Source: a virus | Strand: one strand, 5' to 3' | Virus record (IMG/VR): IMGVR_UViG_3300032516_000014 | Location: 1 to 64,000 of that record | Length of the DNA: 64,000 nt | Part shown: positions 1 through 64,000 of the stretch, piece by piece | Layout of the letters: each line of letters opens with the position of its first letter | How positions within the stretch are numbered: the stretch's first letter is position 1 | Notes under the pieces: generated by a model | What the model saw: the letters and a program-made list of their open reading frames with translations, nothing else | What the model was told of the DNA's origin: nothing | Database searches by the model: none | Program-made: the position numbers and the translations under genes

Positions 1-2
1 GC

Positions 3-161
3 GGCTCCAGGGTGTCCGTGAGGACGCCCGGTGGAGTGAAATCCAAGTCAACAACCCCCGCAAAAGCGGCAGCGCAAGAGCGGCTGCTGAACGCGGTCGA
101 ACATTCGGATTGGCGGCCTGCTGGAAAGACCGCGACCGAGAAATACAAGTCGAAACTATGA
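3..161 (+). CDS. Small basic hypothetical phage protein, 5'-truncated (…VRTPGGVKSKSTTPAKAAAQERLLNAVEH…)
   Basis: Frame 3 is open from the window edge to TGA 159-161, which overlaps the next ATG (ATGA). Confidence 0.6.
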   Translation, partial: GSRVSVRTPGGVKSKSTTPAKAAAQERLLNAVEHSDWRPAGKTATEKYKSKL

Positions 162-337
162 GCACACAAATCGAACCCCCGGAGCCTGAGACGGATTTCG
201 GGAACAACGCGGCCCACGAAACTCCGCAGAAACAAGCGGAACGCGCGGGCATTCACGAAGGCAAAGAGCCGACTGGAGACTCTCCGGTTAGCGAGAATTC
301 GATGGGCGCGGTGATTCACAAGGACCGCCCGGCATGA
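158..337 (+). CDS. Small acidic hypothetical protein (MSTQIEPP…)
   Basis: ATG at 158 is coupled to the upstream stop; the track start at 110 is probably too long. Confidence 0.55.
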   Translation: MSTQIEPPEPETDFGNNAAHETPQKQAERAGIHEGKEPTGDSPVSENSMGAVIHKDRPA

Positions 338-491
338 TGATTTGCACCTGGTATCGCAAGCGGGGGCTAGTTACCAGTCTTGTTTGGAGGACTGACGGTC
401 CGTGGGTGCTTGGCCGCGTTCGTTTCGCGACCTGCACGCATTACTGTTTTGGTCCTTTCTTATTGACGGTGGATGTGCCGCGCAAACCTCG

Positions 492-1856
492 ATGAACGTC
501 GCCGATCTCCTGTCGTATCAAGCCGAGGCATACCCCCGTTTGTTACAAGCATTGCGCACACATGGCGCTGCCCTCGACGGGTCCGACATGGGGATCGGCA
601 AAACCTACATGGCGTCGGCGGTCATCAGAGAACTGGGACTGCCGGCGCTTGTAGTTGCCCCGAAGGTTACGCTTCCAGCGTGGGAGCGGGTGATGACGCA
701 AATGGGCACTGAAGCTTCCCTGGTGAACTGGGAAATGGTGGGCCGCCGGCTGCAATACGGCCACTGGCTGCCCCTGGCGCGCCGGCAAAAATATCCCCGG
801 TTTGCGTGGAACCCGGAGATCAAGTTCCTTGTGTTCGACGAAGCCCACCGAGCAAAGGGGCAGAACACTGACAACAGCTTTTTCGTGCGGGCGGCGCGAG
901 CGTGCGGAATTCCGGCGCTGGCACTGTCTGCAACGGCTGCGCAGAGCCCGGTCGATATGCAGGCGTTGGCTTACCTGCTGCGGCTTTACACCACCGACTT
1001 CTGGAGCTGGGCACGCAAGTTCGGCTGCTACCCGGGGACGTTTGGCGGGCTGAAGTTCGTGGACACATTCGAGTATCGGGTTGCTGTTCTGAAACGACTG
1101 CACCACATGATTTTTGAGCAGCACGAGTTGCCGGTGTTTGGAGGCAAAAAGATTATCGAGCCCCGCGGCATCCGGCTTCGCGCTGCCGACGTGGGGGATT
1201 TCCCAGAGTCGCAAATTCGTGCCGAGCTTTACGATGTCTCCGATCCCGTCCGAGTGGATCAGCTTTACGCGGAAATGCAGCCGCAGCTCGACGAGTTGCG
1301 GGCCAAGAAATCCAATGACGCCGACCTGGAACACCCGTTGACGCGAATACTGAGAGCCCGCCAGGAGCTTGAGCTTCTCAAGGTGCCGACCTTCGTGGAG
1401 CTCGCCCAAGACGCGATGGCTTCGGGGTATTCGGTCGTGATCTTCATGAATTTCACGGAGTCGCTGCAAGCGCTGGCTGCAAAATTGCGCACGCGCAATA
1501 TCGTGGACGGATCTCAAAGCGGAGCGCGCGGAGAGTCGGAGCGTCAAGACATCGTGGATTGCTTTCAGGCCAATCACAGCAATCTCATTTTGCTCAACGT
1601 GCGCGCAGGAGGCGTTGGGGTCCGGCTGCATGACGAGCACGGCGGGCACCCTCGGGTGGCGTTCCACTCGCCCACTTACGGGGCCTACGACTTTCGCCAA
1701 GCCAGCGGTCGGGTGCAATCCGCCTCCGCGAAGAGTAAATCGGTGCAAAGAATTGTGCTTGCTGCCCGGACGGTAGAGGTTAAGATCCAGCACGTGTTGG
1801 AACGCAAGTTAGAAAATTTGGATTTGTTGAATGACGGCGACTGCGTAATACCATGA
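492..1856 (+). CDS. Superfamily 2 (SNF2-like) DNA helicase
   Basis: Q-motif YQ, Walker A DMGIGKT, DEAH, SAT, GGVGVRL, QASGRVQ; ATG 492 preferred to GTG 402. Confidence 0.9.
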   Translation: MNVADLLSYQAEAYPRLLQALRTHGAALDGSDMGIGKTYMASAVIRELGLPALVVAPKVTLPAWERVMTQMGTEASLVNWEMVGRRLQYGHWLPLARRQKYPRFAWNPEIKFLVFDEAHRAKGQNTDNSFFVRAARACGIPALALSATAAQSPVDMQALAYLLRLYTTDFWSWARKFGCYPGTFGGLKFVDTFEYRVAVLKRLHHMIFEQHELPVFGGKKIIEPRGIRLRAADVGDFPESQIRAELYDVSDPVRVDQLYAEMQPQLDELRAKKSNDADLEHPLTRILRARQELELLKVPTFVELAQDAMASGYSVVIFMNFTESLQALAAKLRTRNIVDGSQSGARGESERQDIVDCFQANHSNLILLNVRAGGVGVRLHDEHGGHPRVAFHSPTYGAYDFRQASGRVQSASAKSKSVQRIVLAARTVEVKIQHVLERKLENLDLLNDGDCVIP

Positions 1857-2035
1857 ATCTCACGAATACCACTGGAAACGAAGACCGAGCCATTTCTTGC
1901 ATCACGAAAAACCCCGCGGAGGAGTGCGAGGACTGTATCAACACTTTGGTTGCGATCATCGCCCGGATGGACCGGGAGCTAACGGAGAAGACCGACCTGG
2001 CCGAGAGTCTGCAACAGCAAATTGACAACCCCTGA
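1853..2035 (+). CDS. Small coiled-coil hypothetical protein, paralog of 2045-2209
   Basis: ATGA-coupled to the helicase; NTTGNEDRAI motif. Confidence 0.65.
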   Translation: MNLTNTTGNEDRAISCITKNPAEECEDCINTLVAIIARMDRELTEKTDLAESLQQQIDNP

Positions 2036-2044
2036 GCCCTGTTC

Positions 2045-2209
2045 ATGACACACCTTGCAAATACAACCACAGCCGAAGACCGGGCTATCGACAGGGCGGA
2101 ACAGAACGCGGAAGCGGCCCAAGAAAGCATCCGCGAGCTTGTCTGCATTATCAAACGGTTGAATCTCGTAATCGTTAAAATCTACTATCCCGACGACGAA
2201 ACACCATGA
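2045..2209 (+). CDS. 54-aa hypothetical protein missing from the ORF track, paralog of 1853-2035
   Basis: Hand translation MTHLANTTTAEDRAIDRAEQNAEAAQESIRELVCIIKRL…; stop overlaps ATG 2206. Confidence 0.65.
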   Translation: MTHLANTTTAEDRAIDRAEQNAEAAQESIRELVCIIKRLNLVIVKIYYPDDETP

Positions 2210-3360
2210 GCACTGAAACGCACCAAGCCGAGAGGCAGCATCATCCGTATTCACCGAGCACCTTGCAATCGAGGGAGGCGTGCTGTCACTACGCCCCGCA
2301 CAGCACCACGACCGAGGCAGCTCTTGCTGGGACGGCGCAGCATGATTCCGTTGAAGCCGGCGCGCCGCATGAGAAATTGAGCGACTCGCAGGCGGACGCG
2401 GTCAACCAGTGCCTCATGTTTTTCGACGGGTTGGTTGCTCAGCATCCCGGGTGCACTACTTACACGGAGGCGTATTTACCAGTGGACGACGAAGTAATCG
2501 TGACGGGGAGCAAGCCGCCGAAAGCCTGGAAGGGCACCACGGCGGGCTACGTGGACAAGGCGCTGATCTCCGCCGATCGCAAGACCGGCGCAATCGTGGA
2601 TTGGAAGTTTGGCATGTGGGAGGTTGAAGACGCCGACAACAACTTGCAGGGGATCTCTTACGCCCTGGGATTGTTCCATCTGTGCCCGACACTTGAATCT
2701 GTGACGACGTATTTCATCCAGCCGCACCTGGACTCGATCGACTCGCACACGTTCACCCGCGCACAAGTGCCAAAGCTGTTGCTGCGGGTGAAAATAGTCG
2801 TGGCACGGGCGATGCAGCCCGTCACGCCGCCGAATCCGAACGAGCTGGCGTGCCTGTTCTGCGGAAACCTGCACAAGTGCCCTGCCGTTGCAGAATTGGT
2901 GTTGAACGTCTCCAAGAAATATCGGCCCCTGGAGGTCCCCGCAAACGTGACGCCAGAGCTTATCAAAGACCAGGCTCAGGCCGGTGCGATTTTGAAGTTG
3001 GCGGCGGTCATGGCGGCCTGGGCGGACCGTGCGAAAAAGTGGCTCAACGAGAAAACTTTGGAAGACGAGCATTTCTGTCCGACCGGATACATCCGCGTGA
3101 CCAGCACGCGCCGGATTGTGGAAGACGTGCAAAAGCTGATTGCGATCGCGAAGCGGTTCATCGCGCCGGAGAAAGTGGATGCGTTGGTAGAGATCTCCCT
3201 TACTCCTCTGGAGAAAGAAATTGCCCTGGCGACTGAGCGGGGCAAGAAAGAGTCCACTGTCGCAGAGTTCGGTAAGCTTCTGCTAGAAACAGGAGCCGTG
3301 AAGATGGGTAATCCGTTCGCCTTCCTTCGCGTGTCCAAGAACGGGTCAAACAAAACCTAA
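2206..3360 (+). CDS. Cas4-like PD-(D/E)xK exonuclease (DUF2800-type)
   Basis: HPYSPS..C, GYVD, DWKFG, NxQxxxY, CxxC…CP; typical position beside PolA. Confidence 0.85.
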   Translation: MSTETHQAERQHHPYSPSTLQSREACCHYAPHSTTTEAALAGTAQHDSVEAGAPHEKLSDSQADAVNQCLMFFDGLVAQHPGCTTYTEAYLPVDDEVIVTGSKPPKAWKGTTAGYVDKALISADRKTGAIVDWKFGMWEVEDADNNLQGISYALGLFHLCPTLESVTTYFIQPHLDSIDSHTFTRAQVPKLLLRVKIVVARAMQPVTPPNPNELACLFCGNLHKCPAVAELVLNVSKKYRPLEVPANVTPELIKDQAQAGAILKLAAVMAAWADRAKKWLNEKTLEDEHFCPTGYIRVTSTRRIVEDVQKLIAIAKRFIAPEKVDALVEISLTPLEKEIALATERGKKESTVAEFGKLLLETGAVKMGNPFAFLRVSKNGSNKT

Positions 3361-3362
3361 CC

Positions 3363-4724
3363 ATGAAAATAAAATTCAGTGATCAACTCGCGGGAGCGGC
3401 GCCGATGCCCGAACGTCCTGCACCGGCGCAAACGCCGGAAGTCCGGTTCTCGCCAGCCGTGCAGGAAAACACCCGGACTGCCGAGGTGGAACTGGTCAAA
3501 GATGCTGAACCCGCTGGGGTAGCTCCTGTCGTCCAGGCGGGCTCGAAGTGCTACTCCTGCGGACAGCAATTTCGCATCGACATTTACGAAGGTGATTTTT
3601 GTCCGGTGTGCGGCGTGAATCTCAACGGTCCCGGGGCGAAGACAAACACGGAGCGAGCTCGCATGGACGAGGAAAGGGAAAAAGCCTTGGCCGCGCGCGC
3701 GCAAGGCCCCGGGCCGGCGGATCTCGCACAGCAGGAGATGGCCCCGCCTCCCCGCGCCCGCAAACCTCGTGCGACCGCTGTTGTTGCGCCGGCTCCCGAG
3801 CCGGTGGCGCCGCCGGCACCGGTATGCCTGGCGGGTCCTGGGCGGCCGGTGACATTGCCTCCTTCGACCGTCCGGGTGATGCCGCCGGGGCCTTCCATCG
3901 TTGTCTTGCCGCACGCGCGGCCAGCGAATCCCAGCCAGGCCGTAGCGGTAATTCCCGCTACTCGGCAAGCCGTGGTCCTCCACGATCCATCGACGTGGCT
4001 CGATGAAAACGCAGTCCCGATCAGTTTGGAGGACGTTTACATGCCGAGAATCAACATCGTGCAGAAGGTGGGCGATCTCTCGAACGTTCACATCCACGGC
4101 TCCGTCGTGCTCAGTCAAACGCTGGCGCTTTACGTGCCGGAACAAACCTGCCCGGACGGTAAGGGCGGGTTGCAAAAAATCGAGGCCACAGCGCCGTTAC
4201 AAACCGTCATCGTGTGCTTTCGGCCCATGCAATACGTCGAGAAGGTGCCCGGCGGCGAGCATCGCGGGGAGTTGTTCAATTCTCCTGACGAAGTGCTGGC
4301 CTACGGCGGCACGCTGGACTACAATGAAGCGGCCGCAGACCCAAACAAGCCCTACTTCCAGAAGCTCGCCACAGCGTTGGTGATCTTGCGCAAGCCGGAG
4401 TTTGTCGCCGACCTGGAGAGCTTTCCTTACGAGCTCGACGGTATTCGGTATGCCCCGGCGCTCTGGAGCATGAAGGGCACCGCGTTCACGCACGCCTACA
4501 AGGCAATCGCGACCACGAAAGTGCATGGTCCGCTCCGTGGAAGAAAGTATTTCGAGCGGAGCTGGGATCTCTCGACCCAGCTCAAGAAGTTCCAAGCAAA
4601 CTTCGCTTACGTTCCGGTGATCAAGCTGGGCAACGACACGCCGGCAGGATTCCCGCAACTCATTCAGGAGATTCTGTGCCGACCGCGCACGGTCTCCGAA
4701 CCACCGGCCGGGGAGAGTGATTAA
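3363..4724 (+). CDS. Probable ssDNA-binding protein with N-terminal zinc ribbon and Pro/Ala-rich linker
   Basis: CYSC…CPVC; EDVYMPRINIVQK-type C-terminal domain; lies between the nuclease and PolA; acidic tail. Confidence 0.5.
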   Translation: MKIKFSDQLAGAAPMPERPAPAQTPEVRFSPAVQENTRTAEVELVKDAEPAGVAPVVQAGSKCYSCGQQFRIDIYEGDFCPVCGVNLNGPGAKTNTERARMDEEREKALAARAQGPGPADLAQQEMAPPPRARKPRATAVVAPAPEPVAPPAPVCLAGPGRPVTLPPSTVRVMPPGPSIVVLPHARPANPSQAVAVIPATRQAVVLHDPSTWLDENAVPISLEDVYMPRINIVQKVGDLSNVHIHGSVVLSQTLALYVPEQTCPDGKGGLQKIEATAPLQTVIVCFRPMQYVEKVPGGEHRGELFNSPDEVLAYGGTLDYNEAAADPNKPYFQKLATALVILRKPEFVADLESFPYELDGIRYAPALWSMKGTAFTHAYKAIATTKVHGPLRGRKYFERSWDLSTQLKKFQANFAYVPVIKLGNDTPAGFPQLIQEILCRPRTVSEPPAGESD

Positions 4725-4737
4725 CTCACCGGTCCTA

Positions 4738-4910
4738 GTGCCTCTGAACCGACTCCACCCTTTGTTTGGGGGTTCGTGACAACGACGGAGGCGCATACCA
4801 AACAAGCGCGGACTGAAGCATGATCTTACCCCGTTCGATGGGCTGAGGGGAACACCGGGACGCCCGGGAAACCAAGTGTAAGCCCCGCAGGCTCCGCGTT
4901 TTTTTTTCTT
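4738..4910 (+). promoter_or_regulatory. Structured intergenic leader or terminator upstream of the DNA polymerase
   Basis: Stems 4738-4746/4786-4794 and 4804-4812/4893-4901, followed by a T-run just before ATG 4911. Confidence 0.5.
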
Positions 4911-6797
4911 ATGAATGCCGTTACCATAGACTTCGAGACGTTCTACCACAAGAAGGACTACTCTGTTGCGAAGATGGGCAACTGGGCGTATGTTCATGAT
5001 TCGCGTTTCGATCCGTATCTTGTCTCCGTGTGCGACGGGGAACAAACCTGGGTCGGACAGCCGAAAGATTTGAACTGGACAGCCCTCCAGGGGCGAACCC
5101 TCGTGGCTCACAACGCGGCCTTCGAGCAGCATATTGTTGCCCGGCTGGAGGAATTGAAGTGGATTCCCGAGCTGAACCTGGCGGGGTTTCATTGCTCTGC
5201 GAACATGACCAGCTACCTGTGCGACCGGCGCGCTCTCGATCATGCGTGCGACTTTTTGCTGCATGAGAAGGTGTCAAAGGGCATGCGCGAGTGGATGAAC
5301 GGACGCACTTGGGCCGACGCAGTGAAAGAAGGCAAGGACAAAGAGCTGACCGAGTATGCCCGCAAGGACGCCGAGCTGGCGTGGAGATTGTGGGACCAGT
5401 TCTCTCCGCAGTGGCCTGAGCAAGAATGTTTGTTGTCAGATCTGACGGTCGAGGGGGAGATCTACGGTATCAAGATCGACCAGAACTTGCTGACAGAATA
5501 CCTCGACATAGCCCAAAGGGCATTGATCGTGAATGAATCCCGGCTGCCTTGGATGGCCGCCGGCAAGAAGCCGACAAGTCCGATTGCGATTGCGGAGGAG
5601 TGCCGCAAGCATGGGATTCCTTGTCCGCCGGTGAAGGTCGATGATGAAGAAGGCTTCCAGATCTGGGAAGACAAGTGGTCCCCGCAATTCTCCTGGGTGC
5701 AATCCGTCGCCTCGTGGCGCCAGGTGAACAAGTTGATCGCGACGCTGCGTATGTTCGAGCAACGTTGCCGGCCAGATGGCACGGTGCCTGTGCCTCTCAA
5801 GTATTACGGGGCGCACACTGGACGCTGGGCCGGCACCTCGGGGCTGAACTTTCTCAACTTCCGCAAGGAGCCGATCTACTTGGACAAGGAGTCCATGATT
5901 ATCGAGAGGCACGAAGAGCTGAAGGAGATCCGGCGGAGTGTCGAAGAGTCGGGGCAGCTTCCCGAAGGTGTGTCAAGCGCACTCGACATCAGGAAAATCC
6001 TGGTGCCGCGCGACGGTTACAAGTTCATCCTGGCGGACCTGTCTCAGATTGAGCCTCGTGTGCTGGCCTGGTTCTGCCAGGACTGGGAGTTCTTGGACAA
6101 GCTGGCGCATGGCATGAGCCCGTATGAAGCGCATGCCCGCTCGACGATGGGCTGGAAGGGCGGCAAGCTGAAGGACGAGGACCCGAAGCTCTACAATCTG
6201 GCGAAGATCCGCGTGCTGCAACTCGGGTATCAGAGCGGCTGGCGCAAGCTGCAAGCGACCGCTTGGACCAAGTTGAACATTGAACTCGCTGACTCGGAAG
6301 CGCAGCAAATCGTGATCGACTTCCGGGCGCAGAGTCCTCGGATTACCAAGTGCTGGGAGTTGTTGGGCCGGGCCTTCAAGATGGCCACGCTGCAACACGA
6401 GGAGTTCTTTGACCTGGAACTGCCGTCGGGGCGGGAGCTGCACTACGGCAAGCCGGTCCGCAGCGCCCGAGTGCGCATGAACGAGGACACCGGGCAACTG
6501 GAAAAGGTGTCCGTGATTACTGCGGACGTGGGAGGCCGGCGCTTTTCGTTCTACGGCGGCATGCTTACGGAGAACATCGTGCAAGCTACGGCTCGGGACG
6601 TGTTTTGCGAGCAGTTGCTATCGCTCCGCCGGGCGGGGCACCGCGCGTTGTTCCACGTTTACGACGATGTCACGCTGGAAGTGAAGTCCGAAGTGACGAC
6701 GGCTGAGGTAGAGAAGTTGATGAGCGTTACTCCTTCCTGGATGCCCCGGCTGCCGGTGGCAGCGGAGGCGCAAGAAGCCACGCATTACAAGAAATGA
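4911..6797 (+). CDS. polA: Family A DNA polymerase with 3'-5' exonuclease
   Basis: ExoI DFETF, ExoII HNAAFE, ExoIII YARKD, HTGRW, motif A DLSQIEPR, motif B KIRVLQLGY, motif C variant HVYDDV. Confidence 0.95.
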   Translation: MNAVTIDFETFYHKKDYSVAKMGNWAYVHDSRFDPYLVSVCDGEQTWVGQPKDLNWTALQGRTLVAHNAAFEQHIVARLEELKWIPELNLAGFHCSANMTSYLCDRRALDHACDFLLHEKVSKGMREWMNGRTWADAVKEGKDKELTEYARKDAELAWRLWDQFSPQWPEQECLLSDLTVEGEIYGIKIDQNLLTEYLDIAQRALIVNESRLPWMAAGKKPTSPIAIAEECRKHGIPCPPVKVDDEEGFQIWEDKWSPQFSWVQSVASWRQVNKLIATLRMFEQRCRPDGTVPVPLKYYGAHTGRWAGTSGLNFLNFRKEPIYLDKESMIIERHEELKEIRRSVEESGQLPEGVSSALDIRKILVPRDGYKFILADLSQIEPRVLAWFCQDWEFLDKLAHGMSPYEAHARSTMGWKGGKLKDEDPKLYNLAKIRVLQLGYQSGWRKLQATAWTKLNIELADSEAQQIVIDFRAQSPRITKCWELLGRAFKMATLQHEEFFDLELPSGRELHYGKPVRSARVRMNEDTGQLEKVSVITADVGGRRFSFYGGMLTENIVQATARDVFCEQLLSLRRAGHRALFHVYDDVTLEVKSEVTTAEVEKLMSVTPSWMPRLPVAAEAQEATHYKK

Positions 6798-8989
6798 AAG
6801 CTCTTGCTAACCTGTCAAGCCTGTCCACTTTCGATTGTATCCCGTGGGACTTTCGTTGGATGGCGGACCCGAAGACTCGAATAGCCCGGCAAAACAACAA
6901 GAAGGCCCGACAGGAATGGATTCGCCGGTCCGACACAGTGCACCAATGCTGGTGTCCCTGGGAGGGAGTCAACGGCACCACGCGAATCGCCAAGCCGAAC
7001 AAGGCCGACGAGGGCAACCCGGCCTGGCTGCTGCATGCGCTGGCGGCGGACTTCGACTCTGTGATTGACCTGGAGGAGCTGACCAAGGCACTGGAAAATC
7101 GTTGTCCTTTTGGGCCGCCCAACGAGGTCGAGTGGACCATGACGCCTGGCCACTGCCGCTTGGTGTGGGTGTTAGACCAACCGCTCATGTTCGCGAGTCA
7201 TGAGTTTGCGGTGCATTGCCTGAAGCACATCGCTACGCAAATGAAATTTGCGGGCGTCTTGTCCGGCTTTGACGCCGGGGCGTTTGAAGATCCCAGCCGC
7301 TACTATACCAACAGCGGAGAGTGGCGGCACGTAACCGATGCGCCTCTGCTATCCGCCGCCTTGATCCGCGGATGGATGCAGGAGTCTTCAGAAAAATTCA
7401 ACTGGGCGCCGCTCGGGCTCGCGATTCCTTTGGAGCACGTGGCCCCCGAGCTGGCCAAACTCTTCCCCCGCTTCTCAGAGTGGCCCGGGGATTTCAAACT
7501 CGGGTCGCAGGGACCGTCTTTCTGGGTGAATGGGTCAGTGAGTCCAACATCCGCAATCGTGCGAGAGACGGGCATACAGACGTTTGCGGCGCACGCACAC
7601 AAGGCTTTCTTTTCCTGGTCCGAGCTACTGGGCGCAGCGTTCACAGAGACGTTTCGGGTGAAGCAACTCGGCGCGGCGACGGAGAATGTTTACTGGGACA
7701 CGGAGAAATACTGGCGATTGGACGGCGAACAAAAGTGGATGGGGGTAAGTCAGTTTGACATCTCGATGTTTCTCCGCACGAATCGCGGGCTCTTGGCGGT
7801 CCGAGATAAGACTGGGCATTCACAACTCGACAGCGCGTTGCTTTTCATCCAGGATTATCAGAACCTCGCTCAAGTCACAGAGCGCGTGTTTCAACCTTAC
7901 GGGTTGCTCGTTGAGGAAGGCCGGAGAATTCTTAACGTATCCCAGAAGCGCGTGGTGCAGCCCGTGAATCATCCAGTGACCTGGGGACCGCAAGGCGAGT
8001 TCACGTTCATCAGCATGGTCCTGGATGCGCTGTTTGTTGACGCGGAACAAGAGGAGTATTTCAAAGCGTGGTTGGCGCGGTTCTATCAGGGCGCCTATCG
8101 GTTAAATTTGGAGAGCGGGCAGGCTTTGATCTTCGCCGGAGGTGGGGGCATTGGTAAAACGATGCTAAACGTCGGCATCGTAGGCGGGGTCATGGGCGGG
8201 AGTGAAGATGCAGGCCGATACCTTGCTGGCAAGGACCAATATGGGGGCGAACTTTGGCAGGTTGGGCACTGGGCCGTGGATGATTTTTCGGCCTTCGACG
8301 ATCACGCGGCCAAACAAGCTTTTGCTGAGGGCTTGAAAGCGGTAGTTGCGAACACTATGTTTTCCTCTCGGCAGAAATACCAAGTGACTCGCCGGGTGCC
8401 GTGGTGCGGGCGCGTGCTCATTACGTGCAACCTGGATTCGTTGTCCTCCGATATGATCCCTAGCTTGGATCGAAGTAACGCGGACAAGATAGTGTTGTTG
8501 CGGGGGGTGGAAGATCCGCCCGTTCAGTATGCTTCTCAGTCAGAAACCACGGCCCGGATAAAACGAGAACTGCCTTTCTTTGCTCGGTATTTGCTCGATT
8601 ACAAAACACCGGAGAGACTCATCGGAGCCTCGCGCTTCGGCATTCAAGCTTTCAAAGACAAGTTGCTGGCAGAAGTAGCCCAAGACGGTAGTTTTGGGAG
8701 CACGTTTGCCGACATCTTCATGTCTGCGCTTCGATCTTATTTTGAGACGTGCCCGAAAGAAGAAGCCTGGCAAGGTTCTTCTGTTAGCGCATTCAGACTC
8801 ATCGACGCGGACGGCGGCACGAAGGCGATGCGTTTGTCGGCGATCTCAACCGGGCGGTATCTGTCATCTCTTATGCAGAGGCCAGAGAATCCGTTTCACA
8901 TTTCGCGGCAACATCGAGTGCACGTAAGCTCCTGGTGGACCGTGCCCCGCGAGGCGGTCTTAGAGTATTTTGAGAAAGTAAAAGCATGA
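6794..8989 (+). CDS. Primase-helicase (AEP/PrimPol-like N-terminus plus SF3-like helicase)
   Basis: ADFD and TPGH catalytic-like motifs; Walker A GGGGIGKT, Walker B WAVDD, LITCN. Confidence 0.8.
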   Translation: MKALANLSSLSTFDCIPWDFRWMADPKTRIARQNNKKARQEWIRRSDTVHQCWCPWEGVNGTTRIAKPNKADEGNPAWLLHALAADFDSVIDLEELTKALENRCPFGPPNEVEWTMTPGHCRLVWVLDQPLMFASHEFAVHCLKHIATQMKFAGVLSGFDAGAFEDPSRYYTNSGEWRHVTDAPLLSAALIRGWMQESSEKFNWAPLGLAIPLEHVAPELAKLFPRFSEWPGDFKLGSQGPSFWVNGSVSPTSAIVRETGIQTFAAHAHKAFFSWSELLGAAFTETFRVKQLGAATENVYWDTEKYWRLDGEQKWMGVSQFDISMFLRTNRGLLAVRDKTGHSQLDSALLFIQDYQNLAQVTERVFQPYGLLVEEGRRILNVSQKRVVQPVNHPVTWGPQGEFTFISMVLDALFVDAEQEEYFKAWLARFYQGAYRLNLESGQALIFAGGGGIGKTMLNVGIVGGVMGGSEDAGRYLAGKDQYGGELWQVGHWAVDDFSAFDDHAAKQAFAEGLKAVVANTMFSSRQKYQVTRRVPWCGRVLITCNLDSLSSDMIPSLDRSNADKIVLLRGVEDPPVQYASQSETTARIKRELPFFARYLLDYKTPERLIGASRFGIQAFKDKLLAEVAQDGSFGSTFADIFMSALRSYFETCPKEEAWQGSSVSAFRLIDADGGTKAMRLSAISTGRYLSSLMQRPENPFHISRQHRVHVSSWWTVPREAVLEYFEKVKA

Positions 8990-9624
8990 GCCAGCCTTTA
9001 TCCGCCGAACGCGAGCGCTTGTTGTTCCAGCGTTTGCCGGGCCTTCAGGGGCGCCGCGCGCTCGCGGAGTTGGCGGAGCATTTCATAGGCATGGCTCAGT
9101 CAGAAGCCTTGCGAATCGCAGGCGATCGAATGGATGAGTCGGAAGTGAAGAGCTTGGCCAGCTCGGTGTTGCTGCAAACACTGAAGGCCTTCAAACTAAG
9201 CCGGAACACTCGGTTTTCGGTCTATTTGCGCAAGGCGCTTTTCCAAGAGATCTCAAACCTGCGCGCCGACGCGTTCTTTCGGTCAGCCGATCGGGTTTGG
9301 TATGGCCGGACGCAAAGCGGAGGAGAACAAGGCAGCCGGCGCAATCCGTCCACGGGGACGATGATGCCGGTGTTTCACGGCGGGGACTCGGAGGGAGTTA
9401 ATCTGGTCACGATCTCTCGCGAATACTTGTATCCGATGATGCGGCTGCTACCTCGTGACGATCAACGTTTGTTGCGGGCGTATTTCTTCCGGGGCCTTAA
9501 CATCGTCCAGATTGCGGAACGTCGTCACGTCACCAAGCAAGCAATCTCTCTTCAGCTTCACAAAGCCTTAGACCGGCTGCGTAAGAAAATGGCTCATGCT
9601 CCCATATCCCTTAAAGACCTATGA
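8986..9624 (+). CDS. RNA polymerase sigma-70-family factor
   Basis: Region 2-like AFKLSRNTRFSVY; region 4 HTH NIVQIAERRHVTKQAISLQLHKALDRLRKK. Confidence 0.8.
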   Translation: MSQPLSAERERLLFQRLPGLQGRRALAELAEHFIGMAQSEALRIAGDRMDESEVKSLASSVLLQTLKAFKLSRNTRFSVYLRKALFQEISNLRADAFFRSADRVWYGRTQSGGEQGSRRNPSTGTMMPVFHGGDSEGVNLVTISREYLYPMMRLLPRDDQRLLRAYFFRGLNIVQIAERRHVTKQAISLQLHKALDRLRKKMAHAPISLKDL

Positions 9625-10157
9625 ACATCGTCGCTCTTGATTTGGGCATTCACACCGGCTTCGCTCACAACGACGGCTTCCAATTTGACTCGGGCACCTG
9701 GGTATTCAAGGGCAAAGCTGACCGGGATCTTGATTATCGCGTCTCCGATTTTTACGGCAAGCTTTACCGGCTGCTTGAGCATCGCCTGGGATCGCCTATA
9801 TACGACTGGGTGGTGTTCGAGGACGTGCAGTTCTCGACCTACACGTATCAAACGCAACTCTGGGCGAGCTTCCGGGCGGCTATGTGGCTCGCGTGTTACC
9901 ACCGGGGGCTTCGCTGCAAAGGAGTCCCGGTCGGCACGTTGAAGAAGTTTGCCACTGGGCACGGCGGCGCGACGAAGGAAATGATGGCCGCCTGGGCAGT
10001 GAAACGGTTTGCGCCTCGGCTTTACCGGGGCAGCGATGGAACAGTGCGTAGTCAGGGAACCAATTTCAAGGTTGACGACAACGAGATTGATGCGATACAC
10101 TTGCACGATCTTGCGACGCATAACGAATTGTATTTGCTGAACCACAAACTCCCATGA
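9621..10157 (+). CDS. RuvC-like Holliday junction resolvase
   Basis: ALDLGIHTG, VFED, LKKFATGHGGATK, DDNEIDA. Confidence 0.85.
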   Translation: MNIVALDLGIHTGFAHNDGFQFDSGTWVFKGKADRDLDYRVSDFYGKLYRLLEHRLGSPIYDWVVFEDVQFSTYTYQTQLWASFRAAMWLACYHRGLRCKGVPVGTLKKFATGHGGATKEMMAAWAVKRFAPRLYRGSDGTVRSQGTNFKVDDNEIDAIHLHDLATHNELYLLNHKLP

Positions 10158-10729
10158 GCGATCAACCCGATGTCCGACCGACGCAGATTGTAACTGTGGA
10201 CGAGCAGGGGCAAACCTTGCATCAGATTGGCGCGCTGCTGGCAATTTGCGGGAGTCTCACGCCTTATGTAATCGAGCAGCACAACGAGAACCCGCACCGC
10301 AAAAAGGAATTGGACGGCGGGGTGCAGTGTTCGGTGGAATCCCTGTTGATCAACACGTGCGACCGGCTGGCTAAGATCGTGGGCGAGGATGCGCGGTGGG
10401 CCTTCGACGAGGTTGCAAACACCGCGAAGAAGCAAAAGTTTCTGGAGAACCTGGAGGCCAACCGGCAGCTTATGCAGTTGCAAGCTGTCTCCGTGGCGGA
10501 GAGTTTGCGGCCCAGTCACCGGGAAGAGCCCGGCATGTTCAAATTGAACGAAACCCTTTACGCGGCCTGCTCTGGTCCTCTGGAGGAGTGGCGATGGCGA
10601 ATGGTCGGCATTGGCCAGTCTCCTTCGGCGGCGCTGCGAGACTATGACCTTCGGCACATGGGGCAGCCGGCTTCCTCCCTCGAAGTGCTGGAAGTCTTGT
10701 TCCCTGAAAACCGCAAACGCAGGAAGTAG
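10154..10729 (+). CDS. Hypothetical protein
   Basis: ATGA-coupled 191-aa ORF in the operon. Confidence 0.7.
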   Translation: MSDQPDVRPTQIVTVDEQGQTLHQIGALLAICGSLTPYVIEQHNENPHRKKELDGGVQCSVESLLINTCDRLAKIVGEDARWAFDEVANTAKKQKFLENLEANRQLMQLQAVSVAESLRPSHREEPGMFKLNETLYAACSGPLEEWRWRMVGIGQSPSAALRDYDLRHMGQPASSLEVLEVLFPENRKRRK

Positions 10730-10731
10730 CT

Positions 10732-11763
10732 ATGAAAAACAAATACCTCGACAAGCAGATTGCAGAAGTAGCGCGCAAAAATCCAAGTTGGGGCCGCGAC
10801 CGGATTGCCAAGGCATTAAATGCGCCGTATAGCACCGTGCGCAACGCACTGCGACGGCTTCAGGCAACGGCGGAAGCCAAGCCCGACAAGCCCTCTGAGT
10901 CTCTTGCGGTGCAAGTCGCGAAGAAAGCTCCCATCGAATTTGGGCGCCTGGGCCTGGAACACGTCGATGCGGGTGACTGGTTTCGCGTTGGCTTGGTGGC
11001 TGATACCCACTTGTGTTGCCAGGAAGAACGCCTTGAAGCGTTGCATTGTCAATACGATCTCTTCAAGTCGGAGGGGATCTCCAGCGTTTTACACGCCGGC
11101 AATTTGGTGGATGGTTGCGTGCCGAAGATCAACGGTGCCTCCGTGATTGTCAGCACCCCCGACGACCAGGCGCAATACGTGATCGACAACTACCCGACGC
11201 GAGCTGGTATTACAACGTATTACATTACCGGAGACGATCACGAGGGTTGGTGGATTAAGCAAGGGCTGAACTGGGGCATCATGCTGCAATACATGGCCAA
11301 GGCCCAAGCACGGGAAGATTTGCATTACATCGGGCACGTCGAAGCTGACGTGGAGATCATGGTCCCGGACACGGTGAAAAAGCCGGTGATCAAGATTCAG
11401 CACCCCGGCGGCGGGAGTTGCTACGCGCGCAGCTACGCGCCCCAACGCACCATCGAGAGTCTTGAAGGCGGGGAGAAGCCGGACGTGCTGGTCCAGGGGC
11501 ACTACCACGTCAACGGGTTTTGGAACGAGCGCAACGTGCACGTGATCACCCTGCCAGGATTCCAGGACCAGACGATCTTTGGTCGAAAGAAGCGTCTGCG
11601 TTTTGAAGTGGGCGGCGCGATCCTTGAATTCAAAGTCAACTCAGCCGGCGCGATCACCCGCTGCCGGTGCGAGTTCAACATGTTCTTCAACCGGGGGTAC
11701 TACAAAGCGTTTTTGCGCTCGGACAGAAAGCTGTTGAAAGGGCATCTGCGACTGACCGTGTGA
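10732..11763 (+). CDS. HTH plus calcineurin-like metallophosphoesterase
   Basis: N-terminal HTH (GRDRIAKALNAPYSTVR); DTH, GNLVDG, GDDHE, HP, GHYH. Confidence 0.85.
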   Translation: MKNKYLDKQIAEVARKNPSWGRDRIAKALNAPYSTVRNALRRLQATAEAKPDKPSESLAVQVAKKAPIEFGRLGLEHVDAGDWFRVGLVADTHLCCQEERLEALHCQYDLFKSEGISSVLHAGNLVDGCVPKINGASVIVSTPDDQAQYVIDNYPTRAGITTYYITGDDHEGWWIKQGLNWGIMLQYMAKAQAREDLHYIGHVEADVEIMVPDTVKKPVIKIQHPGGGSCYARSYAPQRTIESLEGGEKPDVLVQGHYHVNGFWNERNVHVITLPGFQDQTIFGRKKRLRFEVGGAILEFKVNSAGAITRCRCEFNMFFNRGYYKAFLRSDRKLLKGHLRLTV

Positions 11764-12332
11764 AGACGATCCTGCTAACGTATTACGACGACCGGCGGCG
11801 AGACATCGCCCAGGTTGCGGTCCCGGCGATGAAACGCTTTGCCGATGAGAATCAAATCGAGCTGGTCGCACTGGAGGAACCGACGTTGGCGAGCCCGATG
11901 GGGCACAAAATCCTCCTGGTCCTAAAGTTTCTGGAGCAGTGCGACCGCTTGATCTACGCGGACTCCGATGTTTTGTTTCAGAGACACGCAACCCTCCGGG
12001 ATCTGTTTCAGAAACCGGTGGGAGTCTCTCAAGACTACGCCGGCTTATGCACCGGCTTCATGACGTTTGTGCGAGCCGTGAAAGTAGTCGAGCTGGTGAC
12101 TCAGTGGAAGATCCAAGGAGCCCTGCCAATCCCCGGTCGGCCATTTCCGAGCGATCAACGCAGCTTCCAGAAGCTAGTTGCACGTTTGTCCGATGGTAAA
12201 GAATTGGTGGAAGAGCTTTCGCAGGACGTGGTGTCCAATCCATTAAGTTCCAAAATCGGCAGCCTGGCCCATCATTACTGGGCGCAGCATGCGTCCCAAG
12301 TTCTTGACCGAATGAGGCGTAGTTTGCGGTAA
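11760..12332 (+). CDS. GT-A fold glycosyltransferase (GT34/GT77-like)
   Basis: IYADSDVLF DxD motif, LCTGF, DQ; GTGA-coupled start at 11760. Confidence 0.7.
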   Translation: MKTILLTYYDDRRRDIAQVAVPAMKRFADENQIELVALEEPTLASPMGHKILLVLKFLEQCDRLIYADSDVLFQRHATLRDLFQKPVGVSQDYAGLCTGFMTFVRAVKVVELVTQWKIQGALPIPGRPFPSDQRSFQKLVARLSDGKELVEELSQDVVSNPLSSKIGSLAHHYWAQHASQVLDRMRRSLR

Positions 12333-12342
12333 CGCGACTGCC

Positions 12343-12390
12343 AAAAACGCAAGCCCGCGCGGGTAGAGGAACCGGCGCGGGCTTTTCCTT
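12343..12390. terminator. Bidirectional intrinsic terminator between the convergent genome arms
   Basis: AAGCCCGCGC (12351-12360) pairs with GCGCGGGCTT (12375-12384); T-rich tail on +, A5 at 12343-12347 serving the minus strand. Confidence 0.75.
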
Positions 12391-12404
12391 GTAGCATCAG
12401 AAAG

Positions 12405-12530
12405 TGGTGCCGCGAGCGGGAGTCGAACCCGCAGGACTGTTTGACTTGTCAGCTCGTTCACTGAGTCTATCCCGGAAGTGAACCTTCCAGAAAATCAAAG
12501 AGCCCGCGCCGGCCGCAGCATTCAAAGAAC
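12405..12530 (-). ncRNA. tRNA-like small RNA: canonical T-arm, acceptor 3' strand and CCA, but no canonical D or anticodon arm
   Basis: Minus strand ends GCGGG-TTCGACT-CCCGC-TCGCGGC-A-CCA (12432-12405); has its own promoter and terminator. Confidence 0.65.
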
Positions 12531-12537
12531 TGCGGAC

Positions 12538-12566
12538 AAGCTACACCTGCACGCGGAAATTGTCAA
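12538..12566 (-). promoter_or_regulatory. Sigma-70-type promoter for the tRNA-like RNA
   Basis: TTGACA (12566-12561), 17-nt spacer, TAGCTT (12543-12538). Confidence 0.7.
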
Positions 12567-13507
12567 ACAACTATTTTTCGGATCAAGCTCTCGTAAAACG
12601 GAAGAGCGTTGTCTTCCCAGCGCCGGGGGTAGTTGAATTTGAAGAAGTCCCATTCGTAGTGCGTCTCGGGCCAGGTAACCCCAAACTGAAAAGACCGCCA
12701 GGGAAGAGCGAAAAGATCTTCATCAGAGATTGCGGGACGCTGAAAGATTTGCGTGAAGAGGTCCGCGCCGATCCGGGATATGAGCAACATCGTCGGGTGA
12801 GAAATCAACCAAAAGAGTTTCTCCCGTCGCAGGTGTGCCCGGACAAAAGGTTCAATGGGGGTGTCGCACTGGGCGTCTTTCTGCGCCATGCGGTTCATCG
12901 CTTCGGCGTGCCGGGTGGTAAACTGCGGGTCGAATTGCCCCTCGCGGAGGGCGCGCGCGATCTGATCGTGCGTTTGCCCGGCGCGTAGCAGCCGGCGGAC
13001 GTTCTCCAGGTCTTTTGGGATGTCGGTAACGGGAAAGATGCTGCTGAGAGAAGGCGCGTGCATGCGCAAGCGGCGCCCTGGGATCTCTGCGGCTACTTGA
13101 CTGCCGAACTGCTCTAGGAAAGGTTGGTGCGCCGGCCACGCATTCGAGACATAAAAGTCGGTGTGTTGAAAGAACGCATGCACGAGCGGCTGCGCGAGCA
13201 GGGTGGGGATGCGTTCGGGAAACTTCCAGCTCACGATGCCCCAGCAATTCATCTCCGGCGGGTTAGGGTAGAGTTCCTTCCAGTAGCGGAGCAACTGCCG
13301 CCCGTGGCAGGCGGTGTAAAGTCCGAGCGTGGGCCAGTTCGGGCGCCAGGGCTCTGACCACACGATTGAACGTGGATACCATTCGTCCGCCTGTGCGGGG
13401 GCGGTGAAGAATCGTATTTCTTCGGGGGTAGGCGCGCGAGCCAGCAGGGCAACGAAGACCTGGGTCACGCTCTCCGGGGTGGGGTGCTCGAAGTTCCAGA
13501 TGCTCAC
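12563..13507 (-). CDS. WcbI-like polysaccharide biosynthesis protein
   Basis: LYTACHG and KLFWLISHPT resemble the WcbI-family xxNCQ and LFxxxNHP motifs; GTGA-coupled start at 13507. Confidence 0.55.
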   Translation of the reverse strand: MSIWNFEHPTPESVTQVFVALLARAPTPEEIRFFTAPAQADEWYPRSIVWSEPWRPNWPTLGLYTACHGRQLLRYWKELYPNPPEMNCWGIVSWKFPERIPTLLAQPLVHAFFQHTDFYVSNAWPAHQPFLEQFGSQVAAEIPGRRLRMHAPSLSSIFPVTDIPKDLENVRRLLRAGQTHDQIARALREGQFDPQFTTRHAEAMNRMAQKDAQCDTPIEPFVRAHLRREKLFWLISHPTMLLISRIGADLFTQIFQRPAISDEDLFALPWRSFQFGVTWPETHYEWDFFKFNYPRRWEDNALPFYESLIRKIVV

Positions 13508-13809
13508 GGGATCTCTTCCCTCACCGGGACGGTAGCCAGGTTGTATTTGTGCGCTGCCCAAAGCCGGTGGTGCCCGTCGCTCACAATTCGCCTGCCGTGG
13601 CGCCAGGTGATCAGGACTGGCGTGCGCACCCCGTATTGGCGCACCGAGGAGAGAAAGTGCCGCCAGGCTTCCGGGCAGGCTTGAAAGTGGCGCTGCTCGA
13701 TGTAGGCAAAAACTTCCCCCCAGTTACCCTCGTGGCATCCGCGGTAATCCACGGGGGAAGTGGACGCCAGGATCTCTGCAAGTGGGCGGGTTTCAAAAAG
13801 CGTTTGCAC
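13504..13809 (-). CDS. ParB/Srx-like N-terminal domain protein
   Basis: SVRQYGVRTPVLI…VSDGHHRLWAA…VPV. Confidence 0.85.
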   Translation of the reverse strand: MQTLFETRPLAEILASTSPVDYRGCHEGNWGEVFAYIEQRHFQACPEAWRHFLSSVRQYGVRTPVLITWRHGRRIVSDGHHRLWAAHKYNLATVPVREEIP

Positions 13810-13812
13810 AAC

Positions 13813-13855
13813 AAAAACGCGCCAGGCAGGGCACCACCCCTGTTGGCCTGGCGCG
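13813..13855 (-). terminator. Intrinsic terminator ending the virion operon
   Basis: CGCGCCAGGC…GCCTGGCGCG followed by TTTTTGTTG on the minus strand. Confidence 0.7.
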
Positions 13856-13879
13856 GCTCAATACGAACCGGCGGACCTG

Positions 13880-14566
13880 TCAAACAGCCGGCTTGAGCAA
13901 AGAATTTACCAGATTCCCATACCCCGGCTTTGGTCGGGAGGTCGGGGAGGTCGGGGCCAGGTTCTTCAGCCGGCTTGCCAACAGCGCGTTTTGCGCCCCG
14001 GCGGGCACTGGGCGGCCCGGCATCGGGGAGGGGGACAACGAGGCACCCCCCGGGGTTGCGGCTTGTTCTTGGCCTGGTTGCGCTCCAATGGCGGGGGTTT
14101 CTTCGTCTCCTGCCGCGGCGCTATCGCCGAGCAGCGTGGAGATCGGAACAGCCACCTCGGTCAGTTTCCCGGCCTTGTCGGCGTCCTTGATTTGCTGGCC
14201 CGGGATTTTCTCCGGGTTGAAAAGCGCGTAAGTCGTTCCATCTAAGGCGCGATAGAGGTTCAAACCGATCGACATCACGTCGTGCATGCGGGCACCGATC
14301 TCCTGCACCACTGGGTTTTTCTCGTCCTCCGGTGTCGAGTAGGCTGCCGGCGGGGTGCCCGCAAAGATTGCCCGGACCGGCGGAAGATCCAGCACGTTCT
14401 CGGGATTCGCGGTCGGGTTCACCTGGGCAACCGTGTCCTCTCCGTAAATCGGGGCGCGCTGGGCCTGGCTATTGGTAGGCACGAGTGCCTGCACCGCGGC
14501 ATCGTTGATCTTCGAGCTCGGGGCGGGGGCGGTTGGGTCGAACAGATTAGGGCTTCCGGTGGGCAT
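13880..14566 (-). CDS. Hypothetical Pro/Ala-rich virion-associated protein
   Basis: Start MPTGSPNL at 14566 preferred; last gene of the structural operon. Confidence 0.7.
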   Translation of the reverse strand: MPTGSPNLFDPTAPAPSSKINDAAVQALVPTNSQAQRAPIYGEDTVAQVNPTANPENVLDLPPVRAIFAGTPPAAYSTPEDEKNPVVQEIGARMHDVMSIGLNLYRALDGTTYALFNPEKIPGQQIKDADKAGKLTEVAVPISTLLGDSAAAGDEETPAIGAQPGQEQAATPGGASLSPSPMPGRPVPAGAQNALLASRLKNLAPTSPTSRPKPGYGNLVNSLLKPAV

Positions 14567-14747
14567 GGGGGCTTTCTTTCTTGGGACGCTTGTGATCATG
14601 CGCAAGCACATCTTCGAGTTGTTCGCCAGTGCCGAAGGTGGCGACGGCGTGCTCCCGGAACAGCGCGAGCTGTTGGGGGGTCATGGATTTCTGGATGTCT
14701 TCCCAGGTGATCCGCTTCCAGGTGCCGCGTTTCATAGGTTCGGGCAT
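14547..14747 (-). CDS. Small hypothetical protein
   Basis: 66-aa ORF starting directly after the giant ORF stop. Confidence 0.55.
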   Translation of the reverse strand: MPEPMKRGTWKRITWEDIQKSMTPQQLALFREHAVATFGTGEQLEDVLAHDHKRPKKESPHAHRKP

Positions 14748-14748
14748 A

Positions 14749-17700
14749 TCATTTCGGGCGAATCTCTGCCTTCTCGGCGGATTGCGTAGCGGGTTTCACG
14801 GCGCCGGCTAAACGCTGACGCCGTTCCCACTCGTCCACCAGCACGCGATGCCAGTTTTTATCAACCCGGCGAAACCGATCATCGGTCACTAGACGCTGTA
14901 ACTCGGCGTCGGGCATCCCCTGCGACATCATCTTCTCATTCTGGCTCGCGCGCTTTGGCATAAAATTCGCCGAGTTAATATCGCCCAGGTCGAGGCCCAA
15001 GTCAAGGGGCTGTTCTGTCGGCGCGGCCCGGATCTCCAGCCGGCCAGTTTCCTCGTTTCGTTGCAGCTTTTTCAACGGCTCCTCGAAAGACGCCAGCTCT
15101 TCGCCGGCCCCCCGAGTCCACCCGCGCTCGCCCCACAGCTTCTTTTCCTGAAACCACATCAGGGCTTGCAGGTCGTCCGGCTGCATGTGCAACTCTTTTG
15201 CCGCCTTTGCAAATGCTTCCTGCGCGAACAAGAAGGCGGGATCGGTAATGCCGCCCTCGCTGCGGGGCAGCAATCGCCACGGAGATTTCGTCAGCCCGTC
15301 CCAGCCCAGGCGTTTCATCGTCCGGGAAGCCCACACGTCGATGGTCGCGCCGTGATCGGTGCCCGCCAGGTTTTTCGCAAACTGCTGCGTCTTGAGCCCC
15401 TGCACTTCCTCGGCCCAGGTGCCGGACAGCACCCGCAAAACCTGATCCGAGTTCTGGCCAAATTGTTTTTCGTTCTCGCGAACTAAGGAGAGCTCGCGGC
15501 TTTCGATCCACCACTCCTTCAGCGCAGCGTCGGAGGGCACGATGGTTGAGTTGTTCTCGCGCTGCCATTGCCGCAACAACCCGCCCGTTTCCAGCTTGGC
15601 ATAAGCCTTCTTGTATGAAGCGATCGCGTCGTCGAACTTGCCTTCCTTCCAGAGGTTATACGCTTCGAGAGCATACTTGAAGTTTTGGGCCACGTCAGTT
15701 CTCGCGCTGGTGGCCGCGAGCAACTGGGCGAAAGAAGTAACCTCGGCGTCAGTCTTGAAGTGCTCTTTGATCAGCCGGACGGTTTCTTGATACCAGGACT
15801 TGCCGGCGAGCACGTCTGGGTCAGCAATTGCGCGCGCTTCTTCGGCAATCTTCTTGGCGAATGCAGTCGTCTGGGCATCTTGACGCGCTGACTCTCCGCG
15901 GATTCCTTTGGCAGCTTGCCGGGACAAAGGCGAATCGTCGAACGTGTATTTCACCATGTTCACGAGGGGCTTGCCTTTGGCGTTGATAATGTATTCGCCT
16001 TCGGGGGTTCGCTTGAACAGGACGGGCACTGACTCCGGGTGGAATTCAACACGTTCCTGCGTTACGCGCCGAGCGTAATCCCGAGCAAAGGCTTGCGGGT
16101 CCGTCTCCGTTACCTCGGCCCCGAACTCTGCTTGCTCCGCGTCGCCTTTCTTCGGCTTGGGCATGAACGCGGCTCGTTGCGCGCCAGTGTCAGAAATGAG
16201 GGGGAGGTGATCCAACTTGTCGATGCCCTCATACTCCACCAGGTTTGCGGCGCCTCCATCGACAATCTTCATTTTGCCGTTGAGGATGTTGACCCGCATG
16301 TGGTCGATGTCGTCGAGGTTCTCGCGCACCAACTGGAAAATCTTGTCCTTCGCATCCGTGGTCCAGGCGTTCTCGGAAGCCTCGATCGCTAGCGTTCCGG
16401 TGCGAGGTTCGTAGCGAACGCGAATGAAGCCTTCTCGAATGGCCTTCTCTCGTTCAGCAATGTCGGGCACGTTTGCAAAGTCCGTGCCGTATTCCGCGTT
16501 GAGCTTAGCGCTATTACGGGCCAGCCAGTCCTCGTGCATGCTGCCCTGGATGGAGCGGAACTTTCCGTCGGGGTCGATCCACCCGGAGGTTTCCAGCTTC
16601 TCAGGTTCCTCCCGCCGGCCGCGCTTAGCCATCATTGCTGCTTCGGGCGGTTTGGGCAGCTCGGCTGGGATCGCGTTCTCTCCCTTCAACAACGCTTGCA
16701 CCGCCTTCGCAATCTGCGCGGGAGAGGTCAGAACGGTTTTCCCAGTGCCGCCCACCGGGATTGAGTGTCCGTAAGGGTCCTTCTCCGTGGGCACCGTGTC
16801 ATAAATCGCCTGCTGCTGGTTGAACTTCCCAAAAGCGATCGTGTTGTCCCGATGCTTCTGATCAGGCAGCGCATTCACGTCGATGCTTGTCTGCGTCGGG
16901 TCGTCCATCTTGAACACCCCCATAGCCGTCCCCGGAATTGCAAGCACGTCCTCGTATCGGTCGGCTACTTTTTGCACCGCCGCCGGAGTGAGTGCCTTCG
17001 TCAGCACGTTCTCGCTGGCCACGGTGACGATGTCCACTTTCTGATCTTTTCGATCCCACACCTTGCCGGCGCCGGTGAACGTCTGCCCAGAGCTGGTGCC
17101 CTCGCGAACCTTTGCAAGTTCGTCGGCGACTTCCTTCGATTTCTCAAACGCTTGCGGCATGAAGGCGCCGTGAAACTGCGCAACCCTTGACGAAGTGCGA
17201 CTGGGCAAGTGGCCGGCGCGATAAAACTCTTTGATGTCGTTGATAATTACCGTTGGATTCGTGACGGCCGGATAAACCCGGCTATCACGTGCGTAACCGT
17301 TTTGATCAACTAAATCAACAGCCACCTCCCCCCACTCATTTTTCAAACTCGGATCAGCGAAGAAACTTTCCAGCTTGCGATATTGTGCCTCAGAAGGTTC
17401 TTTGTTTGAGGAGATCTCCGCACCGGGTAACTCCGGCATGATTCGGATCGCGCCGGAATTGACAAACGCTGTCAGCCCGGATGTTTCACCGGAGTAACCC
17501 AATTTCCCAGCACCGGCTTTCTTCGATGCCGCCGCTATGAACGGGGTAAGCATGTTTTCTCCCACCGCTTCAGCAATCGAAGAGTGGTCGATCGTGCGTT
17601 TGTAATCTCCAGGCGGGGCATCGGGACCTTTGCCGGTGAAATCAAGCTGCGTGCCGTCGGGTAGTAGATAGCCGGTCTCCTTCCACTTCTCCGTGTCTCC

Positions 17701-20700
17701 GTATTCCCGCCAGGCGGCGCGATGCAAGCGTCGAGCGTATGTAGTCAGTAACTTGTCTTCGGACTCCTTGCGCTTGGCCATGAACGCACCTTCGGCCTTG
17801 CCGGTGGGTTCATCAACAATTTTCCATCCGAGACGATTAAGAGCGCTCTCGAAAACATCAGTCCCGACAGGAAGTGTTCCGCGGGGAACGCCGGGTAGAG
17901 GCTCCCACACAGTCACAACTCTTGTCAGAGCTCCAGTAGCAGGAGAATACCGGGGCTTGCCAACCGATGCCCGCACAAGTTGGTTGTCGGGACCCTGCAA
18001 CAAAACGCTCACGTCTCCGGGTGTCGATTTCGGTATGTTCTTAAAAGACCAGCCGGATTTGTTTCTCCAAGCAGAGCGTTCCATTACTTCTGCTCCCGTT
18101 TCTTTTTGCCCGGGGATGTCCTCGGGTAAAATAGGCAGATCAGCCATTCCAGCGACTCGACTTTTCGTCATGAACGCACCTTCGGCCTTGCCGGGCGTCT
18201 TGTCAAGTTGCTGCGAGGCCCAGTCGTAGATCTCGCGCGCGAAATTCTCGTGGATCGCCGGGTCGGTGTGGAACGACTTCGCGAGCACGTTCTCATCCAC
18301 GTCGGCGGCAGAGGTCGTCTTCAACTCCTTCGACAACTCGCTGCCCTCATACACGGCCAGGTTGTAGATGTTCGCGTGGCTGATCACGTCTGAATTCTTC
18401 CGGAGGAAGTCCATCGTGTGCGCATAGGTCGCCGCGGTCTCCCCCGGCAACCCGATCACGATGTTCGGAATGAACGCGATGCCCAGCCGGCGCATCTGCT
18501 CGGTGGCGGCGTCGATCAACTTCTCGTTCGCCGGTTTGCGCTGACCTTTCAGCACGCTGTCGTTGTAGGACTCGACGCCCAGCTCGATGAACTTGATGCC
18601 GCTCTTGCGCAGGAATTCGTCGCTGAAGGACTTCATTTGCGCCGCCGTCGTCTGAATCACGAAGCCCCCGAAGTCGGGATTCGCAGCCTTCATCTTGGCA
18701 TAGAGCTCGGGCAGTCGCAAGTAACTGTCGTGATGGCCGAAGGTTTTGTCGTTGAGATAAGCCAGCGGCGCATTCAGATCGCCGAAGGCGTCCACTTGCT
18801 GAGTCACTACCTCGGGCGGCGTCCCAACGACCTTTTTCGTGGTCGTGCAGAACTTGCACGCGTGCCGGCACCCCTGCGAGAGATCCAGCCGAGGAACAAC
18901 GGAAGAACCCCGATACAAGCGGTAGTCAAAGCCGCGTTTGTATTCCAGCCCAAGAGATCGAACGTATTCATCGATGGATTCATACCGGGTTGCGCGAGGG
19001 TTGCGCGAGGTGATCTCGCTGGTGTCCGTGTAGCCGCCCAGGACCGTGTGGCCTGGATTTGCGTCCGCGAGCTCCGCGACCTTCGACTTGTTCACGTCGA
19101 GCACCGAGAAGGCCACGTCCTGGTAGCCCGCTGTGGCGAGAAAGCTCTTGGCTTCCGCCATGTCGCGCACCACGTAGAGATCCGCCGCCTCGCCAAGCGC
19201 GTGTGTCAACACTGCGTGCCACTGCGGGACTTCCCAGAAGTCGGGCAGTCGAGCATACCCCTTGCGCTGCGCATACAGCTTGTCGTAATATGCGGATGCA
19301 GCAACATCCAAGGGATTTGGAGGTTTGTTCACGTCGGTTGGGGCATACATCATGTCCTTCGTGAACTGCATCAGCAACACCCGGTTGGAGTTGTCCGACG
19401 CTCCCGACTGGCGAACCCATAGGTTGCCCTTGCCCCGCTCGACCGCGTGCCCATACGTATCCGCAGGCTCCGTAATCTCGCTGCCGCGCGCCTTGGGCAT
19501 GAACGCCGCCGGGGTGAGGCCGGCGGATTCCCCCGGAAGAGCGGGCCGGTCGGGGTTTGTCTCAGAGCTTCCGACCATGCCATCAGGAATGTCGATCGGT
19601 CGCTGCGGAGTCGGCCCGAGTGGTTCAGTTGTCGCAGGGGCATCTTCTACCGTCCAACCCTTCTTGTTTAGCGAGGGCTCGTATGTGGTGCTACGCGCGG
19701 TGAAAGCACCGGGGAAAGATTCCTTGGGTGTGATCTGTCGCACCATACCCAGGCCCAGCACGGAGGCATCCTGGTCCCCGTCGTGCGTGGCTGCGACTCG
19801 TTCCCCGTTCGGCCCCACCAGGGTTACGTCACGCTTCGGCATGAAGCCGGCGCGAGCCAGGTCCGTCGAAGGCATGCGCAGCAAAGACTCAGGCCGCGGC
19901 GTGAGACCGCGGATCTGCTCCAGACTGAGCTCTTGCGTGACTTCGTGCAACTGCCCTTTCGCGTCGAAGCCGGCGTCCACCAGCTCCGCCCGCAGGGGGT
20001 TGGTCTCCATGACCGGCACGTCTTCCGGGACGATGATGCCCTTCTTGGCAAGAGCTTCCTTCTTGAAGACCGGCGCGCCTTTCGCGGGGGTAAGCGGGCG
20101 CCCATGCGCCTCTGCAAGTATCTGTGCCGCCATTCCCGCGGGCATCGGCATACCCGAAGGTCCGGTTCGCTGGGCAACTCGGCCAGTTTTCGGCGGAGCG
20201 AGGCCCATCGAGGCGTTGATGAATTGCGCTTTCCGCGGATCAAGAAGGGTCGGCTTCCAGTTTGGATCTGGCGCCGGGATTACCCCTTGCCAGCCTGCGG
20301 GTGGGTGCATCGCCGTGCCGTCGCCGCCGTAGCCGTGAGCGTGATTGCGCAGGTAAGAGGTTACATCAGCCGCAAAGTCCCTAAATCCAGGCTCCGTGAA
20401 ATGCCCGTCCGACCCTGTTTCATACGGCACAAGACCTGGTGCCTTCTTGCGAGCGGAAAACTCTCCAATCCGTAGCGCATTCGCGAGCAGGATGTCGAGG
20501 TTCATCGACAGCAGGTTTACGTTGTCTCCGCGAACCTTAACGCCATAGAATATCGCTTGATGTCGGAGCGTCCGCAAGAGTTCAACCGGATAGGTCCCGT
20601 CCGCCTTGCGCTGCAATTCGACTTCAAGACGCTCCGCCCTGCGGATGTATCTTGCCACGTTTTCACCAACCGTTTCGGGCCGGGCATAGTCGAGCTCCAC

Positions 20701-23175
20701 TGGAGTAACATCGCCATGTTCCCGTTGCAGCAATTCCCAAACCTGGTCCATCACTGCCTTGGCGTTGTCGTCGTATTTCGGGGAAGCTTGCGTGCGGCGG
20801 CGCGCTTCGGAAAGCCCTTCGATGTCTTTCGCCTGGGCGACGAATTCTTTGGTGCCTACGCCTGGCGGGCGCATGAGCGAAGCCTGCGCGCCTGTCGTTG
20901 CCGCTCGAATCGGCACCGCTCCAGGCACCCCGGGGGCTGGACGAAGAACGGGCTGGATCTCCAAAGCTTTCAACCTCTCCGCCAGCACGGGAGTTTCCAG
21001 AGAACGAAAAACAGGTTCGGCAAGCTGTCGCCCTGTAAAAGAGGGCGTCAAACCGCCGTGGCGGCCGGTGATAAAAGTTTTCGGATCGAGAGTTGGGCGA
21101 ACTATGCCTGCCTTTTCAAATAGCGAGCCCAGAGCTGTAAACGCGGAGTTTAGCACTCCGGGTGGCGCGCCGTTCAAAGACCGCCCACGTAGAATGGCGC
21201 CCAGGGTCTCCGCAGAAGCTTCGTCCAGAATGTTGCCGGTCGCACCTTTGCCCCCGTAAAGCTCTTCAAGCGCGGGGCGGATCGGGTTGACGTGCGTAGC
21301 CAGATCTGCCCGATACTTTTCCCAGGCAGGCCGATCTGTCTCCCGAAGCAGCCAGTCGAGCACGTGCCCGGGCTCATGATAAACTGCGGCGTCCCCACCA
21401 TTCAACAACATGACTTTCCGTGGTCCCCGGCCTTCCGTCGGATCAAGCCGGACGGTGAAGCCACGCTGCCCCCGGGCTTCAGCAATCAGTTGCTCCGGCG
21501 TGAAGTCCGGGTGTTCGCGTTGAACTTCAGCCAACACCCGCGGATCTTGGGCAAACTGGTCCACAGGCAGCAAGTAAAGCTCAGCCTTGCCGCGGAAGTA
21601 TTCCCGCACCCGATTGATCAAACCTGCTGTGGGGGAATCGTTCCTGCGCAACGCTTCAATCGCCTGCGTGTGGGCCTGATCGAGGTTGGGTTCGATGTTG
21701 AAAGCCGGTGAACGCACCGGGTCACGCGCGACTTCCTGATACCGCGCCTGGTAAGCCCTTGCGACGCCTTCGTGCGCAGCAGAAACGGCTTGACGTGTTG
21801 CTCCCCCGAAGCCACCAAAGAAAGCCATCGTGCCGATGAGCTGCCCCGCCTCCATGTCAGTATGCGCCCCCAGGGCAAACGGCGCGCTCGCAAGACCGCC
21901 TTCGATTGCGCCAGCCACCGCCGGGGTTGCAAGTTTTGCGATCGGCAACGCGTTCTCAGCCAGGGCTGCTCCGCCGCGCTTCAAACCCCACTCCGTCCCC
22001 TTTGTCACAGCATGCGCAACTTTGCCGGCGACCCAGCCCCCCGGACCCGCCGTGACTGCCCCGCCGAGCGGAGCTTCTTTTCCGACCCAACCCACCACAG
22101 GAGCCGCCGCTTTTTCTGCGGCCCATCCCGCACCTTTGAAAAGCTTCGCCAGGGAAAATTCTGTTGCGATGCCGATGGTCTTTCCTCCAAGACCGATCAC
22201 CTCGAACAGCTTGCCTCCGCCCATCGGAATGAACGTCATCGGCCCGTTGAAGAGCGACTTGTCTGCGATCGCTTCTGGATCGAGGGTAACACCGGCGGCC
22301 TGCAATCGCTCCGGGGTAACGCCTGCCAAGGAAGATACGACCCCACCTCCCTGCGCAACGTTTGTGTGCCGACGAAAACTTTCTGCGTCGGCGTCGAGGT
22401 CCTCACGCAACCGCAGACGGCGAGCCTCGGGATTCTCCTCCACCTTCGCCCGTTGGCCAGTCACCTCACCGGGAACACCGGGCACCCCCGGCACCGGGGC
22501 CGCTCGATACACCCGGCCCGCCGTCCGGGAAACAAGAGTAGCCAGATCCCGAGCTTGCAGAATTCCTTCGTCGATTGACGCTACGCTTTCGCCCGCAATC
22601 TTCGCCGCTGCCGCCAGCGTTGAATCCCGCACTTCCATGTTGTTTTCCAACATGTCTTTCGCGAAGGCCCAGGCTAGTTTCGCTTCACCCGCGGCGGCCC
22701 CCGCGACCGCGCGCACCCCACTCTTGCCCGTTTCCCACAAGCCTCGGCCGATCGCTTTTGCGGTGCGCCCCACTTCCCACGGCCGCGCGTCTTGTGCATC
22801 GTAAATCTCGTAAAGCTTCTCGCGCAAATCAGGCGGCAAGTCTTTTCCGTATTGGCCCAGCATCGCCACTGGTGAAAACGCGTCATCCGCCGCTAGTTCT
22901 TGCGGCGTGCGCTCCATCAGTTTCCCGATGTCTGGATTTTGAGGAGCCTGGGAAAACTCCGCAGTGCTTGGTCCTATTGAAGGGATATGCACCGCCCTTG
23001 GGGCAGCCTGAAACTCGTCAAGGGTAGGCGCAGCCGGTGTCACCGGAGCGGCGGCTTGAAACTCGGCGAGATCCGGCACTGGCGCAGCGGCGTTGAATTC
23101 TTCCACCGAAGGCGGGAGAAAAATTCCCGAAGCCGTAGCCTTTTGAATCGGCGACTCTTTGAGTTCGACAGGCAT
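14749..23175 (-). CDS. Giant (2808 aa) polyvalent protein, probable internal virion/ejection protein; HExxH peptidase motif, radical SAM and HhH-like modules separated by xFMPK linkers
   Basis: Follows the GNAT and two ejection-like genes; HEPGH at 21364-21378; CRHACKFC at 18847-18870; eight FMPK-like motifs. Confidence 0.85.
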   Translation of the reverse strand: MPVELKESPIQKATASGIFLPPSVEEFNAAAPVPDLAEFQAAAPVTPAAPTLDEFQAAPRAVHIPSIGPSTAEFSQAPQNPDIGKLMERTPQELAADDAFSPVAMLGQYGKDLPPDLREKLYEIYDAQDARPWEVGRTAKAIGRGLWETGKSGVRAVAGAAAGEAKLAWAFAKDMLENNMEVRDSTLAAAAKIAGESVASIDEGILQARDLATLVSRTAGRVYRAAPVPGVPGVPGEVTGQRAKVEENPEARRLRLREDLDADAESFRRHTNVAQGGGVVSSLAGVTPERLQAAGVTLDPEAIADKSLFNGPMTFIPMGGGKLFEVIGLGGKTIGIATEFSLAKLFKGAGWAAEKAAAPVVGWVGKEAPLGGAVTAGPGGWVAGKVAHAVTKGTEWGLKRGGAALAENALPIAKLATPAVAGAIEGGLASAPFALGAHTDMEAGQLIGTMAFFGGFGGATRQAVSAAHEGVARAYQARYQEVARDPVRSPAFNIEPNLDQAHTQAIEALRRNDSPTAGLINRVREYFRGKAELYLLPVDQFAQDPRVLAEVQREHPDFTPEQLIAEARGQRGFTVRLDPTEGRGPRKVMLLNGGDAAVYHEPGHVLDWLLRETDRPAWEKYRADLATHVNPIRPALEELYGGKGATGNILDEASAETLGAILRGRSLNGAPPGVLNSAFTALGSLFEKAGIVRPTLDPKTFITGRHGGLTPSFTGRQLAEPVFRSLETPVLAERLKALEIQPVLRPAPGVPGAVPIRAATTGAQASLMRPPGVGTKEFVAQAKDIEGLSEARRRTQASPKYDDNAKAVMDQVWELLQREHGDVTPVELDYARPETVGENVARYIRRAERLEVELQRKADGTYPVELLRTLRHQAIFYGVKVRGDNVNLLSMNLDILLANALRIGEFSARKKAPGLVPYETGSDGHFTEPGFRDFAADVTSYLRNHAHGYGGDGTAMHPPAGWQGVIPAPDPNWKPTLLDPRKAQFINASMGLAPPKTGRVAQRTGPSGMPMPAGMAAQILAEAHGRPLTPAKGAPVFKKEALAKKGIIVPEDVPVMETNPLRAELVDAGFDAKGQLHEVTQELSLEQIRGLTPRPESLLRMPSTDLARAGFMPKRDVTLVGPNGERVAATHDGDQDASVLGLGMVRQITPKESFPGAFTARSTTYEPSLNKKGWTVEDAPATTEPLGPTPQRPIDIPDGMVGSSETNPDRPALPGESAGLTPAAFMPKARGSEITEPADTYGHAVERGKGNLWVRQSGASDNSNRVLLMQFTKDMMYAPTDVNKPPNPLDVAASAYYDKLYAQRKGYARLPDFWEVPQWHAVLTHALGEAADLYVVRDMAEAKSFLATAGYQDVAFSVLDVNKSKVAELADANPGHTVLGGYTDTSEITSRNPRATRYESIDEYVRSLGLEYKRGFDYRLYRGSSVVPRLDLSQGCRHACKFCTTTKKVVGTPPEVVTQQVDAFGDLNAPLAYLNDKTFGHHDSYLRLPELYAKMKAANPDFGGFVIQTTAAQMKSFSDEFLRKSGIKFIELGVESYNDSVLKGQRKPANEKLIDAATEQMRRLGIAFIPNIVIGLPGETAATYAHTMDFLRKNSDVISHANIYNLAVYEGSELSKELKTTSAADVDENVLAKSFHTDPAIHENFAREIYDWASQQLDKTPGKAEGAFMTKSRVAGMADLPILPEDIPGQKETGAEVMERSAWRNKSGWSFKNIPKSTPGDVSVLLQGPDNQLVRASVGKPRYSPATGALTRVVTVWEPLPGVPRGTLPVGTDVFESALNRLGWKIVDEPTGKAEGAFMAKRKESEDKLLTTYARRLHRAAWREYGDTEKWKETGYLLPDGTQLDFTGKGPDAPPGDYKRTIDHSSIAEAVGENMLTPFIAAASKKAGAGKLGYSGETSGLTAFVNSGAIRIMPELPGAEISSNKEPSEAQYRKLESFFADPSLKNEWGEVAVDLVDQNGYARDSRVYPAVTNPTVIINDIKEFYRAGHLPSRTSSRVAQFHGAFMPQAFEKSKEVADELAKVREGTSSGQTFTGAGKVWDRKDQKVDIVTVASENVLTKALTPAAVQKVADRYEDVLAIPGTAMGVFKMDDPTQTSIDVNALPDQKHRDNTIAFGKFNQQQAIYDTVPTEKDPYGHSIPVGGTGKTVLTSPAQIAKAVQALLKGENAIPAELPKPPEAAMMAKRGRREEPEKLETSGWIDPDGKFRSIQGSMHEDWLARNSAKLNAEYGTDFANVPDIAEREKAIREGFIRVRYEPRTGTLAIEASENAWTTDAKDKIFQLVRENLDDIDHMRVNILNGKMKIVDGGAANLVEYEGIDKLDHLPLISDTGAQRAAFMPKPKKGDAEQAEFGAEVTETDPQAFARDYARRVTQERVEFHPESVPVLFKRTPEGEYIINAKGKPLVNMVKYTFDDSPLSRQAAKGIRGESARQDAQTTAFAKKIAEEARAIADPDVLAGKSWYQETVRLIKEHFKTDAEVTSFAQLLAATSARTDVAQNFKYALEAYNLWKEGKFDDAIASYKKAYAKLETGGLLRQWQRENNSTIVPSDAALKEWWIESRELSLVRENEKQFGQNSDQVLRVLSGTWAEEVQGLKTQQFAKNLAGTDHGATIDVWASRTMKRLGWDGLTKSPWRLLPRSEGGITDPAFLFAQEAFAKAAKELHMQPDDLQALMWFQEKKLWGERGWTRGAGEELASFEEPLKKLQRNEETGRLEIRAAPTEQPLDLGLDLGDINSANFMPKRASQNEKMMSQGMPDAELQRLVTDDRFRRVDKNWHRVLVDEWERRQRLAGAVKPATQSAEKAEIRPK
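17779..18194. repeat. Exact 26-bp direct repeat CATGAACGCACCTTCGGCCTTGCCGG at 17779-17804 and 18169-18194
   Basis: Read directly; 390 bp apart, in frame; encodes GKAEGAFM on the minus strand. Confidence 0.95.
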
Positions 23176-23176
23176 C

Positions 23177-24559
23177 TTAAAAAGTGGGTCGAATAATCAT
23201 CGGCGCTGGGGGCGCATTCTGAATAGGCGCCGGCCCGGCATAAGGAATCACTTTGGTCGGGTCAGCAGGATCAAGCATCCACCACCCTGCGCGGCCTGGG
23301 ATCTGCCGGACATCCGCGCCCGTCGGCGGAGCTCCAGCCGGCGCAGCGGGCGTCTCCGATAGAGAAGTCGCAACGCTGCCTTTTTTGAGGTATTCCTTCA
23401 ACCAACCCTGATACTTGTCGTTGGTGTAGTGCGCAACCTCTGCGTTCATTGCCCCGTATTGCAATCCGGGATTGCTCTCCAGCCGGGATTGCGCGGTCTT
23501 CAAAGCAGGCCCCGCACTTGCGAGTCCAATGTCACGAATGCGCCGGGCAACTCCAAGCACGTCGGTTCGTTGTGCAGGGGACAACTTCTTTTCCAAGCCG
23601 AATGCCTGATTGTAATACTGCTTCAACTTACCAGAAATGCTATTGATCTCTTCGGGATCGACCCCCTGCATCCGGCCCGCCATCTTCGCGGCCCACATCG
23701 CACTGAGATCTTTCGAGAGGCCCTGGTCCCCGACCACGGAAGCGTCACCTTCTTTGTCCGGCACAGCCGCGTCGTGCACGTTGGCTTTCTGCACGTATTG
23801 AAAGATGCTCTTGAACTTGTCGTCGAGCACTTTGAATTCTTTGACTTCGTCTGCACTCTCAACGCTTGCGGCCACTTTGTCAGCTTGTTCCAGCGCAAAC
23901 TTTCCCGCCTCCGGGTGCATGCGATAATAAAGGGCCATCGACGCATTGGCATTCTGAGACGGGTCCGACAATCCCATCGCCGCCAAGCCTCGAATAAACT
24001 CCCGCTTACCCAGCGTAGTCATGCCCGACTTGTTCAGGAAGTCGTCCCACTGTTCAACTGTCTTTGGCAGCGGGGCCTGATACCCCTTCACGCCGTAAAA
24101 CGATTGCTTCGTCTCCAGCTCGGCTTTCTTTTGCACCAGTTCTTCAGGCGTCAAATTCGCCAGGGGCAGCGCTTGATTCAACGCCGTTGCCGTGTTGACT
24201 TGGCTTTGAGCGATGCCTGTGTTCAACGCCTGGCGCTGGGCTTCCGTTGCCAAGGGCTGCAACTGGATTTGTGACGTAAGCTGGGCATTCTCCGCTTGCA
24301 ATTTCTTGAACGCAGTGGCGCGTTCCGGGGCGGAAAGCTCGTTGATGTCTGCGACACGCTTATTCGCTTCAGCCGCCGCTTGCTTGCGCTGCGCCGGCTT
24401 CACCTGGATCTCGTCCAGCAAGTTGCTCATGTCGGCCACGCCTTTGGCGTGTGCCTGCATGGACGCCTGCATGACCTGGTTCAGCGCCGACATCGGATCG
24501 CGCGGCACAGCCAACTCTTCGAGGTTGGGCTGCAATGGAACATACACGTTGGCTGCCAT
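23177..24559 (-). CDS. Probable internal virion (ejection) protein
   Basis: Ala/Gln-rich helical 460-aa ORF directly upstream of the giant protein. Confidence 0.6.
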   Translation of the reverse strand: MAANVYVPLQPNLEELAVPRDPMSALNQVMQASMQAHAKGVADMSNLLDEIQVKPAQRKQAAAEANKRVADINELSAPERATAFKKLQAENAQLTSQIQLQPLATEAQRQALNTGIAQSQVNTATALNQALPLANLTPEELVQKKAELETKQSFYGVKGYQAPLPKTVEQWDDFLNKSGMTTLGKREFIRGLAAMGLSDPSQNANASMALYYRMHPEAGKFALEQADKVAASVESADEVKEFKVLDDKFKSIFQYVQKANVHDAAVPDKEGDASVVGDQGLSKDLSAMWAAKMAGRMQGVDPEEINSISGKLKQYYNQAFGLEKKLSPAQRTDVLGVARRIRDIGLASAGPALKTAQSRLESNPGLQYGAMNAEVAHYTNDKYQGWLKEYLKKGSVATSLSETPAAPAGAPPTGADVRQIPGRAGWWMLDPADPTKVIPYAGPAPIQNAPPAPMIIRPTF

Positions 24560-24562
24560 AAA

Positions 24563-25528
24563 TTACTGTCCTGGATTGCTGAATTGCGACTTGTAATAAG
24601 TCAGGTCCGAATTGCTTAGGTTTGGCGTCCCTCCCGAGCCACCGCCGCCCATCCCGCCTATCGCGTTCCCCAGGAAATTCGTCGCTGCTCCGATTTCCTT
24701 GCCCGTGGTTTCGGCGTTCATGAGTTTGTTGCCCGCCGCGGCGTTTGCAAGATCCATCATCTGCTGATTCTTCATCTGAATCTGCTTCAGATGCAAGTTG
24801 ACCACGTCGCCGCCGGCCAACCCGATGCCCGGCATCGCGGTTTCTCCGAGCCTAGAGGCCAGCCCTGCCCGGTCAGCCCGCGCATTCTGAACCTGCACGA
24901 GGGATGAAGTCAGATTGCCGAGAATCTGCGCTCGGGCGGAGTCCATGTTCGTCACCAGGCCCAGCTCGCTCTGCGCTGTCGCCTGGCGCTGCTGCTTCAA
25001 AGCTTCGCCCTGCACGCCGATCAATTCCCGCATGCGCACTCCGACCGGTCCCTCTGCCGTCGGCCGAACACCACTGCCCGTCGAAAGTCCCGCGCGCACA
25101 AGCTCCGCCTCGTATTCCGGGGACAACGTCGCGCCCAGGTCCAGGTTCTCCTTGGCCTTGTCCAGCAACAAGTCCCGAACTGCATTGCGCTTTGTATCCG
25201 CCGGCACGTTCTCCTTGACCATCTGCGCCAGCACCGAGTCTTCTTGATTCTTGTGCAGGTCGTCCTGCAAGATGTCTGCCAAAGCACTGGCGCCCGTCTC
25301 CCGGAGCTGGGCCAGCAACGGATCGTATTTCTTCTGCGCCGCAATGCTCCCTTTGAAGCGATCGAGGTCCGCCTGTTTCGCTTCTGCTTTTGCCGTGCCG
25401 GTGTCAAGAGAGGTCTGTTTCTCGACCGATTGCTTGATGATCTTGTAGGCCTTGTTTTGGGCATGCCTGTTCATCTCGGACGACACTATCGTCCCCACCA
25501 TGCCGATCATACTTCCTGCCATGCTCAT
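24563..25528 (-). CDS. Probable DNA-transfer/pilot ejection protein
   Basis: Gly-rich hydrophobic N-terminus, helical core and Gly-rich C-terminus; position after the GNAT gene. Confidence 0.6.
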   Translation of the reverse strand: MSMAGSMIGMVGTIVSSEMNRHAQNKAYKIIKQSVEKQTSLDTGTAKAEAKQADLDRFKGSIAAQKKYDPLLAQLRETGASALADILQDDLHKNQEDSVLAQMVKENVPADTKRNAVRDLLLDKAKENLDLGATLSPEYEAELVRAGLSTGSGVRPTAEGPVGVRMRELIGVQGEALKQQRQATAQSELGLVTNMDSARAQILGNLTSSLVQVQNARADRAGLASRLGETAMPGIGLAGGDVVNLHLKQIQMKNQQMMDLANAAAGNKLMNAETTGKEIGAATNFLGNAIGGMGGGGSGGTPNLSNSDLTYYKSQFSNPGQ

Positions 25529-25968
25529 AAGGCTCCTGTCTGTTTTAGAAAGGTCAGTTCCGTCATCCGAAACCCCTTCTTCAAGTAAATCTGGGCGACG
25601 CTGCGGCCCGGCTGATTCATCATGCAGCCGGCGCTAATCAACTTCACGTCCCGACGCGCAGCTTCCGTAAACAACGCGTTCAACAACTCGGCGCCGTGCC
25701 CCCGGTATTTGGGCCGGACATACCAGTGCACCACCGTCAGGATTTGCTGGCCCGTCATGATCTCCCGAGTCGCGGTCGCGCACAGCATGCCCTCGACAAA
25801 ATCAATTTCCAGCAAGAACACTGCGGCGGCCAAGGAATCAAATGCCGCAGCCCACCACGAGCAGTAGTGCGCTGCGCTAAACTCCCCGGGGAAGCCTCCT
25901 TCGGGAAAAGCCTCCCCCGCCAGCACCGCCATCTGCGGTATGTCCGCCGTTGTCGCGCGTCTGATCAC
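25525..25968 (-). CDS. GNAT-family acetyltransferase-fold protein (podovirus virion assembly type)
   Basis: MIRRATTADIP, WYVRPKYRGHG, YLKKGF. Confidence 0.85.
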   Translation of the reverse strand: MIRRATTADIPQMAVLAGEAFPEGGFPGEFSAAHYCSWWAAAFDSLAAAVFLLEIDFVEGMLCATATREIMTGQQILTVVHWYVRPKYRGHGAELLNALFTEAARRDVKLISAGCMMNQPGRSVAQIYLKKGFRMTELTFLKQTGAL

Positions 25969-26003
25969 ACCTTTATATTGCCTCTTTCCACGATTTAGTC
26001 CAG

Positions 26004-27209
26004 TTACAACAACGTAATCTGAACCGCCATTAGGAGTGCCTCACCAGCCGGCCCGAGGTTATCAAGCGCCGACAGATTCGCAAGATGATAGTATTGAGTA
26101 ATCGCCTGCACTTCGTAAGTGGTATCATCTACGGCGTGCAGCACTCCCGACGCCGATACCAATCCGATTCCGGCGTTATCCGGGACGGCACTCCCACAAG
26201 GAAACCCAGCCGATCCAACTACATCCCCCGAATCCGATCCGTTTTCTACCGCACGGCTGTTCGACACGTCGTAAAGCCGCAACCGCGGCTGCGCAAACGA
26301 GGACCCCGCAAAAATCTGTATCCGGTACTCTCCCGCCGGCAACGTAAACTGATCTCCAGAAAAATCAAGACTCAACGCATCCGGGTCAATGATCGAAGTA
26401 AGCGGCACTCGCGTCCAAATATCGGAAACAGCCCAGCTAGTTAGTTGCCAAGGAGGCCCGGCTTGAGTGAACGCAATGGTCGCCACTTTACGAGTCTGCG
26501 CCGGCACGACGATCGCAGGCATGAAGTTTATCACCTGCCAGCCTGTGCCGTCGAAAGCCAATTGATAAATGCGATTCGGTTGCAGTTCGTTCGCCCCTAC
26601 CGCCACCGTCGCGTCGCGGCGAATCGGGTAGGCCGGCCCGCCGTTCAGCGCCAGGGTGGCGCCGGCTGCGTTCACGTATTGAAACTTCGCCAGCAGCCCG
26701 CAACTGGTATTCACGCCGTCCCCCAGCGCCGGTGTCGCAATCGAGCCGTCGGAATTCCGCAAGGCCGCGGTGTAAGTCGTGGCCCCCGCCGCGAACACGT
26801 AAAAACACGAATTCCAGTGCAGCTTCGGCTGAGTCACGATTCGGTCGGCAAGACATTCGGTGCGCCAAACGACTCCATCCCGCAGCTTCCCGTTGCTGTC
26901 AAAGACCAAAGCGACCAGCGCATTAAGGGCGTCCACCTTGCGGCCCGTGGGGGTGTCGGAAACGTCAAGCGGAACGTAACGCCGCGTCACGGAGTCCCAC
27001 ACCCGCCACGACAGTCCGCCTTTAAGCCAGGGGCCGACGTTCTGCCGAGGCTCCACGTCTCCTACCACAAACGTCAGGAACCCGAAGGGGGACACAATCC
27101 GAATCTGTTGCAGCCACTTGTCCGCAAACTTCTGCGGCGTCCCCGCGAAGGTCGGATCGAGGGGGGCCATCTCGATTAACAACTGCGAAGGAATCGGGAT
27201 TGAACTCAT
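26004..27209 (-). CDS. Tail fibre/appendage protein, paralog 2
   Basis: Shares VWRTECLADRIVTQPKLHWNSCFYV with 27206-28381; start MSSIPIP at 27209. Confidence 0.7.
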   Translation of the reverse strand: MSSIPIPSQLLIEMAPLDPTFAGTPQKFADKWLQQIRIVSPFGFLTFVVGDVEPRQNVGPWLKGGLSWRVWDSVTRRYVPLDVSDTPTGRKVDALNALVALVFDSNGKLRDGVVWRTECLADRIVTQPKLHWNSCFYVFAAGATTYTAALRNSDGSIATPALGDGVNTSCGLLAKFQYVNAAGATLALNGGPAYPIRRDATVAVGANELQPNRIYQLAFDGTGWQVINFMPAIVVPAQTRKVATIAFTQAGPPWQLTSWAVSDIWTRVPLTSIIDPDALSLDFSGDQFTLPAGEYRIQIFAGSSFAQPRLRLYDVSNSRAVENGSDSGDVVGSAGFPCGSAVPDNAGIGLVSASGVLHAVDDTTYEVQAITQYYHLANLSALDNLGPAGEALLMAVQITLL

Positions 27210-28381
27210 AGCTTGGTTATCTGAAGCCGGGCAAGAGAACCGACCCCGGTGTCTGAACACGTGTCGGTCAAGTATCTCGCACCGAGCGCGATCATCTGCA
27301 ACGAAATCGTGGTAGTGCCCGCCAATCGCGCCTGGCCAATCAAGAAAATCTCATCCCAGGTAGCACCCCAAACAAAAGACGTGTTACTCAAACAAGTCGG
27401 GTTTCCTCCACCATCGACAACTTCGGTGCCCGCCGTTACGTTATAGAGTCGCAGCCGGGCCGCGCCGTTTGCCGCGCCTGCACACTTCGCATGCGCAAAG
27501 ATTTCGTATGAACCTGCTGGCAGGGTAATCTGATACCCGGCAAAACCAGTCGTCATCGAGTTAGGATCGCACAGATCCGTCAGAGGAACGTCAGACCAGG
27601 CCGCGGGAATCAATTGCTGAAACAAGTTCCAAGGAACGCTCGTAACCTTGAAATACGCCAGGGCGCTCGGGTGCACCACGGATGCGCCTCCCGTCGCTGG
27701 GTCGAATCCCATGATCTGCCAGGAGGTGCCGTCAAACACGATCTGGTAAATCCGGCCCACCTCGATGTTGCCCCCCACAAGCGGAGTGCCGGTGCCCACC
27801 ACGATCGGATATGCGGTGCCCCCGTTCAGAGAGAAGGTCGAGGCGCCGGTGTTAGCGTTCTGAAACTTCACGAAGATGGCCAAGCTATCCGTGATGCCGT
27901 CTCCAAAAGTCGGTGTTGCAACACTTCCATCCGAGTTCAACAAGTTGGCGGAGTAGCCATTCACTCCAGTTGCCAGCACGTAGAAACACGAGTTCCAATG
28001 CAGCTTCGGCTGGGTCACGATTCGGTCAGCAAGGCACTCGGTTCGCCAGACGGTCCCGTCGCGCAACCGCCCGTTGTTGTCAAACACCGCATTGAAAAGC
28101 GCGGTGAGCCGGTCCACCTCTGCCGCTAGAGTGCTGTCAGAAATGTCGAGGGGAACGTAAGTCTTCAGCACCTCGTCCCAAACCCACCACGCGGTGCCGT
28201 TCTTGAGCCAGGGACCGGCGTTGAAAAGCGGCTGCGTGTCGCCTACGACGAAGGTAACAATTCCCGACGGGGAAGAGATCCGCACCCGCTGAATCAAATG
28301 CGTCGCGAAATCTTGCAGGTTGCCCTTGAACGCTGGATCGAGAGGGGCCAGCTCGACCACCAATTGAGTTGGATTCACCAT
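27206..28381 (-). CDS. Tail fibre/appendage protein, paralog 1
   Basis: ANTGASTFSLNG…YQIVFDGTSWQ fibre-type module; located in the tail region. Confidence 0.7.
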   Translation of the reverse strand: MVNPTQLVVELAPLDPAFKGNLQDFATHLIQRVRISSPSGIVTFVVGDTQPLFNAGPWLKNGTAWWVWDEVLKTYVPLDISDSTLAAEVDRLTALFNAVFDNNGRLRDGTVWRTECLADRIVTQPKLHWNSCFYVLATGVNGYSANLLNSDGSVATPTFGDGITDSLAIFVKFQNANTGASTFSLNGGTAYPIVVGTGTPLVGGNIEVGRIYQIVFDGTSWQIMGFDPATGGASVVHPSALAYFKVTSVPWNLFQQLIPAAWSDVPLTDLCDPNSMTTGFAGYQITLPAGSYEIFAHAKCAGAANGAARLRLYNVTAGTEVVDGGGNPTCLSNTSFVWGATWDEIFLIGQARLAGTTTISLQMIALGARYLTDTCSDTGVGSLARLQITKL

Positions 28382-28385
28382 AATC

Positions 28386-28529
28386 TTACAGGGTCATGAA
28401 CACCGTTGCGCCCGAGCCGGACACCGGGGCCGACGAGGGCAGCCCGGTCGGTTCGCCGAAGAACGCAGGGCTCTCGTAATCGTCCGGGATTTCCCGGCGG
28501 GTGATCGGTCTGGAAACTTCGTCGTTCAT
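28386..28529 (-). CDS. Small hypothetical protein (MNDEVSRPITRRE…)
   Basis: ATGA-coupled to the upstream stop. Confidence 0.5.
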   Translation of the reverse strand: MNDEVSRPITRREIPDDYESPAFFGEPTGLPSSAPVSGSGATVFMTL

Positions 28530-31306
28530 TTTGTCATTGTGTGCACGTCCACGAGCACCCCGCCCTTGGTGATGCACGTCAGCGTAAACGTCACCGGGGT
28601 TGCCCAGATTCGCATCGCAAAGTTGTCCGTGCTGGTTTCCGAATACCGGACCACACTACCCGGATACACCAGCGCCGGGTTGAACAGTCGCATCGTATTC
28701 TGGCCGCCGCCCCCGCCCGCAATGAAGTCGCAGCCACCAATCACCAAGCGTTCATAAACGTGCGAATGCCCCGACAACACCAAATCCGCGCCCCACGCAT
28801 GGAACGGCCAGCGCAGCCGAAGCTGGCCTGGATAATAGTTGTTGGTCGTGGTGCCCGAGACATACGGCGCCTGGTGCATGACGACAATCTTCCACGGCGC
28901 CGTCGAACTGGCCATAGCCGCCTGAAGCCAGAGCGCCTGCACCGAGGTCTCATCGTTACCGTCGGGCTCGCACACCGGCAACCCCGTGCCCGAGCTGGCG
29001 GTGTTGATGCCCGTGCTGAGGACGAACACCTCGATGTTGCCCACGCGCCGGGAGAAATACCTCGCCTGGCCCAGGAACCCAAACAGGAACGCGCCACACC
29101 CAAGATCGAAGTCGTGATTTCCCGCCGCGGCGATCAGCGTGCCATTCGTCACAAAAGACGAGTAAGCCGCCAGCGCCGGGGTGTAATTCGCCGGATTTGC
29201 CGAGTCGTTGATGTCCCCGCCCATGACCACGAGGTCGGGATTCCAGCTCAACACTTCGGCAGCGACCGAGTTATGATTCGCGCTCGGAAGCCCGGTGTCC
29301 GAGACGAAAGCAATCACCGTTTGGCCAGCCACAGGGACCAACGGCGCCGCCGGCTGCCCCACGAACAACCCAATAGAATAATCCGGCGGACAAATCGCCT
29401 GCAAGTGCTGCACAGCGCGCTGCGTCGCAATTTGTAGCGCCACTTTGTCCGCCGTCTCCTGGCTAATGTGGGACCGGGCCACGGCCGTTTGCGTGGTAGT
29501 CCGACCTTTGAGGGCCAAGGTAATCGACTGCATCGAATCGTAAACGTCCGCGCTTGCGTTAAGCGGCGTGAGATCCCCCGCCGCCGCCGCACCGTCAAAT
29601 CGCACCGCTCGAACAGTAGATTCATCAGCCTCGCAAACACCCTCAGCCTGCTCCGCCTTCATGTCCGCGAAAGCCCGGCACTCCAGGATCGCCGCCTGGC
29701 CACACCACGTGACCAACAACTGAAACGCATAGTCCCGCTGCTCCTGATCTGCGCTTTCCACTCCGGCGGAGGAATCGAGCAGCTCATACGTCGCCCGAAT
29801 GTCCGCGGTCCGGGTCCACCGGGACTGCTTCTTGTAGGCGAACACTTGCGAGGCCATCGTCAATTGCGCCTGCGCATCTAAATCTCCTGTCGGCGCCTCC
29901 ACCCGCTTCAGCAACGCGGTCTTGTATTTCCCCCGCTCCGCCCCGGCCCACTGGACCTTCATGTCCACCACGCCGCTTAGCTCCCCCCAGTGAATGTCCG
30001 CGTAGCGGAGGTGCTTCTTGCCCCTGGTGCCGAATTGCAGCGCGCGCATCTCCACCCAAGCGGTAATGTCAACGCCATGATCCTGCCGCTCAGACTGGAA
30101 GGCCTCCCACAACCGGTTGGTGCCGTCGTAGTCCACCGAAATGTGGAAACAACGCTCCTGCCCGTTCACGTCTCCGCTGGCCCACTCCACCGGCCGGGTG
30201 CCAGTCCAGAACGCATTCCACACCGCCGGAGACTTCTCCGTCAGCGTGGTGAGCACGTTGTGATCGAGAACCCACGTATGGTGGTTGTAGGCATCGTGCA
30301 CCGGAACACTCACCAAGAGGTAATTCTCGAACCGAGAGCACGCAATAAACTCCTGGCGATTCCACATCCTCGACTTGCTGTCTGCCATTTCGTTGTCAAG
30401 AATGAAAAACTCGCTCGTCTGCTGCACGGACCGCGCGGCGTCGTAGGAGGTCAGCCCGTATTGCGAGAACCAATAAAGGCGGCCGTGCAAAGAAATCACT
30501 GACCGCTGCGATTTGCAACCGATGGTCGGAAAAAGAGTGGTCTGGAAATCCTGGATGCTGGTCCACAAGTTCCGCTGCAACACCTGCGACTGAAACATCG
30601 TGGTGTCCTTCTCCGAAAACACCAACAGGTTTTGAGGAGCGCCCGATCCCCCCACGTTCGCCATCGCCGTAACCTCGTGCTCCAACATGAACGCATCCGT
30701 GCCGCCCAGGTAAAGGTTCTCGGTATAGTGAAACGGGTCCCAGATGTCAGAGGCGTAGATTAAATTCCGCTGCGCCACCCACAACCGATTGCCGCTCCAG
30801 CACATCGCAGTGCCCTGGGGCACGCCGTCGGGGTCTGTGGTATGCCCGCACGCGCTGCCGTCATACCAAGCCGGCGGCGCGTAGCCGTCCTGCATGAACA
30901 GAATCAACCGGGGCCGAACGAAAGACAGCGATCCGTCCGGGTTCAGCGTAACCGCCTGCTGTGCGTCAGCCCAAAATATCTGGTCCGCATAAGGGCAGAA
31001 GGTAATCTCCGACAACCAGGTAAAGGTCGTGAAGGGCGGCTCCGAAACATACACCTTGCCTTCTACCACTACCACAAGCTGGGGCGTGGCTTTCAGCGGG
31101 CGGAACAGATGCAACCCTTGCAACTTACCTTCGGGCAGGTTACACATCCACCGATACCCAGGCCGGGTCTGCACGACGCCACCGCGGTTCACCACGTTCA
31201 TGCCGCGGCAATACGTGCCTTGCGCAAGCTTCAGCGAGTCAGACTGCGAGTCTTGACCGAGCAAGAAGTTGAGCTCGCCGTCGGATTGGAAGGTAGGAAG
31301 CGGCAT
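28526..31306 (-). CDS. Tail nozzle/stabilisation-like protein fused to a C-terminal calcineurin-like phosphoesterase
   Basis: MNVVNRGGVVQTRPG start and beta-propeller-like body; C-terminal SDTG, GGDIND, GNHD, HQAPY, GHSH. Confidence 0.75.
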   Translation of the reverse strand: MPLPTFQSDGELNFLLGQDSQSDSLKLAQGTYCRGMNVVNRGGVVQTRPGYRWMCNLPEGKLQGLHLFRPLKATPQLVVVVEGKVYVSEPPFTTFTWLSEITFCPYADQIFWADAQQAVTLNPDGSLSFVRPRLILFMQDGYAPPAWYDGSACGHTTDPDGVPQGTAMCWSGNRLWVAQRNLIYASDIWDPFHYTENLYLGGTDAFMLEHEVTAMANVGGSGAPQNLLVFSEKDTTMFQSQVLQRNLWTSIQDFQTTLFPTIGCKSQRSVISLHGRLYWFSQYGLTSYDAARSVQQTSEFFILDNEMADSKSRMWNRQEFIACSRFENYLLVSVPVHDAYNHHTWVLDHNVLTTLTEKSPAVWNAFWTGTRPVEWASGDVNGQERCFHISVDYDGTNRLWEAFQSERQDHGVDITAWVEMRALQFGTRGKKHLRYADIHWGELSGVVDMKVQWAGAERGKYKTALLKRVEAPTGDLDAQAQLTMASQVFAYKKQSRWTRTADIRATYELLDSSAGVESADQEQRDYAFQLLVTWCGQAAILECRAFADMKAEQAEGVCEADESTVRAVRFDGAAAAGDLTPLNASADVYDSMQSITLALKGRTTTQTAVARSHISQETADKVALQIATQRAVQHLQAICPPDYSIGLFVGQPAAPLVPVAGQTVIAFVSDTGLPSANHNSVAAEVLSWNPDLVVMGGDINDSANPANYTPALAAYSSFVTNGTLIAAAGNHDFDLGCGAFLFGFLGQARYFSRRVGNIEVFVLSTGINTASSGTGLPVCEPDGNDETSVQALWLQAAMASSTAPWKIVVMHQAPYVSGTTTNNYYPGQLRLRWPFHAWGADLVLSGHSHVYERLVIGGCDFIAGGGGGQNTMRLFNPALVYPGSVVRYSETSTDNFAMRIWATPVTFTLTCITKGGVLVDVHTMTK

Positions 31307-31318
31307 GGTTCGTTTAGG

Positions 31319-31483
31319 TTATGGTGCCGGCGGCGGAGATTGAGCCGGATGCAACGCTTGCACAATCGTCTGCACCGCTTGCGCGATTTGTTGATGCTCG
31401 TCCGCCGTCGCACGAACTTGACGAAGCACGGTGATAACAAGCTGGACAGCTTGCTCCAATTGAGAGTTGACAGGGTTAGTCAT
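31319..31483 (-). CDS. Small helical protein, possible fibre chaperone
   Basis: MTNPVNSQLEQAV…, ATGA-coupled. Confidence 0.5.
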   Translation of the reverse strand: MTNPVNSQLEQAVQLVITVLRQVRATADEHQQIAQAVQTIVQALHPAQSPPPAP

Positions 31484-32270
31484 AAATAATATCCACCGTT
31501 CGCAGCAACACCCGCCACATTTCCCGGAAAATAGTTTGCTCCGCCGCCCGAGTAAAGCACCGAGTTGTATTCCGTAAGATACCGCCGCGCCGTCACGTTC
31601 AATGGATTCACAAACGTAAGACCCCAAGCCGTCGCCCAAGAAATATACTGCGCCACCGCAAACTCGGTAAACGTGACGGCTGCGGAAATCGTCAACGTCT
31701 GGCCAGTCGCAGATAACCAGCCCAACTGGGCCGAGCGGAAATGTGCATACCCGCCCCCAGAAATCGTGTAGCCCCCCGTGCACACACTCTTGCCGTCCCC
31801 CACTGCATAGACGTGCGTGCCGTTATTCGCGGTGGCAGACCCGAAATTCAAATTTTGATGAGACAAAATGCCCTGGTTGACAAACAGCAAATTCGACCCC
31901 GCGCCAGTCGTCGAAAGCTGGAAGTCTTTTACCACAAAAGAACCAGGAACCGAAAGCGTAACCACCGAGTCGCTGTTACTCACTACCGACACATTCGCCG
32001 GGGTGCCCGCGTTGCCTTGAATCGTCAACGTTCCTGCACCCGTCATTTGCTTCAACACCAGCCCGGCCGCTGTGTAAGTTCCGTCAGCGATCTGAATCGT
32101 CACACCGTAGATCGCCGTGTCCACGGAGGCAACCGTGTCGATCGCCTTCTGGATAGTCAAAAACGGCGTCCCAACTGCGAGACCATCATTAGCGTCGTTT
32201 CCAGTGGTCGCGACGTAATACGTGCGCGCCGCCGTCAACAGCTCGCGCGCCGGCAATCGTTTCAGATAGC

Positions 32271-32274
<4 letters not shown>
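31480..32274 (-). CDS. Tail fibre/spike protein with beta-helix-like domain
   Basis: YYVATTGNDANDG…PFLTIQKA…IQIADGTY motif. Confidence 0.75.
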
Positions 32275-35008
<2,734 letters not shown>

Positions 35009-35012
<4 letters not shown>

Positions 35013-35980
35013 CGAATGTCTTCATCCCAGCGAGTCGATGCAACCGCTCCACGGTCCATGATCTGCGGCGGCATGAAGGTCTGCGGCGTGCGGGCTTGCT
35101 GCTCTTCCATCAGCCAGCGCAACGCGTGCACCTCGAAGGTGGCCCCGTTGGTCACGTCAGAGTCCACGTCGTAAAACTTCATCGCCTTGAGCATCATGAG
35201 AATGGCCCACGGCGAATTGAGGGGAATGAGGTCGGTCAGCGTCGCAAACTGAATCGACCGGCGCCGGAAGCACAGCCGGACCCAAGTGCTCTCGCGAGAG
35301 ATCTCAATCCGCCGATACATCGGCTCGGTCTCGTTCCACTGGAACACCCCAAGCAAAGTGCCAGTATCACAAGCAGTATTCGGCCGGTGCGAGAAATCGA
35401 AACTGGACAGCCGCACCCGATCCGTGGTAACGGCTTTGCGCACGCGAGCGACCCGACCCACAACAGGATCATCCACCGAAGGCAACGCATACCGATAAAG
35501 CGTCGGCACCCGGTAGCCATCCACCCACCCGATGGTGTCCTGGGAACGAATCCACTTGCCCGTGCTGTCGTAGCCGTAAACCCACAGCTCGCAATTCTCG
35601 TCCGCCTGGTTCTCCACAAACGCAACCAGCCGGCTCGGCGCCTTGAGGTCTTTGTGCGTCGGCCACTCGCCGTTGTCCTTCCAGGACCAATCACAGGGGA
35701 TCTTGCAGTCGCCCACTCCATTCAAGTGGAAAGAAAACAACTGATCATGCGCCAAGGTAGGCTTGCCCCCGATATTCACCGCAAGCACCGTCTCCACTTC
35801 CCGGGGCAGGGTAATGCACTTCTCAGTTGCGCAAATGTCAACGAACCCGATCAGGGGGTCCCAATCCCCCTTGTTGGCCAGCAACTCAACCGCCAACGTC
35901 ATCCGACGCAACAGAGTTGCCTGATCACAAATACCGGTGATCCGCTTCGCATCGTCCCAAATCTCGCCGACCGTGATCAT
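35009..35980 (-). CDS. Probable tail adaptor (tubular A-like) protein
   Basis: MITVGEI… start, ITLPREVETVLAV; lies between head and nozzle genes. Confidence 0.55.
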
Positions 35981-35983
35981 AGG

Positions 35984-36334
35984 TTACTCGCCTTCGTCGT
36001 CGTCGTCGTCGTCTTCGTCGCCCCGAACCTCCGCCGCAACTTCCTCGAACCGCTCTTCGGCAGTCGGCGTGTGCTTGTCCTCCGGCGTCACGTCGAGAAT
36101 TTCCTTCACGTCGATCTCAAGATTCCGCGTGCCCCGCTTGACGTTCCGGTTGTCCTGCTTCACTTCGTATTTCACCGTGAGCGTGCCCTCCGACGGGAAG
36201 TCTTTCAACGCCTGCCCCTCGTCGAGAATGAGGTAAAGCGTCGGATACTCCACGCGCTTTTCACCAGTCGAAGACGGCGCCTCGCACGGACAACAAGGCC
36301 CTCCACCTTCACGACCAAGATCGATTGATTTCAT
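35984..36334 (-). CDS. Acidic hypothetical protein
   Basis: Start MKSIDLG at 36334; poly-Asp tail. Confidence 0.65.
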   Translation of the reverse strand: MKSIDLGREGGGPCCPCEAPSSTGEKRVEYPTLYLILDEGQALKDFPSEGTLTVKYEVKQDNRNVKRGTRNLEIDVKEILDVTPEDKHTPTAEERFEEVAAEVRGDEDDDDDDEGE

Positions 36335-36335
36335 A

Positions 36336-37478
36336 TCAGTAATAGTAAACCACCAGGAAAGCTTTCCGGTTGCCCGTTGTGTCCGTAGTCGCACCAGTGC
36401 CCTGCCGCGCATAAAGATTCACCAGCAACGGATCATCCGAAGAAAACGAAGCCAGAGATCCCTCGAACGAAACCGCGACTGCGAGCTGGTTGTCCGCCAC
36501 GGCGGGAGAGACAAAGTTCGCGAGGTCCGTGCCGCCCCAGAGCGTTCCCGTCGGATAAACCTCTGTGTCAAATGTCGGTAAACCGCCGGCTTTCACTTTG
36601 AAAGTGCCAATGCCTTGCGCGGCCCCGGCACCGTTCGATACTAAAACGTCCTGGAACAAGATCCGGCAAAGGCCCCAAGACTTACTTGGGAGAGCCACGA
36701 TACTCCACGACCAAAGCGCGGTATCCGTAGCCCCGAGGGCAGTGCCGGAAGCAGTGCCCCGATCCACGATCATGTTCGTCGCACCACCAAGCCCCGTCCC
36801 GGCTGGACCTGTGGCACCGGTTGTGCCAGGAGGCCCCGCCACTCCCGTCGATCCCCCCGGCCCCGCCACTCCAGTCGCACCAGTCAAACCCGTAGGCCCG
36901 GTTGCGCCAGGAGGCCCAGCACCAACCACCAAAGATGAAATCGGAACCGTGACCAGATGCCCAGATAACTCCTGCACCAACTGCAACACAATCATGTTGG
37001 CGCCGACCACAGAAACCTGGTAATACCCCGAGCCCGCAATCACCAGCCAAGCCCCAGGAACAATCCAGGCCGTCGAAGTCACCGGAATCGTCACTGTTGC
37101 CCCCACAACAGGGTGCAAAAACGCAGCCGACGTGAAAGACCACGGCGGAGCCCCATCCACTCCCGCCGGACCCTGTGGACCTTGCGGGCCAACCAAGCCC
37201 ACAATACCGTTGAGGAACAGCCGCAAGAAATAGCACGCAAGACCTTCGCCCGCCGTGCGCGGATTCGAGGGCAGCCCGATGTCCAGGTTGCACGGGAGCA
37301 CCCACACGACTTCGCCGTTCACCACCGTCTTAGTAACGGTGCCGAAAAACGACTCGATGAAATTGTCCAGAGCAGACTCCAACGGCTCATTGTCCGCCGT
37401 GACTACCGTCGGGCACGAGCACGGGTTGATGCACCCGCAATTGGTAACGCAATCACCGCCACAACTTTCGCAAGACAT
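36336..37478 (-). CDS. Collagen-like fibre protein with Cys-rich N-terminus
   Basis: CESCGGDC…CGC..PCSCP; two Gly-X-Y tracts. Confidence 0.75.
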   Translation of the reverse strand: MSCESCGGDCVTNCGCINPCSCPTVVTADNEPLESALDNFIESFFGTVTKTVVNGEVVWVLPCNLDIGLPSNPRTAGEGLACYFLRLFLNGIVGLVGPQGPQGPAGVDGAPPWSFTSAAFLHPVVGATVTIPVTSTAWIVPGAWLVIAGSGYYQVSVVGANMIVLQLVQELSGHLVTVPISSLVVGAGPPGATGPTGLTGATGVAGPGGSTGVAGPPGTTGATGPAGTGLGGATNMIVDRGTASGTALGATDTALWSWSIVALPSKSWGLCRILFQDVLVSNGAGAAQGIGTFKVKAGGLPTFDTEVYPTGTLWGGTDLANFVSPAVADNQLAVAVSFEGSLASFSSDDPLLVNLYARQGTGATTDTTGNRKAFLVVYYY

Positions 37479-37493
37479 AGTCGTTTCCTTTCC

Positions 37494-37724
37494 TCAGAGC
37501 GAGAGGTTTGCTACTTCCAACCAAATTCGGAGAATCTTCAGTTCCACAAGCGCCGGCCCGTCCCCCGCGTGATACGTGTTCTCCGCCTGCGCCACCGCGG
37601 GGATCTGCGAGAACGCAAACGTTGCAGCCGCGTGCTGCAACACCTGGATGTTCCTCGCCACCCGCACCGGATCAACCGGGATAGGAGGCTGCACCTGTCG
37701 AACTACATCGCTTGAAAAAGACAT
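37494..37724 (-). CDS. Small structural protein, paralog of 39450-39695
   Basis: AENTYHAGDGPALVELKILR. Confidence 0.7.
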   Translation of the reverse strand: MSFSSDVVRQVQPPIPVDPVRVARNIQVLQHAAATFAFSQIPAVAQAENTYHAGDGPALVELKILRIWLEVANLSL

Positions 37725-37733
37725 ATCGTGTCC

Positions 37734-39230
37734 TTAGATGGGATACCTACTGATCGTCAACGAAGCCGAAGCCACGCCTTCATCCGCCGTTGTGGCGGGA
37801 TACATTTTCCCCACCGAGTTAATGGCGGCGTCGATGGCGCTTGTCAACGGCGTCAGAGTTCCCGAGGGACCGAGCACGCCTGTCACCGAGCCCTTAAACG
37901 TTCCGCCTTGGGTCATCGACAAACTCAACTGCGCATCCAGCGCTGGGTCAACTCCTGTCAGCAGAGGCATGCCCACCAATCCAGAGTAGCCAAAGATCAC
38001 CATCGTAACCCCCCACGTATGCGATTCCCCGCCCCAATCGTCATAGCCGGGACACGGAGGCCCGCTCTTAGGATTCGGCGGCGAGTCCCAATATGAAGCG
38101 GACGACCAAAACGTGCGACTGCCTCCCATGAGCACGTAAATCGGGTTAGCCAGGGCCGAAGCGAGCGAAGCCGCCCAGGTCATCGAGTAACAATTTCCGA
38201 GGCTACCGCACAAAACTATGCAACTGTCCCCATGCTCAGATGCCGTGGTCATGCAATTGACGGGAGCCGGCACTGGGAACTGGTGGTAAAACGTGCTAGA
38301 ACATCCGCTCGCAACGAACCCGCCATGCCCGAAAACCCTCAGATGACCGCCGCCTCCGCCCGGCTCGATAAGCACCGCCTTATCTACCACGATCGCTGTC
38401 ACCGGAGAAGCCACTCCCCCGCCGTCAATGTGCACCACCTTATACACGCCCCCGAAACTCGCCAACTTAGCGTTGCTCGCGGTCGTCGGCGACGCAATCG
38501 TCGGCGTCGAACCGTCCGAGGTAATGTGCGTCGAGGTTCCAGGAACCGGGTCAAACGTGGGCACCACCGGGAGACCTGAATCGATGTCGTAAAGCACCCG
38601 GGTATTCGGATAAACAACCCCGCCGTCGATCACCGGAGGCGACGAAGGTGCAGGCGTCGTGCCGAAGACCTGCGTGATCTGGGGCACCTCTACGAACGGA
38701 GCACAGAACACCGTGTTGAGCGTGCGCCAACCCGATACAAAACCTCCCGCGTGCACCGCTCGAATCCGCAGCACCCGCCCTCCGCACATATTCTGGATCA
38801 ACAACTGCCCGCCGACCAAGTCCGCAGGAGTGCACGAGAACCAATCAGCAAAGTCGGAGCCACCCGGCGTGGCAGACAACTGCACTTCGTAGGACTCGAT
38901 CGTTCCGGGCGCACCGAAGGTCAGATCGAGAGTGGCCCCGTCCGGCCCACACGCGATAGTCACGTCCGGTACCGAGGCCGCGGAGCCGCTGCCCCACTGA
39001 TTCAGCAGCTCCAACCGGGTGCGTTCCGTCTTCAGATCGATAGCCGCAGGAGAATCTCCAATACGATAGAGATTCTCGAATTGAGCATCCGGGGGCAACA
39101 GCGAGTAGCGCAGCGAGCTGTTGAACTTCTGCAACAACTGGCACGCGCGCGACAAGCAGCAAGAAGCGTCTTGCTGATACGCCGCCCACTCGGGCTTAGG
39201 CAACCCGATAATGTCGCCGGCAAAGCTCAT
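37734..39230 (-). CDS. Probable virion structural protein with Ig/FN3-like region
   Basis: N-terminal ENLYRIGDSPAAIDLK; YEVQ…RIRAV…SGW FN3-like pattern. Confidence 0.6.
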   Translation of the reverse strand: MSFAGDIIGLPKPEWAAYQQDASCCLSRACQLLQKFNSSLRYSLLPPDAQFENLYRIGDSPAAIDLKTERTRLELLNQWGSGSAASVPDVTIACGPDGATLDLTFGAPGTIESYEVQLSATPGGSDFADWFSCTPADLVGGQLLIQNMCGGRVLRIRAVHAGGFVSGWRTLNTVFCAPFVEVPQITQVFGTTPAPSSPPVIDGGVVYPNTRVLYDIDSGLPVVPTFDPVPGTSTHITSDGSTPTIASPTTASNAKLASFGGVYKVVHIDGGGVASPVTAIVVDKAVLIEPGGGGGHLRVFGHGGFVASGCSSTFYHQFPVPAPVNCMTTASEHGDSCIVLCGSLGNCYSMTWAASLASALANPIYVLMGGSRTFWSSASYWDSPPNPKSGPPCPGYDDWGGESHTWGVTMVIFGYSGLVGMPLLTGVDPALDAQLSLSMTQGGTFKGSVTGVLGPSGTLTPLTSAIDAAINSVGKMYPATTADEGVASASLTISRYPI

Positions 39231-39234
39231 GCGA

Positions 39235-39423
39235 TCAGTTAGCCGGACCAGAACGCAGATACGTAGAGGCCCAGCTCAAAAAGGCCTCGCGATTACCGGG
39301 CGGAACTTGATGCAACGCAGCCCGAGCCGCGGCAAGATCCGCAGCAACACCGACGGGAAGCGGCTGCCCGGCATTCGCCAAGGCAATCAACTGTGAGAGA
39401 GATGGTCGAGGAGGTGAAGGCAT
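39235..39423 (-). CDS. Small hypothetical protein
   Basis: 62-aa ORF with upstream AAAGGA. Confidence 0.55.
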   Translation of the reverse strand: MPSPPRPSLSQLIALANAGQPLPVGVAADLAAARAALHQVPPGNREAFLSWASTYLRSGPAN

Positions 39424-39449
39424 ATTAGAATCCTTTCAAGGTTTCGGAA

Positions 39450-39695
39450 TTATGGCCACATGATGTAGAGCCACGCGAAGGTCATCTCCACGAGAAACCG
39501 CTGAATCTTCAGCGCCACCGTGGCCGGAGAGTCGCCCTCGACGTAGTGGTTCTCGGCGTAAATGTCCGGCATGAAGAACCAGAAAATCGGATTCGCCTCC
39601 AGGTGTTTCAGCACGTTGATGTCTTGCCGAACCTTCGTCGGGTCCAGGGGGAGCGGCGGGTTTGCCAGCTCCGTGATGTCGCTTGTGTATGCCAT
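39450..39695 (-). CDS. Small structural protein, paralog of 37494-37724
   Basis: AENHYVEGDSPATVALKIQR. Confidence 0.7.
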   Translation of the reverse strand: MAYTSDITELANPPLPLDPTKVRQDINVLKHLEANPIFWFFMPDIYAENHYVEGDSPATVALKIQRFLVEMTFAWLYIMWP

Positions 39696-39720
39696 AATCT
39701 TACTGATTGAGTTACCGAGT

Positions 39721-40467
39721 TTACGTCAACGGCTTGATCAACACTTTCACATTCGCGTCCTGCGCGCCGTCCTGCGCAGATTCAAACATCGTCTTCACCC
39801 TCGCCACGACCGAGGCTTCCAGGCCCGATTGATCAAGCGCCTTCGTAAACGCTTTGCCGCCCGCAACCACTTGACCCACCGCTTTAGAAAGCACTGCGCC
39901 GCTCGCCCGGCCCGCACTCGCAACCAAACAGGCCCCGGCACCCACTGGTGGATAAGCGACCCCGAGAATCTTGATTCCCGTCCACACCACCAGCCCCAGC
40001 ACGAACATCCCGCCGACCCAAACCAGATACGGCACCTGCAACCAGCCCGTGCCCTCGATCGTCTTGCCGACCATCGGCTCGATCTTGCGCCGATACTCCT
40101 CCACCCGGCGGTCCAGGCGGCCCGAGATCGCGTCCAGCCGGGCCGATAACGCATCTGCGGTAGCTTTCCACTGCGCCTCCGGCGGTCCGACACTCAGCGC
40201 TACCGATCGCGTCAACCCTGCGGTTTCCTTCGCCGGCACCAACACTGTCGAAGACGACCCTTCCAGCGTCGCAGCCAAGACTGTTTGCTCCGCTTTCCTG
40301 GAGGCGAGATCGGCGGCCTGTTTGAACACTTCCTGGTCTGCCACCGAGGCTTCAGGCACCGGCTTCACCTTTTTCGCCCCAAGCTCTACGGGCTTAGGGA
40401 GTAAACTGCACCCCGCGCACAGCAGTATTGTCAGAAAAACATACCACTTTTTGTGACAATACTTCAC
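39721..40467 (-). CDS. Lipoprotein with internal transmembrane segment, spanin candidate
   Basis: Signal peptide with lipobox CAGC; TM YLVWVGGMFVLGLVVWTGI. Confidence 0.55.
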   Translation of the reverse strand: MKYCHKKWYVFLTILLCAGCSLLPKPVELGAKKVKPVPEASVADQEVFKQAADLASRKAEQTVLAATLEGSSSTVLVPAKETAGLTRSVALSVGPPEAQWKATADALSARLDAISGRLDRRVEEYRRKIEPMVGKTIEGTGWLQVPYLVWVGGMFVLGLVVWTGIKILGVAYPPVGAGACLVASAGRASGAVLSKAVGQVVAGGKAFTKALDQSGLEASVVARVKTMFESAQDGAQDANVKVLIKPLT

Positions 40468-40856
40468 GCCTCGATTTCCTTGGAAAACTTCACGATTCGC
40501 GCCAGCTCAGCCTCGGACATCTTGCTAATCGGGCACTCTTCAAGCAAAGCGCGCTTACCGTTATCTTCTTTCGACAACTTCTCCAAGATCTCCGCCGGCT
40601 CCAGCCGGTTTAGCGGGCACAACTGGATCAGCCGCTCCTTGCGGTATCGCTCGCGCGCCTGGCCAAGTTTCACCGCCACGTAAAGCGCGGTCACAATCGC
40701 CGCAATGATCTGGAACAGCACCAGCGTATCGTGCAACAAGAAGTTCGTTCCTGGCACTGCGGTAATCGCAGCCCGGCTAGTCACTTCGCCGCCGACATTC
40801 ACCGCCACCAGCCCGAAAACCTTAATCATTTCTGGAGTCAAAATATCAACCTTCAC
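40464..40856 (-). CDS. Small membrane protein, holin candidate
   Basis: TM LVLFQIIAAIVTALYVAV with charged C-terminus, adjacent to the lipoprotein. Confidence 0.45.
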   Translation of the reverse strand: MKVDILTPEMIKVFGLVAVNVGGEVTSRAAITAVPGTNFLLHDTLVLFQIIAAIVTALYVAVKLGQARERYRKERLIQLCPLNRLEPAEILEKLSKEDNGKRALLEECPISKMSEAELARIVKFSKEIEA

Positions 40857-40890
40857 GCCTTCGCACCCTCACGTCGTTATTGATCCTAAG

Positions 40891-41967
40891 TTATCCACCA
40901 TTACCCCCCGGCAAAGCCGAGTAACGGGGCCGCAAATACTGATAGAAAATCTGCCGATACGCTTCCGCCGAAAAATCCGTGGTCCACACGATCAACTCGG
41001 CCAGATCCATGTCCGTCGTCGAAGGTCCGCCCGCCCCCGTGTAGCCGATCCGTTGAAACGTCTCCACCTTGCCCACATTCGCGACATAGCCCCGGTTAAG
41101 GCCGGGACCTTCAAACTGAACCAGAGAACCCGCCGAAGTCTCCTCCGCGGTCTGGGACAATATACACGCCGCCCAAACATTCTGGCGGCCTTCAAAAGCT
41201 CCCCCCGGAGCACGCGCGTTGTTGTTGATCTTGCCGTCAAAGCAATAGTTGTCGTAGGTGCCAGCATTCAAAAACTTCAACGTCATGTAGAAATTCGTCG
41301 CGCCCGTTTCCCCCAGCACCACGCTAACCGCGGCACACCGCACCACAGCAAGAGCAGTCCAGTAAATCGGTGTGGTGCCTGCCGTGCCGTTCCTCAGAAT
41401 TATCGGATTCGGTCCATCGAGATACTTCTGGTTGCCACCGGCATTCCGGAAACGCACCGCGGAAGCCGTGCCCAGCGCATTAGCAACATAAACCGGCTGG
41501 TTAGCCGCCGTCGCTTGCACCCAATTGCCCCCCAGAGATCCTTCATTTGTCCACGAGGCAACAGGATCGGTATCGGCTAACACAAGCGAACTAGCCCGAA
41601 GCCAAACCACTGGCAGCGGCAACATGCTCGCAACATCAGTAATCAAACCAGGAACCGTCAACCCCGCCGCACCGTTGGCACCAGCAGCGCCGTTAGTACC
41701 GTTAGCACCAGGCGCACCGTTCGTGCCGTTGGTGCCGTTAGTGCCGGCTGCCCCAGGCAGACCGTTAGTGCCGTTGGTGCCGTTTGCACCGGGCGCCCCG
41801 TTCGCGCCGTTGGCGCCGTCAGCGCCGTCAGGACCAGCCGCACCATCAGGACCGGGAGCCCCGTCGGGCGCGCCAAGCTTCGAGAACGAACCCCCCGAGA
41901 TCTCTCGCAAAATCTTCGCCAAAAGAGCGTTCTTACCGTCCCCGGTCTGGTAAACCTCGCGACTCAT
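40891..41967 (-). CDS. Collagen-like fibre with LamG/ConA-like head, paralog 3
   Basis: GAN/GTN repeats; WLRASSL..VASWTNEG…QP…AVRF…LAELIVW. Confidence 0.8.
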   Translation of the reverse strand: MSREVYQTGDGKNALLAKILREISGGSFSKLGAPDGAPGPDGAAGPDGADGANGANGAPGANGTNGTNGLPGAAGTNGTNGTNGAPGANGTNGAAGANGAAGLTVPGLITDVASMLPLPVVWLRASSLVLADTDPVASWTNEGSLGGNWVQATAANQPVYVANALGTASAVRFRNAGGNQKYLDGPNPIILRNGTAGTTPIYWTALAVVRCAAVSVVLGETGATNFYMTLKFLNAGTYDNYCFDGKINNNARAPGGAFEGRQNVWAACILSQTAEETSAGSLVQFEGPGLNRGYVANVGKVETFQRIGYTGAGGPSTTDMDLAELIVWTTDFSAEAYRQIFYQYLRPRYSALPGGNGG

Positions 41968-43040
41968 AAACCATTACCTCCAGGCAACGCCGGGTAACGC
42001 GTCCGAAAATACCCGAAGAAAAGCTGGCGCAGAATATCGGTAGGCACGTCCGTCGTCCAGGCTATCAACTCCGCCAGGTGCATGTTCTCCAAAATCGCTT
42101 CCGTGCCGCCCCAACCCAGCCGGCCTACGTTCGCAAAACCACCGCCCCCCGAACCAAAACATCGCAGCAAGCCTGGTCCTTCGTAACTCGTCTCGTCTTT
42201 GGAAGAAGACGAAATGAATCCCGCGCGCTGATAAGTCAACATCGTCCACTCCCCGGCAGCGGCGTCATGATACTGATTTGCAAAACTAGGACCACTCGTC
42301 AAATAAGTCGATAACGCGACTCTGTTTGACGCCGTGACATTCGTCACAAACCCGATTCGATTCGTGCTAGTCGTCCCCGTCTGTTGTCCAAGCAAAATGG
42401 TCGCATTCGACGCTTTCATTATCGCGATCACCGTGCAATACAAAGGCGATTGCCCCGACCCGGACCCCAGTAACGTCAAAGTCGCCGGAGCGTCCAGATA
42501 CCGATGCACCGTATTGCCCGCATCATACAAAAACTTCACCGCCGGCTTCGTGCCAATGGCATTCGTTACGTATTCGGGTTGCTTGCCAGCGGTAGCCTGC
42601 ACCCAATTTCCTCCAGCAGAACCTTCATTTGTCCACGAAGCAACCAGGTCCCCGTTATTCAAAACCAAAGAATCGGCTTTGAACCAAATCAAAGGAAGAG
42701 GCAAAAAGTCAGCGATGGCGATAACCGATCCCGTCGCCTGATTACCGTTGCTGCCGTTAGCGCCGGGCAAACCGTTCGAGCCGGCTGCGCCATTCGTGCC
42801 GTTGGTGCCGTTAGTGCCGTTTGCCCCAGGCGCACCGTTCGAGCCGTTAGTGCCATTGGTGCCGTTTGCACCGGGCGCCCCGTTCGCGCCGTTGGCGCCG
42901 TCAGCGCCGTCAGGACCAGCCGCACCATCAGGACCGGGAGCCCCAGAGATTCCAGAAAAAGACCCCGCGAGAACGGAATTCAAAATCTTCCGCAACAGCG
43001 GATTGTTCGCGTCTCCGGTCTTGTAGGTCTGATCGCTCAC
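41964..43040 (-). CDS. Collagen-like fibre with LamG/ConA-like head, paralog 2
   Basis: Same architecture as its neighbours. Confidence 0.8.
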   Translation of the reverse strand: MSDQTYKTGDANNPLLRKILNSVLAGSFSGISGAPGPDGAAGPDGADGANGANGAPGANGTNGTNGSNGAPGANGTNGTNGTNGAAGSNGLPGANGSNGNQATGSVIAIADFLPLPLIWFKADSLVLNNGDLVASWTNEGSAGGNWVQATAGKQPEYVTNAIGTKPAVKFLYDAGNTVHRYLDAPATLTLLGSGSGQSPLYCTVIAIMKASNATILLGQQTGTTSTNRIGFVTNVTASNRVALSTYLTSGPSFANQYHDAAAGEWTMLTYQRAGFISSSSKDETSYEGPGLLRCFGSGGGGFANVGRLGWGGTEAILENMHLAELIAWTTDVPTDILRQLFFGYFRTRYPALPGGNGL

Positions 43041-44083
43041 ACGCCGTTTCCTCCCTTGACTGACGGAAACTTCCCCCGGATATATCCATAGAAAATCTGG
43101 CGCATCGCACTTTCATCAAGATCAAGCGACCACGCCATCAACTCGCACAAATCAAAATTCTCATTGATGCTCACCGCGCCGGAATACCCCATCCGCTGAG
43201 GCAAGAATCCAAACGCATCTCCTACGCGCCCTCGCACAAGCCCCGGCCCTTCATACACCACGTCTTGAAACGCTTTGCGCGTTATTCCGATCATCGCAAA
43301 GTCGCCAAACCGAGTTTCACACCACGACGGGGCCGAATAAGCACTCGTCTGGAGGTAATAGTTCAACGAGTAATTGTTTAAGGCACCCACGCCGTTAATC
43401 GTCAACCGATCCGCAACACCACTTGCCCCCGCCAATCCTAACACCTGGCTTTGCGCCAAGGCGCAGATAACCAAAATTATGGTTGCATTCTTCGGCAAGG
43501 TCCCGGTCGTATTGTGAAGCAACGTCACGGCTGCTCCCGCGTCCAGATATTTGTGGTTCGGATTCGCGTATCGAAATCGAACCGCGGATTGAATGCCTAG
43601 TGCATTCGTGATATACGTCGGCTTGTTATTCGCCGTAGCCTGCACCCAGTTTCCCCCGACCGAGCCCTCGTTGGTCCACGAAGCAACGGGGTCATTATTG
43701 TTCAACACAAGCGAACTCGCCTTGAACCAAATCAACGGAGTGGGCAACACGTCCGTCAACGTCTCAATTCTTCCAGGAGCCGGAGCTCCCGCCGCACCGT
43801 CAGAACCAGGAGCCCCGTTCGAGCCGGCTGCCCCGTCAGTGCCATTGGTGCCATTGGTGCCGTTTGCCCCAGGCGCACCGTTCGTGCCATTGGTACCGTT
43901 GGTGCCGTTTGCACCGGGCGCCCCGTTCGTGCCATTCGAGCCGTCAGAACCAGCGCTGCCGTCAGGACCCGGCGCACCGTCAGGACCCGCCACACCCGCA
44001 AAAGAACCTTCGTTCAACGCTGTTGCCACTTTTCGCAGCAACCTGTTGTCGGAATCACCAGTCTTTGGGACGTTATCGCTCAT
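43037..44083 (-). CDS. Collagen-like fibre with LamG/ConA-like head, paralog 1
   Basis: Same architecture as its neighbours. Confidence 0.8.
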   Translation of the reverse strand: MSDNVPKTGDSDNRLLRKVATALNEGSFAGVAGPDGAPGPDGSAGSDGSNGTNGAPGANGTNGTNGTNGAPGANGTNGTNGTDGAAGSNGAPGSDGAAGAPAPGRIETLTDVLPTPLIWFKASSLVLNNNDPVASWTNEGSVGGNWVQATANNKPTYITNALGIQSAVRFRYANPNHKYLDAGAAVTLLHNTTGTLPKNATIILVICALAQSQVLGLAGASGVADRLTINGVGALNNYSLNYYLQTSAYSAPSWCETRFGDFAMIGITRKAFQDVVYEGPGLVRGRVGDAFGFLPQRMGYSGAVSINENFDLCELMAWSLDLDESAMRQIFYGYIRGKFPSVKGGNGV

Positions 44084-44250
44084 TCTGCGTCACCTAAAAG
44101 CTGCAACCACTTCCGCAAAAGCACGTTTTCGCCATCGCTATCAAACGCCTGCCGGCTCACCGGAGCGCTGGGAATCACGGCCCTCAATCGCTCGACAATC
44201 TTCCGGAGCAACTGCTGGTCTGAATCGCCTGTTTTTACCTGCGTGTCCAT
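44080..44250 (-). CDS. 56-aa protein made of two GD-x4-LLRK-like motifs, missing from the ORF track
   Basis: Hand translation MDTQVKTGDSDQQLLRKIVERLRAVIPSAPVSRQAFDSDGENVLLRKWLQLLGDAE; stop overlaps ATG 44083. Confidence 0.8.
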   Translation of the reverse strand: MDTQVKTGDSDQQLLRKIVERLRAVIPSAPVSRQAFDSDGENVLLRKWLQLLGDAE

Positions 44251-44254
44251 TCGA

Positions 44255-44340
44255 GAAAGGCCGCCAGAGTTGACTCTAAAGTCTTCTCCGGCGGCCAGTG
44301 AAGCGGCGCGCAGGAATCAACACCAGGGGAGCGCGCCGCG
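44255..44340 (-). terminator. Two tandem GC-rich hairpins downstream of the major capsid gene (leaky terminator or mRNA stabiliser)
   Basis: GCGGCGCGC…GCGCGCCGC, then GGCCGCCGGAG…CTCTGGCGGCC-TTTCT. Confidence 0.6.
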
Positions 44341-44345
44341 TTAGC

Positions 44346-45611
44346 TTAGAGCTGGCTAACGTGCCCGCCTTGGCCCGTCAGCGGGAGCGAGGAAGTCACG
44401 GTGCAGGGTTCGAGGCCGAGATCCGCCGTGCAGCGCTGATACAGGATCGGGATCTCGTGCTGCGGCCGAATGGGCCGATACGCACGGGTGATCTGATACT
44501 TGTGCCAGCCGAAGTCACCGAACGGATTGCAATCGTTATCGATCACATAGTGCCAATCGAGCTCGCCCATGTGCAACTGGGGCGCGAACTTGAACGTGCC
44601 TTCGCCCACATACTTCTCGGGCACCTGGCGCTCGTAACTGCCATCGGCGAAGAGGAAGCCCACTTCCCACGCACCGCGCAACCACGAAGGATTGTGCTTG
44701 CTGTAGGCAGTGTTCTTCGCCGCGTTGATGATGGTGATCACGGGGTCGATCAAGTTCAGTGTGCCGTCTGGCAGGAAGCCAGAAGCGCGCAAAGAACGCT
44801 GGTCAATGCCGAACGCGATGCCGCGGTAAGCCGGGGCAGTCTCGAACGAGTAACCCTGGAGGCCCTCGCCCCCAACCTCGTAACGACCCGCTTCGGCCCA
44901 CAGGAGGACTTCCTTGACACCGAGCTCCTGGCGGAACAGTTCAATTGCGGCATCGCTGCCGATGAACTTGAAGTGCGGCTGGCCTTTGTCGCTGGCAGGG
45001 AACATCTCCGCGAACAGCGCTTCTTTCAAGAAGCGAGCCACGGTATGCAGAGCCTTGAACGACAACGGACCCGTCGGCGCGACCGGCGCGAACAGAATAC
45101 CGACATCGGGCTCATACCCACCAGTGAAAAGATCCTCGAACGCGTAACCCGCAGCCGCCACGAACTTGCTGGCGCTGTTCAGGTAGAGCTGGGCGCGCAC
45201 ATCGGAGTTGATGTATTGCGTGATCAGCTTCGCCAGAGCATCTTCAGCAGTCAGGTAAGACTGTTTGAACGCGGCGTAGCCTTGCTTGACGCACACCCGA
45301 GGACCGAAACCACGCTTGGATTTCAGTCGGTAGGTGAATTCCACGGTGCCTGTCTTGTCCTGCAAGCCAGTCGTGCCGCAAATCTGCGTGTCGTTGACAA
45401 ACGTCGGAATGGCGAGGGAATCGCCAGGAGCCGCCGGCATCTGGACCGCAGACCGAACTTCATCAGACACCCCGCTCGGGAACGTGCCGCCCCGGAGAAT
45501 GTTGATGTAAGGAGAGTTGACCGCAAGTGCCTTTGCCACGGTGCCGACAAGACGTTGAGTGTCCTTCAGCGCGATGTCACTGGCCTGTGCTGGAGAGATG
45601 CAATCGCCCAT
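44346..45611 (-). CDS. Major capsid protein
   Basis: About 420 aa, strong codon bias, AAGAAAGG RBS before ATG 45611, downstream hairpins, follows portal and scaffold; assignment is mainly positional. Confidence 0.7.
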   Translation of the reverse strand: MGDCISPAQASDIALKDTQRLVGTVAKALAVNSPYINILRGGTFPSGVSDEVRSAVQMPAAPGDSLAIPTFVNDTQICGTTGLQDKTGTVEFTYRLKSKRGFGPRVCVKQGYAAFKQSYLTAEDALAKLITQYINSDVRAQLYLNSASKFVAAAGYAFEDLFTGGYEPDVGILFAPVAPTGPLSFKALHTVARFLKEALFAEMFPASDKGQPHFKFIGSDAAIELFRQELGVKEVLLWAEAGRYEVGGEGLQGYSFETAPAYRGIAFGIDQRSLRASGFLPDGTLNLIDPVITIINAAKNTAYSKHNPSWLRGAWEVGFLFADGSYERQVPEKYVGEGTFKFAPQLHMGELDWHYVIDNDCNPFGDFGWHKYQITRAYRPIRPQHEIPILYQRCTADLGLEPCTVTSSLPLTGQGGHVSQL

Positions 45612-45761
45612 AATGGAACTGCCTTTCTTCGGGACTAACCCGAATACCGAGGGTTGCTTCAACTCCAGGCCAGCGGAGCTTAGGCCGATAGCCGCGAGGA
45701 ACAAACGCGGCCGAAAATTGAGTTCCGTTCTACCCCTACATTGCCGTTTTTCAGAAAATGG

Positions 45762-46505
45762 TCAAGCAACGTTGTCGAGTTGCCGTATCGGCACTTTGAA
45801 ATACCGCTCTTGAATCGTGCGCACCCCGGCGCCCGTTTTGCTCCCGTGATAGAACACCGCGCCTCCTTGCAACAACACGTCGAGCAACCCGTGAGTGAAC
45901 ACTGGACCGCGCCAAAAGCTACGTATGCGCACCGAGTCGGCCTGACCCCACTTCTGGAACGTCTTCGCCATCGCCACGTCCCAGCCGCACCGCGCATCGC
46001 AACCCCCAATCTTCACGATCTCGCGCATGAACGGCTCCGAACACGAGAACATCGCGTTGCCGTTGATGTGATGCACCACATACTGCGTGGTCAAATGGCC
46101 CAGCACGCAAACTCCCTTCCGGTCCCACTCCTCCAACAGCTTATCCGTCCAACCGGGACAGAGCGGTATCGAGTCTCCCTCCGTCGTCAGCACCGCATCG
46201 TATTTCGGCCACAATCCGGCCACCAAACGCTCGTAAATGAAGCTCATGGTGTCAAACCAGAGCTCGTTGGGTCCGAAAGGCCAGCCCTGCGCCCGGCGCC
46301 GGCCAATAAACTCATGCACGCCGAACTTGCGCGACACGTAAGCCACCACCTTCGGGTCCGGCTTGCAGTCAAACCGAGCCGCAAACAAGACATCGACGTT
46401 TTTGTTCAACTTCGGCTCCAGGTCCGCCCACAGCTTCGCAACCTGCATCGACAAAGGTTTGTCACCCTCGAAGAATTGCAACGCCAACAACAGCCGCGGG
46501 GTCAT
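45762..46505 (-). CDS. Glycosyltransferase-like protein, paralog of 46502-47239
   Basis: GWPFGPN, TEGDSIPL (ExD), HINGNAM, WD. Confidence 0.65.
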   Translation of the reverse strand: MTPRLLLALQFFEGDKPLSMQVAKLWADLEPKLNKNVDVLFAARFDCKPDPKVVAYVSRKFGVHEFIGRRRAQGWPFGPNELWFDTMSFIYERLVAGLWPKYDAVLTTEGDSIPLCPGWTDKLLEEWDRKGVCVLGHLTTQYVVHHINGNAMFSCSEPFMREIVKIGGCDARCGWDVAMAKTFQKWGQADSVRIRSFWRGPVFTHGLLDVLLQGGAVFYHGSKTGAGVRTIQERYFKVPIRQLDNVA

Positions 46506-47239
46506 GCCGCCCCCAGTCCGTAAAACGCGCGCACCGTCTGAAACCCAGCGTCCGACTTGATCCCGTGATACCACACCGCACCCCGGCCAACCAAAGACAC
46601 CAACAAATCCCGATCAAAAGTCGGGTGCCTCCAGTAGCTTCGGATCAGCTCCGTGTTCGCCCAGCCCCACGCCTCGAAGAACGGGGCCAGGGTAATGTCG
46701 AACCCCGCAAACTGCCACTTCGACCGATCCGCCAACCGCTCCAAGACTGCGCGCAAAAAGGGCTCCTCGCAACTCAGCATCGCGCTTCCGTTTATGTGCC
46801 GAGGATTCTCAATCAAGTGCCCCAACACGAAAACCCTCTTGCGCTCCCACTCTTCCAGCAGACGATCCGTCCACCCGCGCACCAAAGGAATGCTATCGGC
46901 CTCCGCCGGAAACACCGCCGCGTAGTCGCGCCTCTTGGGGCCTGACACCTGATAAATATGCGCGTAGGTCCACTGCAATACCGCCAACCAAACCCCCGTG
47001 CATCCACCAGGCCACCCTACCGCGCGCTGCCAGCCCCGCACGCTCGCCGTCCGAAACTTCCGCGACACGTAAGCTACCGTCGCTGGATCTGCCTCACAAT
47101 CGAACCGGGAGGCAAACAAAACCTCCGTGTTCTCGTTGAACAGCGGCTCCAGATCCGCCATGCACCGGGCCAGCTTCATCGCATGCTCCCGGTCGTCCGG
47201 GCAAAACTGCACTGCGACAAGCAGACGAGGAGCGCTCAT
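46502..47239 (-). CDS. Glycosyltransferase-like protein, paralog of 45762-46505
   Basis: GWPGGC, AEADSIPL, HINGSAM, FD. Confidence 0.65.
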   Translation of the reverse strand: MSAPRLLVAVQFCPDDREHAMKLARCMADLEPLFNENTEVLFASRFDCEADPATVAYVSRKFRTASVRGWQRAVGWPGGCTGVWLAVLQWTYAHIYQVSGPKRRDYAAVFPAEADSIPLVRGWTDRLLEEWERKRVFVLGHLIENPRHINGSAMLSCEEPFLRAVLERLADRSKWQFAGFDITLAPFFEAWGWANTELIRSYWRHPTFDRDLLVSLVGRGAVWYHGIKSDAGFQTVRAFYGLGAA

Positions 47240-48258
47240 AACGACTTCGGCCCAAAACAATACGTGCCCAGGTGCCCGAGCACCAAGCCCATGTCGATAA
47301 ACGGCTGGTGCCCCGCCTGGGCGGCGCGAATACAGAAAGTCACATCCTCGCCTTGCCCCAGGTAATTCGAGGCCCGCGACTGCTTCTTCCCTCTCTCCAA
47401 CAATGCCAGCGCCTCAGCCACTCGCACTAGCGGGTCTTTCCTGTCGTCCTCCAGCACCCCCTTCGCCGCTGCGGCCGCTTGAACGAGGTCATGCTCTGAC
47501 GGTGTAAAGAAGTTCCACGCCTCGTCGCCCCCTCGCGGCGCAAGCTCTGGAAACTTCGCCTGGATGTCCTCATAAACCGACCGGTGCACCAACAGGCAGC
47601 CGGTCGCGATCCAGCGAGTCGGTTTCACCGTGTCATGCGGTCCCGACCGCGCAAAGGCCTCCTCCGACTGGTTCGCGATCCCCTCGCAATACATCGGCTT
47701 GCCTCCAACGTGCCGCCCAAAATACAATCCGCCCACCACGGTTTTGTTGTGTTTCTTCAAACGGTTGATCGCGTGCAACCCGGCAAACTGCTCCGGGAAA
47801 TTGAAACCCGTCACACTGTTGAACCAGGTAGCATTCCCCCACGGCAACACCATGTCGTCGTCGATCCAAAGGCTCCAATCAAAGCCGGATTCAAGAAACT
47901 GCGTGGCCAGCGTGTTCCGAGAATGGATGATGAACGCATCGCCGAAATTCAGCATGACCGACATCTTGGCCCGGTCCAACAGCGCTGCGATCGAAAAAGA
48001 AGTCAACGGATTCGTGGCCTTGTAAAAAGGCAACAGCAGGGCGACATCCTTGCTGTCCCAGTTAGCCCGCTCGTTCTGCACGAGCTCAGCCATCAGCGGC
48101 GCTTTCACCACCCGCTCAATCGCAGACAACGAAATCGGCTTGGAGCCATTCTTCCACTGCCGCAAGAGCAGCTCTGAAACGCCGAAGAACGCCGCCGCTT
48201 CAGCAGCGTCCGCCATCCCGTCAATCTTGCGAATGACGCAATCCGTGAGGTAAGACAT
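47236..48258 (-). CDS. HTH domain fused to a GT2-like glycosyltransferase
   Basis: N-terminal AEAAAFFGVSELLLRQWKNG; SRNTLA, WIDDDM, ATGCLLVHR, GEDVTFC, LGH. Confidence 0.8.
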   Translation of the reverse strand: MSYLTDCVIRKIDGMADAAEAAAFFGVSELLLRQWKNGSKPISLSAIERVVKAPLMAELVQNERANWDSKDVALLLPFYKATNPLTSFSIAALLDRAKMSVMLNFGDAFIIHSRNTLATQFLESGFDWSLWIDDDMVLPWGNATWFNSVTGFNFPEQFAGLHAINRLKKHNKTVVGGLYFGRHVGGKPMYCEGIANQSEEAFARSGPHDTVKPTRWIATGCLLVHRSVYEDIQAKFPELAPRGGDEAWNFFTPSEHDLVQAAAAAKGVLEDDRKDPLVRVAEALALLERGKKQSRASNYLGQGEDVTFCIRAAQAGHQPFIDMGLVLGHLGTYCFGPKSL

Positions 48259-48262
48259 AGAC

Positions 48263-49543
48263 TTAGCTCCCGGTTTGCGACGCTCGCAGTGCGTCCAGGG
48301 CCGCATCCCCCCGCATCAGGATGCTCTGCCGAGGCGCGGGCGACTGCCCCGCTGGAGGAGCGTGCCCGGTTCGAGCCACCGAGGAAGACTTTTTGATCTT
48401 CTCCAGCTCCGTCTCCGCCTTGGTCGCACGCGCTTCCACTTCCTTGTAAGCCGCCGAAACGGCCTCCAGCTCCATCTTTCTGCGAAAGGCCTGCACAGTG
48501 CCCAGGATCAACAGCGCCTTCGTCTGCGGCGTGTTGTCGGTCAAGAAATCCTTGACCGCTCCCTGCATTTCGACGACGAACTTATTATGCTGCTCCGCAG
48601 AAACGCGCTCCTCCGGCTTTGCCGCTGCCGCTACCGCACGTGGCTTGAGCCATTCGAGCTGGGACAAATGCGCCTCCGTCGCCTTCTGCACGTCCGTCGC
48701 CCAGTGCGTGCGCTCCTGCTCCTGCACGTCCCTGCGCTGCTTCAGAAACACGTCGGCGTTCTGCTTCGCTTCTTCGAGCGCGCGCGCCTTCGCAATCCCC
48801 ACGCTCTCGATCTCGACCAACTTCGAGTCGATAAACCGTCGAGCTGCCGTTGGCAAGTGCTCCTGTAACGGGTCCCAATCCACCTTCGCCGGGCCGCCAA
48901 GATTCTTGATCTTGTCGATGTTCTCTTTCGACATCCCCACTTGCTCCAACTTCGTGTAAACCGCCTGCTCGGCGTCCACAACCTTCGTGTCAAAGTTAGT
49001 CTTGAAATAGTCGTCGGTTTGAACCAAGATAGTTTTCTCCAGCTTCGCCAGCCGGTCAAACTCCGCCTTCTGCTCCGGCGTCATGGCCTGGGAAGCCTTC
49101 GACTTCGCGTCCTCCAACGACTTCTGCGCCTCCGCGAGAGCTGCCTCCCGCTCTTGCAGCTTGGTCCGCGCAGCACTCTTCAGAGCCGCGAAACTTTCAG
49201 CAGTCTTGGGCTTGGTGTGCTGGGGCAATTGATACTCGTCCATCCAGTCAGGCGGTGATGCAGGAGGCGAACCCGGTGTAGGTGGGACAGGGGGAACGAC
49301 AGGAACGGGCGCCGTCGGAGGTTCGAGCGGAACGGGGGGCGCCGGAGGCGAGACTGGAACAACGGGCACTGGAGGTTCGGCCGGCTCGGGGAGTTCCACA
49401 GGCTCGACGGAAGGAGCGCCGCCGGCAGGGTCCGGCGTAACTTCGGCAAACAGCTTATCCAGCGCGTCGCCGCCACGACCGCTCTTGATGGAGGCCAGCG
49501 GAGTCGCAGTATTCGGATCAGGGGTTTTGACAGGATCAGGCAT
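48263..49543 (-). CDS. Probable capsid scaffolding protein
   Basis: Pro-rich N-terminus plus long coiled coil, between portal and capsid. Confidence 0.65.
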   Translation of the reverse strand: MPDPVKTPDPNTATPLASIKSGRGGDALDKLFAEVTPDPAGGAPSVEPVELPEPAEPPVPVVPVSPPAPPVPLEPPTAPVPVVPPVPPTPGSPPASPPDWMDEYQLPQHTKPKTAESFAALKSAARTKLQEREAALAEAQKSLEDAKSKASQAMTPEQKAEFDRLAKLEKTILVQTDDYFKTNFDTKVVDAEQAVYTKLEQVGMSKENIDKIKNLGGPAKVDWDPLQEHLPTAARRFIDSKLVEIESVGIAKARALEEAKQNADVFLKQRRDVQEQERTHWATDVQKATEAHLSQLEWLKPRAVAAAAKPEERVSAEQHNKFVVEMQGAVKDFLTDNTPQTKALLILGTVQAFRRKMELEAVSAAYKEVEARATKAETELEKIKKSSSVARTGHAPPAGQSPAPRQSILMRGDAALDALRASQTGS

Positions 49544-49561
49544 AGGCTTGACAGGTTAGAA

Positions 49562-49927
49562 TTAACTGGTCGGATTATCCGGGTGAGTAACAGCAACATC
49601 GGCTTCATCAGGCGATTGAGGCAACGTCGGCACTGGAGGAGGAGAAGGCCATTTCGAGTCGTCGTCGAGCGAAGCATACTGGATCGAGGTCTCCGGGGCC
49701 TTCGACTCTTCGACGGTGAGCGAAACCAGGTTCTCCAGGAAAAGCTCGTATCCCGCCACCACACCCGCGTTGGTGAGCCGGGAAGCGATCGAGCCCTGGC
49801 GCGTGAGGTCGGGCCGCATCGCGTGCGTATGCAACAGGGCTTCCTGAAGGACGGAGTTCTCAAGCAGCTCGCGTAACGCGATCGCTTTGTCGGAAGTCCA
49901 GAGCCCTAGTTTCTTGAAGACGATCAT
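49562..49927 (-). CDS. Hypothetical protein downstream of the portal
   Basis: ATGA-coupled 121-aa ORF. Confidence 0.65.
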   Translation of the reverse strand: MIVFKKLGLWTSDKAIALRELLENSVLQEALLHTHAMRPDLTRQGSIASRLTNAGVVAGYELFLENLVSLTVEESKAPETSIQYASLDDDSKWPSPPPVPTLPQSPDEADVAVTHPDNPTS

Positions 49928-52065
49928 ACCTGCGCGGGAGCCAGAGGAACAGGTGGAACAGGCTGTCCCGGATTCATAGGTGAAGCAGGCTCCGGCGGCG
50001 CAAACGCTTCCGGTGTGCCAACCCCGGGCTCCTGGCCGGCTTGCTCCTGGGCTGCCATTGCTTTGATCTTCTGCACCGCCGCTTTCGCTTGCTGCACAGC
50101 CTGAATGTCCTCAGCAAACACGTTTTTGTCCGCGCCCTGAGACAAAGCAAACCCTAGATGCTGCTCCGCATGCGACAACAAAATTTCCAGCAGCGCAACC
50201 GCGTCAGGTTGTGTCATCGCTGCCGACACTGTCGCCGTAATCGCCTGCAACTGCACGTCCAGATGAATGCGATGATTATCCCGAGGAGACACCGGCACTT
50301 CCTGCCCGTGCACCATCAGGAAATTCTCAAGCTGCTGCATGCGCGCTTGCTCTGCCAACTCCGTCGGGTCTTCGTCCGGCAGCAAAATCTGGTCCGCAAA
50401 ATCCCCGCTAATCAAGGCCGAAACCTTCTCGCGTTCCAGTATCTTCTGATTGTAGAGCGGATTCGAGCGGCCCTCCTGGGCGATCACCACAATCTTCTGC
50501 CGCTGCAACTCCGTGAAGTCGGACACCGTGTTGATCGTCGGCTGATTCGCCAACATTTGCAACTCCTCCGGCGACATAACCTTCAACAACCGCTGCTGCA
50601 TCTGCTTCGCCGGCTCGTCATCCACTTGCTCCGAGCAAATCCGTTTCTGCATGATGCTCACCAGATCCGACATCTGGGTGAGAAACCGACCGATGATCGC
50701 GTCGGCCTTTTCGTCATCCCGGGCCGCGTAGAAGTCCACAGCAGCCTTCGTCACGCGCTCTCCCTGAAACACTTTAGGCGTGGTGCTGCCAGCAATCTGA
50801 TCGAGCAACCCCGTCAACCACGAGTCCATCGCGATGTAGGGGTCCACCGCGCCGTCAATCCTCTGCTGCGACACCTCGAAATTGTTCGACACAAGAATCG
50901 CATTGCCAAACACGTTCATGCGGAACTTGCGGAAATGCTTCTCGTCGCCGCGCAACACAAGCTTGCCCGCAAGCTGCAACCGATCGACGATCTCGTTGCG
51001 CGCACGGTCAAGGACGTTAGCCATCGCATAGACTTCGCGACCAATCCCCTTGCTGCCATGCAGGGTCCCATTGGCCTGCTGGAAACTGAAAAACGCCGCA
51101 ACGTCCGCCATCGACTCAAACCGGTCCGCCCGCCCAAACACCGGGTAGAACGCATTCGTTGCGTAAACCGAGTGACTCACCTTGCCCGTAACTTCCACCG
51201 CGAGCACATGCCAAAGCTCGATCACCGAAGCCCCCTGCATAAAACTTCCGAACAGCGACAGTTGCCGTTGCAAGTCCTCATATACGCGCGCCCAGTCCGC
51301 ATACTTGCTACGGATAGTCTGCGGAGAGGCCTCGTTGACCGCCTTCACGGCGTTCGGGATGTTCCAGCCTGCGTCATTCGCCGACTCGTGGTCCCTAATC
51401 CGGGCAAACAAATCATGAGGCAAAATCGTCTCTTTCAGCACCACAAGCTGCGCATACTCCGGGTTTTGCTTGGTCCCGATCGGGACGAAAAACTCATCTT
51501 GCCGAAACGCTTTCGGCCACCAGTCATACTCATCGAGACACGCGACTCCAGCAAACCCAAACAACGCGTTCTCCTGCGCAATCTCGGACACGAGGTTCTT
51601 CCACCCCTTGCGCCCCCGGATCAACTTCGTGATCTCCTCGCGAAAACGACGCGTTTTCTCCGTCGAGCCCTGGACATAGTCGGGCAACTGCGAACTGGTG
51701 AGAAACTTCACTTTGTCAAGCGCGTCGGCGAACCGCGGCGCCACCTTGTCGATCAACGTCGGCAGTGGCTTGGTCGAGAAATTCGCCTTCCACGAGAGGC
51801 CCTCCTGTTCCAGCAGTTCATCCTTCCACGGCTTCTCCGCGTCATACTTGCTCATGATCCGAGCCGCGATGATGTTACGCTGCCGGTTATCCTGCACGAG
51901 CTTGACGATGATCTGCGCCGCGACCGCTTGCGAGGGAACAGAGCGCTGCCGCGGCTGCATCGTCGCAGGATCGACCGCGGGACTCCTGATCATGCCCGCC
52001 TGGGCCGCATACTCGGAAATGTAGCTCTGCTCCAGACCTGTCGAATACGTGCTATCAGTTGCCAT
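49924..52065 (-). CDS. Portal protein
   Basis: 713 aa, after the terminase; P22-like C-terminal QARMQQLEN…PRDNHRIH segment and Pro/Gln tail. Confidence 0.75.
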   Translation of the reverse strand: MATDSTYSTGLEQSYISEYAAQAGMIRSPAVDPATMQPRQRSVPSQAVAAQIIVKLVQDNRQRNIIAARIMSKYDAEKPWKDELLEQEGLSWKANFSTKPLPTLIDKVAPRFADALDKVKFLTSSQLPDYVQGSTEKTRRFREEITKLIRGRKGWKNLVSEIAQENALFGFAGVACLDEYDWWPKAFRQDEFFVPIGTKQNPEYAQLVVLKETILPHDLFARIRDHESANDAGWNIPNAVKAVNEASPQTIRSKYADWARVYEDLQRQLSLFGSFMQGASVIELWHVLAVEVTGKVSHSVYATNAFYPVFGRADRFESMADVAAFFSFQQANGTLHGSKGIGREVYAMANVLDRARNEIVDRLQLAGKLVLRGDEKHFRKFRMNVFGNAILVSNNFEVSQQRIDGAVDPYIAMDSWLTGLLDQIAGSTTPKVFQGERVTKAAVDFYAARDDEKADAIIGRFLTQMSDLVSIMQKRICSEQVDDEPAKQMQQRLLKVMSPEELQMLANQPTINTVSDFTELQRQKIVVIAQEGRSNPLYNQKILEREKVSALISGDFADQILLPDEDPTELAEQARMQQLENFLMVHGQEVPVSPRDNHRIHLDVQLQAITATVSAAMTQPDAVALLEILLSHAEQHLGFALSQGADKNVFAEDIQAVQQAKAAVQKIKAMAAQEQAGQEPGVGTPEAFAPPEPASPMNPGQPVPPVPLAPAQV

Positions 52066-52071
52066 AGAATC

Positions 52072-52350
52072 TCACTTCTTCTTGCGAAAGCGCGCCCAGG
52101 TCCACTTCGCGCGCTCCCAGTAACCGCGAGGACACCGCTCCGCCGAAAACAAAACCTTCACCGGCAACATGCACAAGCATACCTGGCATTGGGTGGTCTC
52201 CCACAAAAACTCGGAACACCGCACGCACCGCGCCGTTCGAGCCGATGAAACGTCATTCGGAACCGTGGTGTGCCCGTTGAAAATCCACCACAGGAAATTC
52301 AACATCCCGGCCTTCGCCGCATACCAAAACATGCGTGGCGCGACTTTCAT
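52072..52350 (-). CDS. Small Cys-rich metal-binding protein
   Basis: RxxxCxxC…CxxCxC…K…CPxGxW. Confidence 0.7.
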   Translation of the reverse strand: MKVAPRMFWYAAKAGMLNFLWWIFNGHTTVPNDVSSARTARCVRCSEFLWETTQCQVCLCMLPVKVLFSAERCPRGYWERAKWTWARFRKKK

Positions 52351-52931
52351 CGAGTCCAACAGTTCGCCGGCAAGAACGGGTATCCCATCGGGCGCCGTTC
52401 AAGCAACACCGAAACCCGCGTATCAGTGCCCAGTGCCCGGCAAGCCCGCAACGACTCCTGGCCGAGCTTCTTTCCCCGCTGCAAAATTCCCGAGATATTG
52501 TCGATCACCGAAGAGCACGTCGCACAGCTCTTGCCCAGGTCGGCTTGCTGCGGACACTTGGCGCACACCTCCACTCGCGCCCGAACTTCTTCGTCGCGAA
52601 TATAACTCAATCCGCCTTCGCCACTCTTTCGGAACGTAAACGCGAGCCATCCCGTCACCTTTCCATCCAGCGACGCATTCTCGGAAATCTTCGGCTGTTC
52701 GGCCGGCATCCCCTGTCCACAAAGCCCCGGATTGTTCGCACATAAGAAATCCGTCAACTGGTGTTCCAACGCAGTAAGTGCCTTGGGAGAAGTATCAAGC
52801 CGGCGCTGCACCCGATACTCAACCAGCTTGTTGAGCAGCCCGTCAAAGTCCCCGGCCGTAAACCGCACACCTTCAGCGTCGATGAAGAAATACCCATTGC
52901 AGGGGTAGATGTTCGGATTGATCCTGGCCAT
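52347..52931 (-). CDS. Cys-rich hypothetical protein
   Basis: RVEVCAKCP…CATC…C…CW. Confidence 0.7.
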   Translation of the reverse strand: MARINPNIYPCNGYFFIDAEGVRFTAGDFDGLLNKLVEYRVQRRLDTSPKALTALEHQLTDFLCANNPGLCGQGMPAEQPKISENASLDGKVTGWLAFTFRKSGEGGLSYIRDEEVRARVEVCAKCPQQADLGKSCATCSSVIDNISGILQRGKKLGQESLRACRALGTDTRVSVLLERRPMGYPFLPANCWTR

Positions 52932-53026
52932 GAAAAAGAAGGAGCGGCGGAGTCGATCAAGTCATGCACGCCGGACTTACCGGCTGCTGATTGAGAACTT
53001 TTGGCTGCGCGCCGCTCATAAGTGAC

Positions 53027-53188
53027 TTAAAAGCGGCCCGAGGTGCACGTGCCCGTGCCCGACTTATGCGCGGACGACACCGGAAGTTGCTTCGGAAGTC
53101 GCAACGGCAAATTATGGACCGTGTTCGGAGGTCGCAACGGCAAAATGTGAATCGTGCCTTGACCAGACTTCGGAGAGGATGTGCTCAT
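53027..53188 (-). CDS. Possible small protein with internal duplication
   Basis: TIHILPLRPPN / TVHNLPLRLPK, from an imperfect 33-bp tandem repeat at about 53092-53157. Confidence 0.4.
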   Translation of the reverse strand: MSTSSPKSGQGTIHILPLRPPNTVHNLPLRLPKQLPVSSAHKSGTGTCTSGRF

Positions 53189-53260
53189 AATGGATTGGAA
53201 CTGTAAACCAAGTAAACTGTGCTTCGTCACGATACTCAATTGCCTTTTTCTGCGTTTTGG

Positions 53261-55150
53261 TCAAGCAATCCCCCAGTCCTCGCGCTCCAAACGGTTCGTG
53301 CAGTCGCATACCACGACCGGCTCTCCGTCGTCCAAACCCGGACCCGATTCCGTCGCCGGAAGCAGTTCGCCCTTCATGCTCAGACTCACCCCCGCCGCCA
53401 TTCGGATGCCGTGAACCAACAGCGTCACCGCGTCTGCTTCATTGGGGGAGGAGGCCATTTCCCGACTGCGGTAATCGTCCTTTTCCTCCACTTTGGCCAG
53501 CTTCCCCGGAGCGTATCTCCGCTTGCCAAGCTGCCGATACAACTCCGCCGTATCAATAGCCGGCGCCAACTTCACGAAATCAAACTCGATCCACTTTTTC
53601 AACGCAAACCAAAGCTCCGAGACAAGCTTCTGGTAAACCTCCTTCGGAGTCTGCTCGTCCTCCTCGAAAATCTTCTTCTCCGTCGCCGCCTCCGAGTAGT
53701 TGACGGCCATGATCTCTGGGCTCCAAATCTCCCGCAGCAAATCAACGACCCCCGCCCCGTGCCCCGTCTTGTCCAGCATGATGTGCCCCGGCTGCACGCC
53801 AAGCTGCAAAGAAAATTCCCGAACCTTCCGGGTCATGGCAACCGTCTCACCCTTCGGCAACTCGAAAATCGCCTCCACCTGCAACCCGTAGCGGGGCCTG
53901 GATCTACCCAAAGAATCCTGGAACATGGTCGTCGTGCCCTTGGGATGCTGAATTGAGGGAGGCAACTCGACGCCGACCGCGATACCGAACAGCCCGTGCG
54001 CATAGACCGCTGCATCGCCCCCGGTCAGCGCCAGATCCACCCCCGCGTAACCCGAAGGCCGCTCCGAGAAGATCAGCTTCCCCTTGAACCGATCAAGTAT
54101 CCCCTGCGGAATGACCGCGAAGTTCACGCCTTCGGGCGGATAACACCCCCGAGCCATCGTGAAATAGCCCGGCGTTCCGATCCCGCCCGCATTCGAGATC
54201 ACGTTTTGCAGCCCCTCAGCAGTCTGCAAGCCGGGGTAAATCACCTTTTTCTGCACCACGTTCGGGCATCGGTAGGCATCGAGCCGAACCACGTCCCAGC
54301 CGCGTTTACTCCGCCACTGCTCCGACTTCTCGATGTCGAAGCCAAGCTGCCAGCCTTGCTGAGGCTCCGCACGCTGGCCCGTGTTGCCGTTCATGTCGCG
54401 CGGGTTATAGGCACCGATGATCTTGAAGTTTTCCACCCCGTTCACGTTCGACACGGAGTTGTCGATGTCTTTCCACACCGCTAACGGCACCTCTTCGAGT
54501 TCATCCAGGAAGATAAACAGCCGAGACAGCGTCCCAAAAATAGGATGCTTGTGCTTCCGCGGTCGGTTGTGGAATCCCTGCAACCTGCCGGCGGCTTTGG
54601 TCTTACCGATCGGAATCACCACCCCCGAGATCGAGGAAAACCGCTGCCTGGTGTTGAGCCCGATGAAGAGCTGCTGGATCGTGCCGGGCAACGGCAAAGA
54701 CGATTCCCGATGCAAATCCACCAGATGAGAAAACAAGTTGTCTTCAAGATGCTGCTCGGAGGGACCGATCAGCTTCACCGAGGTATTCTCCGGGTCCCGC
54801 ACCCACTCCAACAACAGCCGGCCCCCGATTGAATACGACTTCCCCAGGGAAGCCGCGCCCATGATCAGCATCAGCGCCGACCGGTCGAACGTGCGCCAAA
54901 GCAACTTCGTGCCCGGGGCGTCCGTGGTGAACTTCGCCTCATCCCACAACAAGCGCGCAGCTTGATCAGTCCGCTCGTGGTCCAGGCACCACTGCAAGAG
55001 CGAGTAAAGCAACGGCATCGCCTCTTCGGCAACCCGCGGAAGACGATCCAGCTTAGAAAACGCCGCGATATGCTGGCCAGCTTTGACATAGCTCTTCGTG
55101 CGCAACTCGTGCGCAACTTCCGCAATCAATGTATCCCGGGCGTCACTCAT
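53261..55150 (-). CDS. terL: Terminase large subunit
   Basis: Walker A GAASLGKS, Walker B FIFLDE, GAYNP, nuclease GVDLA, DKTGHG, SPNEADA. Confidence 0.9.
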   Translation of the reverse strand: MSDARDTLIAEVAHELRTKSYVKAGQHIAAFSKLDRLPRVAEEAMPLLYSLLQWCLDHERTDQAARLLWDEAKFTTDAPGTKLLWRTFDRSALMLIMGAASLGKSYSIGGRLLLEWVRDPENTSVKLIGPSEQHLEDNLFSHLVDLHRESSLPLPGTIQQLFIGLNTRQRFSSISGVVIPIGKTKAAGRLQGFHNRPRKHKHPIFGTLSRLFIFLDELEEVPLAVWKDIDNSVSNVNGVENFKIIGAYNPRDMNGNTGQRAEPQQGWQLGFDIEKSEQWRSKRGWDVVRLDAYRCPNVVQKKVIYPGLQTAEGLQNVISNAGGIGTPGYFTMARGCYPPEGVNFAVIPQGILDRFKGKLIFSERPSGYAGVDLALTGGDAAVYAHGLFGIAVGVELPPSIQHPKGTTTMFQDSLGRSRPRYGLQVEAIFELPKGETVAMTRKVREFSLQLGVQPGHIMLDKTGHGAGVVDLLREIWSPEIMAVNYSEAATEKKIFEEDEQTPKEVYQKLVSELWFALKKWIEFDFVKLAPAIDTAELYRQLGKRRYAPGKLAKVEEKDDYRSREMASSPNEADAVTLLVHGIRMAAGVSLSMKGELLPATESGPGLDDGEPVVVCDCTNRLEREDWGIA

Positions 55151-55985
55151 ACAACGGAGCCGCGTCACGCACATTAACGTCATTCCCGCAAACCCTCAAC
55201 TGCCGGGCGACTTCCGCAAAACCGCTATGCAAATCTGCGACCATCACCCGAGCCCGCCTCAAAATTTCCATGTCGAGAAAACAGTTCAAGTACATCTCCC
55301 GCAACTTCAAATCGCCCCGCTGCAACTGCGGAGCCACTGTCACGTCCGCTTTCTGCCACTCATCGGGAGGCCGATAGTGCGGCGCTTGCGACACCTCAAA
55401 ATCGAGTTTAGACGCCAACTCGACAAACTGCCCAAACGCGTCCGACGTATCCGAACAAATCACTACCTTGTTTAGTCCGAAGTTACCCCGAAGCGTTTTA
55501 CACGCCGCAAGGTAGCAAGACAGGTCGATCGCATTCGATTCTGCAATCGGTCCCGCCACTTTGTCCCCGCGCCGAATGTGCACCCCGATGTAAGACTTTC
55601 GCTCCAACTTCTGTAAAAATGCATCCGCAGCCAGAAAGTCGCACACGTGTTTCGCCGGGCGATAAAGCTGCTGCATCAGGGCAGAATGGTAGCCAAACGC
55701 GGTGTGGTGTCCCTTCGGAAACCACTCACGCTGCTCCGCTCGATCCTGCTGCGCGAGCCCCAGGTTACTTAGCTCGACAATTTCCGCGCCAGTCAGCGCG
55801 TCAAACGAAACAGTGGACATACTTTCAAACCAATCCTGCACCCTCCCCGTATGAAAAATGGGATAATTGTTTTCCTCGTAGAAAAACTCCCACCCCCGCA
55901 CTTCCGCGAAAGTGCGCCCCCACCGCGCGTGCAGCAAGTGCGCCCCAAAAGGCCACCACAAATCTGACATTTTGAGAATCGTCAT
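55143..55985 (-). CDS. Fucosyltransferase-like protein (NodZ/FUT8, GT23-type)
   Basis: YIGVHIRRGDK, ICSD, DMEIL…SGF motifs; start MTILKM at 55985. Confidence 0.8.
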   Translation of the reverse strand: MTILKMSDLWWPFGAHLLHARWGRTFAEVRGWEFFYEENNYPIFHTGRVQDWFESMSTVSFDALTGAEIVELSNLGLAQQDRAEQREWFPKGHHTAFGYHSALMQQLYRPAKHVCDFLAADAFLQKLERKSYIGVHIRRGDKVAGPIAESNAIDLSCYLAACKTLRGNFGLNKVVICSDTSDAFGQFVELASKLDFEVSQAPHYRPPDEWQKADVTVAPQLQRGDLKLREMYLNCFLDMEILRRARVMVADLHSGFAEVARQLRVCGNDVNVRDAAPLYE

Positions 55986-56650
55986 ACCGCTCGCAAACTC
56001 TGAAGCGTTCCGACCCAGTTTCGTTCGTTTCCCGACACCAGTCCCGCGGTCCCGCGCGGATAGTGTACTACCGGCGAAGTTTGCCAGTCTGTCCGTTGAG
56101 CACGCCCACCCCAAACGTCTGCACCACGCACCGGAAATTCTACAAGCACCCCCGGCACAAGCGTCGCTTCCTTGCAACCATGCCAACAATACTGCGTCAA
56201 ACAGTGCATGTCCTGGGATTCTTCGGCCCGGGGCCACGTTTGCACAAAATCGACGATCACGTTTGCAAGCTTCGCCGACCACAGCCGATCCGCAAAGATC
56301 ATCGGAGAAGTCGTGCCGTTGAAATACTTCAACCCGGTCCAGTCTGCTACGGGCGACTGCAATCCGTAATTCATCACGCTGTAATTCGTCAGCAGTCCGC
56401 CGCCGCACGCGGCCAGAGCCAGCCACCGCGCAAAGCACCGCTTATCGTAATCGATCCCACACAGCGACGGAAATGAACGCCGATCCACGGCCTGCACCAA
56501 CTCCTGGAATCGAGCGTGCGCCCGCGCTTCCGCAAGAGAAAGCACCTGCGTCTGCCAGCCGCGTTTTCGCCAACTATTCGCCCAAAGCTCCGTCAAAGGC
56601 CAAAAATTCGGATGCCCCGGCAACGGGTCGTAAAACGTAAACACTTTCAT
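55982..56650 (-). CDS. Glycosyltransferase-like protein with degenerate DxD, paralog of 56647-57279
   Basis: LWANSWRKRGW, CFARWLA, LLTNYSVMNY. Confidence 0.6.
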   Translation of the reverse strand: MKVFTFYDPLPGHPNFWPLTELWANSWRKRGWQTQVLSLAEARAHARFQELVQAVDRRSFPSLCGIDYDKRCFARWLALAACGGGLLTNYSVMNYGLQSPVADWTGLKYFNGTTSPMIFADRLWSAKLANVIVDFVQTWPRAEESQDMHCLTQYCWHGCKEATLVPGVLVEFPVRGADVWGGRAQRTDWQTSPVVHYPRGTAGLVSGNERNWVGTLQSLRAV

Positions 56651-57279
56651 AATTCTCGAAGGCAACGAATGCTCGGGGCTTTGTGCGGCCAGTCTTGCGG
56701 GAAGTCCCGCCACAAAGTTGCATTTGCATAATGCACGCATGGGCACTCAAACCAACGAGGCCAAGAATATACCCGGCAACATTGGCACCCCGAAGGAGGC
56801 ACGTATTTCGCAACCACAAACATATCGCTAATATGGGGTCGCCCTGCCCTCGACACCACGCAGTCCCCCTCCGGAAGCGTCAAAATCCGAGTGACGAGAC
56901 TCCGCGCGCCCTCCGCCGACGCTGACACAAATCCACTTGATCCCGAGGCGTCGTGAGAAGCGCAAACTTCGACCACGAAATCTTCAGGCCGCAAAGAGTA
57001 GTTGATCACGTCGGCGTCCACAATAATCCCGCCGCCGACCTGCTCGAAGGCCAGCCATCGGAGCCAGCACACGTCTTCATAGTCTCGTGTGTTCACCGTG
57101 GGGAAACTTGCGATTCGATCTCGAAAAACAGAGAAGCGCGGATTGTCTTGTGCGTGCTCGCGACCGAGCACTTCAGGACGCCATCCGCGCTTCGACCAAG
57201 ACTCTTTCCAGAGTTCGATCAGTGCTTTTTGCTCGTCTTCATTTCCAGGCAAGTTTTCCGAATACGTGAATACGGTCAC
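56647..57279 (-). CDS. GT-A glycosyltransferase-like protein
   Basis: LWKESWSKRGW, CWLRWLA, GGIIVDADVINY, HISDM. Confidence 0.65.
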   Translation of the reverse strand: MTVFTYSENLPGNEDEQKALIELWKESWSKRGWRPEVLGREHAQDNPRFSVFRDRIASFPTVNTRDYEDVCWLRWLAFEQVGGGIIVDADVINYSLRPEDFVVEVCASHDASGSSGFVSASAEGARSLVTRILTLPEGDCVVSRAGRPHISDMFVVAKYVPPSGCQCCRVYSWPRWFECPCVHYANATLWRDFPQDWPHKAPSIRCLREL

Positions 57280-57292
57280 GTATTCATATTGC

Positions 57293-57619
57293 CTAACAGG
57301 CCGGTCCGGTCAAGTCACTCGACTTGATCGGGTGCTCCTCCGGCCGGTCAATAACGTCGTCGCTGATCCGCTGGTGCGCGCCTGGAGGCACCTGGCACCA
57401 AGGCCCGCCAGTGCGCGGCCAGTTCGGAGTCGGAGGATACGTCGAAGGAAAGATCTCCGACGGCGGCGGAAAGACAGGCGGCGACACTATCGGCGACGGC
57501 CGCATCGCATTCGCACGCTCCGTCGCTGTCGCAATCCGCTCCAACGCCGCCGCAATCCGCTCCAAATACTCCCGCTTCCACTCTTTCAATGCGTGTCCAT
57601 TACATCCCGCGTTCGACAT
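57293..57619 (-). CDS. Hypothetical protein with LERIA repeats and Pro-rich tail
   Basis: LERIAAALERIATATERA. Confidence 0.6.
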   Translation of the reverse strand: MSNAGCNGHALKEWKREYLERIAAALERIATATERANAMRPSPIVSPPVFPPPSEIFPSTYPPTPNWPRTGGPWCQVPPGAHQRISDDVIDRPEEHPIKSSDLTGPAC

Positions 57620-57621
57620 AA

Positions 57622-57942
57622 CTATCCTCTCAGTTTGCCGGCAGCGTAGTTCAACACCAGCGCGTCCAGCGTTTTCTTCCCGCCATTGTGCACCGCGCAC
57701 GACTTGACCACGAGGTCGAAGACGTGGCGATCCAAAGCATCGAGAAACTCCCGCCCCGCCCGATGCCCGTGTTCCCTGGCCTTCCGGCGGACTTCGCTGA
57801 CCCGAATGTAATGCCGCGCCAGCAGCGGAGGCCCCGAAAGGACTCCCTCACCAGCAAACACTTCCACCAGCGTCTTACCCAGACACGGCGCCGGCAATTC
57901 GGCCGGCGTCCGACCCCCGCATGCTCCGTCTCCAATGCTCAT
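57622..57942 (-). CDS. Histone-fold-like protein
   Basis: YIRVSEVRRKAREHGHRAGREFLDALDRHVFDLVVKSC…GKKTL pattern. Confidence 0.6.
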   Translation of the reverse strand: MSIGDGACGGRTPAELPAPCLGKTLVEVFAGEGVLSGPPLLARHYIRVSEVRRKAREHGHRAGREFLDALDRHVFDLVVKSCAVHNGGKKTLDALVLNYAAGKLRG

Positions 57943-58349
57943 AGCAACCCTTTCTCGTGATACCGCTTCCCTTGCTCAATTAACGCAACCGCCTGCGGGT
58001 GCGTCCGCCTGGCCGCCAACAGCGCGACCGGCACCCGGGCCGCCGCTTTGCTGTCGAAACAGCGGTCGCAGAATATCATCGACTGGAGTATCTGGCCCCC
58101 GGAAACACCGAAGATGTCAACCCCCGTGGCACTGCGACAATCGAGAATGCCCCGGCACATCGGGCAAAAGCAAGTCATGCCGACGAAACCTTTGAACGCC
58201 GACGCCCGGATTGCAGCATCGGGGAACTTGTCCGCATCGACCAGCGAGATCCCCGAGACTTGCAGCACCGGCGGCGATGCGCACGAAGGCCGATGCGACT
58301 TGCGGACGTTCCGCCGCACATCATCCAGCAACAGTTCGCTCTGAATCAT
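57939..58349 (-). CDS. Hypothetical zinc-finger protein
   Basis: CPMC…CDRC. Confidence 0.6.
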   Translation of the reverse strand: MIQSELLLDDVRRNVRKSHRPSCASPPVLQVSGISLVDADKFPDAAIRASAFKGFVGMTCFCPMCRGILDCRSATGVDIFGVSGGQILQSMIFCDRCFDSKAAARVPVALLAARRTHPQAVALIEQGKRYHEKGLL

Positions 58350-58356
58350 ACGCCTC

Positions 58357-58518
58357 CTATCCCGCTCGCTCTTTCCACTTTTCCGCCAAGTCATCCATCC
58401 GTTTCAGGAGGGCCAACAGGTCGAGGTAGTATTGCTGCCTCGAACCTTGCTCCGCGGCCTGGTCTCGCAACCAGCGAACCAGGCGGTCTTCATCGCAATT
58501 TGTGTTTTGTAACTTCAT
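58357..58518 (-). CDS. Small hypothetical protein
   Basis: MKLQNTNC…, ATGA-coupled. Confidence 0.55.
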   Translation of the reverse strand: MKLQNTNCDEDRLVRWLRDQAAEQGSRQQYYLDLLALLKRMDDLAEKWKERAG

Positions 58519-58838
58519 ACGCATTCCTTGTGAAACCACCAGCCACACTGGCGGCAATTGTAGTGAGTGAGCTTGCCCAGGCTCCCGCCGGCAAAAGCCT
58601 CGCCGCCGCACATCGGGCACTGCTCGTGTTCGGGGGCCTCGAAGTCGCAACCGACCTCCTCCGCCGGCTTCGTGGCCTCTGTGATCGCCCTCAAACACGC
58701 CAGGCAGGTGATCGTCGCATCGACTTGGAAGAAACTACCCCGGCTCCCTGGAGTCTGCCCGCACAACGCGCCTTCCTGCTCCGCCGCATGAACGCGCTTA
58801 CCGCACTCACTCCGACACGCTTCAAAAGTTCTGTTCAT
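58515..58838 (-). CDS. Cys-rich zinc-ribbon protein, probably leaderless
   Basis: CLAC, CPMC, CRQC; ATG lies 6 nt after a -10-like box. Confidence 0.65.
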   Translation of the reverse strand: MNRTFEACRSECGKRVHAAEQEGALCGQTPGSRGSFFQVDATITCLACLRAITEATKPAEEVGCDFEAPEHEQCPMCGGEAFAGGSLGKLTHYNCRQCGWWFHKECV

Positions 58839-58978
58839 GCGCTCACTTTCGCACACCCAGCACCGGAGCGCAATCCCGCAAAACACGATTACAGGTGCGC
58901 TTATAGTTTGAAAAAGCGCACCTGTAATCGTCCAAAGGGCTGTTGCAATCGCCAGGAAGCGGGATTACCGTCCCACCA
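58838..58978. promoter_or_regulatory. Symmetric divergent promoter pair around an 18-bp perfect inverted repeat
   Basis: IR 58885-58902/58914-58931; plus strand TTGCAA-17-TACCGT-6-ATG; minus strand TTGCGC-17-GAAAGT-6-ATG. Confidence 0.8.
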
Positions 58979-59283
58979 TGAAACGAAACAGAATCAGCAA
59001 GAACCAAGCAGCCCGAGCAATCGCCCACGCCGTGCGCAACGGCTGGAATCGCCGGGTTGACGTTTCCCGAACCCTACAGAATCAACCGCGGTGCATTATT
59101 GTGCAACTCGGCAAAGCAAAGGGCTCAGAATGGGCTCAACTCTTCGTCAACTTCGTCAAGCACGTCAGTTCCGAACGCTGGAGCGTGCAGCTCCACTCGC
59201 AGTGCAACTACCATCACAAACTGGTCCAAGGCCGGTCGGAATTCGGTTATCAACTCAGCCGGATGAACTCGGAGGCAGCCTAA
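58978..59283 (+). CDS. Hypothetical early protein, probably leaderless
   Basis: ATG at the predicted transcription start. Confidence 0.7.
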   Translation: MKRNRISKNQAARAIAHAVRNGWNRRVDVSRTLQNQPRCIIVQLGKAKGSEWAQLFVNFVKHVSSERWSVQLHSQCNYHHKLVQGRSEFGYQLSRMNSEAA

Positions 59284-59304
59284 CCTTCAACCCTTCCTAG
59301 TGAT

Positions 59305-59445
59305 ATGAACGGAAAAATCTACTTCGCAAATCTCCACGAGCTCGCAATGTTCTTGCGCGCCTTCACCGGCTCCACTGCCACTTTCGAGGTGCAATACAAT
59401 CCCCGGGCCGCCCGCTGGGTGCTCGAATTCCTGGAGGGATTCTAA
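59305..59445 (+). CDS. 46-aa hypothetical protein missing from the ORF track
   Basis: MNGKIYFANLHELAMFLRAFTGSTATFEVQYNPRAARWVLEFLEGF fills the gap before ATG 59447. Confidence 0.6.
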   Translation: MNGKIYFANLHELAMFLRAFTGSTATFEVQYNPRAARWVLEFLEGF

Positions 59446-59446
59446 T

Positions 59447-59701
59447 ATGAACGGAACAATTTGCATCCGCAAAGGCTGCCGGGAATACTGCGTCTCGCAG
59501 CAATCCCGGGGCTTCCTCGCCACCTTCCGCAACGTGTCCTCCTGGGACAACAAAGCGCACGGATGCGACTACTATGTCACGCCCAGTAGTGCCGAAGAAG
59601 CGCCGGGCACCTGGCGGCAGTTCGCCGAGCTGTCTGCGGCACTTCGAGCAATCTGCAACCACCCCGACCTCGACCCGCGCCCGTATGCCCCTAAAAACTG
59701 A
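59447..59701 (+). CDS. Hypothetical early protein
   Basis: Packed ORF in the early cluster. Confidence 0.6.
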   Translation: MNGTICIRKGCREYCVSQQSRGFLATFRNVSSWDNKAHGCDYYVTPSSAEEAPGTWRQFAELSAALRAICNHPDLDPRPYAPKN

Positions 59702-59885
59702 AACCCTCTGGACCGTGTTCTTCCCCGGCGGCTGCTACTGGCGCCGCACCAAACATTACCTGTTCTACCCCGTCAAGCAACTTTGGGGCCTGCGCGAGCA
59801 CCGCGAACGCCGGCACTGCGACCCCTGCACGGACCTGGCCTATGCCCTCAGCCGAGGAGGCTATCAACTCCCCCCACGCGCATGA
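59685..59885 (+). CDS. Hypothetical early protein
   Basis: MPLKTETLW…; stop coupled to the next ATG. Confidence 0.5.
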   Translation: MPLKTETLWTVFFPGGCYWRRTKHYLFYPVKQLWGLREHRERRHCDPCTDLAYALSRGGYQLPPRA

Positions 59886-60391
59886 AAGGCGCTCCCCGCT
59901 TCTCCCGGAAGGTGCACGGCTTGCGATACGCGCAAATCGACCGCTTCCGCCCCCACCGGGGATACCTGGTCGTGTGGGCCTACGGTCCCGGGGCAGTCCG
60001 GTTCGAGATACGACCCGTGTGCCGCGAACGGCTTCGACTGCCCCGCAAGGCCGCTGAACTTGAACGCCTGTCCGCCCTGCTGCCCAATTGCCGGGAAGCA
60101 CAGCTCGAAGGGCTGGTGCAACGGAAACGACTCGTGATCGACTATGAAGTCACCTGCCCCCTCCCGCTGCCCCCCGTGATCTCGCGGCGCGAATTGAGGG
60201 CGCTGGTCGCAGTGATAGAGCTGGTCCGGGAGATTAGCCACTGGCTGCGAAAGCGGTTTCTGAACTTCGACCTGGAACGCGACGACAACTCCCTGTCCGA
60301 GCGCGTTCTTTACCACTGTTCCTTCTGCGGAGTCGTCTGCGCCTCCGGCCGAAGGTTATGTTCAAACTGCGCAGGCGAATTGTTAGATTAA
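59882..60391 (+). CDS. Hypothetical protein with C-terminal zinc ribbon
   Basis: CSFC…CSNC. Confidence 0.55.
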   Translation: MKGAPRFSRKVHGLRYAQIDRFRPHRGYLVVWAYGPGAVRFEIRPVCRERLRLPRKAAELERLSALLPNCREAQLEGLVQRKRLVIDYEVTCPLPLPPVISRRELRALVAVIELVREISHWLRKRFLNFDLERDDNSLSERVLYHCSFCGVVCASGRRLCSNCAGELLD

Positions 60392-60409
60392 CTCAACCAC
60401 GTATCAACT

Positions 60410-60634
60410 ATGCTACTAACTCTCATCGGGCTGCTCAGCGCCTACATCCGCCGCCCCACCCCCGACAACCGATCCGAAGTAATCGAGTTCGCCAAGAAAA
60501 CCGGGCTCTCGCTTTCCTGGGACCCGCAAACCCAAAGCTTCCTCGGAACTGTCGCGGGCACAAAACGCACGGCCTTTCTCTACGACGTGCAAGTCGAGAA
60601 TAAGCATTATGCCACCCTCGTTATCGAATCGTAA
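60410..60634 (+). CDS. Hypothetical early protein
   Basis: Packed ORF. Confidence 0.6.
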   Translation: MLLTLIGLLSAYIRRPTPDNRSEVIEFAKKTGLSLSWDPQTQSFLGTVAGTKRTAFLYDVQVENKHYATLVIES

Positions 60635-61220
60635 AGGCCTGTGCGCTCGCGCCGACCGGACTCACCTGTGCCCCGGGGGGACCCTCGAACCTTACGCCAT
60701 CCGCACCACGGAGGAAACCGGCGCCCTCCTGGGGATCTCCAAGCAAGCGGTGCAGCAGATCGAAGCACGGGCCTGGAACAAGATCCGCCGGAAGCTCCTG
60801 CCGCTCTACCAGGAATACTTCGGCCGCCCTCTGGCCCGGCTGCCCTCAATGGCGGAACACATCGACAACCTCCACCTGCGCGGACGGCTGCACTACGCCC
60901 CCGCCGCTCGCCACTGGTATGCGCTCCCGGGGACGCGCTGCAACCGCTGCCGGGGACCTCTCGAAGCGCTCTGCCGAGGAGACACAGTGACCGCGCGCTA
61001 CAGCAACGACGATGCAGTCCTCTGCAAACGCTGCGGACAGCCGGGCTGGTTGCTGAGCAACCCTGCGTGGAAGAACTGGCACGTTTGCTGGCACACGCCA
61101 GGATGCTGTTGTTACTGGTGCCTGCTGCATCCGCACCCCTGCACCCCCCGGCAACAAGCCGACCCGCTACTCCAACGAAATACCAAGTTCACTCAAATCG
61201 GGGTTTTCACCACGCGGTGA
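60609..61220 (+). CDS. Sigma-70 region 4-like HTH fused to a Cys-rich domain
   Basis: TTEETGALLGISKQAVQQIEARAWNKIRRKL; CNRC…CKRC. Confidence 0.65.
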   Translation: MPPSLSNRKGLCARADRTHLCPGGTLEPYAIRTTEETGALLGISKQAVQQIEARAWNKIRRKLLPLYQEYFGRPLARLPSMAEHIDNLHLRGRLHYAPAARHWYALPGTRCNRCRGPLEALCRGDTVTARYSNDDAVLCKRCGQPGWLLSNPAWKNWHVCWHTPGCCCYWCLLHPHPCTPRQQADPLLQRNTKFTQIGVFTTR

Positions 61221-61305
61221 ACTCCGCCGTTTCAGTGAACTCACGCCACGATATGAAACAAAAACGTTATGAAACTCAACGTGCCGCAAACTAATACAGA
61301 GAAGT

Positions 61306-61368
61306 AGCGCCGCTGTAATCGTATCGCCCGCCCTTGCATCTTCGCCTGGGCGGGCTTACTGTTGCGCC
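61306..61368 (+). promoter_or_regulatory. Third copy of the upstream-box plus leaderless promoter
   Basis: AGCGCCGCTGTAATCGT (61306-61322), 11 nt, TTGCAT-17-TACTGT-6-ATG 61369. Confidence 0.75.
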
Positions 61369-61758
61369 ATGATGAATATCAAGTGGAACAGCAACGGAAT
61401 CCCTCACGAGGAGACTGTCTCCTTGCAACAAGCCGCCGCACGGTTCGGCGAGCTCTGGCTGGACTCGATGGGCACGCACTTCCGCTACTTTGCGGAGTTG
61501 CGCGCCTTTAGCGAGGCACTACACGTCGCATACGCGGAGGGTGTCGGCAGCGAGGACATCCGAATCCACTTTGCAAACAGCCACACCATCCGCATGTGCC
61601 GGCACGCTTTCCGTAACGGAAGCTGGATCGACGCAGGCCGGCGGGAAGTGCGAGCTACCGATGTGCGGCTGATAAACGCGATTCACGGCCTGCCGAATAT
61701 GCCATCCGATCACGATGCCGGCGAAGCGCTCAACCCCGCGTATCGCAAGGTTTACTGA
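61369..61758 (+). CDS. Hypothetical early protein, probably leaderless
   Basis: ATG at the predicted transcription start. Confidence 0.7.
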   Translation: MMNIKWNSNGIPHEETVSLQQAAARFGELWLDSMGTHFRYFAELRAFSEALHVAYAEGVGSEDIRIHFANSHTIRMCRHAFRNGSWIDAGRREVRATDVRLINAIHGLPNMPSDHDAGEALNPAYRKVY

Positions 61759-61847
61759 GAAAATCACCGCCCGGCCGCCGGCCGGTGTCGAGCGCTCCCC
61801 AGGGCACAAAGCGCTTGGCGAACCGGCGGCCGGCGGGCAGAGCCGAC

Positions 61848-62084
61848 ATGAAACCGACCACTCCAAACTGGCAAAACGAACAGCCCGCGACCGTCCATTT
61901 CGCCGACGCGACCGAAGCGATGGACTACCTGCGCTCCCGCGGCTGGACCTGGGCGCGCGCGATCCCCGCGGGCTCAGTATGGGCTCACCCCCGCGTAAAC
62001 TCGCACAATTACTGGCTCCGCTCCGGGAGTGTTGCGGAAGCTGGCCCAGACACCTGGACAATCACCGCAATTTCCCGTTGCTAA
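61848..62084 (+). CDS. Hypothetical early protein
   Basis: MKPTTPNW… internal ATG of the track ORF. Confidence 0.55.
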   Translation: MKPTTPNWQNEQPATVHFADATEAMDYLRSRGWTWARAIPAGSVWAHPRVNSHNYWLRSGSVAEAGPDTWTITAISRC

Positions 62085-62094
62085 CCTACGCGAT

Positions 62095-62367
62095 ATGAAG
62101 ATGATACCTGGCTTCCTGTTGACCCCGGCCGATGTGCGCCGGGCAAAGTCGTTGTTTTGCTACCGCCACACTCGCGACCACAAGCCTCGCTGGTCCGTCG
62201 CGGTGCGGAAGAACGGGCGCCCCTACCCCGTGCAGTTCGCGTCAGACCAAGAGTGGTTGGACAACACCACCTTCGCCGTGAATGCCGACGGGCGGCTCTC
62301 GCTGACCGCGCGCGCCTGCGAGTCGAAACCCACCTGGCCCGACAACCCGGAGCTCCGAAAAATATGA
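62095..62367 (+). CDS. Hypothetical early protein
   Basis: MKMIPGF…QFASDQEWLDNTTFAV; stop coupled to the next ATG. Confidence 0.6.
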   Translation: MKMIPGFLLTPADVRRAKSLFCYRHTRDHKPRWSVAVRKNGRPYPVQFASDQEWLDNTTFAVNADGRLSLTARACESKPTWPDNPELRKI

Positions 62368-62831
62368 ACTTGGACAAGTGGCTGATATGCCAGCCGAAAC
62401 ACACCGCACAAAGCGAGCGGGCCTGGAAACGCGCGCAATCTCTGCGCTACCCGCCGCCGGTCATCTGGACGCCGGAGGCAATCGAGTGGCGCAAAGCCGC
62501 CTATCGACTGGCCGCGCACGCACACGGAATTCTCACTCCTGAAGAGCGGGCCTTCGCATTCTCTCCACCGGCCCCGCCGCCCCCTCCTCCGCCCCCGGAT
62601 GCGTTCGACCGCGTGGCAAAGCCGGTATGCGAAGCAATCGGCACGGGCATCGGCTACCTGCTGCTGTGGGGCATTGGGACGACAGTAATCGCCGGGATGG
62701 GCTTCGCAGGTTGCGTGCTTGCGGTCGCAGTCTTCCCTCAATTCGCGCTGCCGCTCGTGCTACTGAGCATGTTCTGGACCGTCTGCAAGTGGATGTCGTT
62801 TATATACAGCACGATAGGCTGTCACTTATGA
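62364..62831 (+). CDS. Membrane protein with poly-Pro linker
   Basis: Two to three hydrophobic segments at the C-terminus. Confidence 0.6.
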   Translation: MNLDKWLICQPKHTAQSERAWKRAQSLRYPPPVIWTPEAIEWRKAAYRLAAHAHGILTPEERAFAFSPPAPPPPPPPPDAFDRVAKPVCEAIGTGIGYLLLWGIGTTVIAGMGFAGCVLAVAVFPQFALPLVLLSMFWTVCKWMSFIYSTIGCHL

Positions 62832-63028
62832 AACCACCAGCAACTCCCTCGCGCACCTTCCCACTGCCCACCGTTGCGAGCGCGGTCTTGATGGGATTCA
62901 CGTGCTGCGCTCTGTCGGCGCCAATCGCAATCGCAGATTGCTGCGGGCACGGTGCGATTTGCCTGGCGGCGCTGTTGATCACTTGCACCCTCGCCTGGAT
63001 CTGCGGAGGACTGCAAGCATGCAAATGA
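62828..63028 (+). CDS. Small two-TM membrane protein
   Basis: Hydrophobic, ATGA-coupled on both sides. Confidence 0.55.
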   Translation: MKPPATPSRTFPLPTVASAVLMGFTCCALSAPIAIADCCGHGAICLAALLITCTLAWICGGLQACK

Positions 63029-63777
63029 GGGACCTAACTCTAATCTGCGGGCTCAGCTTCGACAACGGACTTTTCCCGAGGTTCGTCCGGTTTTACACTC
63101 TCCGCGGTGTTACCCGGATCGCGGTCGTGCTGCATACGCCGGAGCTGCACGAACACGTGCGCCAGGTTATCGCCGCCGCGGGCGCAAAACCGGAAATTTG
63201 GTGCGTGCCGCCCGGAGATCCAGACAGCCTGCGAGACGCAGCACTGCAAAATCAGCTCCGGGAGGAGTTGATAACGGAAGGTTGGTATGTGTGTGCAGAC
63301 GTGGACGAGTTCGCCTTGCACCCATATTTCGGCAACCTGCGGGACCTGCGGCAAGCAGCGGAGGGCTTCGAGGCGGACTACGTCGGAGGCACCTTGATCG
63401 ACCGCGTCGCACGAGACGGGCGAATCTCCGCCGGTCTCAACCCCGCGCTCACCCTGGACGAACAATTTCCCGTGCAGGCAGAAATCACCAAAAACGTGTG
63501 CAAAGGCCAGATTGCGAAGGTGATACTCGCCAGGAGCCACGTCCCGATTACCGCGGGGCACCACTTCGCAAACGGTCGTCAAGCACCAATCAACCTGCAA
63601 GTGCACCACTTCAAGTGGATCGGCGACGTATTGCAGCGAATTGCGAACCGCGGCGCCCGGCAGCAACGAAACGGATACTCCTGGTATAAAGAAAGTTACG
63701 ATCTGATTGATGCCTACTCCCAAACGCACTGCTTCGCCCCGGCGTGCGTGCCGGCAAAAATGCACGTCGGCGTCTGA
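63025..63777 (+). CDS. GT2-like glycosyltransferase
   Basis: FVRFYTLRGV, WYVCADVDEF, KVI…GHH, VHHFKW. Confidence 0.75.
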   Translation: MRDLTLICGLSFDNGLFPRFVRFYTLRGVTRIAVVLHTPELHEHVRQVIAAAGAKPEIWCVPPGDPDSLRDAALQNQLREELITEGWYVCADVDEFALHPYFGNLRDLRQAAEGFEADYVGGTLIDRVARDGRISAGLNPALTLDEQFPVQAEITKNVCKGQIAKVILARSHVPITAGHHFANGRQAPINLQVHHFKWIGDVLQRIANRGARQQRNGYSWYKESYDLIDAYSQTHCFAPACVPAKMHVGV

Positions 63778-63821
63778 TTTGCGATCGGGCATTCTCACTG
63801 CGTAGCGTCGGACGATACTCT

Positions 63822-64000
63822 ATGCAAACGACATCTCCATCACATGCGCACTACAAAAGTGCGCCCTGCGAGATCTGCGAGTGTTTGCGCCGCTGGCGGT
63901 TATACCGATACCCCTTCTCGAACGGGATAGTGAATTACGGCTGGATTTGCGAGACGTGCCGCAACGAGGAAAGCCGAGGCCGCTACATAACCAACGACGC
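63822..64000 (+). CDS. Zinc-finger hypothetical protein, 3'-truncated
   Basis: MQTTSP…CEIC…CETC, open to the window edge. Confidence 0.5.
   Translation, partial: MQTTSPSHAHYKSAPCEICECLRRWRLYRYPFSNGIVNYGWICETCRNEESRGRYITND

Follow-up and report, generated by a model that had tools for sequence, protein, structure and literature searches.

A putative tRNA-derived gene with an acceptor/T-arm half and no anticodon arm in one species of uncultured sediment phage

The 230-nt gap between two convergent gene blocks of an uncultured sediment phage is the site of what appears, from its sequence, to be a real, well-formed and unusual tRNA-derived gene confined to a single phage species. The predicted product of 115 nt keeps the top half of a tRNA (acceptor stem, T arm and CCA end) without an anticodon, and the gene seems to form a transcription unit of its own. 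The reading we tentatively prefer, with confidence a little short of even, is that it is a working non-decoding tRNA-like RNA, a small RNA gene of tRNA descent. Its main rival is a decaying or rearranged tRNA without function, a reading that is on the unlikely side yet has to be taken seriously.

The window analyzed here is the first 64 kb of the 76,395-bp IMG/VR record IMGVR_UViG_3300032516_000014, a genome with direct terminal repeats that is rated complete. The phage is remote from every cultured phage (polymerase identity ≤27%): comparison with cultured phages by blastn and tblastn returned only a 33-nt tRNA-Leu match, with no match for the neighboring gene and 27% identity for the DNA polymerase. 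Plus-strand genes for a helicase, an exonuclease, a family A DNA polymerase, a 731-aa protein, a sigma-factor-like protein and a RuvC-like resolvase extend up to 12332, the gene at 11667-12332 adjoining the terminator described below, and minus-strand genes, among them those for tail-fibre-like and internal-virion-like proteins, extend from about 59 kb down to 12563. The gene directly upstream of the element on the minus strand codes for a 332-aa WcbI-like protein, which has a homologue at 54% identity. The features of the gap are as follows.

12561-12566, minus strand: -35 box TTGACA, overlapping the TGA stop codon (12565-12563) of the upstream WcbI-like gene.
12538-12543, minus strand: -10 box TAGCTT, a 3/6 match to TATAAT (T1, A2 and T6 kept), with a 17-nt spacer from the -35 box.
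12520-12531, minus strand: putative 5' leader of about 12 nt, placed from the promoter spacing and ending with U(-1) before G+1 at a probable RNase P site.
12405-12519, minus strand: tRNA-like RNA, 115 nt in its predicted mature form (sequence reading, ARAGORN -i, fold and strict scan).
12513-12519, minus strand: acceptor 5' strand GCUGCGG, nt 1-7 (sequence and fold).
12506-12512, minus strand: unpaired linker of 7 nt, nt 8-14, which holds a GG, stands in for the D arm and could act as toehold for a long-range helix.
12484-12512, minus strand: imperfect direct repeat of the terminator 3' arm and U tract (12363-12337).
12493-12505, minus strand: long stem 5' strand, nt 15-27, forming 5 bp, a C.C mismatch and 7 bp with nt 74-86.
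12470-12492, minus strand: hairpin 1, nt 28-50, 9 bp stacked on the long stem, with loop GUUCA.
12449-12464, minus strand: hairpin 2, nt 56-71, D-arm-like; GUGAAC (nt 59-64), in and beside its loop, is complementary to GUUCAC (nt 37-42) in the loop of hairpin 1 (-7.5 kcal/mol).
12434-12446, minus strand: long stem 3' strand, nt 74-86, separated from the T stem by the single nucleotide U87.
12416-12432, minus strand: T arm GCGGG/UUCGACU/CCCGC, a 5-bp stem and a 7-nt loop of UUCRANY consensus.
12405-12415, minus strand: acceptor 3' strand UCGCGGC (12415-12409), then the discriminator A and an encoded CCA (12408-12405).
12384-12404, minus strand: A/U-rich 3' trailer, whose CAAGG pairs with CUUUG (nt 20-24) in an alternative fold.
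12343-12383, minus strand: intrinsic terminator, with 5' arm 12383-12372, 3' arm 12363-12352 and U tract 12347-12343 (z = -3.6).

A sequence-only reading of this DNA had proposed a stand-alone tRNA-like transcription unit, and the arrangement of promoter, leader, CCA-ended body, trailer and terminator bears that proposal out as far as sequence goes. The promoter lies on the minus strand as claimed (12566-12561 and 12543-12538), and the distance from the predicted transcription start to GCUGCGG is about 12 nt. The 64-kb window has a single TTGACA-N16-18-TAnnnT site, against 0.44 expected, and this site is the putative promoter of the element; a stricter promoter scan omits it because the -10 box matches at only three of six positions. 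The phage codes for its own sigma-like protein, so that a host-type promoter at this position stands out. The predicted terminator is bidirectional and on the other strand would also serve the convergent gene that ends at 12332.

Within the body, the pairing of GCUGCGG with UCGCGGC is complete (7/7 pairs, two of them G.U, the 3:70 pair being U.G) and, together with the ACCA that follows, bounds the 115 nt first described (12519-12405). The T arm is indeed perfect (12432-12416), and the hairpin GGAAG-GUUCA-CUUCC is present and can be extended to 9 bp. Where a tRNA would carry its D and anticodon arms the predicted structure has a rod of about 21 bp, made of the long stem and hairpin 1, plus a side hairpin, and in the MFE fold these new helices nest inside the acceptor stem as one coherent structure. 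The earlier failure to find a standard D-loop or anticodon arm is upheld by a wider search: the best D arm proposed by ARAGORN forms 2/3 pairs, nt 8-14 are unpaired in the MFE fold, and an exhaustive hairpin scan finds no anticodon-type hairpin (7-nt loop, U33, R37) outside the T arm region. A class II tRNA with a long variable arm and a tag reading frame in the element were each rejected by hand inspection.

The element does not fold as an ordinary tRNA by any of the detectors at their usual settings. Default ARAGORN reports no tRNA or tmRNA gene in the window, ARAGORN -m at its default threshold returns nothing, and Rfam at gathering score gives no match in the window. The tRNA and tmRNA models (RF00005 and RF00023) have no match at E ≤ 10 in the whole genome, and the best local clan match of the element is to tRNA-Sec at 16 bits (E = 2.8). 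Only ARAGORN -i makes a call, taking exactly 12519-12405 as a tRNA-Cys(ACA) with a 43-nt intron after U33. Formally this is the outcome, an intron-containing tRNA, that had been named as one that would overturn the reading of the RNA as a mimic; the call itself stands, and the model behind it, a 72-nt decoder with a 43-nt insert in its anticodon loop, is not credible and very improbable. Shifting the junction by 1-2 nt gives by hand a UCA or UUA anticodon, which would help that model, but the insert fits no bacterial intron type. The introns of bacterial tRNAs are group I ribozymes, several times longer than 43 nt, and the insert is far below that size; a hand check on the MFE fold shows a continuous helix at the 5' junction, with no bulge-helix-bulge; and the phage has no RtcB. 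The spliced form would moreover keep the 2/3 D arm and an ACA anticodon, which to our knowledge is not used in bacteria.

How readily such features arise by chance differs between the parts of the element. A strict scan for a T arm, a 7-bp acceptor stem and a CCA end finds two matches in 2.7 Mb of DNA from the phage family, the element and a true tRNA, and one in 8.2 Mb of shuffled DNA, so that the top-half features, exact and rare by chance, speak for the non-decoding RNA. Because the phage genome is GC-rich, chance alone should supply 0.21 acceptor-closing 7-mers per 160 nt; acceptor pairing by itself is therefore weak evidence, a point that also suits a decaying tRNA. The folding energy is modest in its departure from shuffled sequence (z = -2.6 over all 115 nt, -2.4 over the inner 80); the inner 80 nt nevertheless fold better than most shuffles (3/200 as good), which again favors a functional RNA.

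The origin of the element is indicated by its 3' end, which the sequence-only reading had likened to that of a tRNA-Leu. A block of 25 nt (T arm, acceptor 3' strand and discriminator A) is identical, by exact scan, in the genomes of 12 bacterial species from two phyla, Myxococcota and Actinomycetota, and all 12 matches are the 3' ends of intact short (74-76 nt) tRNA-Leu-like genes within tRNA arrays (Myxococcus, Corallococcus, Pyxidicoccus, Dactylosporangium and Actinoplanes; anticodons CAG, CAA or GAG). A further copy of the block lies in one Myxococcus provirus in IMG/VR. In the 5' acceptor strand of the bacterial genes, GCCGCGG, the only difference from the element is a C3 in place of U3, a change that preserves pairing. 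The remainder of the body is about half different from these genes. The element thus appears to be tRNA-derived, its top half kept exactly and its body rebuilt, and the disparity between an exact top half and a body about half changed suggests constraint on the top half only.

Traces of an older body may persist. Nucleotides 44-87 weakly resemble the 5' halves of array tRNAs (z = 2.1; 16/500 shuffles) and nt 1-43 do not, and nt 44-115 can be read by hand as a worn cloverleaf, in which the inner 5' strand pairs at 5/7 positions, a D-arm-like hairpin carries a bulged A, and a 3-bp anticodon-like stem surrounds U-CAA-A. Nucleotides 8-36 imperfectly repeat, in direct orientation, the terminator 3' arm with its U tract and the bases beyond it (4/1000 shuffles). 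By these marks the ancestor could have been a short tRNA-Leu-like gene carried by the phage in a tRNA slot where the late operon ends, and a copy of the terminator 3' half would later have gone into the rebuilding of its 5' body. Origin by tandem duplication of leader plus tRNA was considered and rejected, the leader with the outer strand being unlike the region that precedes the inner strand.

The existence of such a slot is indicated by a family-level relative. The phage contig L031 (IMGVR_UViG_3300027976_000078) carries, at the same convergent junction, a canonical tRNA-Thr(UGU) (15228-15154) with an encoded CCA, which lies directly against the stop codon of the last late gene on one side and has a terminator on the other. 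Its presence there implies that the junction is a tRNA slot in this phage family, filled independently in both phages. With the 3' end shared with intact tRNA-Leu-like genes, it also argues for a tRNA-derived gene in a tRNA slot and against the earlier alternative of an attachment-site remnant. That alternative, in which an attP site or recombination scar represents a host tRNA 3' fragment used for integration, would account for the exact identity over 25-26 nt to bacterial tRNA 3' ends and for the direct-repeat structure nearby. It is nonetheless very unlikely: the sequence-only reading had seen no integrase nearby, and there is no tyrosine or serine recombinase (PF00589, PF00239) anywhere in the complete, terminally repeated 76-kb genome; the 12 bacterial matches all lie inside intact array tRNA genes and not at prophage junctions; and the element has a matching 5' strand, a promoter and a CCA, whereas the bacterial genes encode no CCA.

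The distribution of the element is narrow. Other copies were found only in strains 98-99.4% identical across the region, where a single base of the element varies (G36 to U, in the pair that closes the loop of hairpin 1) and conservation of the element is no higher than that of its flanks. The 80 related loci, gathered via the 731-aa protein, belong to a clade of uncultured phages, many on contigs of 60-75 kb, and the long form is absent from all 80 by ARAGORN with and without introns, by the model R1 built on the element, and by the strict scanner. Run on these 80 loci, on 12 bacterial tRNA arrays, on the provirus and on the T4 tRNA region, R1 matches only ordinary tRNAs. A metagenome scan gave near-identical strains only, and single-protein scans of IMG/VR with three neighboring genes gave one close relative only. 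The 24 sequencing runs found to contain the sequence are all of sediment DNA, with no RNA run among them; reads from four low-share runs yielded fragmentary contigs and short tRNA-like k-mers, with no element variants seen. A pattern scan of IMG/VR for the loop motif returned two unrelated matches, one a true phage tmRNA and the other what remains of a T arm within an AT-rich tRNA array, and no description of this phage RNA was found in the literature.

On the decaying-tRNA account, a rearrangement that copied the terminator 3' half into the 5' region of a tRNA-Leu(CAA)-like gene, the occupant of the tRNA slot of the family, broke that gene up, and the acceptor pairing and inner helices are left-overs or chance. 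A singleton lineage missing from 80 relatives, the normal tRNA at the same site in L031, the resemblance of nt 44-87 to array tRNAs, the direct repeat of the terminator arm and U tract, and the failure of the tRNA model and default ARAGORN to give the element any score are all what such a history might leave. Neutral decay, however, would hardly be so uneven as to leave the 25 shared nucleotides unchanged and the CCA in place while about half of the 5' body changed, and no damage is seen in the promoter, at the U(-1)/G1 junction or in the terminator. The long stem, hairpin 1 and acceptor stem also nest coherently. The non-decoding RNA, the reading we prefer, has to accommodate in turn a weak -10 box, the modest folding z, the restriction to one lineage of near-identical strains, the worn-cloverleaf look of nt 44-115, and the absence from the phage genome of the tRNA-handling genes looked for (SmpB, CCA-adding enzyme and RtcB).

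If the non-decoding RNA is made, its biogenesis would follow that of a tRNA. In its layout the unit is that of a bacterial tRNA gene (promoter, U(-1) leader, G1-C72, A73-CCA, trailer and terminator), from which we infer the steps of transcription and maturation. Host sigma-70 RNA polymerase would produce a precursor of about 190 nt, RNase P would cut between U(-1) and G1, and RNase E with 3' exonucleases would trim the other end to the CCA. The product would be a stable 115-nt RNA displaying an acceptor/T minihelix and NCCA end and barred from decoding.

What use such an RNA would have is a more doubtful matter. Phage tRNAs are known to counter tRNA-targeting defences (PMC10264068, PMC11464382, PMC11555353). 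The sequence-only reading had suggested a decoy against anticodon nucleases, for which the element, having no anticodon loop, is a poor candidate; no partner gene was found for this or the other uses it suggested. Our leading guess, though one that we rate as rather unlikely, is that some factor recognizing the 3' end or acceptor stem of tRNAs is titrated by the RNA or takes it as substrate. Such a factor could be an aminoacylating enzyme, or a toxin of a defence system whose action is to modify or cut tRNAs at the 3' end or in the acceptor stem.

Competing folds were a further claim of the sequence-only reading, and the competition is real. The stretch 12512-12501 is perfectly complementary over 12 bp to 12383-12372, the terminator 5' arm, and this 12-mer is unique in the 76-kb genome. 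The long-range helix extends by 5 more pairs into the trailer, so that nt 8-24 are involved, and the duplex of -40 kcal/mol was equaled in 0/1000 shuffles and 1/2000 genomic windows. In the full transcript the tRNA-like fold plus terminator is favored over the alternative by only 3.9 kcal/mol, with an equilibrium probability of 0.003 for the long-range pair; in transcripts ending at 12376-12356, from which the terminator 3' arm has yet to emerge, the long-range helix is the MFE structure by about 13 kcal/mol.

The competition may be a by-product of the rebuilding of the gene, or a real attenuator. An intrinsic terminator with a mutually exclusive alternative helix is present; downstream there is no sense gene, only the antisense of the convergent gene 11667-12332. 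As a cis-acting switch, which could coexist with a non-decoding RNA, nt 8-24 would pair either with nt 74-86, allowing the terminator to form, or with the trailer and terminator 5' arm as an antiterminator, and folding of the tRNA-like domain or binding of a factor would determine whether transcription terminates or reads through, in antisense, into the convergent genes for replication and the sigma factor. The length and rarity of the long-range helix, the small energy gap in the full transcript, the dominance of that helix in the shorter transcripts and the free GC-rich 7-nt toehold at nt 8-14 speak for a switch. Yet we regard a switch as improbable: read-through would yield antisense RNA only, the complementarity is equally explained by a duplicated terminator half, neither a ligand nor a sensor is apparent, and the equilibrium probability of the long-range pair is low. 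Equally improbable is a tRNA mimic that senses itself, in which folding or protein capture of a CCA-ended top half, transcribed by the host, matured by RNase P and carried on a rod-like body, would decide the fate of its own terminator, nt 8-24 otherwise invading the 5' arm. Were it true, one RNA fold would govern both how much mimic is made and how far antisense transcription runs on into the operon for replication and the sigma factor, and the element would be a new kind of phage regulatory or counter-defence RNA.

As a candidate non-decoding RNA the element offers a clean minimal case, an intact acceptor/T/CCA half with no anticodon under its own host-type promoter, and would lend itself to asking what a tRNA top half can do by itself in an infected cell. 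Should it be only a decaying tRNA, it would still document a recurrent tRNA slot at the late operon end in a large clade of uncultured phages of about 70 kb, and show a tRNA gene being rebuilt by the copying of a terminator half.

Among known systems, the two kinds of ordinary tRNA gene related to the element by position or sequence frame its peculiarity. The tRNA-Thr(UGU) of L031 is placed like the element, between the last of the minus-strand late genes and the terminator and facing the plus-strand block, and likewise encodes its CCA; it differs in being a normal 75-nt cloverleaf without a promoter of its own, and its acceptor and T arm sequences are unrelated to those of the element, so that the two are not orthologues. 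The bacterial tRNA-Leu-like genes are ordinary cloverleaves, whose D and anticodon arms the element lacks while being 40 nt longer.

The tRNA-like domain of tmRNA (RF00023) shares with the element an acceptor stem and T arm, the lack of a D stem, and a long helix (P2a) that begins beyond an unpaired linker and leaves one nucleotide between itself and the T stem. This junction topology, together with the resemblance of AUAGACUCAG to the GACUAAG region of the RF00023 consensus, could suggest that the element is a tmRNA in miniature, which would mimic the tRNA-like domain and so bind SmpB or another factor of trans-translation. We hold that origin to be extremely improbable: the 3:70 pair is U.G and not the G3:U70 of tmRNA, there is no UUCGAC-type D-loop motif, tag frame or pseudoknot, the tmRNA model does not match at E ≤ 10, the phage carries no SmpB gene, and the 3' end matches tRNA genes and not ssrA.

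The Y-RNA-like character suggested by the sequence-only reading fares no better. YrlA pairs its two ends into the Ro-binding stem and has a loop closing its tRNA-like module. Both it and the element would be non-decoding RNAs with a tRNA-like module, but the acceptor end of the element is open and CCA-tailed, the opposite topology, the Y RNA families give no match at E ≤ 10, and a TROVE-type Pfam match is absent among the genes neighboring the element.

The nearest parallel is T4 rnaC (species 1 RNA; NC_000866 70908-71046), an RNA that is expressed and whose role has been unassigned for decades (PMC3014915, PMC9697503). It is a stable phage RNA and a precedent for a non-decoding one: close to its 3' end, as in the element, an acceptor-like stem closes a consensus T arm, and long hairpins stand where the D and anticodon arms would be. 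It differs in having no sequence or model similarity to the element (R1 gives no match), in that its acceptor-like stem is imperfect and its CCA is not encoded, and in lying within a multi-tRNA cluster from which it is cut out of a polycistronic precursor, whereas the element would be a single gene with its own promoter. By analogy of architecture, T4 rnaC is nonetheless the known RNA closest in kind to the element.

A canonical tRNA-Thr(UGU) gene with an encoded CCA lies on the minus strand at 15154-15228 of IMGVR_UViG_3300027976_000078, a relative from the same phage clade. The gene sits directly against the last late gene's stop codon, and a terminator comes after it. Its position corresponds to the same convergent junction, between the plus-strand gene block and the minus-strand late block, as that of the tRNA-like element in the window. 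Since a tRNA-Thr and the anticodon-less element occupy one junction, the tRNA slot is a recurrent feature of this phage clade. The clade, made up of uncultured phages, is marked by a 731-aa protein whose relatives carry PF19263; it has 174 confirmed matches in IMG/VR, and its contigs are often 60-75 kb in length. In the window the marker and the neighbouring genes are as follows.

6794-8989, plus strand: 731-aa protein, with no Pfam match of its own
8986-9624, plus strand: sigma-factor-like protein (Sigma70_r4, phrog_351)
9621-10157, plus strand: RuvC-like resolvase, directly after the sigma-factor-like gene
12563-13561, minus strand: WcbI-like last late gene (PF18588, E = 1.6e-7)
14749-23175, minus strand: 2808-aa ORF adjoining the region

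With a sigma-factor-like protein of its own, the phage probably controls its late transcription itself. The product of the last late gene resembles WcbI, a capsule polysaccharide enzyme family, and its gene diverges more between strains than its neighbours do: amino-acid identity is 93%, against 99% for the pair of genes on the other side of the junction.

Two further viral loci came from the loop-motif pattern scan. A 109-kb contig (IMGVR_UViG_3300032893_000012) encodes a full-length tmRNA at 134-488 (RF00023, 77.9 bits) with the G3:U70 pair present, a gene overlooked by ARAGORN -m. In an AT-rich phage tRNA array of IMGVR_UViG_3300037067_012186, ARAGORN predicts a 91-nt tRNA with anticodon CUA (4227-4317), labelled tRNA-Pyl, which is a candidate amber suppressor. 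At ~3365-3385 a T arm remnant stands alone immediately ahead of a tRNA-Glu.

The 12 bacterial tRNA arrays and the Myxococcus provirus array (L004-L015 and L101) contain short tRNA-Leu-like genes of 74-76 nt that lack the long variable arm, and the identical 25-nt 3' end of these genes is common to Myxococcota and Actinomycetota. Because at least one of these arrays is part of a predicted provirus, phages may be spreading such non-canonical tRNA sets.

Follow-up and report, generated by a model that had tools for sequence, protein, structure and literature searches.

The giant open reading frame P0001 encodes a probable phage polyvalent protein in two parts, a constant N-terminal part followed by a variable train of cargo modules; across its family the constant part ends precisely at the tripeptide F-x-P, which also lies at each boundary between modules. 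The constant part contains a putative zincin, and we consider the chance about even that the F-x-P-bounded train is cleaved into its modules, most likely by this zincin. P0001 lies in the window, i.e. the 64,000 nucleotides of DNA analysed here, which belong to the complete genome (76,395 bp with direct terminal repeats) of an uncultured phage. It is the final gene on the late, virion-gene strand, where it is preceded by tail-fibre and internal-virion-protein-like genes; judging from this position and by analogy, the protein is probably carried in the virion as an ejection protein. A tblastn search of the whole of P0001 against 50,697 phage records gave no match at E 1e-5.

14749..23175, minus strand: giant ORF P0001, 2,808 aa, the largest late gene
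19843..23175, minus strand: constant N-terminal part, aa 1-1111 (144 cluster representatives)
19843..19896, minus strand: aa 1094-1111 (RPESLLRMPSTDLARAGF), closing stretch of the constant part, conserved in the family logo

An earlier note on this DNA had described eight copies of a recurrent motif, xFMPK, separated by domain-sized intervals and missing from the first ~1100 residues. All eight were found where claimed: the pattern [AGN][AGN][FM]M[PTA][KQ] occurs eight times in P0001, always after residue 1111 and not once in residues 1-1111, and the intervals (in order 114, 443, 130, 207, 176, 156, 401 and 70 aa, the last being the tail) match the estimates of the note. The motif itself had to be redefined, as its core is F-x-P, and only five of the eight P0001 junctions have it (canonical F-M-P), the other three being degenerate (FMT, FMA and MMA). 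The three degenerate junctions speak against processing of the train; if it is processed, they may escape cutting, or the code may tolerate more than the family logo implies. Junctions and modules follow one another along the protein as listed.

19834..19851, minus strand: junction 1, AGF-M-PK, Met 1112, the constant/variable boundary
19501..19842, minus strand: module M1, 114 aa, family c22
19492..19509, minus strand: junction 2, AAF-M-PK, Met 1226
18172..19500, minus strand: module M2, 443 aa, radical SAM (Pfam match aa 1433-1591)
18163..18180, minus strand: junction 3, GAF-M-TK, Met 1669, degenerate, lacking Pro, within the left copy of a 26-bp repeat
17782..18171, minus strand: module M3, 130 aa, orphan, a recent insertion
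17773..17790, minus strand: junction 4, GAF-M-AK, Met 1799, degenerate, within the right copy of the 26-bp repeat
17161..17781, minus strand: module M4, 207 aa, orphan, low GC (0.544)
17152..17169, minus strand: junction 5, GAF-M-PQ, Met 2006
16633..17160, minus strand: module M5, 176 aa, family c12
16624..16641, minus strand: junction 6, AAM-M-AK, Met 2182, degenerate, lacking Phe and Pro, the divide between the c12 and c3 modules
16165..16632, minus strand: module M6, 156 aa, family c3 (32 members in relatives)
16156..16173, minus strand: junction 7, AAF-M-PK, Met 2338
14962..16164, minus strand: module M7, 401 aa, family c0, DUF7178 (PF23802, phrog_3842; Pfam match aa 2432-2675)
14953..14970, minus strand: junction 8, ANF-M-PK, Met 2739
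14752..14961, minus strand: C-terminal tail M8, 70 aa, ending ...EIRPK

The seven FM dipeptides of P0001 all lie inside the motif. When the protein was shuffled 5000 times, seven or more FM dipeptides were obtained in nine shuffles, and the full pattern occurred at a mean of 0.005 copies with a maximum of one. Only two loose matches were found outside the P0001 gene in the six frames of the window, and FMP occurs only three times outside P0001 in the whole 76,395-bp genome (counting stop-to-stop frames of 100 aa or more). In the AlphaFold2 (AF2) model, predicted order stops at junction 1, with residues 1112-1125 at pLDDT <50. Both Pfam domains of the train, radical SAM and DUF7178, lie entirely within single modules, as the earlier note had said of the recognisable domains, and the CX3CX2C motif of M2 (C1436, C1440 and C1443) accounts for the only cysteines in all of P0001.

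Relatives were found via the N-terminal part, giving 144 hits, each representing a 50%-identity cluster, and about 100 of them share the plan of a constant part followed by motif-bounded modules. Almost all alignments to the constant part stop at aa 1111. The family logo of its end reads RP[DE]L.F[KR]AP[VS]TD..R[AG]GF, followed by [LM]-P, and homology stops directly after (conservation: G 97/98, F 96/98, L/M 83/98, P 92/98). The density of F[LM]P across the family is 0.15 per kb in constant parts and 3.6 per kb in variable parts, a 24-fold difference, and 47% of BLAST HSP starts and 36% of ends fall within 10 aa of a motif, compared to 9.7% of random positions. Modules cut at the motif form families of constant size (e.g. 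c1 at ~125 aa and c2 at ~260 aa) in varying order. Those common to relatives comprise DUF7178, GNAT, methyltransferase, ART-PolyVal, radical SAM and unknowns, with these Pfam domains again inside modules. GNAT, SAM methyltransferase and ART-PolyVal (PF18760; E 1e-19 to 1e-23 in P0077, P0054 and P0111) occur in relatives with a constant part of the P0001 type. The DUF7178 module is generally the final large module, and many relatives likewise terminate in a short basic stretch containing [IV][KR]P[KR]. At identities of just 25-35% between relatives, F and P are retained and their flanks are not; as read from these alignments, the junction core of the family is F-x-P, three residues long.

Gain, loss and shuffling of modules happen at the junctions. 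At one position, junction 4, the number of modules ranges from none to two among contigs that are 97-100% identical to the window. M3 is missing from two contigs and a further protein (L001, L004 and P0003; flanking DNA 98-99.5% identical), its GC3 is 0.485 compared to 0.59-0.80 elsewhere in the gene, and it is flanked by an exact direct repeat.

17779..17804: exact 26-bp direct repeat, right copy, flanking M3
18169..18194: exact 26-bp direct repeat, left copy, flanking M3

At the same junction, relative P0002 has an additional module of family c8, with FMAKRKE duplicated on both sides of it. The proposal of the earlier note that the linkers act as DNA junctions for module swapping is well supported, as these near-identical contigs differ by whole modules exactly there; its suggested comparison of homologues for module gain and loss gave the same picture at greater distance, where relatives have shuffled, motif-bounded sets of the same families.

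Lineages differ in the middle residue x, which can be L, M, Q, S or K but is uniform across the junctions of one protein. Proteins with FLP at the first junction have later FLP at 3.47 per kb and FMP at 0.11 per kb, while FMP-first proteins have later FMP at 2.53 per kb and FLP at 0.37 per kb; three others carry FQP eight times (P0068), FSP seven times (P0084) and FKP five times (P0078). Within one protein the tripeptide is common and the flanking residues differ, so its uniformity does not reflect copied DNA. Switches of x appear to have occurred independently several times on a quick, unsupported, midpoint-rooted FastTree phylogeny of the constant part. This concerted variation within each protein suggests that a single shared factor recognizes all of its junctions.

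A candidate for that factor is encoded in the same chain.

20950..21723, minus strand: zincin-like domain, aa 485-742 (AF2 model, pLDDT 82)
21364..21378, minus strand: HEPGH, aa 600-604, from aligned relatives
21208..21222, minus strand: E652-x-x-A655-E656, candidate helix of the third zinc ligand, from aligned relatives

Among 45 aligned relatives, H600 is invariant (100%), position 601 is always acidic (E or D) and H604 is 98% conserved; E656 is invariant and E652 at least 90% conserved, both on helix 646-663, giving the family motif H[ED]xxH...ExxAE. HExxH with a Glu ligand ~48-52 residues downstream is likewise the arrangement in anthrax lethal factor (LF) and the Pro-Pro endopeptidases (PPEPs) (MEROPS M34-type). 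The best fold match of the model was LF (1yqy; Z 6.9, rmsd 4.5, 154 aa), followed by PPEP-2 (6fpc; Z 6.7, 152/185 aa) and PPEP-3 (9g0j; Z 6.6, 165/215 aa), all of them modest (Z <8, sequence identity 10-13%). Foldseek with the model returned nothing significant, no sequence-profile match of the domain to LF or PPEP was found, no Pfam peptidase model matched the constant part, and the AF2 model did not place the tail in the active site. As modelled, the domain most resembles a zincin metallopeptidase of the LF/PPEP type. LF and the PPEPs are site-specific endopeptidases that act on linear motifs with Pro on the prime side, a likeness that for the P0001 domain is predicted.

F-x-P is a plausible processing site on the sequence evidence. 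We propose that a site-specific protease, most likely the zincin of the same chain, would recognize F-x-P and cleave there, releasing individual effectors either inside the capsid or once the chain has been ejected into the host; a new cassette could then become functional cargo merely by in-frame recombination at a junction. The earlier note had placed the cut at F|M, leaving an N-degron-stable Met terminus, which cannot be general, as most relatives have Leu at x and the remainder include Gln, Ser and Lys. Since F and P are invariant and zincins generally select for a hydrophobic side chain at P1', the scissile bond may be x|F-x-P with a likelihood no lower than that of F|x-P. In PPEP-1, Pro is preferred at P3' while P2' may vary (PMC10413326), and Pro at P3' corresponds to the spacing of |F-x-P.

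It is possible, though rather unlikely, that F-x-P is an uncleaved short linear motif, by which the intact chain docks at intervals on one partner (the capsid interior, the portal/tail channel, a chaperone for packaging, or part of the constant region itself, e.g. its Sm/WYL-like barrel), so that a protein of this length can be packaged or ejected in an organized way. The concerted, lineage-specific x would suit any single binding partner, protease or not, and delivery without cutting is reported for some zincin-bearing polyvalent proteins (N4 vRNAP, ArdC; PMC5512222). The 2811-aa phi24B gp47 was detected in virions, its authors describing no processing (bioRxiv 10.64898/2026.04.10.717836). 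However, docking motifs are seldom as short as three residues, its position in disordered, linker-like sequence exactly at domain boundaries is that of polyprotein sites, and every member has the conserved protease-like domain with its catalytic residues retained.

We regard as unlikely that the junctions are cut by another protease, either an unrecognised phage prohead protease or a host enzyme, with the zincin directed at a host target or the cell wall. In phiKZ, head-internal proteins are cut repeatedly at short motifs by the prohead protease. Those of SPN3US are reported to be cut many times in the same manner (PMC10052503), and the metallopeptidase of phi24B gp47 has been suggested to attack peptidoglycan (bioRxiv 10.64898/2026.04.10.717836). 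Such a protease could hide among the virion genes, most of which have no match in Pfam or PHROG. Against this, no prohead protease or other protease family was recognised among those genes by Pfam/PHROG, and the near absence of FMP from the remaining open frames implies that no other virion protein has the site. Furthermore, LF/PPEP-like folds are those of protein endopeptidases and not of cell-wall peptidases, and the code changes in step with the zincin-bearing protein.

The 26-bp repeat around the newest module, M3, and the duplicated FMAKRKE in P0002 would also be expected if the motif were only a recombination scar, its shared residues being a relic of inherited DNA that does nothing for the protein. 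We consider this improbable, given the persistence of F and P at an identity where their flanks are lost, the differing flanks of the common tripeptide within one protein, and the lack of any DNA repeat among the eight linkers of the P0001 gene apart from that one pair. Highly improbable is a role of the motif Met codons as internal translation starts from which modules are also made separately: all eight P0001 sites are ATG, two have GAAGG 7 nt upstream, and M-P-K, M-A-K and M-T-K resemble ordinary protein N-termini, but six of the eight lack a Shine-Dalgarno-like sequence and x is so often a residue other than Met that this is excluded as a general function.

Returning to processing by the zincin, the proposal can be compared with several known systems. 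Eukaryotic and RNA-virus polyproteins have short consensus sites between domain-sized products and a virus-encoded protease, and the P0001 family likewise has a conserved short site at the boundaries between putative products. The same holds for the head-internal proteins of giant phages cut by prohead proteases (SPN3US gp245, PMC10052503). In giant phages the enzyme is a serine prohead protease, whereas the candidate in P0001 is a zincin in cis, and F-x-P is a different motif. The phage does not match the prohead-protease type (T4 gp21 or phiKZ gp175), as no such protease gene was recognised among its virion genes and the motif is virtually confined to P0001.

Polymorphic toxins carry demarcation motifs, VENN in CdiA and PxxxxDPxGL in Rhs, the latter doubling as an autoproteolytic site. 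As in P0001, the short motif stands between a constant part and exchangeable C-terminal cassettes. The toxins have one boundary, one toxin tip and an immunity gene (PMC3482391), whereas the P0001 family has up to about a dozen junctions in series in a phage virion setting, and with no homology between them the resemblance is one of logic only. Assignment of P0001 to the toxin family was rejected, as no immunity genes or orphan cassettes were seen downstream (ORFs 13880-14611 and 12563-13561, neither with a PHROG match or cassette-like similarity).

The closest parallel is the polyvalent proteins of phages and conjugative elements, giant polypeptides that combine a zincin-like metallopeptidase with numerous effector domains unrelated to one another and are thought to enter the host with the DNA (PMC5512222). 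P0001 has eight modules with radical SAM and DUF7178 among them, and its relatives contain the class signature ART-PolyVal, although its constant part, unlike the class, has no Pfam LPD or MPTase-PolyVal match, nor does the rest of P0001. The earlier note's proposal of a polyvalent protein with a zincin is supported by the conserved metallopeptidase motif, the modest LF/PPEP-like fold, and the ART-PolyVal, GNAT and methyltransferase modules of relatives. phi24B gp47 (LPD5/LPD1/LPD38 and a MuF-C metallopeptidase) resembles P0001 in size, in class, as a short-tailed-phage gene and as a proposed ejection protein, but no junction code has been reported for it (bioRxiv 10.64898/2026.04.10.717836). 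Iyer, Burroughs, Anand, de Souza and Aravind proposed in 2017 that the zincin domains of polyvalent proteins process them (PMC5512222), in a paper that gives no junction or cleavage motif and does not use the word 'linker'. In the P0001 family, unlike the proteins described there, F-x-P delimits the modules and varies by lineage, and it offers exact candidate cut sites for the old idea that polyvalent proteins are cleaved into effectors.

The window takes in the first 64 kb of an IMG/VR phage genome that is complete, at 76,395 bp, and has direct terminal repeats. Its plus-strand arm holds replication genes (helicase, exonuclease, DNA polymerase, a sigma-like factor and a RuvC-like resolvase), and its minus-strand arm holds late genes, including the large terminase, several collagen-like tail fibres, a tail protein and an internal-virion-protein-like gene; most other virion genes had no match in PHROGs or Pfam. 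The features of the late region are:

14749-23175, minus strand: giant gene, last gene of the late strand, 2,808 aa
25525-25968, minus strand: stand-alone GNAT acetyltransferase gene (phrog_1249) among the late genes
32271-35012 and 36336-37478: further tail-fibre-like genes
40891-44083, minus strand: three tandem paralogous genes of ~350 aa with collagen-like tail-fibre N-termini

The pattern [AGN][AGN][FM]M[PTA][KQ] occurs eight times in the giant protein, with its Met at residues 1112, 1226, 1669, 1799, 2006, 2182, 2338 and 2739, and has no copy in residues 1-1,111. The eight linker sites of the earlier note were borne out at identical coordinates, as was their absence from the first ~1,100 residues. 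Every one of the protein's seven FM dipeptides falls within the motif, the full pattern appeared at most once per shuffle in 5,000 shuffles of the protein, and FMP is nearly restricted to the giant ORF when the whole genome is considered. Three junctions depart from the full F-x-P core (FMT, FMA and MMA). Recognisable domains had been said to lie wholly between linkers, and this holds for both Pfam domains, radical SAM (residues 1433-1591) and DUF7178 (2432-2675). The chain has only three cysteines, all in the radical SAM CX3CX2C motif at residues 1436-1443 (18847-18870). Separately, a 323-aa protein (35009-35980, minus strand), encoded upstream of a 913-aa tail-fibre gene, carries TPQTF-M-PPQ ~22 residues before its C-terminus, near 35077; only two other FMP sites lie outside the giant gene, and this one may be due to chance.

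The two ends of the chain have features of their own. Residues 22-80 (22936-23112) contain four short repeats of the type (D/E/A)EF(N/Q/S)xAP, and comparable N-terminal repeats occur in relatives, for example AF-DP(T/S)(Q/K)P in P0030 and P0078. The tail past the last F-x-P (residues 2739-2808; 14752-14961) ends in EIRPK, and many relatives (P0012, P0023, P0033, P0086, P0104, P0118 and others) have a basic C-terminal tail of 30-70 aa with [IV/L][KR]P[KR], which might serve as a conserved end signal in packaging or in binding to the portal.

Searching 1.84 billion cluster representatives with residues 1-1111, the constant part, using phmmer gave matches to 144 proteins, mostly of 1,100-3,500 aa and including some fragments. 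Nearly all alignments stop at query residue 1111, where the relatives share the boundary sequence RP[DE]L.F[KR]AP[VS]TD..R[AG]GF-[LM]-P (G in 97/98, F in 96/98, L or M in 83/98 and P in 92/98) and beyond which they have nothing in common. Past this first site the density of F[LM]P is 3.6 per kb, compared with 0.15 per kb in the constant parts, a 24-fold excess measured over ~100,000 residues per side, and the motif flanks are linker-like and rich in E, A, P, G and K. When all variable parts were cut at the motif and the pieces were clustered, they fell into families of constant size that recur in varying numbers and orders, among them:

c0: DUF7178, ~380 aa, usually the last large module
c1: ~125 aa
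c2: ~260 aa
c5: GNAT, ~150 aa
c7: SAM methyltransferase, ~320 aa
c11: radical SAM
c21: ART-PolyVal

In a check made independently of this cutting, a motif lay within 10 aa of 47% of pairwise HSP starts and of 36% of ends, compared with 9.7% of random positions. Family HMMs matched five of the window's modules, which are numbered M1 to M8 by the junction they follow (M1 to c22, M2 to c11, M5 to c12, M6 to c3 and M7 to c0). More distant DUF7178-bearing giants (1,700-2,000 aa) have HELFH near residue 500 and RF-M-P[DE] twice, at about residue 1050 and near the C-terminus. The earlier observation is confirmed and extended to a large family.

Only phrog_3842, for DUF7178, was recovered in PHROGs with the constant part and most modules, M6 had no usable match in the ESM Atlas, tblastn of the whole giant protein against 50,697 phage records found no match, and a related-locus search with P0016 found nothing. 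On either side of the radical SAM module, M1 (19501-19842) and M3 (17782-18171) show distant similarity to each other (28% over 68 aa, E 3e-4). GNAT is a frequent cargo module in the relatives as well as a separate gene in the window. The common cargo module c2 (in P0068, P0084, P0078, P0117, P0126 and others) is absent from the window; it has no Pfam match, bears the strongly conserved motif AVHD(F/V/Y)FGH..(E/G/Q)(G/S)(Y/F)(E/Q)FGPRGE, and looks like an undescribed enzyme family.

Very close relatives differ by whole modules. P0002, 100% identical over the constant part, has an extra 128-aa c8 module at junction 4, bordered on both sides by FMAKRKE. P0003, whose constant part is 98% identical, and the near-identical contigs L001/L003 and L004 lack M3, exactly from motif to motif; the DNA on the two sides of this 390-bp difference is 98.2% and 99.5% identical between the window and L001. 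M3 has a GC3 of 0.485, compared with 0.59-0.80 in the other parts of the gene, and is bracketed by an exact 26-bp direct repeat (17779-17804 and 18169-18194). Together, the gain and loss of whole modules at junctions, the GC3 of M3 and the repeat support the proposal that the linker is a DNA junction, and with it the cassette reading of the variable part. Contigs 97-100% identical to one another show new cargo being added in-frame at a junction, which gives a straightforward rule by which phages vary the load that they may bring into the cell.

F and P are the invariant residues of the junction across the family, and the middle residue x is lineage-specific and uniform across the junctions of one protein:

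Proteins with FLP at the first site: FLP 3.47 per kb and FMP 0.11 per kb at later sites
Proteins with FMP at the first site: FMP 2.53 per kb and FLP 0.37 per kb at later sites
P0068: FQP at 8 junctions
P0084: FSP at 7 junctions
P0078: FKP at 5 junctions

A few proteins are mixed in x (P0117, P0022, P0029 and P0030). A FastTree of the constant part was built quickly, rooted at the midpoint and read without branch supports; on it the first and later sites appear to switch x together several times. An M-type protein, P0091, sits in an L clade, the L-type P0100, P0101 and P0118 sit in M clades, and P0069 (S-type) and P0078 (K-type) both lie within L clades. Such concerted change of the tripeptide is as expected if a single factor reads all the junctions of a chain; either the chain itself may encode this factor or the two may be inherited together. 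Zincin residues tracking the L- or M-type code were also sought, and the top columns (693, 602, 692 and 662) were dominated by phylogeny and consistent with the code in only some independent switches; they were dropped as evidence.

A candidate factor lies in the constant part. AlphaFold2 predicted a confident domain at residues 485-742 (pLDDT 82 alone, >85 over most of the domain in the long model), and relatives conserve H600, an acidic residue at 601 (E or D), H604 (98%), E652 (at least 90%) and E656. A full structural search with VIA-align gave matches of modest score, led by anthrax lethal factor (Z 6.9, 154 aa), PPEP-2 (Z 6.7, 152/185 aa) and PPEP-3 (Z 6.6, 165/215 aa), and the other top matches were likewise lethal-factor-type zincin folds. 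These came from VIA-align only: Foldseek against the PDB found nothing significant with either the whole or the domain model, and phmmer with residues 481-800 found no match among PDB sequences. The last domain of the constant part (residues 797-1107; 19855-20787) includes an Sm/SH3-like barrel, best matched by the WYL domains of PafBC (Z 9.6, 91 aa), BrxR, CapW and DriD, which bind ligands or single-stranded DNA.

Lethal factor and the PPEPs are site-specific endopeptidases that read linear motifs. PPEP-1 cleaves VNP↓PVP, favouring Pro at P3' and tolerating variation at P2' (PMC10413326). Read against this precedent, the cut would fall at ↓F-x-P, so that P1' would be hydrophobic and invariant, P2' tuned to the lineage and P3' Pro; F↓x-P is retained as an alternative scissile bond. 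In the long model order stops at residue 1111 and the motif opens a disordered tail; in the model of residues 1-1125 this tail is disordered and not docked in the active site. Co-folding of the zincin domain (residues 485-742) with Zn and linker 1782-1816 scored 0.01, which counts neither for nor against binding. The cleavage reading of the earlier note is plausible and unproven, and we judge the chances evenly balanced that the junctions are sites of specific proteolysis by the zincin of the same chain.

Delivery without cutting is reported for some polyvalent proteins that bear a zincin (PMC5512222), and F-x-P might be an uncleaved docking motif, which we consider unlikely, if a serious contender. 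That another protease cuts the junctions is more doubtful still. A pure recombination scar is very improbable, since the flanking residues differ among the junctions of one protein and uniform x therefore does not come from copied DNA. Internal translation starts at the motif Met are scarcely credible, there being no consistent Shine-Dalgarno sequence and the residue being Leu, Gln, Ser or Lys in relatives. P0153 and P0157, which start exactly at the motif Met, were rejected as evidence for split genes: both are from short pieces of contigs, and a contig of the same length has other, longer gene calls.

Building on proteolysis by the in-chain zincin, we tentatively hypothesize, as a possibility short of an even chance, that the chain is a genuine bacteriophage polyprotein whose cut code is programmable, and that the zincin would cut every F-x-P. 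The middle residue (L, M, Q, S or K) would co-evolve with the protease in each lineage, so that cassettes of any source would become cargo only after carrying the resident code. Released effectors would start with Phe or Leu in most lineages; since these are destabilising N-terminal residues in bacteria, the injected enzymes would have a built-in short life.

To our knowledge, the cutting of giant polyvalent proteins by their own zincins has been assumed since 2017 without evidence. The present family supplies exact short candidate sites at every module boundary, together with natural specificity variants (F-L-P, F-M-P, F-Q-P, F-S-P and F-K-P) that can be swapped between cognate proteases, making the self-processing hypothesis directly testable. 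If cleavage is true, the family would offer a natural design for multi-enzyme delivery proteins.

Iyer et al. (2017) described the polyvalent proteins, to which the giant protein belongs by architecture; its relatives share their ART-PolyVal domain, and no Pfam model covers its constant part; that study proposes zincin processing without giving a site (PMC5512222). No description of the junction motif was found in the literature retrieved on polyvalent proteins, and a literature search found no paper on DUF7178. An analogue detected in virions is phi24B gp47, which has no sequence match with the giant protein. Polymorphic toxins use VENN and PxxxxDPxGL as demarcation motifs. Without homology to either, the junctions resemble polymorphic toxins in the logic of these motifs and viral polyproteins in the logic of their sites.

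What the first reader, a model, noticed from the sequence alone, without database searches (positions are those of the whole stretch)
18177..19492. B12-type radical SAM enzyme embedded in a probable virion-delivered protein
Seen: LSQGCRHACKFC (CxxxCxxC), LNDKTF, IELGVES and NIVIGLPGET, preceded by a DVAFSV…TVLGG segment. Established: this layout matches class B (cobalamin-binding) radical SAM enzymes, which are often methylases. Inference: an Fe-S enzyme injected with the genome could modify incoming DNA, tRNA or a host defence protein before phage genes are expressed. I do not recall radical SAM as a usual cargo of ejection proteins.
Basis: partly seen in the sequence, partly recalled or inferred. 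Interest (0 to 1): 0.8.

Follow-up and report, generated by a model that had tools for sequence, protein, structure and literature searches.

The report
Radical SAM cargo module in phage polyprotein
A 2808-residue multi-enzyme protein of an uncultured 76-kb phage carries a genuine, highly conserved radical SAM enzyme module that travels with an Ogg-like DNA glycosylase module, an enzyme pair not previously listed among phage cargo proteins and probably aimed at DNA or nucleotides.

Summary

"B12-type" is only partly supported. The fold is the two-domain Rossmann-plus-barrel type of class B, AprD4 and MTTase enzymes. No B12-binding profile matches. The only cobalamin hints come from a distant cellular relative.

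New here:
- The module defines a family of about 295 clusters (50% identity). Nearly all sit inside giant phage proteins that carry polyvalent-protein domains such as ART-PolyVal and LPD22/23.
- No member occurs in 50,697 GenBank phage records, and the 2017 polyvalent-protein survey never mentions rSAM.
- The module is bounded by short FMPK-type junction motifs, probably cleavage sites.
- It is linked, by fusion and by adjacency of stand-alone genes, to DUF7178. I show DUF7178 to be an Ogg2-like HhH-GPD glycosylase fold with an invariant Lys/Asp pair.

Virion delivery is inferred, not shown. Chemistry and substrate are unknown; DNA or a nucleotide is most likely. The scan's first readers noted the same stretch only in this genome, read in two windows.

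The parts
14749..23175 (-). Giant ORF of 2808 aa (P0001), a polyvalent, cassette-type phage protein
   Evidence: Searches show a single open frame. Near-identical copies occur in other metagenomes (P0002-P0004). Homologues carry ART-PolyVal, LPD22, LPD23, GNAT and other domains.
18175..19497 (-). Radical SAM module, aa 1227-1667 (the finding)
   Evidence: Pfam PF04055 scores above its cut-off. The AF2 model has pLDDT 92.5. Foldseek and VIA place it next to AprD4, MgmA, MiaB, CysS, TsrM and OxsB. The family is conserved at 40-59% identity over all 441 aa.
18847..18870 (-). CxxxCxxC (CRHACKFC), the ligands of the radical SAM [4Fe-4S] cluster
   Evidence: These are the only three invariant Cys in the 20-sequence alignment A1.
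18403..18879 (-). Radical SAM barrel core (Pfam envelope, aa 1433-1591) with the NDKTF, QTT, ELGVES and GLPGET motifs
   Evidence: The motifs are invariant or nearly so in A1.
18955..19380 (-). Rossmann-like N-domain of the module (five strands). It has an invariant DFWExPxW loop (19219-19242), S-x-L (19099-19107) and GG (19033-19038).
   Evidence: Secondary structure of the model. VIA alignments start at model residue about 33-39 in two-domain enzymes only. hhalign to the Aliirhizobium relative gives 99.8%.
19492..19503 (-). Junction motif FMPK at the N-terminal edge of the rSAM module
   Evidence: The equivalent motif sits at position -2 of the module start in relatives.
18163..18174 (-). 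Junction motif FMTK at the C-terminal edge of the rSAM module. It is part of a 31-nt direct repeat with 17774-17804.
   Evidence: family D1, 94% identity.
19504..19839 (-). Module 1 (aa 1113-1224), a small domain upstream of rSAM and a diverged copy of module 3
   Evidence: BLASTP between the two modules gives E 2e-5 over about 65 aa. The domain is found just upstream of rSAM in 7 relatives.
17785..18168 (-). Module 3 (aa 1670-1797), a small domain downstream of rSAM. It is absent from the 99%-identical protein P0004.
14965..16161 (-). DUF7178 module (aa 2339-2737), an Ogg2-like HhH-GPD glycosylase fold. Its invariant Lys is at 15391-15393 and its invariant Asp at 15337-15339.
21364..21378 (-). 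HEPGH (HExxH) in the N-terminal 1110-aa module, a candidate zincin peptidase
   Evidence: the motif is kept in 8 of 9 alignable relatives. Pfam MPTase-PolyVal is not matched.
19846..23175 (-). N-terminal 1110-aa module, the presumed structural or delivery chassis
   Evidence: It is shared in part with 22 relatives at 25-36% identity. No family match was found.

Best explanation
Residues 1227-1667 of a 2808-aa phage polyvalent protein form an active-looking radical SAM enzyme. It has one [4Fe-4S] cluster on CxxxCxxC, a SAM-binding partial TIM barrel, and an N-terminal Rossmann-like domain of the kind found in class B, AprD4 and MTTase enzymes. That much is shown. The giant protein is a train of interchangeable modules separated by short FMPK-type motifs. 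I infer that these motifs are cleavage sites, perhaps cut by the HExxH domain of the N-terminal module, so that the modules are released as separate enzymes. I also infer that the protein is packaged in the virion and ejected with the DNA, as proposed for polyvalent proteins in general. The rSAM module has a recurrent partner, DUF7178, which is an Ogg2-like HhH-GPD N-glycosylase/lyase fold with its catalytic Lys and Asp intact. The most likely mechanism is therefore this: after cluster loading and reduction by host systems, the rSAM enzyme uses a 5'-deoxyadenosyl radical to alter a nucleobase or sugar in DNA or in a nucleotide. The glycosylase module then acts on the same class of N-glycoside substrate, early in infection. 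Whether cobalamin is used, which would make it a methyl-transferring enzyme, is open.
Against: No virion proteomics exists and no cultured relative is known: 0 of 50,697 GenBank phage records hold a member. An oxygen-labile cluster would not survive unfolding and ejection and would have to be rebuilt in the host. Neither a flavodoxin nor Fe-S assembly genes were looked for beyond one Pfam family. P0001 itself matches no polyvalent-specific Pfam family, and PF18818 and PF00730 give nothing. DUF7178 accompanies only about 40% of family members, so the two may simply share a niche. The nearest structure (AprD4) and the operons of the cellular relatives (ABC importer, aldolase II, aldehyde dehydrogenase, nucleoside phosphorylase, kinase and IMPase) point to small-molecule rather than DNA substrates. 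Cleavage at the linkers is unproven; they could be recombination joints only.
Confidence: 0.5

Rival explanations
1. It is a small-molecule or nucleotide enzyme. Like AprD4 (an aminoglycoside diol dehydratase), OxsB (which acts on dAMP/dATP) or viperin, the module would transform a free sugar or nucleotide, for example to make an antimetabolite or to destroy a host immune signal. DUF7178 would then act as a nucleotide N-glycosidase in the manner of QNG1, not on DNA.
Against: DUF7178 is closest to genuine Ogg2 DNA glycosylase/lyases and keeps the Lys used for Schiff-base lyase chemistry on DNA. Stand-alone genes sit near DNA methylases. The cellular relatives are distant and may have another substrate.
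Confidence: 0.28
2. It is a protein or peptide modifier. Like the class B enzymes MgmA and Mmp10, or RimO, the module would modify a residue of a protein. Candidates are a host defence or translation factor, or the small ~65-aa domains that flank it in the same polyprotein.
Against: There is no SPASM or RRE domain and no auxiliary-cluster Cys. The flanking domain is absent from most relatives and from the stand-alone genes. P0004 lacks copy B yet keeps the rSAM module.
Confidence: 0.12
3. It is not injected. The giant protein would be a late-expressed cytoplasmic multi-enzyme or polyprotein that acts on progeny DNA or on host metabolism inside the producing cell. Its place after the tail genes would only reflect late transcription.
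For: No structural or packaging domain (for example MuF or a portal-binding domain) was identified in P0001. The same rSAM and DUF7178 genes exist as ordinary stand-alone genes among small early or middle genes in other phages. Fe-S chemistry is easier in the cytoplasm of the producing cell.
Against: Giant multi-effector proteins with ART-PolyVal and LPD domains are the class proposed to be delivered with the DNA (PMC5512222). The conserved synteny is with tail and internal-virion-like genes. The neighbouring 926-aa gene matches an internal virion protein PHROG.
Confidence: 0.3
4. It is a degenerate or purely structural domain: a relic rSAM fold with no catalysis.
For: None directly; only that no activity has been measured.
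Against: The Cys triad and the SAM-binding motifs are invariant across about 300 diverged clusters, and the module is the most conserved part of the proteins.
Confidence: 0.03

Closest known systems
AprD4 (PDB 6fd2), radical SAM 1,2-diol dehydratase of apramycin biosynthesis
   Different: Identity is only 17-18%. The NCBIfam AprD4 model scores 21.5 bits against a cut-off of 500. The phage module has an extra N-terminal extension of about 90 residues with an invariant DFWExPxW loop, and it sits inside a phage polyprotein rather than an antibiotic gene cluster.
Class B cobalamin-dependent radical SAM enzymes (MgmA 9ccb, CysS 9n1d, TsrM 6wte, TokK 7kdx, OxsB 5ul3; NCBIfam PhpK, HpnJ, ladderane B12-rSAM)
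   Different: There is no match to Pfam B12-binding. All NCBIfam scores are about 10-fold below their cut-offs. The N-domain profile finds no cobalamin domain among PDB sequences. Cobalamin use is untested.
Polyvalent proteins of phages and conjugative elements (Iyer et al. 2017, PMC5512222)
   Same: It is a giant protein stringing together unrelated effector enzymes. Homologues carry the family-specific Pfam domains ART-PolyVal, LPD22 and LPD23. An HExxH domain is a candidate for self-processing.
   Different: Radical SAM is not mentioned in the text of that survey (0 mentions); DUF7178 was not looked for there. P0001 itself has none of the survey's signature domains. The regular FMPK-type junction motif and the whole-module indels between near-identical phages are described here.
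Phage M6 gp53 (SPL-like radical SAM isomerase) with aGPT-Pplase (HhH-glycosylase-like amino acid:DNA transferase), PMC8989533
   Same: It is a phage-encoded pair of an rSAM enzyme and a DNA-glycosylase-fold enzyme that act in succession on bases in DNA.
Ogg2/AGOG 8-oxoguanine DNA glycosylase/AP lyases (Tm1821 3n0u, MjOgg 3knt, SsOgg 3fhg), for the partner module DUF7178
   Different: Pfam HhH-GPD is not matched. There are large helical insertions in the window's copy. The substrate is unknown.

Membership tests
Radical SAM superfamily (PF04055) | CxxxCxxC motif that supplies three Cys to a [4Fe-4S] cluster | tested here: met
   CRHACKFC lies at aa 1436-1443. The three Cys are invariant in 20 of 20 aligned members.
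Radical SAM superfamily (PF04055) | Profile score above the curated cut-off | tested here: met
   35.4 bits against 29.5, and 41.5 bits in the genome search.
Radical SAM superfamily (PF04055) | Partial TIM-barrel fold shared with solved rSAM enzymes | tested here: met
Radical SAM superfamily (PF04055) | Reductive cleavage of SAM to 5'-deoxyadenosine | not testable with these tools
   This needs anaerobic reconstitution and an assay.
Class B (cobalamin-dependent) radical SAM | N-terminal Rossmann-type domain packed against the barrel | tested here: met
   The strand/helix pattern spans module residues 40-181. Two-domain alignments cover residues 33-441 against MgmA, CysS, TsrM and OxsB.
Class B (cobalamin-dependent) radical SAM | Recognisable B12-binding domain by sequence (PF02310) | tested here: not met
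   There is no hit at E<=1 on the protein and none at E<=10 in the genome. None of the 120 relatives carries it. The N-domain profile finds nothing relevant in the PDB.
Class B (cobalamin-dependent) radical SAM | Cobalamin actually bound or used | not testable with these tools
   The evidence is only circumstantial. A homologous cellular protein (hhalign 99.8%) has a sub-threshold PF02310 hit (24.1 bits against 32.1) and a PduO-type cobalamin adenosyltransferase in its operon.
Methylthiotransferases (MiaB/RimO/MtaB) | Three conserved Cys in the N-terminal domain for an auxiliary [4Fe-4S] cluster | tested here: not met
   The only invariant Cys are those of CxxxCxxC. There is none in module residues 1-200.
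Polyvalent proteins (Iyer et al. 2017) | A very large phage or plasmid protein combining several unrelated enzymatic or effector domains | tested here: met
   The protein is 2808 aa and has at least 9 modules, including rSAM, an HhH-GPD-like module and an HExxH module. Modules recombine independently in relatives.
Polyvalent proteins (Iyer et al. 2017) | Family-specific domains (ART-PolyVal, LPD families, MPTase-PolyVal) | tested here: inconclusive
   These are present in homologous giant proteins that share the rSAM module. None is detected in P0001 itself.
Polyvalent proteins (Iyer et al. 2017) | Delivery into the recipient cell together with the DNA | not testable with these tools
   Only gene position and synteny with tail and internal-virion-like genes are available.
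HhH-GPD DNA glycosylases, Ogg2/AGOG branch (for the DUF7178 partner) | HhH-GPD helical two-lobe fold | tested here: met
HhH-GPD DNA glycosylases, Ogg2/AGOG branch (for the DUF7178 partner) | Catalytic Lys and Asp about 18-20 residues apart after the hairpin | tested here: met
   K257 and D275 of alignment A4 are invariant. They align with the Lys and Asp of the MjOgg and SsOgg sequences in the profile hits.
HhH-GPD DNA glycosylases, Ogg2/AGOG branch (for the DUF7178 partner) | Match to Pfam HhH-GPD (PF00730) | tested here: not met
   There is no match in the genome at E<=10. The best profile-to-PDB E-value is only 0.004.

The most novel reading that the evidence does not exclude
A self-cleaving polyprotein packed in the virion delivers an oxygen-sensitive radical SAM enzyme together with an Ogg-like glycosylase/lyase. 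Once re-metallated in the new host, the pair rewrites or excises a specific base in incoming phage DNA or in host DNA within the first minutes of infection. This would be an injected radical DNA-editing or anti-restriction kit of a kind not yet described, widespread in uncultured phages.
Probability: 0.2. Interest if true: 0.85.

Novelty: new variant of a known kind. Interest (0 to 1): 0.64.

Why it matters
Polyvalent proteins are thought to be the first-strike toolkit that phages send in with their DNA. The catalogued tools are methylases, ADP-ribosyltransferases, peptidases, nucleases and the like. A radical SAM enzyme in this role would add radical chemistry to that toolkit. It would also raise the question of how an Fe-S enzyme is packaged, ejected and re-activated. 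The family is large (about 300 clusters at 50% identity), strongly conserved, absent from every cultured phage genome searched, and unnamed. Its recurrent pairing with DUF7178, shown here to be an Ogg2-like glycosylase fold, turns two "unknowns" into a testable two-enzyme system that probably acts on nucleobases. The regular junction motifs and the whole-module gain or loss between 99%-identical phages also make this locus a clean model for how polyvalent proteins are assembled and processed.

Tried and rejected
- **GenBank phages.** tblastn of the whole protein and of the module against 50,697 GenBank phage records found no family member. There were only two weak hits to unrelated rSAM genes, so no annotated or cultured relative is available.
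- **PHROGs.** The giant protein gave only an unknown-function family over the DUF7178 part.
- **Cobalamin domain by sequence.** I tried to show a cobalamin domain with Pfam at E<=1, PF02310 on the genome at E<=10, and the N-domain profile against PDB sequences. All were negative.
- **Methylthiotransferase reading.** Rejected, because no N-domain Cys is conserved.
- **N4 ejection-protein paper.** Its mention of radical SAM concerns only the HExxH motif and is irrelevant here.
- **Other negative searches.** MPTase-PolyVal and HhH-GPD Pfam models on the genome gave nothing. Flavodoxin gave nothing.
- **Transmembrane segments.** A hydropathy scan of the Gly/Ala-rich N-terminal stretch found no segment above 1.4, so I make no membrane-insertion claim.
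- **Literature.** Searches for DUF7178 and for rSAM with polyvalent or ejection proteins found no prior description.
- **Cluster look-up.** The six NCBI-sourced homologues returned no names.

Full report
**1. What is at the coordinates**

The window is most of a 76,395-bp virus record with direct terminal repeats, rated complete.
- Replication genes lie on the plus strand at 402-12332: helicase, exonuclease, PolA, a sigma factor and RuvC.
- A long minus-strand block runs from a terminase (53261-55183), through three collagen-like fibre paralogues and other tail-like genes, to a 926-aa gene. That gene matches an internal-virion-protein PHROG and a calcineurin-like phosphoesterase.
- Further downstream in that block, after four more genes (27206-28381, 26004-27260, 24563-25528, 23177-24559), lies one unbroken ORF, 14749-23175, of 2808 aa (P0001).

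**2. It is a radical SAM enzyme**

- Pfam Radical_SAM covers aa 1433-1591 and scores above its curated cut-off (41.5 bits).
- With a 20-sequence alignment, the AlphaFold2 model of aa 1227-1667 has mean pLDDT 92.5 and pTM 0.89.
- Foldseek finds 147 PDB matches at E<=1e-3, and every listed row is an rSAM enzyme.
- The module is therefore a two-domain enzyme: a Rossmann-like domain followed by the barrel.
- Only the three Cys of CxxxCxxC are invariant. There is thus a single cluster, and the methylthiotransferase reading fails.

**3. Is it "B12-type"?**

The architecture fits class B, and the best NCBIfam hits are class B families, but all score about ten-fold below their cut-offs.

Against the claim:
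- There is no Pfam B12-binding match on the protein, in the genome even at E<=10, or in any of the 120 listed relatives.
- A profile of the N-domain finds nothing relevant among PDB sequences.
- The single closest solved enzyme, AprD4, is a dehydratase. From memory, it is reported not to use cobalamin.

In favour:
- The invariant S-x-L and GG lie on the third and fourth strands. An invariant DFWExPxW loop lies where cobalamin domains carry DxHxxG (this comparison is from memory).
- A cellular homologue in Aliirhizobium keeps the family's N-domain motifs (hhalign 99.8%, E 2e-29). It has a sub-threshold B12-binding hit and sits in an operon with a PduO-type cobalamin adenosyltransferase.
- The Atlas places bacterial B12-binding rSAM clusters just after the viral clusters.

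I therefore call the cobalamin claim open and do not file the module as class B.

**4. A large, unnamed, phage-borne family**

- An exhaustive HMMER search found 295 cluster representatives at E<=1e-30. They are 40-59% identical over the whole 441 residues and are almost all embedded in proteins of 1500-5200 aa.
- These giants carry GNAT, ART-PolyVal, LPD22, LPD23, NUDIX, ParB, histidine phosphatase, SLT, HATPase and other domains in varying combinations. This is the hallmark of the polyvalent proteins of Iyer et al. 2017.
- That survey does not mention radical SAM at all. No paper searched describes such a module or DUF7178.
- IMG/VR holds at least 71 loci. About 50 are in open frames of 1100-5278 aa, and 19 are stand-alone genes of about 380-440 aa.
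- None of 50,697 GenBank phage records has a member.
- Among 185,579 prokaryotic species genomes only eight loci appear. Three are MAG contigs with giant ORFs, one is a MAG contig with a stand-alone gene next to DUF7178, and four are distant stand-alone cellular relatives.

**5. The cassette architecture**

- P0001 contains eight copies of [AG]xFM[PAT][KQ], all at module edges. The rSAM module is exactly one inter-motif unit.
- A broader pattern occurs 12 times against about 1.25 expected.
- In relatives the rSAM module is flanked at the same positions by motifs of the same class (AQFQP, RFQPK, RFMP, FMAEK and similar), although the DNA has diverged. This argues for selection on the peptide, that is, a recognition or cleavage site.
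- Some linkers are also DNA repeats (31 nt, 94% identical).
- Near-identical phages differ by whole modules there. P0004 lacks aa 1670-1797, and P0003 has about 128 extra residues. The linkers therefore also serve as recombination joints.
- An HExxH motif in the N-terminal module is kept in 8 of 9 alignable relatives. It is the obvious candidate protease, though Pfam MPTase-PolyVal does not match.
- Cleavage and virion packaging are inferences. The support is the gene's position and its conserved synteny with tail and internal-virion-like genes in eight related contigs.

**6. A recurrent partner: DUF7178 is an Ogg2-like glycosylase fold**

- P0001 aa 2432-2675 match DUF7178.
- 75 of 174 giant rSAM proteins also contain it, and in 70 of them it lies downstream of rSAM.
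- DUF7178 is the commonest Pfam family within three genes of the stand-alone rSAM genes. With a family HMM, 8 of 20 stand-alone rSAM loci have a DUF7178 gene nearby, several directly adjacent or overlapping, for example in L057, L052 and L064.
- The family alignment has invariant W-Y, S, K and D residues.
- The AF2 model is helical (pLDDT 77.5).
- Foldseek's ten best rows are all Ogg or AGOG.
- Independently, the sequence profile's six best PDB hits are all Ogg2-type N-glycosylase/DNA lyases (best E 0.004). The catalytic Lys and Asp align with the invariant K2595 and D2613, 18 residues apart.
- Pfam HhH-GPD itself does not match.

**7. Mechanism**

Shown:
- The module is a single-cluster rSAM enzyme.
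- It is under strong purifying selection.
- It sits in a modular phage giant protein.
- It is linked by fusion and by neighbourhood to an Ogg2-like fold with intact catalytic residues.

Inferred:
- The modules are released by cleavage at the junctions and reach the next host with the DNA.
- There the cluster is rebuilt and reduced by host systems. The genome has no flavodoxin.
- The rSAM enzyme uses a 5'-deoxyadenosyl radical on a nucleobase or sugar of DNA or a nucleotide, while the glycosylase-like module works on the same substrate class.
- A precedent for an rSAM plus HhH-glycosylase-like pair acting on phage DNA exists in thymidine hypermodification (M6 gp53 with aGPT-Pplase, PMC8989533). 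Here, however, the rSAM type differs, the genome lacks a thymidylate-synthase-like gene, and DUF7178 is much nearer to true glycosylases.

Main rival: a free nucleotide or sugar substrate. This is suggested by AprD4 and OxsB as structural neighbours and by the operons of the cellular relatives, which hold an ABC importer, aldolase II, aldehyde dehydrogenase, nucleoside phosphorylase, kinase and IMPase.

**8. Verdict**

It is best classed as a new variant of a known kind, namely polyvalent phage proteins with a previously uncatalogued radical SAM plus Ogg-like glycosylase cargo. Interest is moderately high, because the family is large, conserved and uncharacterised, and the proposal can be tested directly with standard biochemistry.

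Noticed in passing
window 14749-23175 (linkers at 19834-19845, 19492-19503, 18163-18174, 17773-17784, 17152-17163, 16624-16635, 16156-16167, 14953-14964): Eight FMPK-type junction motifs cut the giant protein into about 9 modules. Relatives use the same class of motif (QFQP, RFMP, FQPK) at the edges of their rSAM modules. They are likely protease sites that also serve as recombination joints.
   Followed up: partly
window 17774-17804 and 18164-18194; proteins P0003, P0004: A 31-nt direct repeat (94% identical) brackets module 3. A 99%-identical protein from another metagenome (P0004) lacks exactly this module, and another (P0003) has about 128 extra residues there. This is whole-cassette gain and loss between near-identical phages.
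   Followed up: yes
window 19504-19839 and 17785-18168: The two small modules flanking the rSAM module share a diverged ~65-aa domain (28% identity, pairwise E 2e-5). Copy A also precedes rSAM in 7 relatives. Its function is unknown.
   Followed up: partly
window 28526-31306 (-): A 926-aa protein combines a match to an internal-virion-protein PHROG with a calcineurin-like metallophosphoesterase domain. It may be another enzyme-bearing virion protein.
   Followed up: no
window 40891-44083 (-) and 36336-37478 (-): Three tandem paralogous genes of about 350 aa, plus a fourth gene, carry collagen-like repeats and match tail-fibre PHROGs.
   Followed up: no
window 12563-13561 (-): A 332-aa protein at the end of the late block has a WcbI-like polysaccharide-biosynthesis enzyme domain (E 1.6e-7). 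It could be a capsule- or LPS-modifying enzyme.
   Followed up: no
L077:7356-14821 (Aliirhizobium smilacinae contig): A cellular relative of the rSAM module lies in an apparent operon: solute-binding protein, two ABC permeases, rSAM, class II aldolase, aldehyde dehydrogenase, PduO-type cobalamin adenosyltransferase and a PNP_UDP_1 phosphorylase. This looks like an uncharacterised catabolic pathway that may reveal the family's ancestral chemistry.
   Followed up: partly
L057:4804-6587, L052:63-2113, L064:9926-11592, L048:8710-11230: In other phages the rSAM and DUF7178 are separate adjacent genes, with overlapping stop and start in L057. They lie among small genes, and other stand-alone rSAM loci have DNA methylase genes among the neighbouring genes. 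These are handy minimal versions for expression.
   Followed up: partly

Follow-up and report, generated by a model that had tools for sequence, protein, structure and literature searches.

How does the gene for a giant phage protein come to carry, in frame, two exact copies of the same 26 nucleotides, one at either end of a single module? The question is raised by a giant open reading frame (ORF) in the window, by which we mean the whole stretch of DNA that was analyzed, positions 1 to 64,000 (64,000 nucleotides) of IMG/VR virus record IMGVR_UViG_3300032516_000014. The complete virus genome measures 76,395 bp and has direct terminal repeats. Genes for a DNA polymerase, a DUF2800/PHROG-69 exonuclease, a RuvC-like resolvase, and a helicase lie on the plus strand. 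The ORFs upstream of the giant ORF on its own strand match PHROGs of tail, tail-fibre, and internal virion proteins, and the giant ORF closes this operon. The positions of the features discussed below are collected in Table 1.

Table 1. Features of the giant ORF and of the repeat that brackets module M3 (window coordinates; aa, amino acids of the giant protein)
Feature	Position	Strand	Remark
Giant ORF, 2808 aa	14749..23175	minus	Distal end of tail/structural operon
HEPGH motif, aa 600-604	21364..21378	minus	Candidate zinc-metallopeptidase active site; conserved in distant homologues
M1, aa 1113-1226	19498..19839	minus	Distant paralogue of M3
M2, aa 1227-1669	18169..19497	minus	Radical SAM enzyme module (PF04055), upstream of M3
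M3, aa 1670-1799, 130 aa	17779..18168	minus	Variable cassette; absent from L001 and L010
M3 folded core, module residues ~50-122	17803..18021	minus	Small beta-rich domain (AlphaFold2 prediction)
M4, aa 1800-2006	17158..17778	minus	Downstream of M3
Gene-proximal repeat copy, (P)GKAEGAFM	18169..18194	minus	Radical SAM module C-terminal tail and linker
Gene-distal repeat copy, (T)GKAEGAFM	17779..17804	minus	M3's own C-terminal tail and linker
13-nt linker core, GGCCGAAGGTGCG (gene strand)	17785..17797 and 18175..18187	minus	
Linker Met codons (8; span 14959..19842)	19840-19842, 19498-19500, 18169-18171, 17779-17781, 17158-17160, 16630-16632, 16162-16164, 14959-14961	minus	

The giant protein is laid out as an N-terminal part of about 1112 aa, which contains the HEPGH motif, followed by seven modules and a 69-aa tail, with eight linkers between these parts. 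The modules, which with the tail make up the C-terminal 1700 aa, measure 114, 443, 130, 207, 176, 156, and 401 aa in this order, the second being the radical SAM module, the third M3, and the seventh DUF7178 (PF23802); apart from these two Pfam domains, there are at least five further modules. The linkers follow the motif [AG][FM]M/[PTA][KQ], in which the slash marks the module border, and their methionines are residues 1112, 1226, 1669, 1799, 2006, 2182, 2338, and 2739. When the broader form [AGN][FM]M[PTA][KQ] was searched for, all eight occurrences in the giant ORF were module borders, and none was found outside it among six-frame ORFs of at least 100 aa in the 64-kb window. Protein-level conservation of the residue preceding the linker methionine, F or M, is seen both in the window phage and in L003, a relative described below. 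The six linkers other than the two that hold the repeat diverge widely upstream of FM.

Four distant homologues of the giant ORF (P0014-P0017) possess HEVGH or HEPGH at the matching relative position, and one of them, P0014, also contains an ART-PolyVal domain. The HExxH region itself gave no Pfam match (E ≤ 1, including the MPTase model) and no PDB sequence match, and its AlphaFold2 model, built from a 3-sequence alignment, was unusable, with a pLDDT of 41.6. A tblastn search with the whole giant ORF against the INPHARED phages returned no match. The giant ORF probably belongs among the polyvalent proteins (PMC5512222), as cargo of the virion. Judging from what is known of that family, the giant protein would be packaged in the virion, injected, and cleaved at its linkers, and the linker peptide probably serves, by the same analogy, as a site of proteolysis, which the giant ORF's own HExxH domain may carry out. 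A prohead-protease site common to other virion proteins was also considered as the identity of the motif and was rejected for the 64-kb window, where the motif occurs in the giant ORF only.

The 26-mer CATGAACGCACCTTCGGCCTTGCCGG occurs in two exact copies, 390 nt or 130 codons apart, both in frame within the giant ORF and located at two of its eight linkers. On the gene strand, it reads CCGGCAAGGCCGAAGGTGCGTTCATG and encodes (P/T)-G-K-A-E-G-A-F-M. A reading of the window made from its letters alone (the sequence-only reading) had reported this exact repeat, its spacing, and its identity at synonymous positions, and all of this was confirmed, with two copies genome-wide: no third copy with up to three mismatches was present in the window or in the whole 76,395-bp genome. 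The 26-mer was absent from IMG/VR, and 100 shuffles of the window gave an expectation of 0 copies. Given the peptide and the codon usage of the phage, the probability that all eight codons coincide is ~1.4e-3. The linkers of the repeat pair are identical at 27 of 30 nt, compared with at most 21 of 30 nt for any other pair of linkers in the giant ORF.

The enclosed DNA had been judged by eye to be more AT-rich than the radical SAM module, and the computed values agree (GC, 0.538 versus 0.602; GC3, 0.485 versus 0.801). Calculated module by module, GC3 revealed a nonuniform codon usage, with M3 the lowest in the giant ORF. The GC3 of M3 is the minimum among all 130-codon segments of the giant ORF (mean, 0.685; standard deviation, 0.081) and falls within the bottom 1.3% of 130-codon segments taken over the window's nonoverlapping ORFs. 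An exhaustive HMMER search for homologues of M3 among 1.84e9 representative proteins retrieved only its own cluster and two weak matches to repetitive proteins; at the level of sequence, M3 appears to be nearly an orphan. Its folded core, residues 50 to 122, was predicted by AlphaFold2 with a pLDDT of about 85, while the first 48 residues and linker residues 123 to 130 were predicted to be disordered (linker pLDDT, <50). Foldseek comparison of M3 with the PDB gave no match at E ≤ 0.001. Distant paralogues of the core of M3 are found in M1, with whose core it shares 28% identity over 68 aa, and in an M1-like module of L003. No donor of M3 was found among the related loci of IMG/VR, and a donor search of the ESM Atlas yielded nothing above 0.87.

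Relatives without exactly this segment, for which the sequence-only reading had suggested looking, do exist, and their breakpoints lie inside the repeat. One of these is L001 (contig IMGVR_UViG_3300032164_002163, also listed as L008 and L009), which is 98.4% identical to the window in nucleotides over about 14 kb. L001 is without exactly 390 nt, has both breakpoints within the repeat, and has M4 immediately after the radical SAM module. It matches the left flank of the window through CCGGCAA, and identity returns at TTCATG and the right flank; these microhomologies, of 7 nt on the left and 6 nt on the right, are common to the empty allele and the M3 allele. The 13-nt core of the empty allele is ACCCGCAGGGGAG, which differs at 5 of 13 nt from GGCCGAAGGTGCG in both window copies, and its linker peptide is GKPAGEFM as opposed to GKAEGAFM in the window. 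Between window positions 16912 and 18732, the 390-nt indel and these five core bases are the sole differences from L001, so that the 5-nt patch stands alone in a stretch that has no other substitutions for about 0.9 kb to either side. The substitutions that separate L001 from the window are strongly patchy; 27 of them fall between 18733 and 19497, inside the radical SAM module, and this divergent patch stops exactly at the linker between M1 and the radical SAM module.

The identical empty junction was found in a contig from another sample, L010 (Ga0315287_10004763), within flanks that are more diverged from the window (608/619 and 686/700 identical positions, compared with 617/619 and 700/700 for L001). 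Further records of the empty allele are the 2675-aa proteins P0013 and P0018. The empty allele occurs on two diverged flank haplotypes, and the M3 junctions are identical everywhere. In IMG/VR, the linker sequence of the empty site is present in the L001 contig only. Since its core differs at 5 of 13 nt, the empty allele does not represent the exact site before insertion, nor did it arise by clean excision between the copies. The proposal that recombination between the two copies would excise the module cleanly was thus not borne out; a clean-excision or pre-insertion junction, rSAM...GKAEGAFM/AKRKE, was not found in the alleles sampled and was likewise not seen among the shorter proteins.

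That the payload would vary had also been anticipated, and whole modules do vary at the linker. Three architectures were encountered among near-identical phages, with zero, one, or two modules at one joint. In the 90%-identity protein clusters that include the giant protein of the window, M3 alone is present in five proteins (P0001, P0003, P0004, P0008, and P0010), and M3 together with a second module, M3b, is present in another five (P0002, P0005, P0006, P0007, and P0009), which represent alleles of 2936 and 2989 aa. M3b is a 128-aa module located between M3 and M4 and bounded by a repeated GAFMAKRKE, a repeat known as peptide only; it is a member of the M4/M6 family, whose mark is G-W/Y-x-x-P-D-G. 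The M3-only junction is the exact prediction of a clean gain or loss at the GAFMAKRKE repeat. DNA collections searched for the allele with both modules returned only contigs with the empty allele. The three architectures recur across independent ENA, JGI, and Logan assemblies. Flanking single nucleotide polymorphisms and module state occur in all four combinations, and the M3-only architecture as well as that with M3 and M3b is found on each of two strongly diverged N-terminal haplotypes (aa 1 to about 735), from which it follows that alleles recombine in the population.

A parallel case is provided by L003 (IMGVR_UViG_3300043409_002246), whose radical SAM module is 54% identical to that of the window and whose module order, M1-rSAM...M6-DUF7178, is the same as in the window phage. 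Its linkers follow the variant xFM/A[ED]K, with eight or nine occurrences. L003 contains a 42-nt direct repeat with two adjacent linkers inside; the copies lie 657 nt apart and are identical at 40 of 42 positions, both differences being synonymous. This repeat brackets one 219-aa module with a GC3 below that of its neighbours. The bracketed module and the one upstream of it are paralogues with 40% identity; at the DNA level, their tails agree at 95% of positions. A search for relatives of L003 returned only L003 itself. The tail of the L003 radical SAM module, LGKPAAFM, is closer to the GKPAGEFM of the empty allele than to the GKAEGAFM of the window. This 4-residue match with a 54%-identical outgroup hints, if weakly, at an ancestral empty junction and a derived M3-type tail.

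We consider it probable that a polyvalent protein recently gained the cargo module M3, in frame and with the module's own C-terminal linker tail, at one of its linkers, and that the repeat marks the junctions of this event. Both the direction of the event, gain rather than loss, and the recombination mechanism are what we infer. The opposite direction is unlikely; here, the order rSAM-M3-M4 would be ancestral, and the lineage of L001 and L010 would have lost M3 and had its linker core replaced, for example via a third phage with rSAM-GKPAGEFM-M4. An indel is by itself directionless, the mosaic patches speak for frequent exchange with diverged relatives, and the paralogue M1 in the same protein means that M3 is not alien to the lineage. 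However, loss leaves M3 as the GC3 minimum of the giant ORF to be accounted for, together with the agreement of the GKPA tail of the empty allele with the outgroup L003 and the presence of the empty allele on two flank haplotypes with uniform M3 junctions. Moreover, recombination from repeat to repeat would leave GKAEGAFM, which is not what the empty alleles show. It is quite unlikely that neighbouring linkers were instead made identical by gene conversion or by selection on the cleavage site, with the module polymorphism being independent of this. Selection on the peptide leaves the identity at synonymous sites unexplained, the variation of the six other linkers upstream of FM implies that no extended site is required, and the breakpoints of the sister-phage indel fall inside the repeat, with the 5-nt patch isolated. 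The bracketed module of L003, so dissimilar to its neighbour and yet nearly identical to it in the DNA of the tails, does resemble conversion or tail replacement.

Two further readings concern the repeat as a nucleotide signal and as a source of assembly errors. Because the repeat holds a Shine-Dalgarno-like GAAGGTG 5 nt upstream of ATG, and because M-T-K and M-A-K are typical protein starts, it might act as an internal ribosome-binding site and start for the separate translation of M3 and M4. The six other linkers are without a Shine-Dalgarno-like sequence upstream of ATG, though, and initiation would not need the F or M that is conserved before the methionine in the window phage and L003, which together make such a signal very improbable. 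The module-less contigs could in principle have arisen by collapse of the de Bruijn graph over the 26-bp repeat, which exceeds small assembly k-mers. The linker core of the empty allele, however, is distinct from both copies, which rules out a collapse across the repeat, and the same core was recovered from two samples whose flanks differ; with the three architectures also seen in independent assemblies, the likelihood of an artefact is close to nil.

Returning to a gain of M3, the sequence data speak for linker-coding DNA as the place at which modules are gained and lost, without a site-specific recombinase. A search of the complete 76.4-kb genome, in which the positive controls worked, found neither tyrosine nor serine recombinases (PF00589 and PF00239), and on account of this absence a site-specific recombinase is taken not to be involved. 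In the mechanism that we propose, linker-coding DNA would be the sole sequence common to unrelated modules and to the polyproteins of related phages, and as such it would form in-frame homology islands of 20 to 40 nt. Recombination or template switching at these islands, either between co-infecting relatives or in replicating concatemers, would add, remove, or swap whole modules while the frame is kept and the linker is regenerated on each side. In the window phage, M3 would have entered between the radical SAM module and M4, so that both junction linkers would have come to carry the M3-type tail.

The sequence-only reading had put forward a recent in-frame integration through the linker; the module polymorphism found there fits this proposal, but a simple single crossover fails to explain the junctions. 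A one-linker circle that enters an L001-type site by a single crossover was considered and rejected, as it would leave one resident core and one cassette core, not two identical foreign cores. A foreign core in both linkers requires either a second event or a donor whose M3 was flanked by identical linkers. Such a donor may have been tandem or concatemeric, or may have received M3 through an earlier insertion at another place. Alternatively, crossovers restricted to the microhomologies of 7 and 6 nt may have transferred the block, or the true parental site may have carried GKAEGAFM and be unsampled.

More tentatively, the linker may serve two purposes, as a peptide cut site that frees the cargo and as a portable in-frame DNA recombination site, which would amount to an integrase-free cassette system for the injected payload. 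Module turnover would then be faster than 2% genome divergence. Each cassette would bring its own linker tail, and this would explain the M3-type tail at both junctions.

Polyvalent phage proteins are thought to bring anti-defence enzymes into the host, and the diversification of their domain sets has merely been guessed at. Iyer, Burroughs, Anand, de Souza, and Aravind (2017; PMC5512222) proposed that an embedded metallopeptidase processes the polyvalent chains of phages and conjugative elements into units and raised a possible polymorphic-toxin-like, cassette-like recombinational variability. The giant ORF resembles these proteins in being a giant multi-domain protein beside virion genes, in its HExxH metallopeptidase-like motif, and in the ART-PolyVal domain of its distant homologue; a zincin-like MPTase is one of the hallmark domains of the class, and the Pfam MPTase model finds no match in the HExxH region of the giant ORF. 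A defined recurring linker peptide, a radical SAM module (0 occurrences), and population-level module indels do not feature in PMC5512222, whereas the window phage and its near relatives show all three.

By analogy, the closest counterparts are the VENN-to-VENN exchange of CdiA/Rhs proteins and the motif recombination of T-even adhesins. CdiA-CT and Rhs modules are delimited by VENN-type motifs, recombination at which would, as Poole et al. proposed (2011, PMC3150448), reload the protein. In these systems, as in the giant ORF, a short peptide-coding motif marks the module borders and blocks of homology run from motif to motif; in the giant protein, such blocks end at linkers at the M3 indel breakpoints, the M3b borders, and the radical SAM patch. 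CdiA and Rhs proteins exchange only the C-terminal toxin along with an immunity gene, from silent downstream orphan cassettes, whereas the giant ORF adds internal modules serially. No orphan cassette store or immunity genes were seen, the motif being confined to the giant ORF in the window and the 26-mer occurring twice in the genome. In the tail-fibre adhesins of T-even phages, recombination takes place at conserved motifs, the glycine-rich motifs of gp38 (Trojet et al. 2011, PMC3157838, citing Tetart 1996, 1998). The gp38 motifs form the structural core of one domain, of which segments are replaced, whereas those of the giant ORF are disordered linkers at which whole domains are inserted or deleted.

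A likeness to integron gene cassettes lies in the serial addition of units at a defined short site, leading to payload variation. Integrons, however, work on promoterless genes with attC sites by means of an integrase, whereas the giant ORF consists of in-frame protein modules in a genome with no integrase of either family. The internal proteins of T-even phages are injected anti-defence cargo with a short conserved leader that is cut by a phage protease, and their locus varies between close relatives. They are encoded by separate genes, and their prohead-protease motif is common to other head proteins, in contrast to the one chain and the exclusive motif of the giant ORF.

The window phage contributes a natural polymorphism with three states, resolved to the nucleotide, among near-identical phages, along with an exact DNA repeat. 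It offers one well-resolved natural case, in which closely matching phages of related samples have none, one, or two whole modules at the same linker. As the breakpoints are known to the nucleotide for one module, the process is directly testable. The case suggests a natural design rule for how, in laboratory strains, cargo can be added to phage virions.

At the M1|radical SAM linker of the giant polyvalent-protein ORF, the boundary of a divergent patch within the radical SAM module fell exactly on the first base after the linker ATG. Relative to the sister phage contig L001, which lacks the M3 cassette, the patch carried 27 substitutions, while the 456 nt beyond its boundary carried none. Within each copy of the exact 26-bp direct repeat bracketing M3, a Shine-Dalgarno-like sequence, GAAGGTG, was found 5 nt upstream of the linker ATG; no comparable Shine-Dalgarno-like sequence was present at the other six linkers of the giant ORF. 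GC3 was likewise low (0.594) in M4, directly downstream of M3. M4, M6, and the variable module M3b form one family with the signature G-W/Y-x-x-P-D-G. In the distant relative L003, two neighbouring xFM|AEK linkers were covered by the copies of a direct repeat of 42 nt, which agree at 40 of 42 positions and differ at two synonymous ones. Between the copies lies a module of 219 aa, a paralogue sharing 40% identity with the module that precedes it.

The N-terminal part of the giant ORF (aa 1 to ~735) occurs in the population as two very diverged haplotypes, represented by the related phage proteins P0001 and P0003; across the C-terminal 2000 aa the two types hardly differ. The switch point between them falls outside any linker, and the candidate zinc-metallopeptidase motif HEPGH is present in both. 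Two small in-frame indels also separated the phage from L001, one of them in the N-terminal region of the giant ORF. A 332-aa ORF lies a short way downstream of the giant gene region. Over the tail-protein ORFs located upstream of the giant ORF, L001 had DNA that was largely unrelated or only 78% identical; this difference is a second mosaic replacement within the structural operon.

Coordinates of the features (window positions unless a contig is named)
Feature	Coordinates	Strand	Remark
332-aa ORF	12563-13561	-	WcbI-like polysaccharide-biosynthesis domain, PF18588, E 1.6e-7
Small indel	near 13406		15 nt extra in L001
M4	17158-17778
Shine-Dalgarno-like sequence	17779-17793, 18169-18183
Radical SAM patch	18733-19497
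N-terminal indel	20696-20704		9 nt absent from L001
N-terminal haplotypes	about 20970-23175
Tail-protein ORFs	24406-28602		versus L001:1-3098
42-nt repeat	L003:10508-10549, L003:11165-11206
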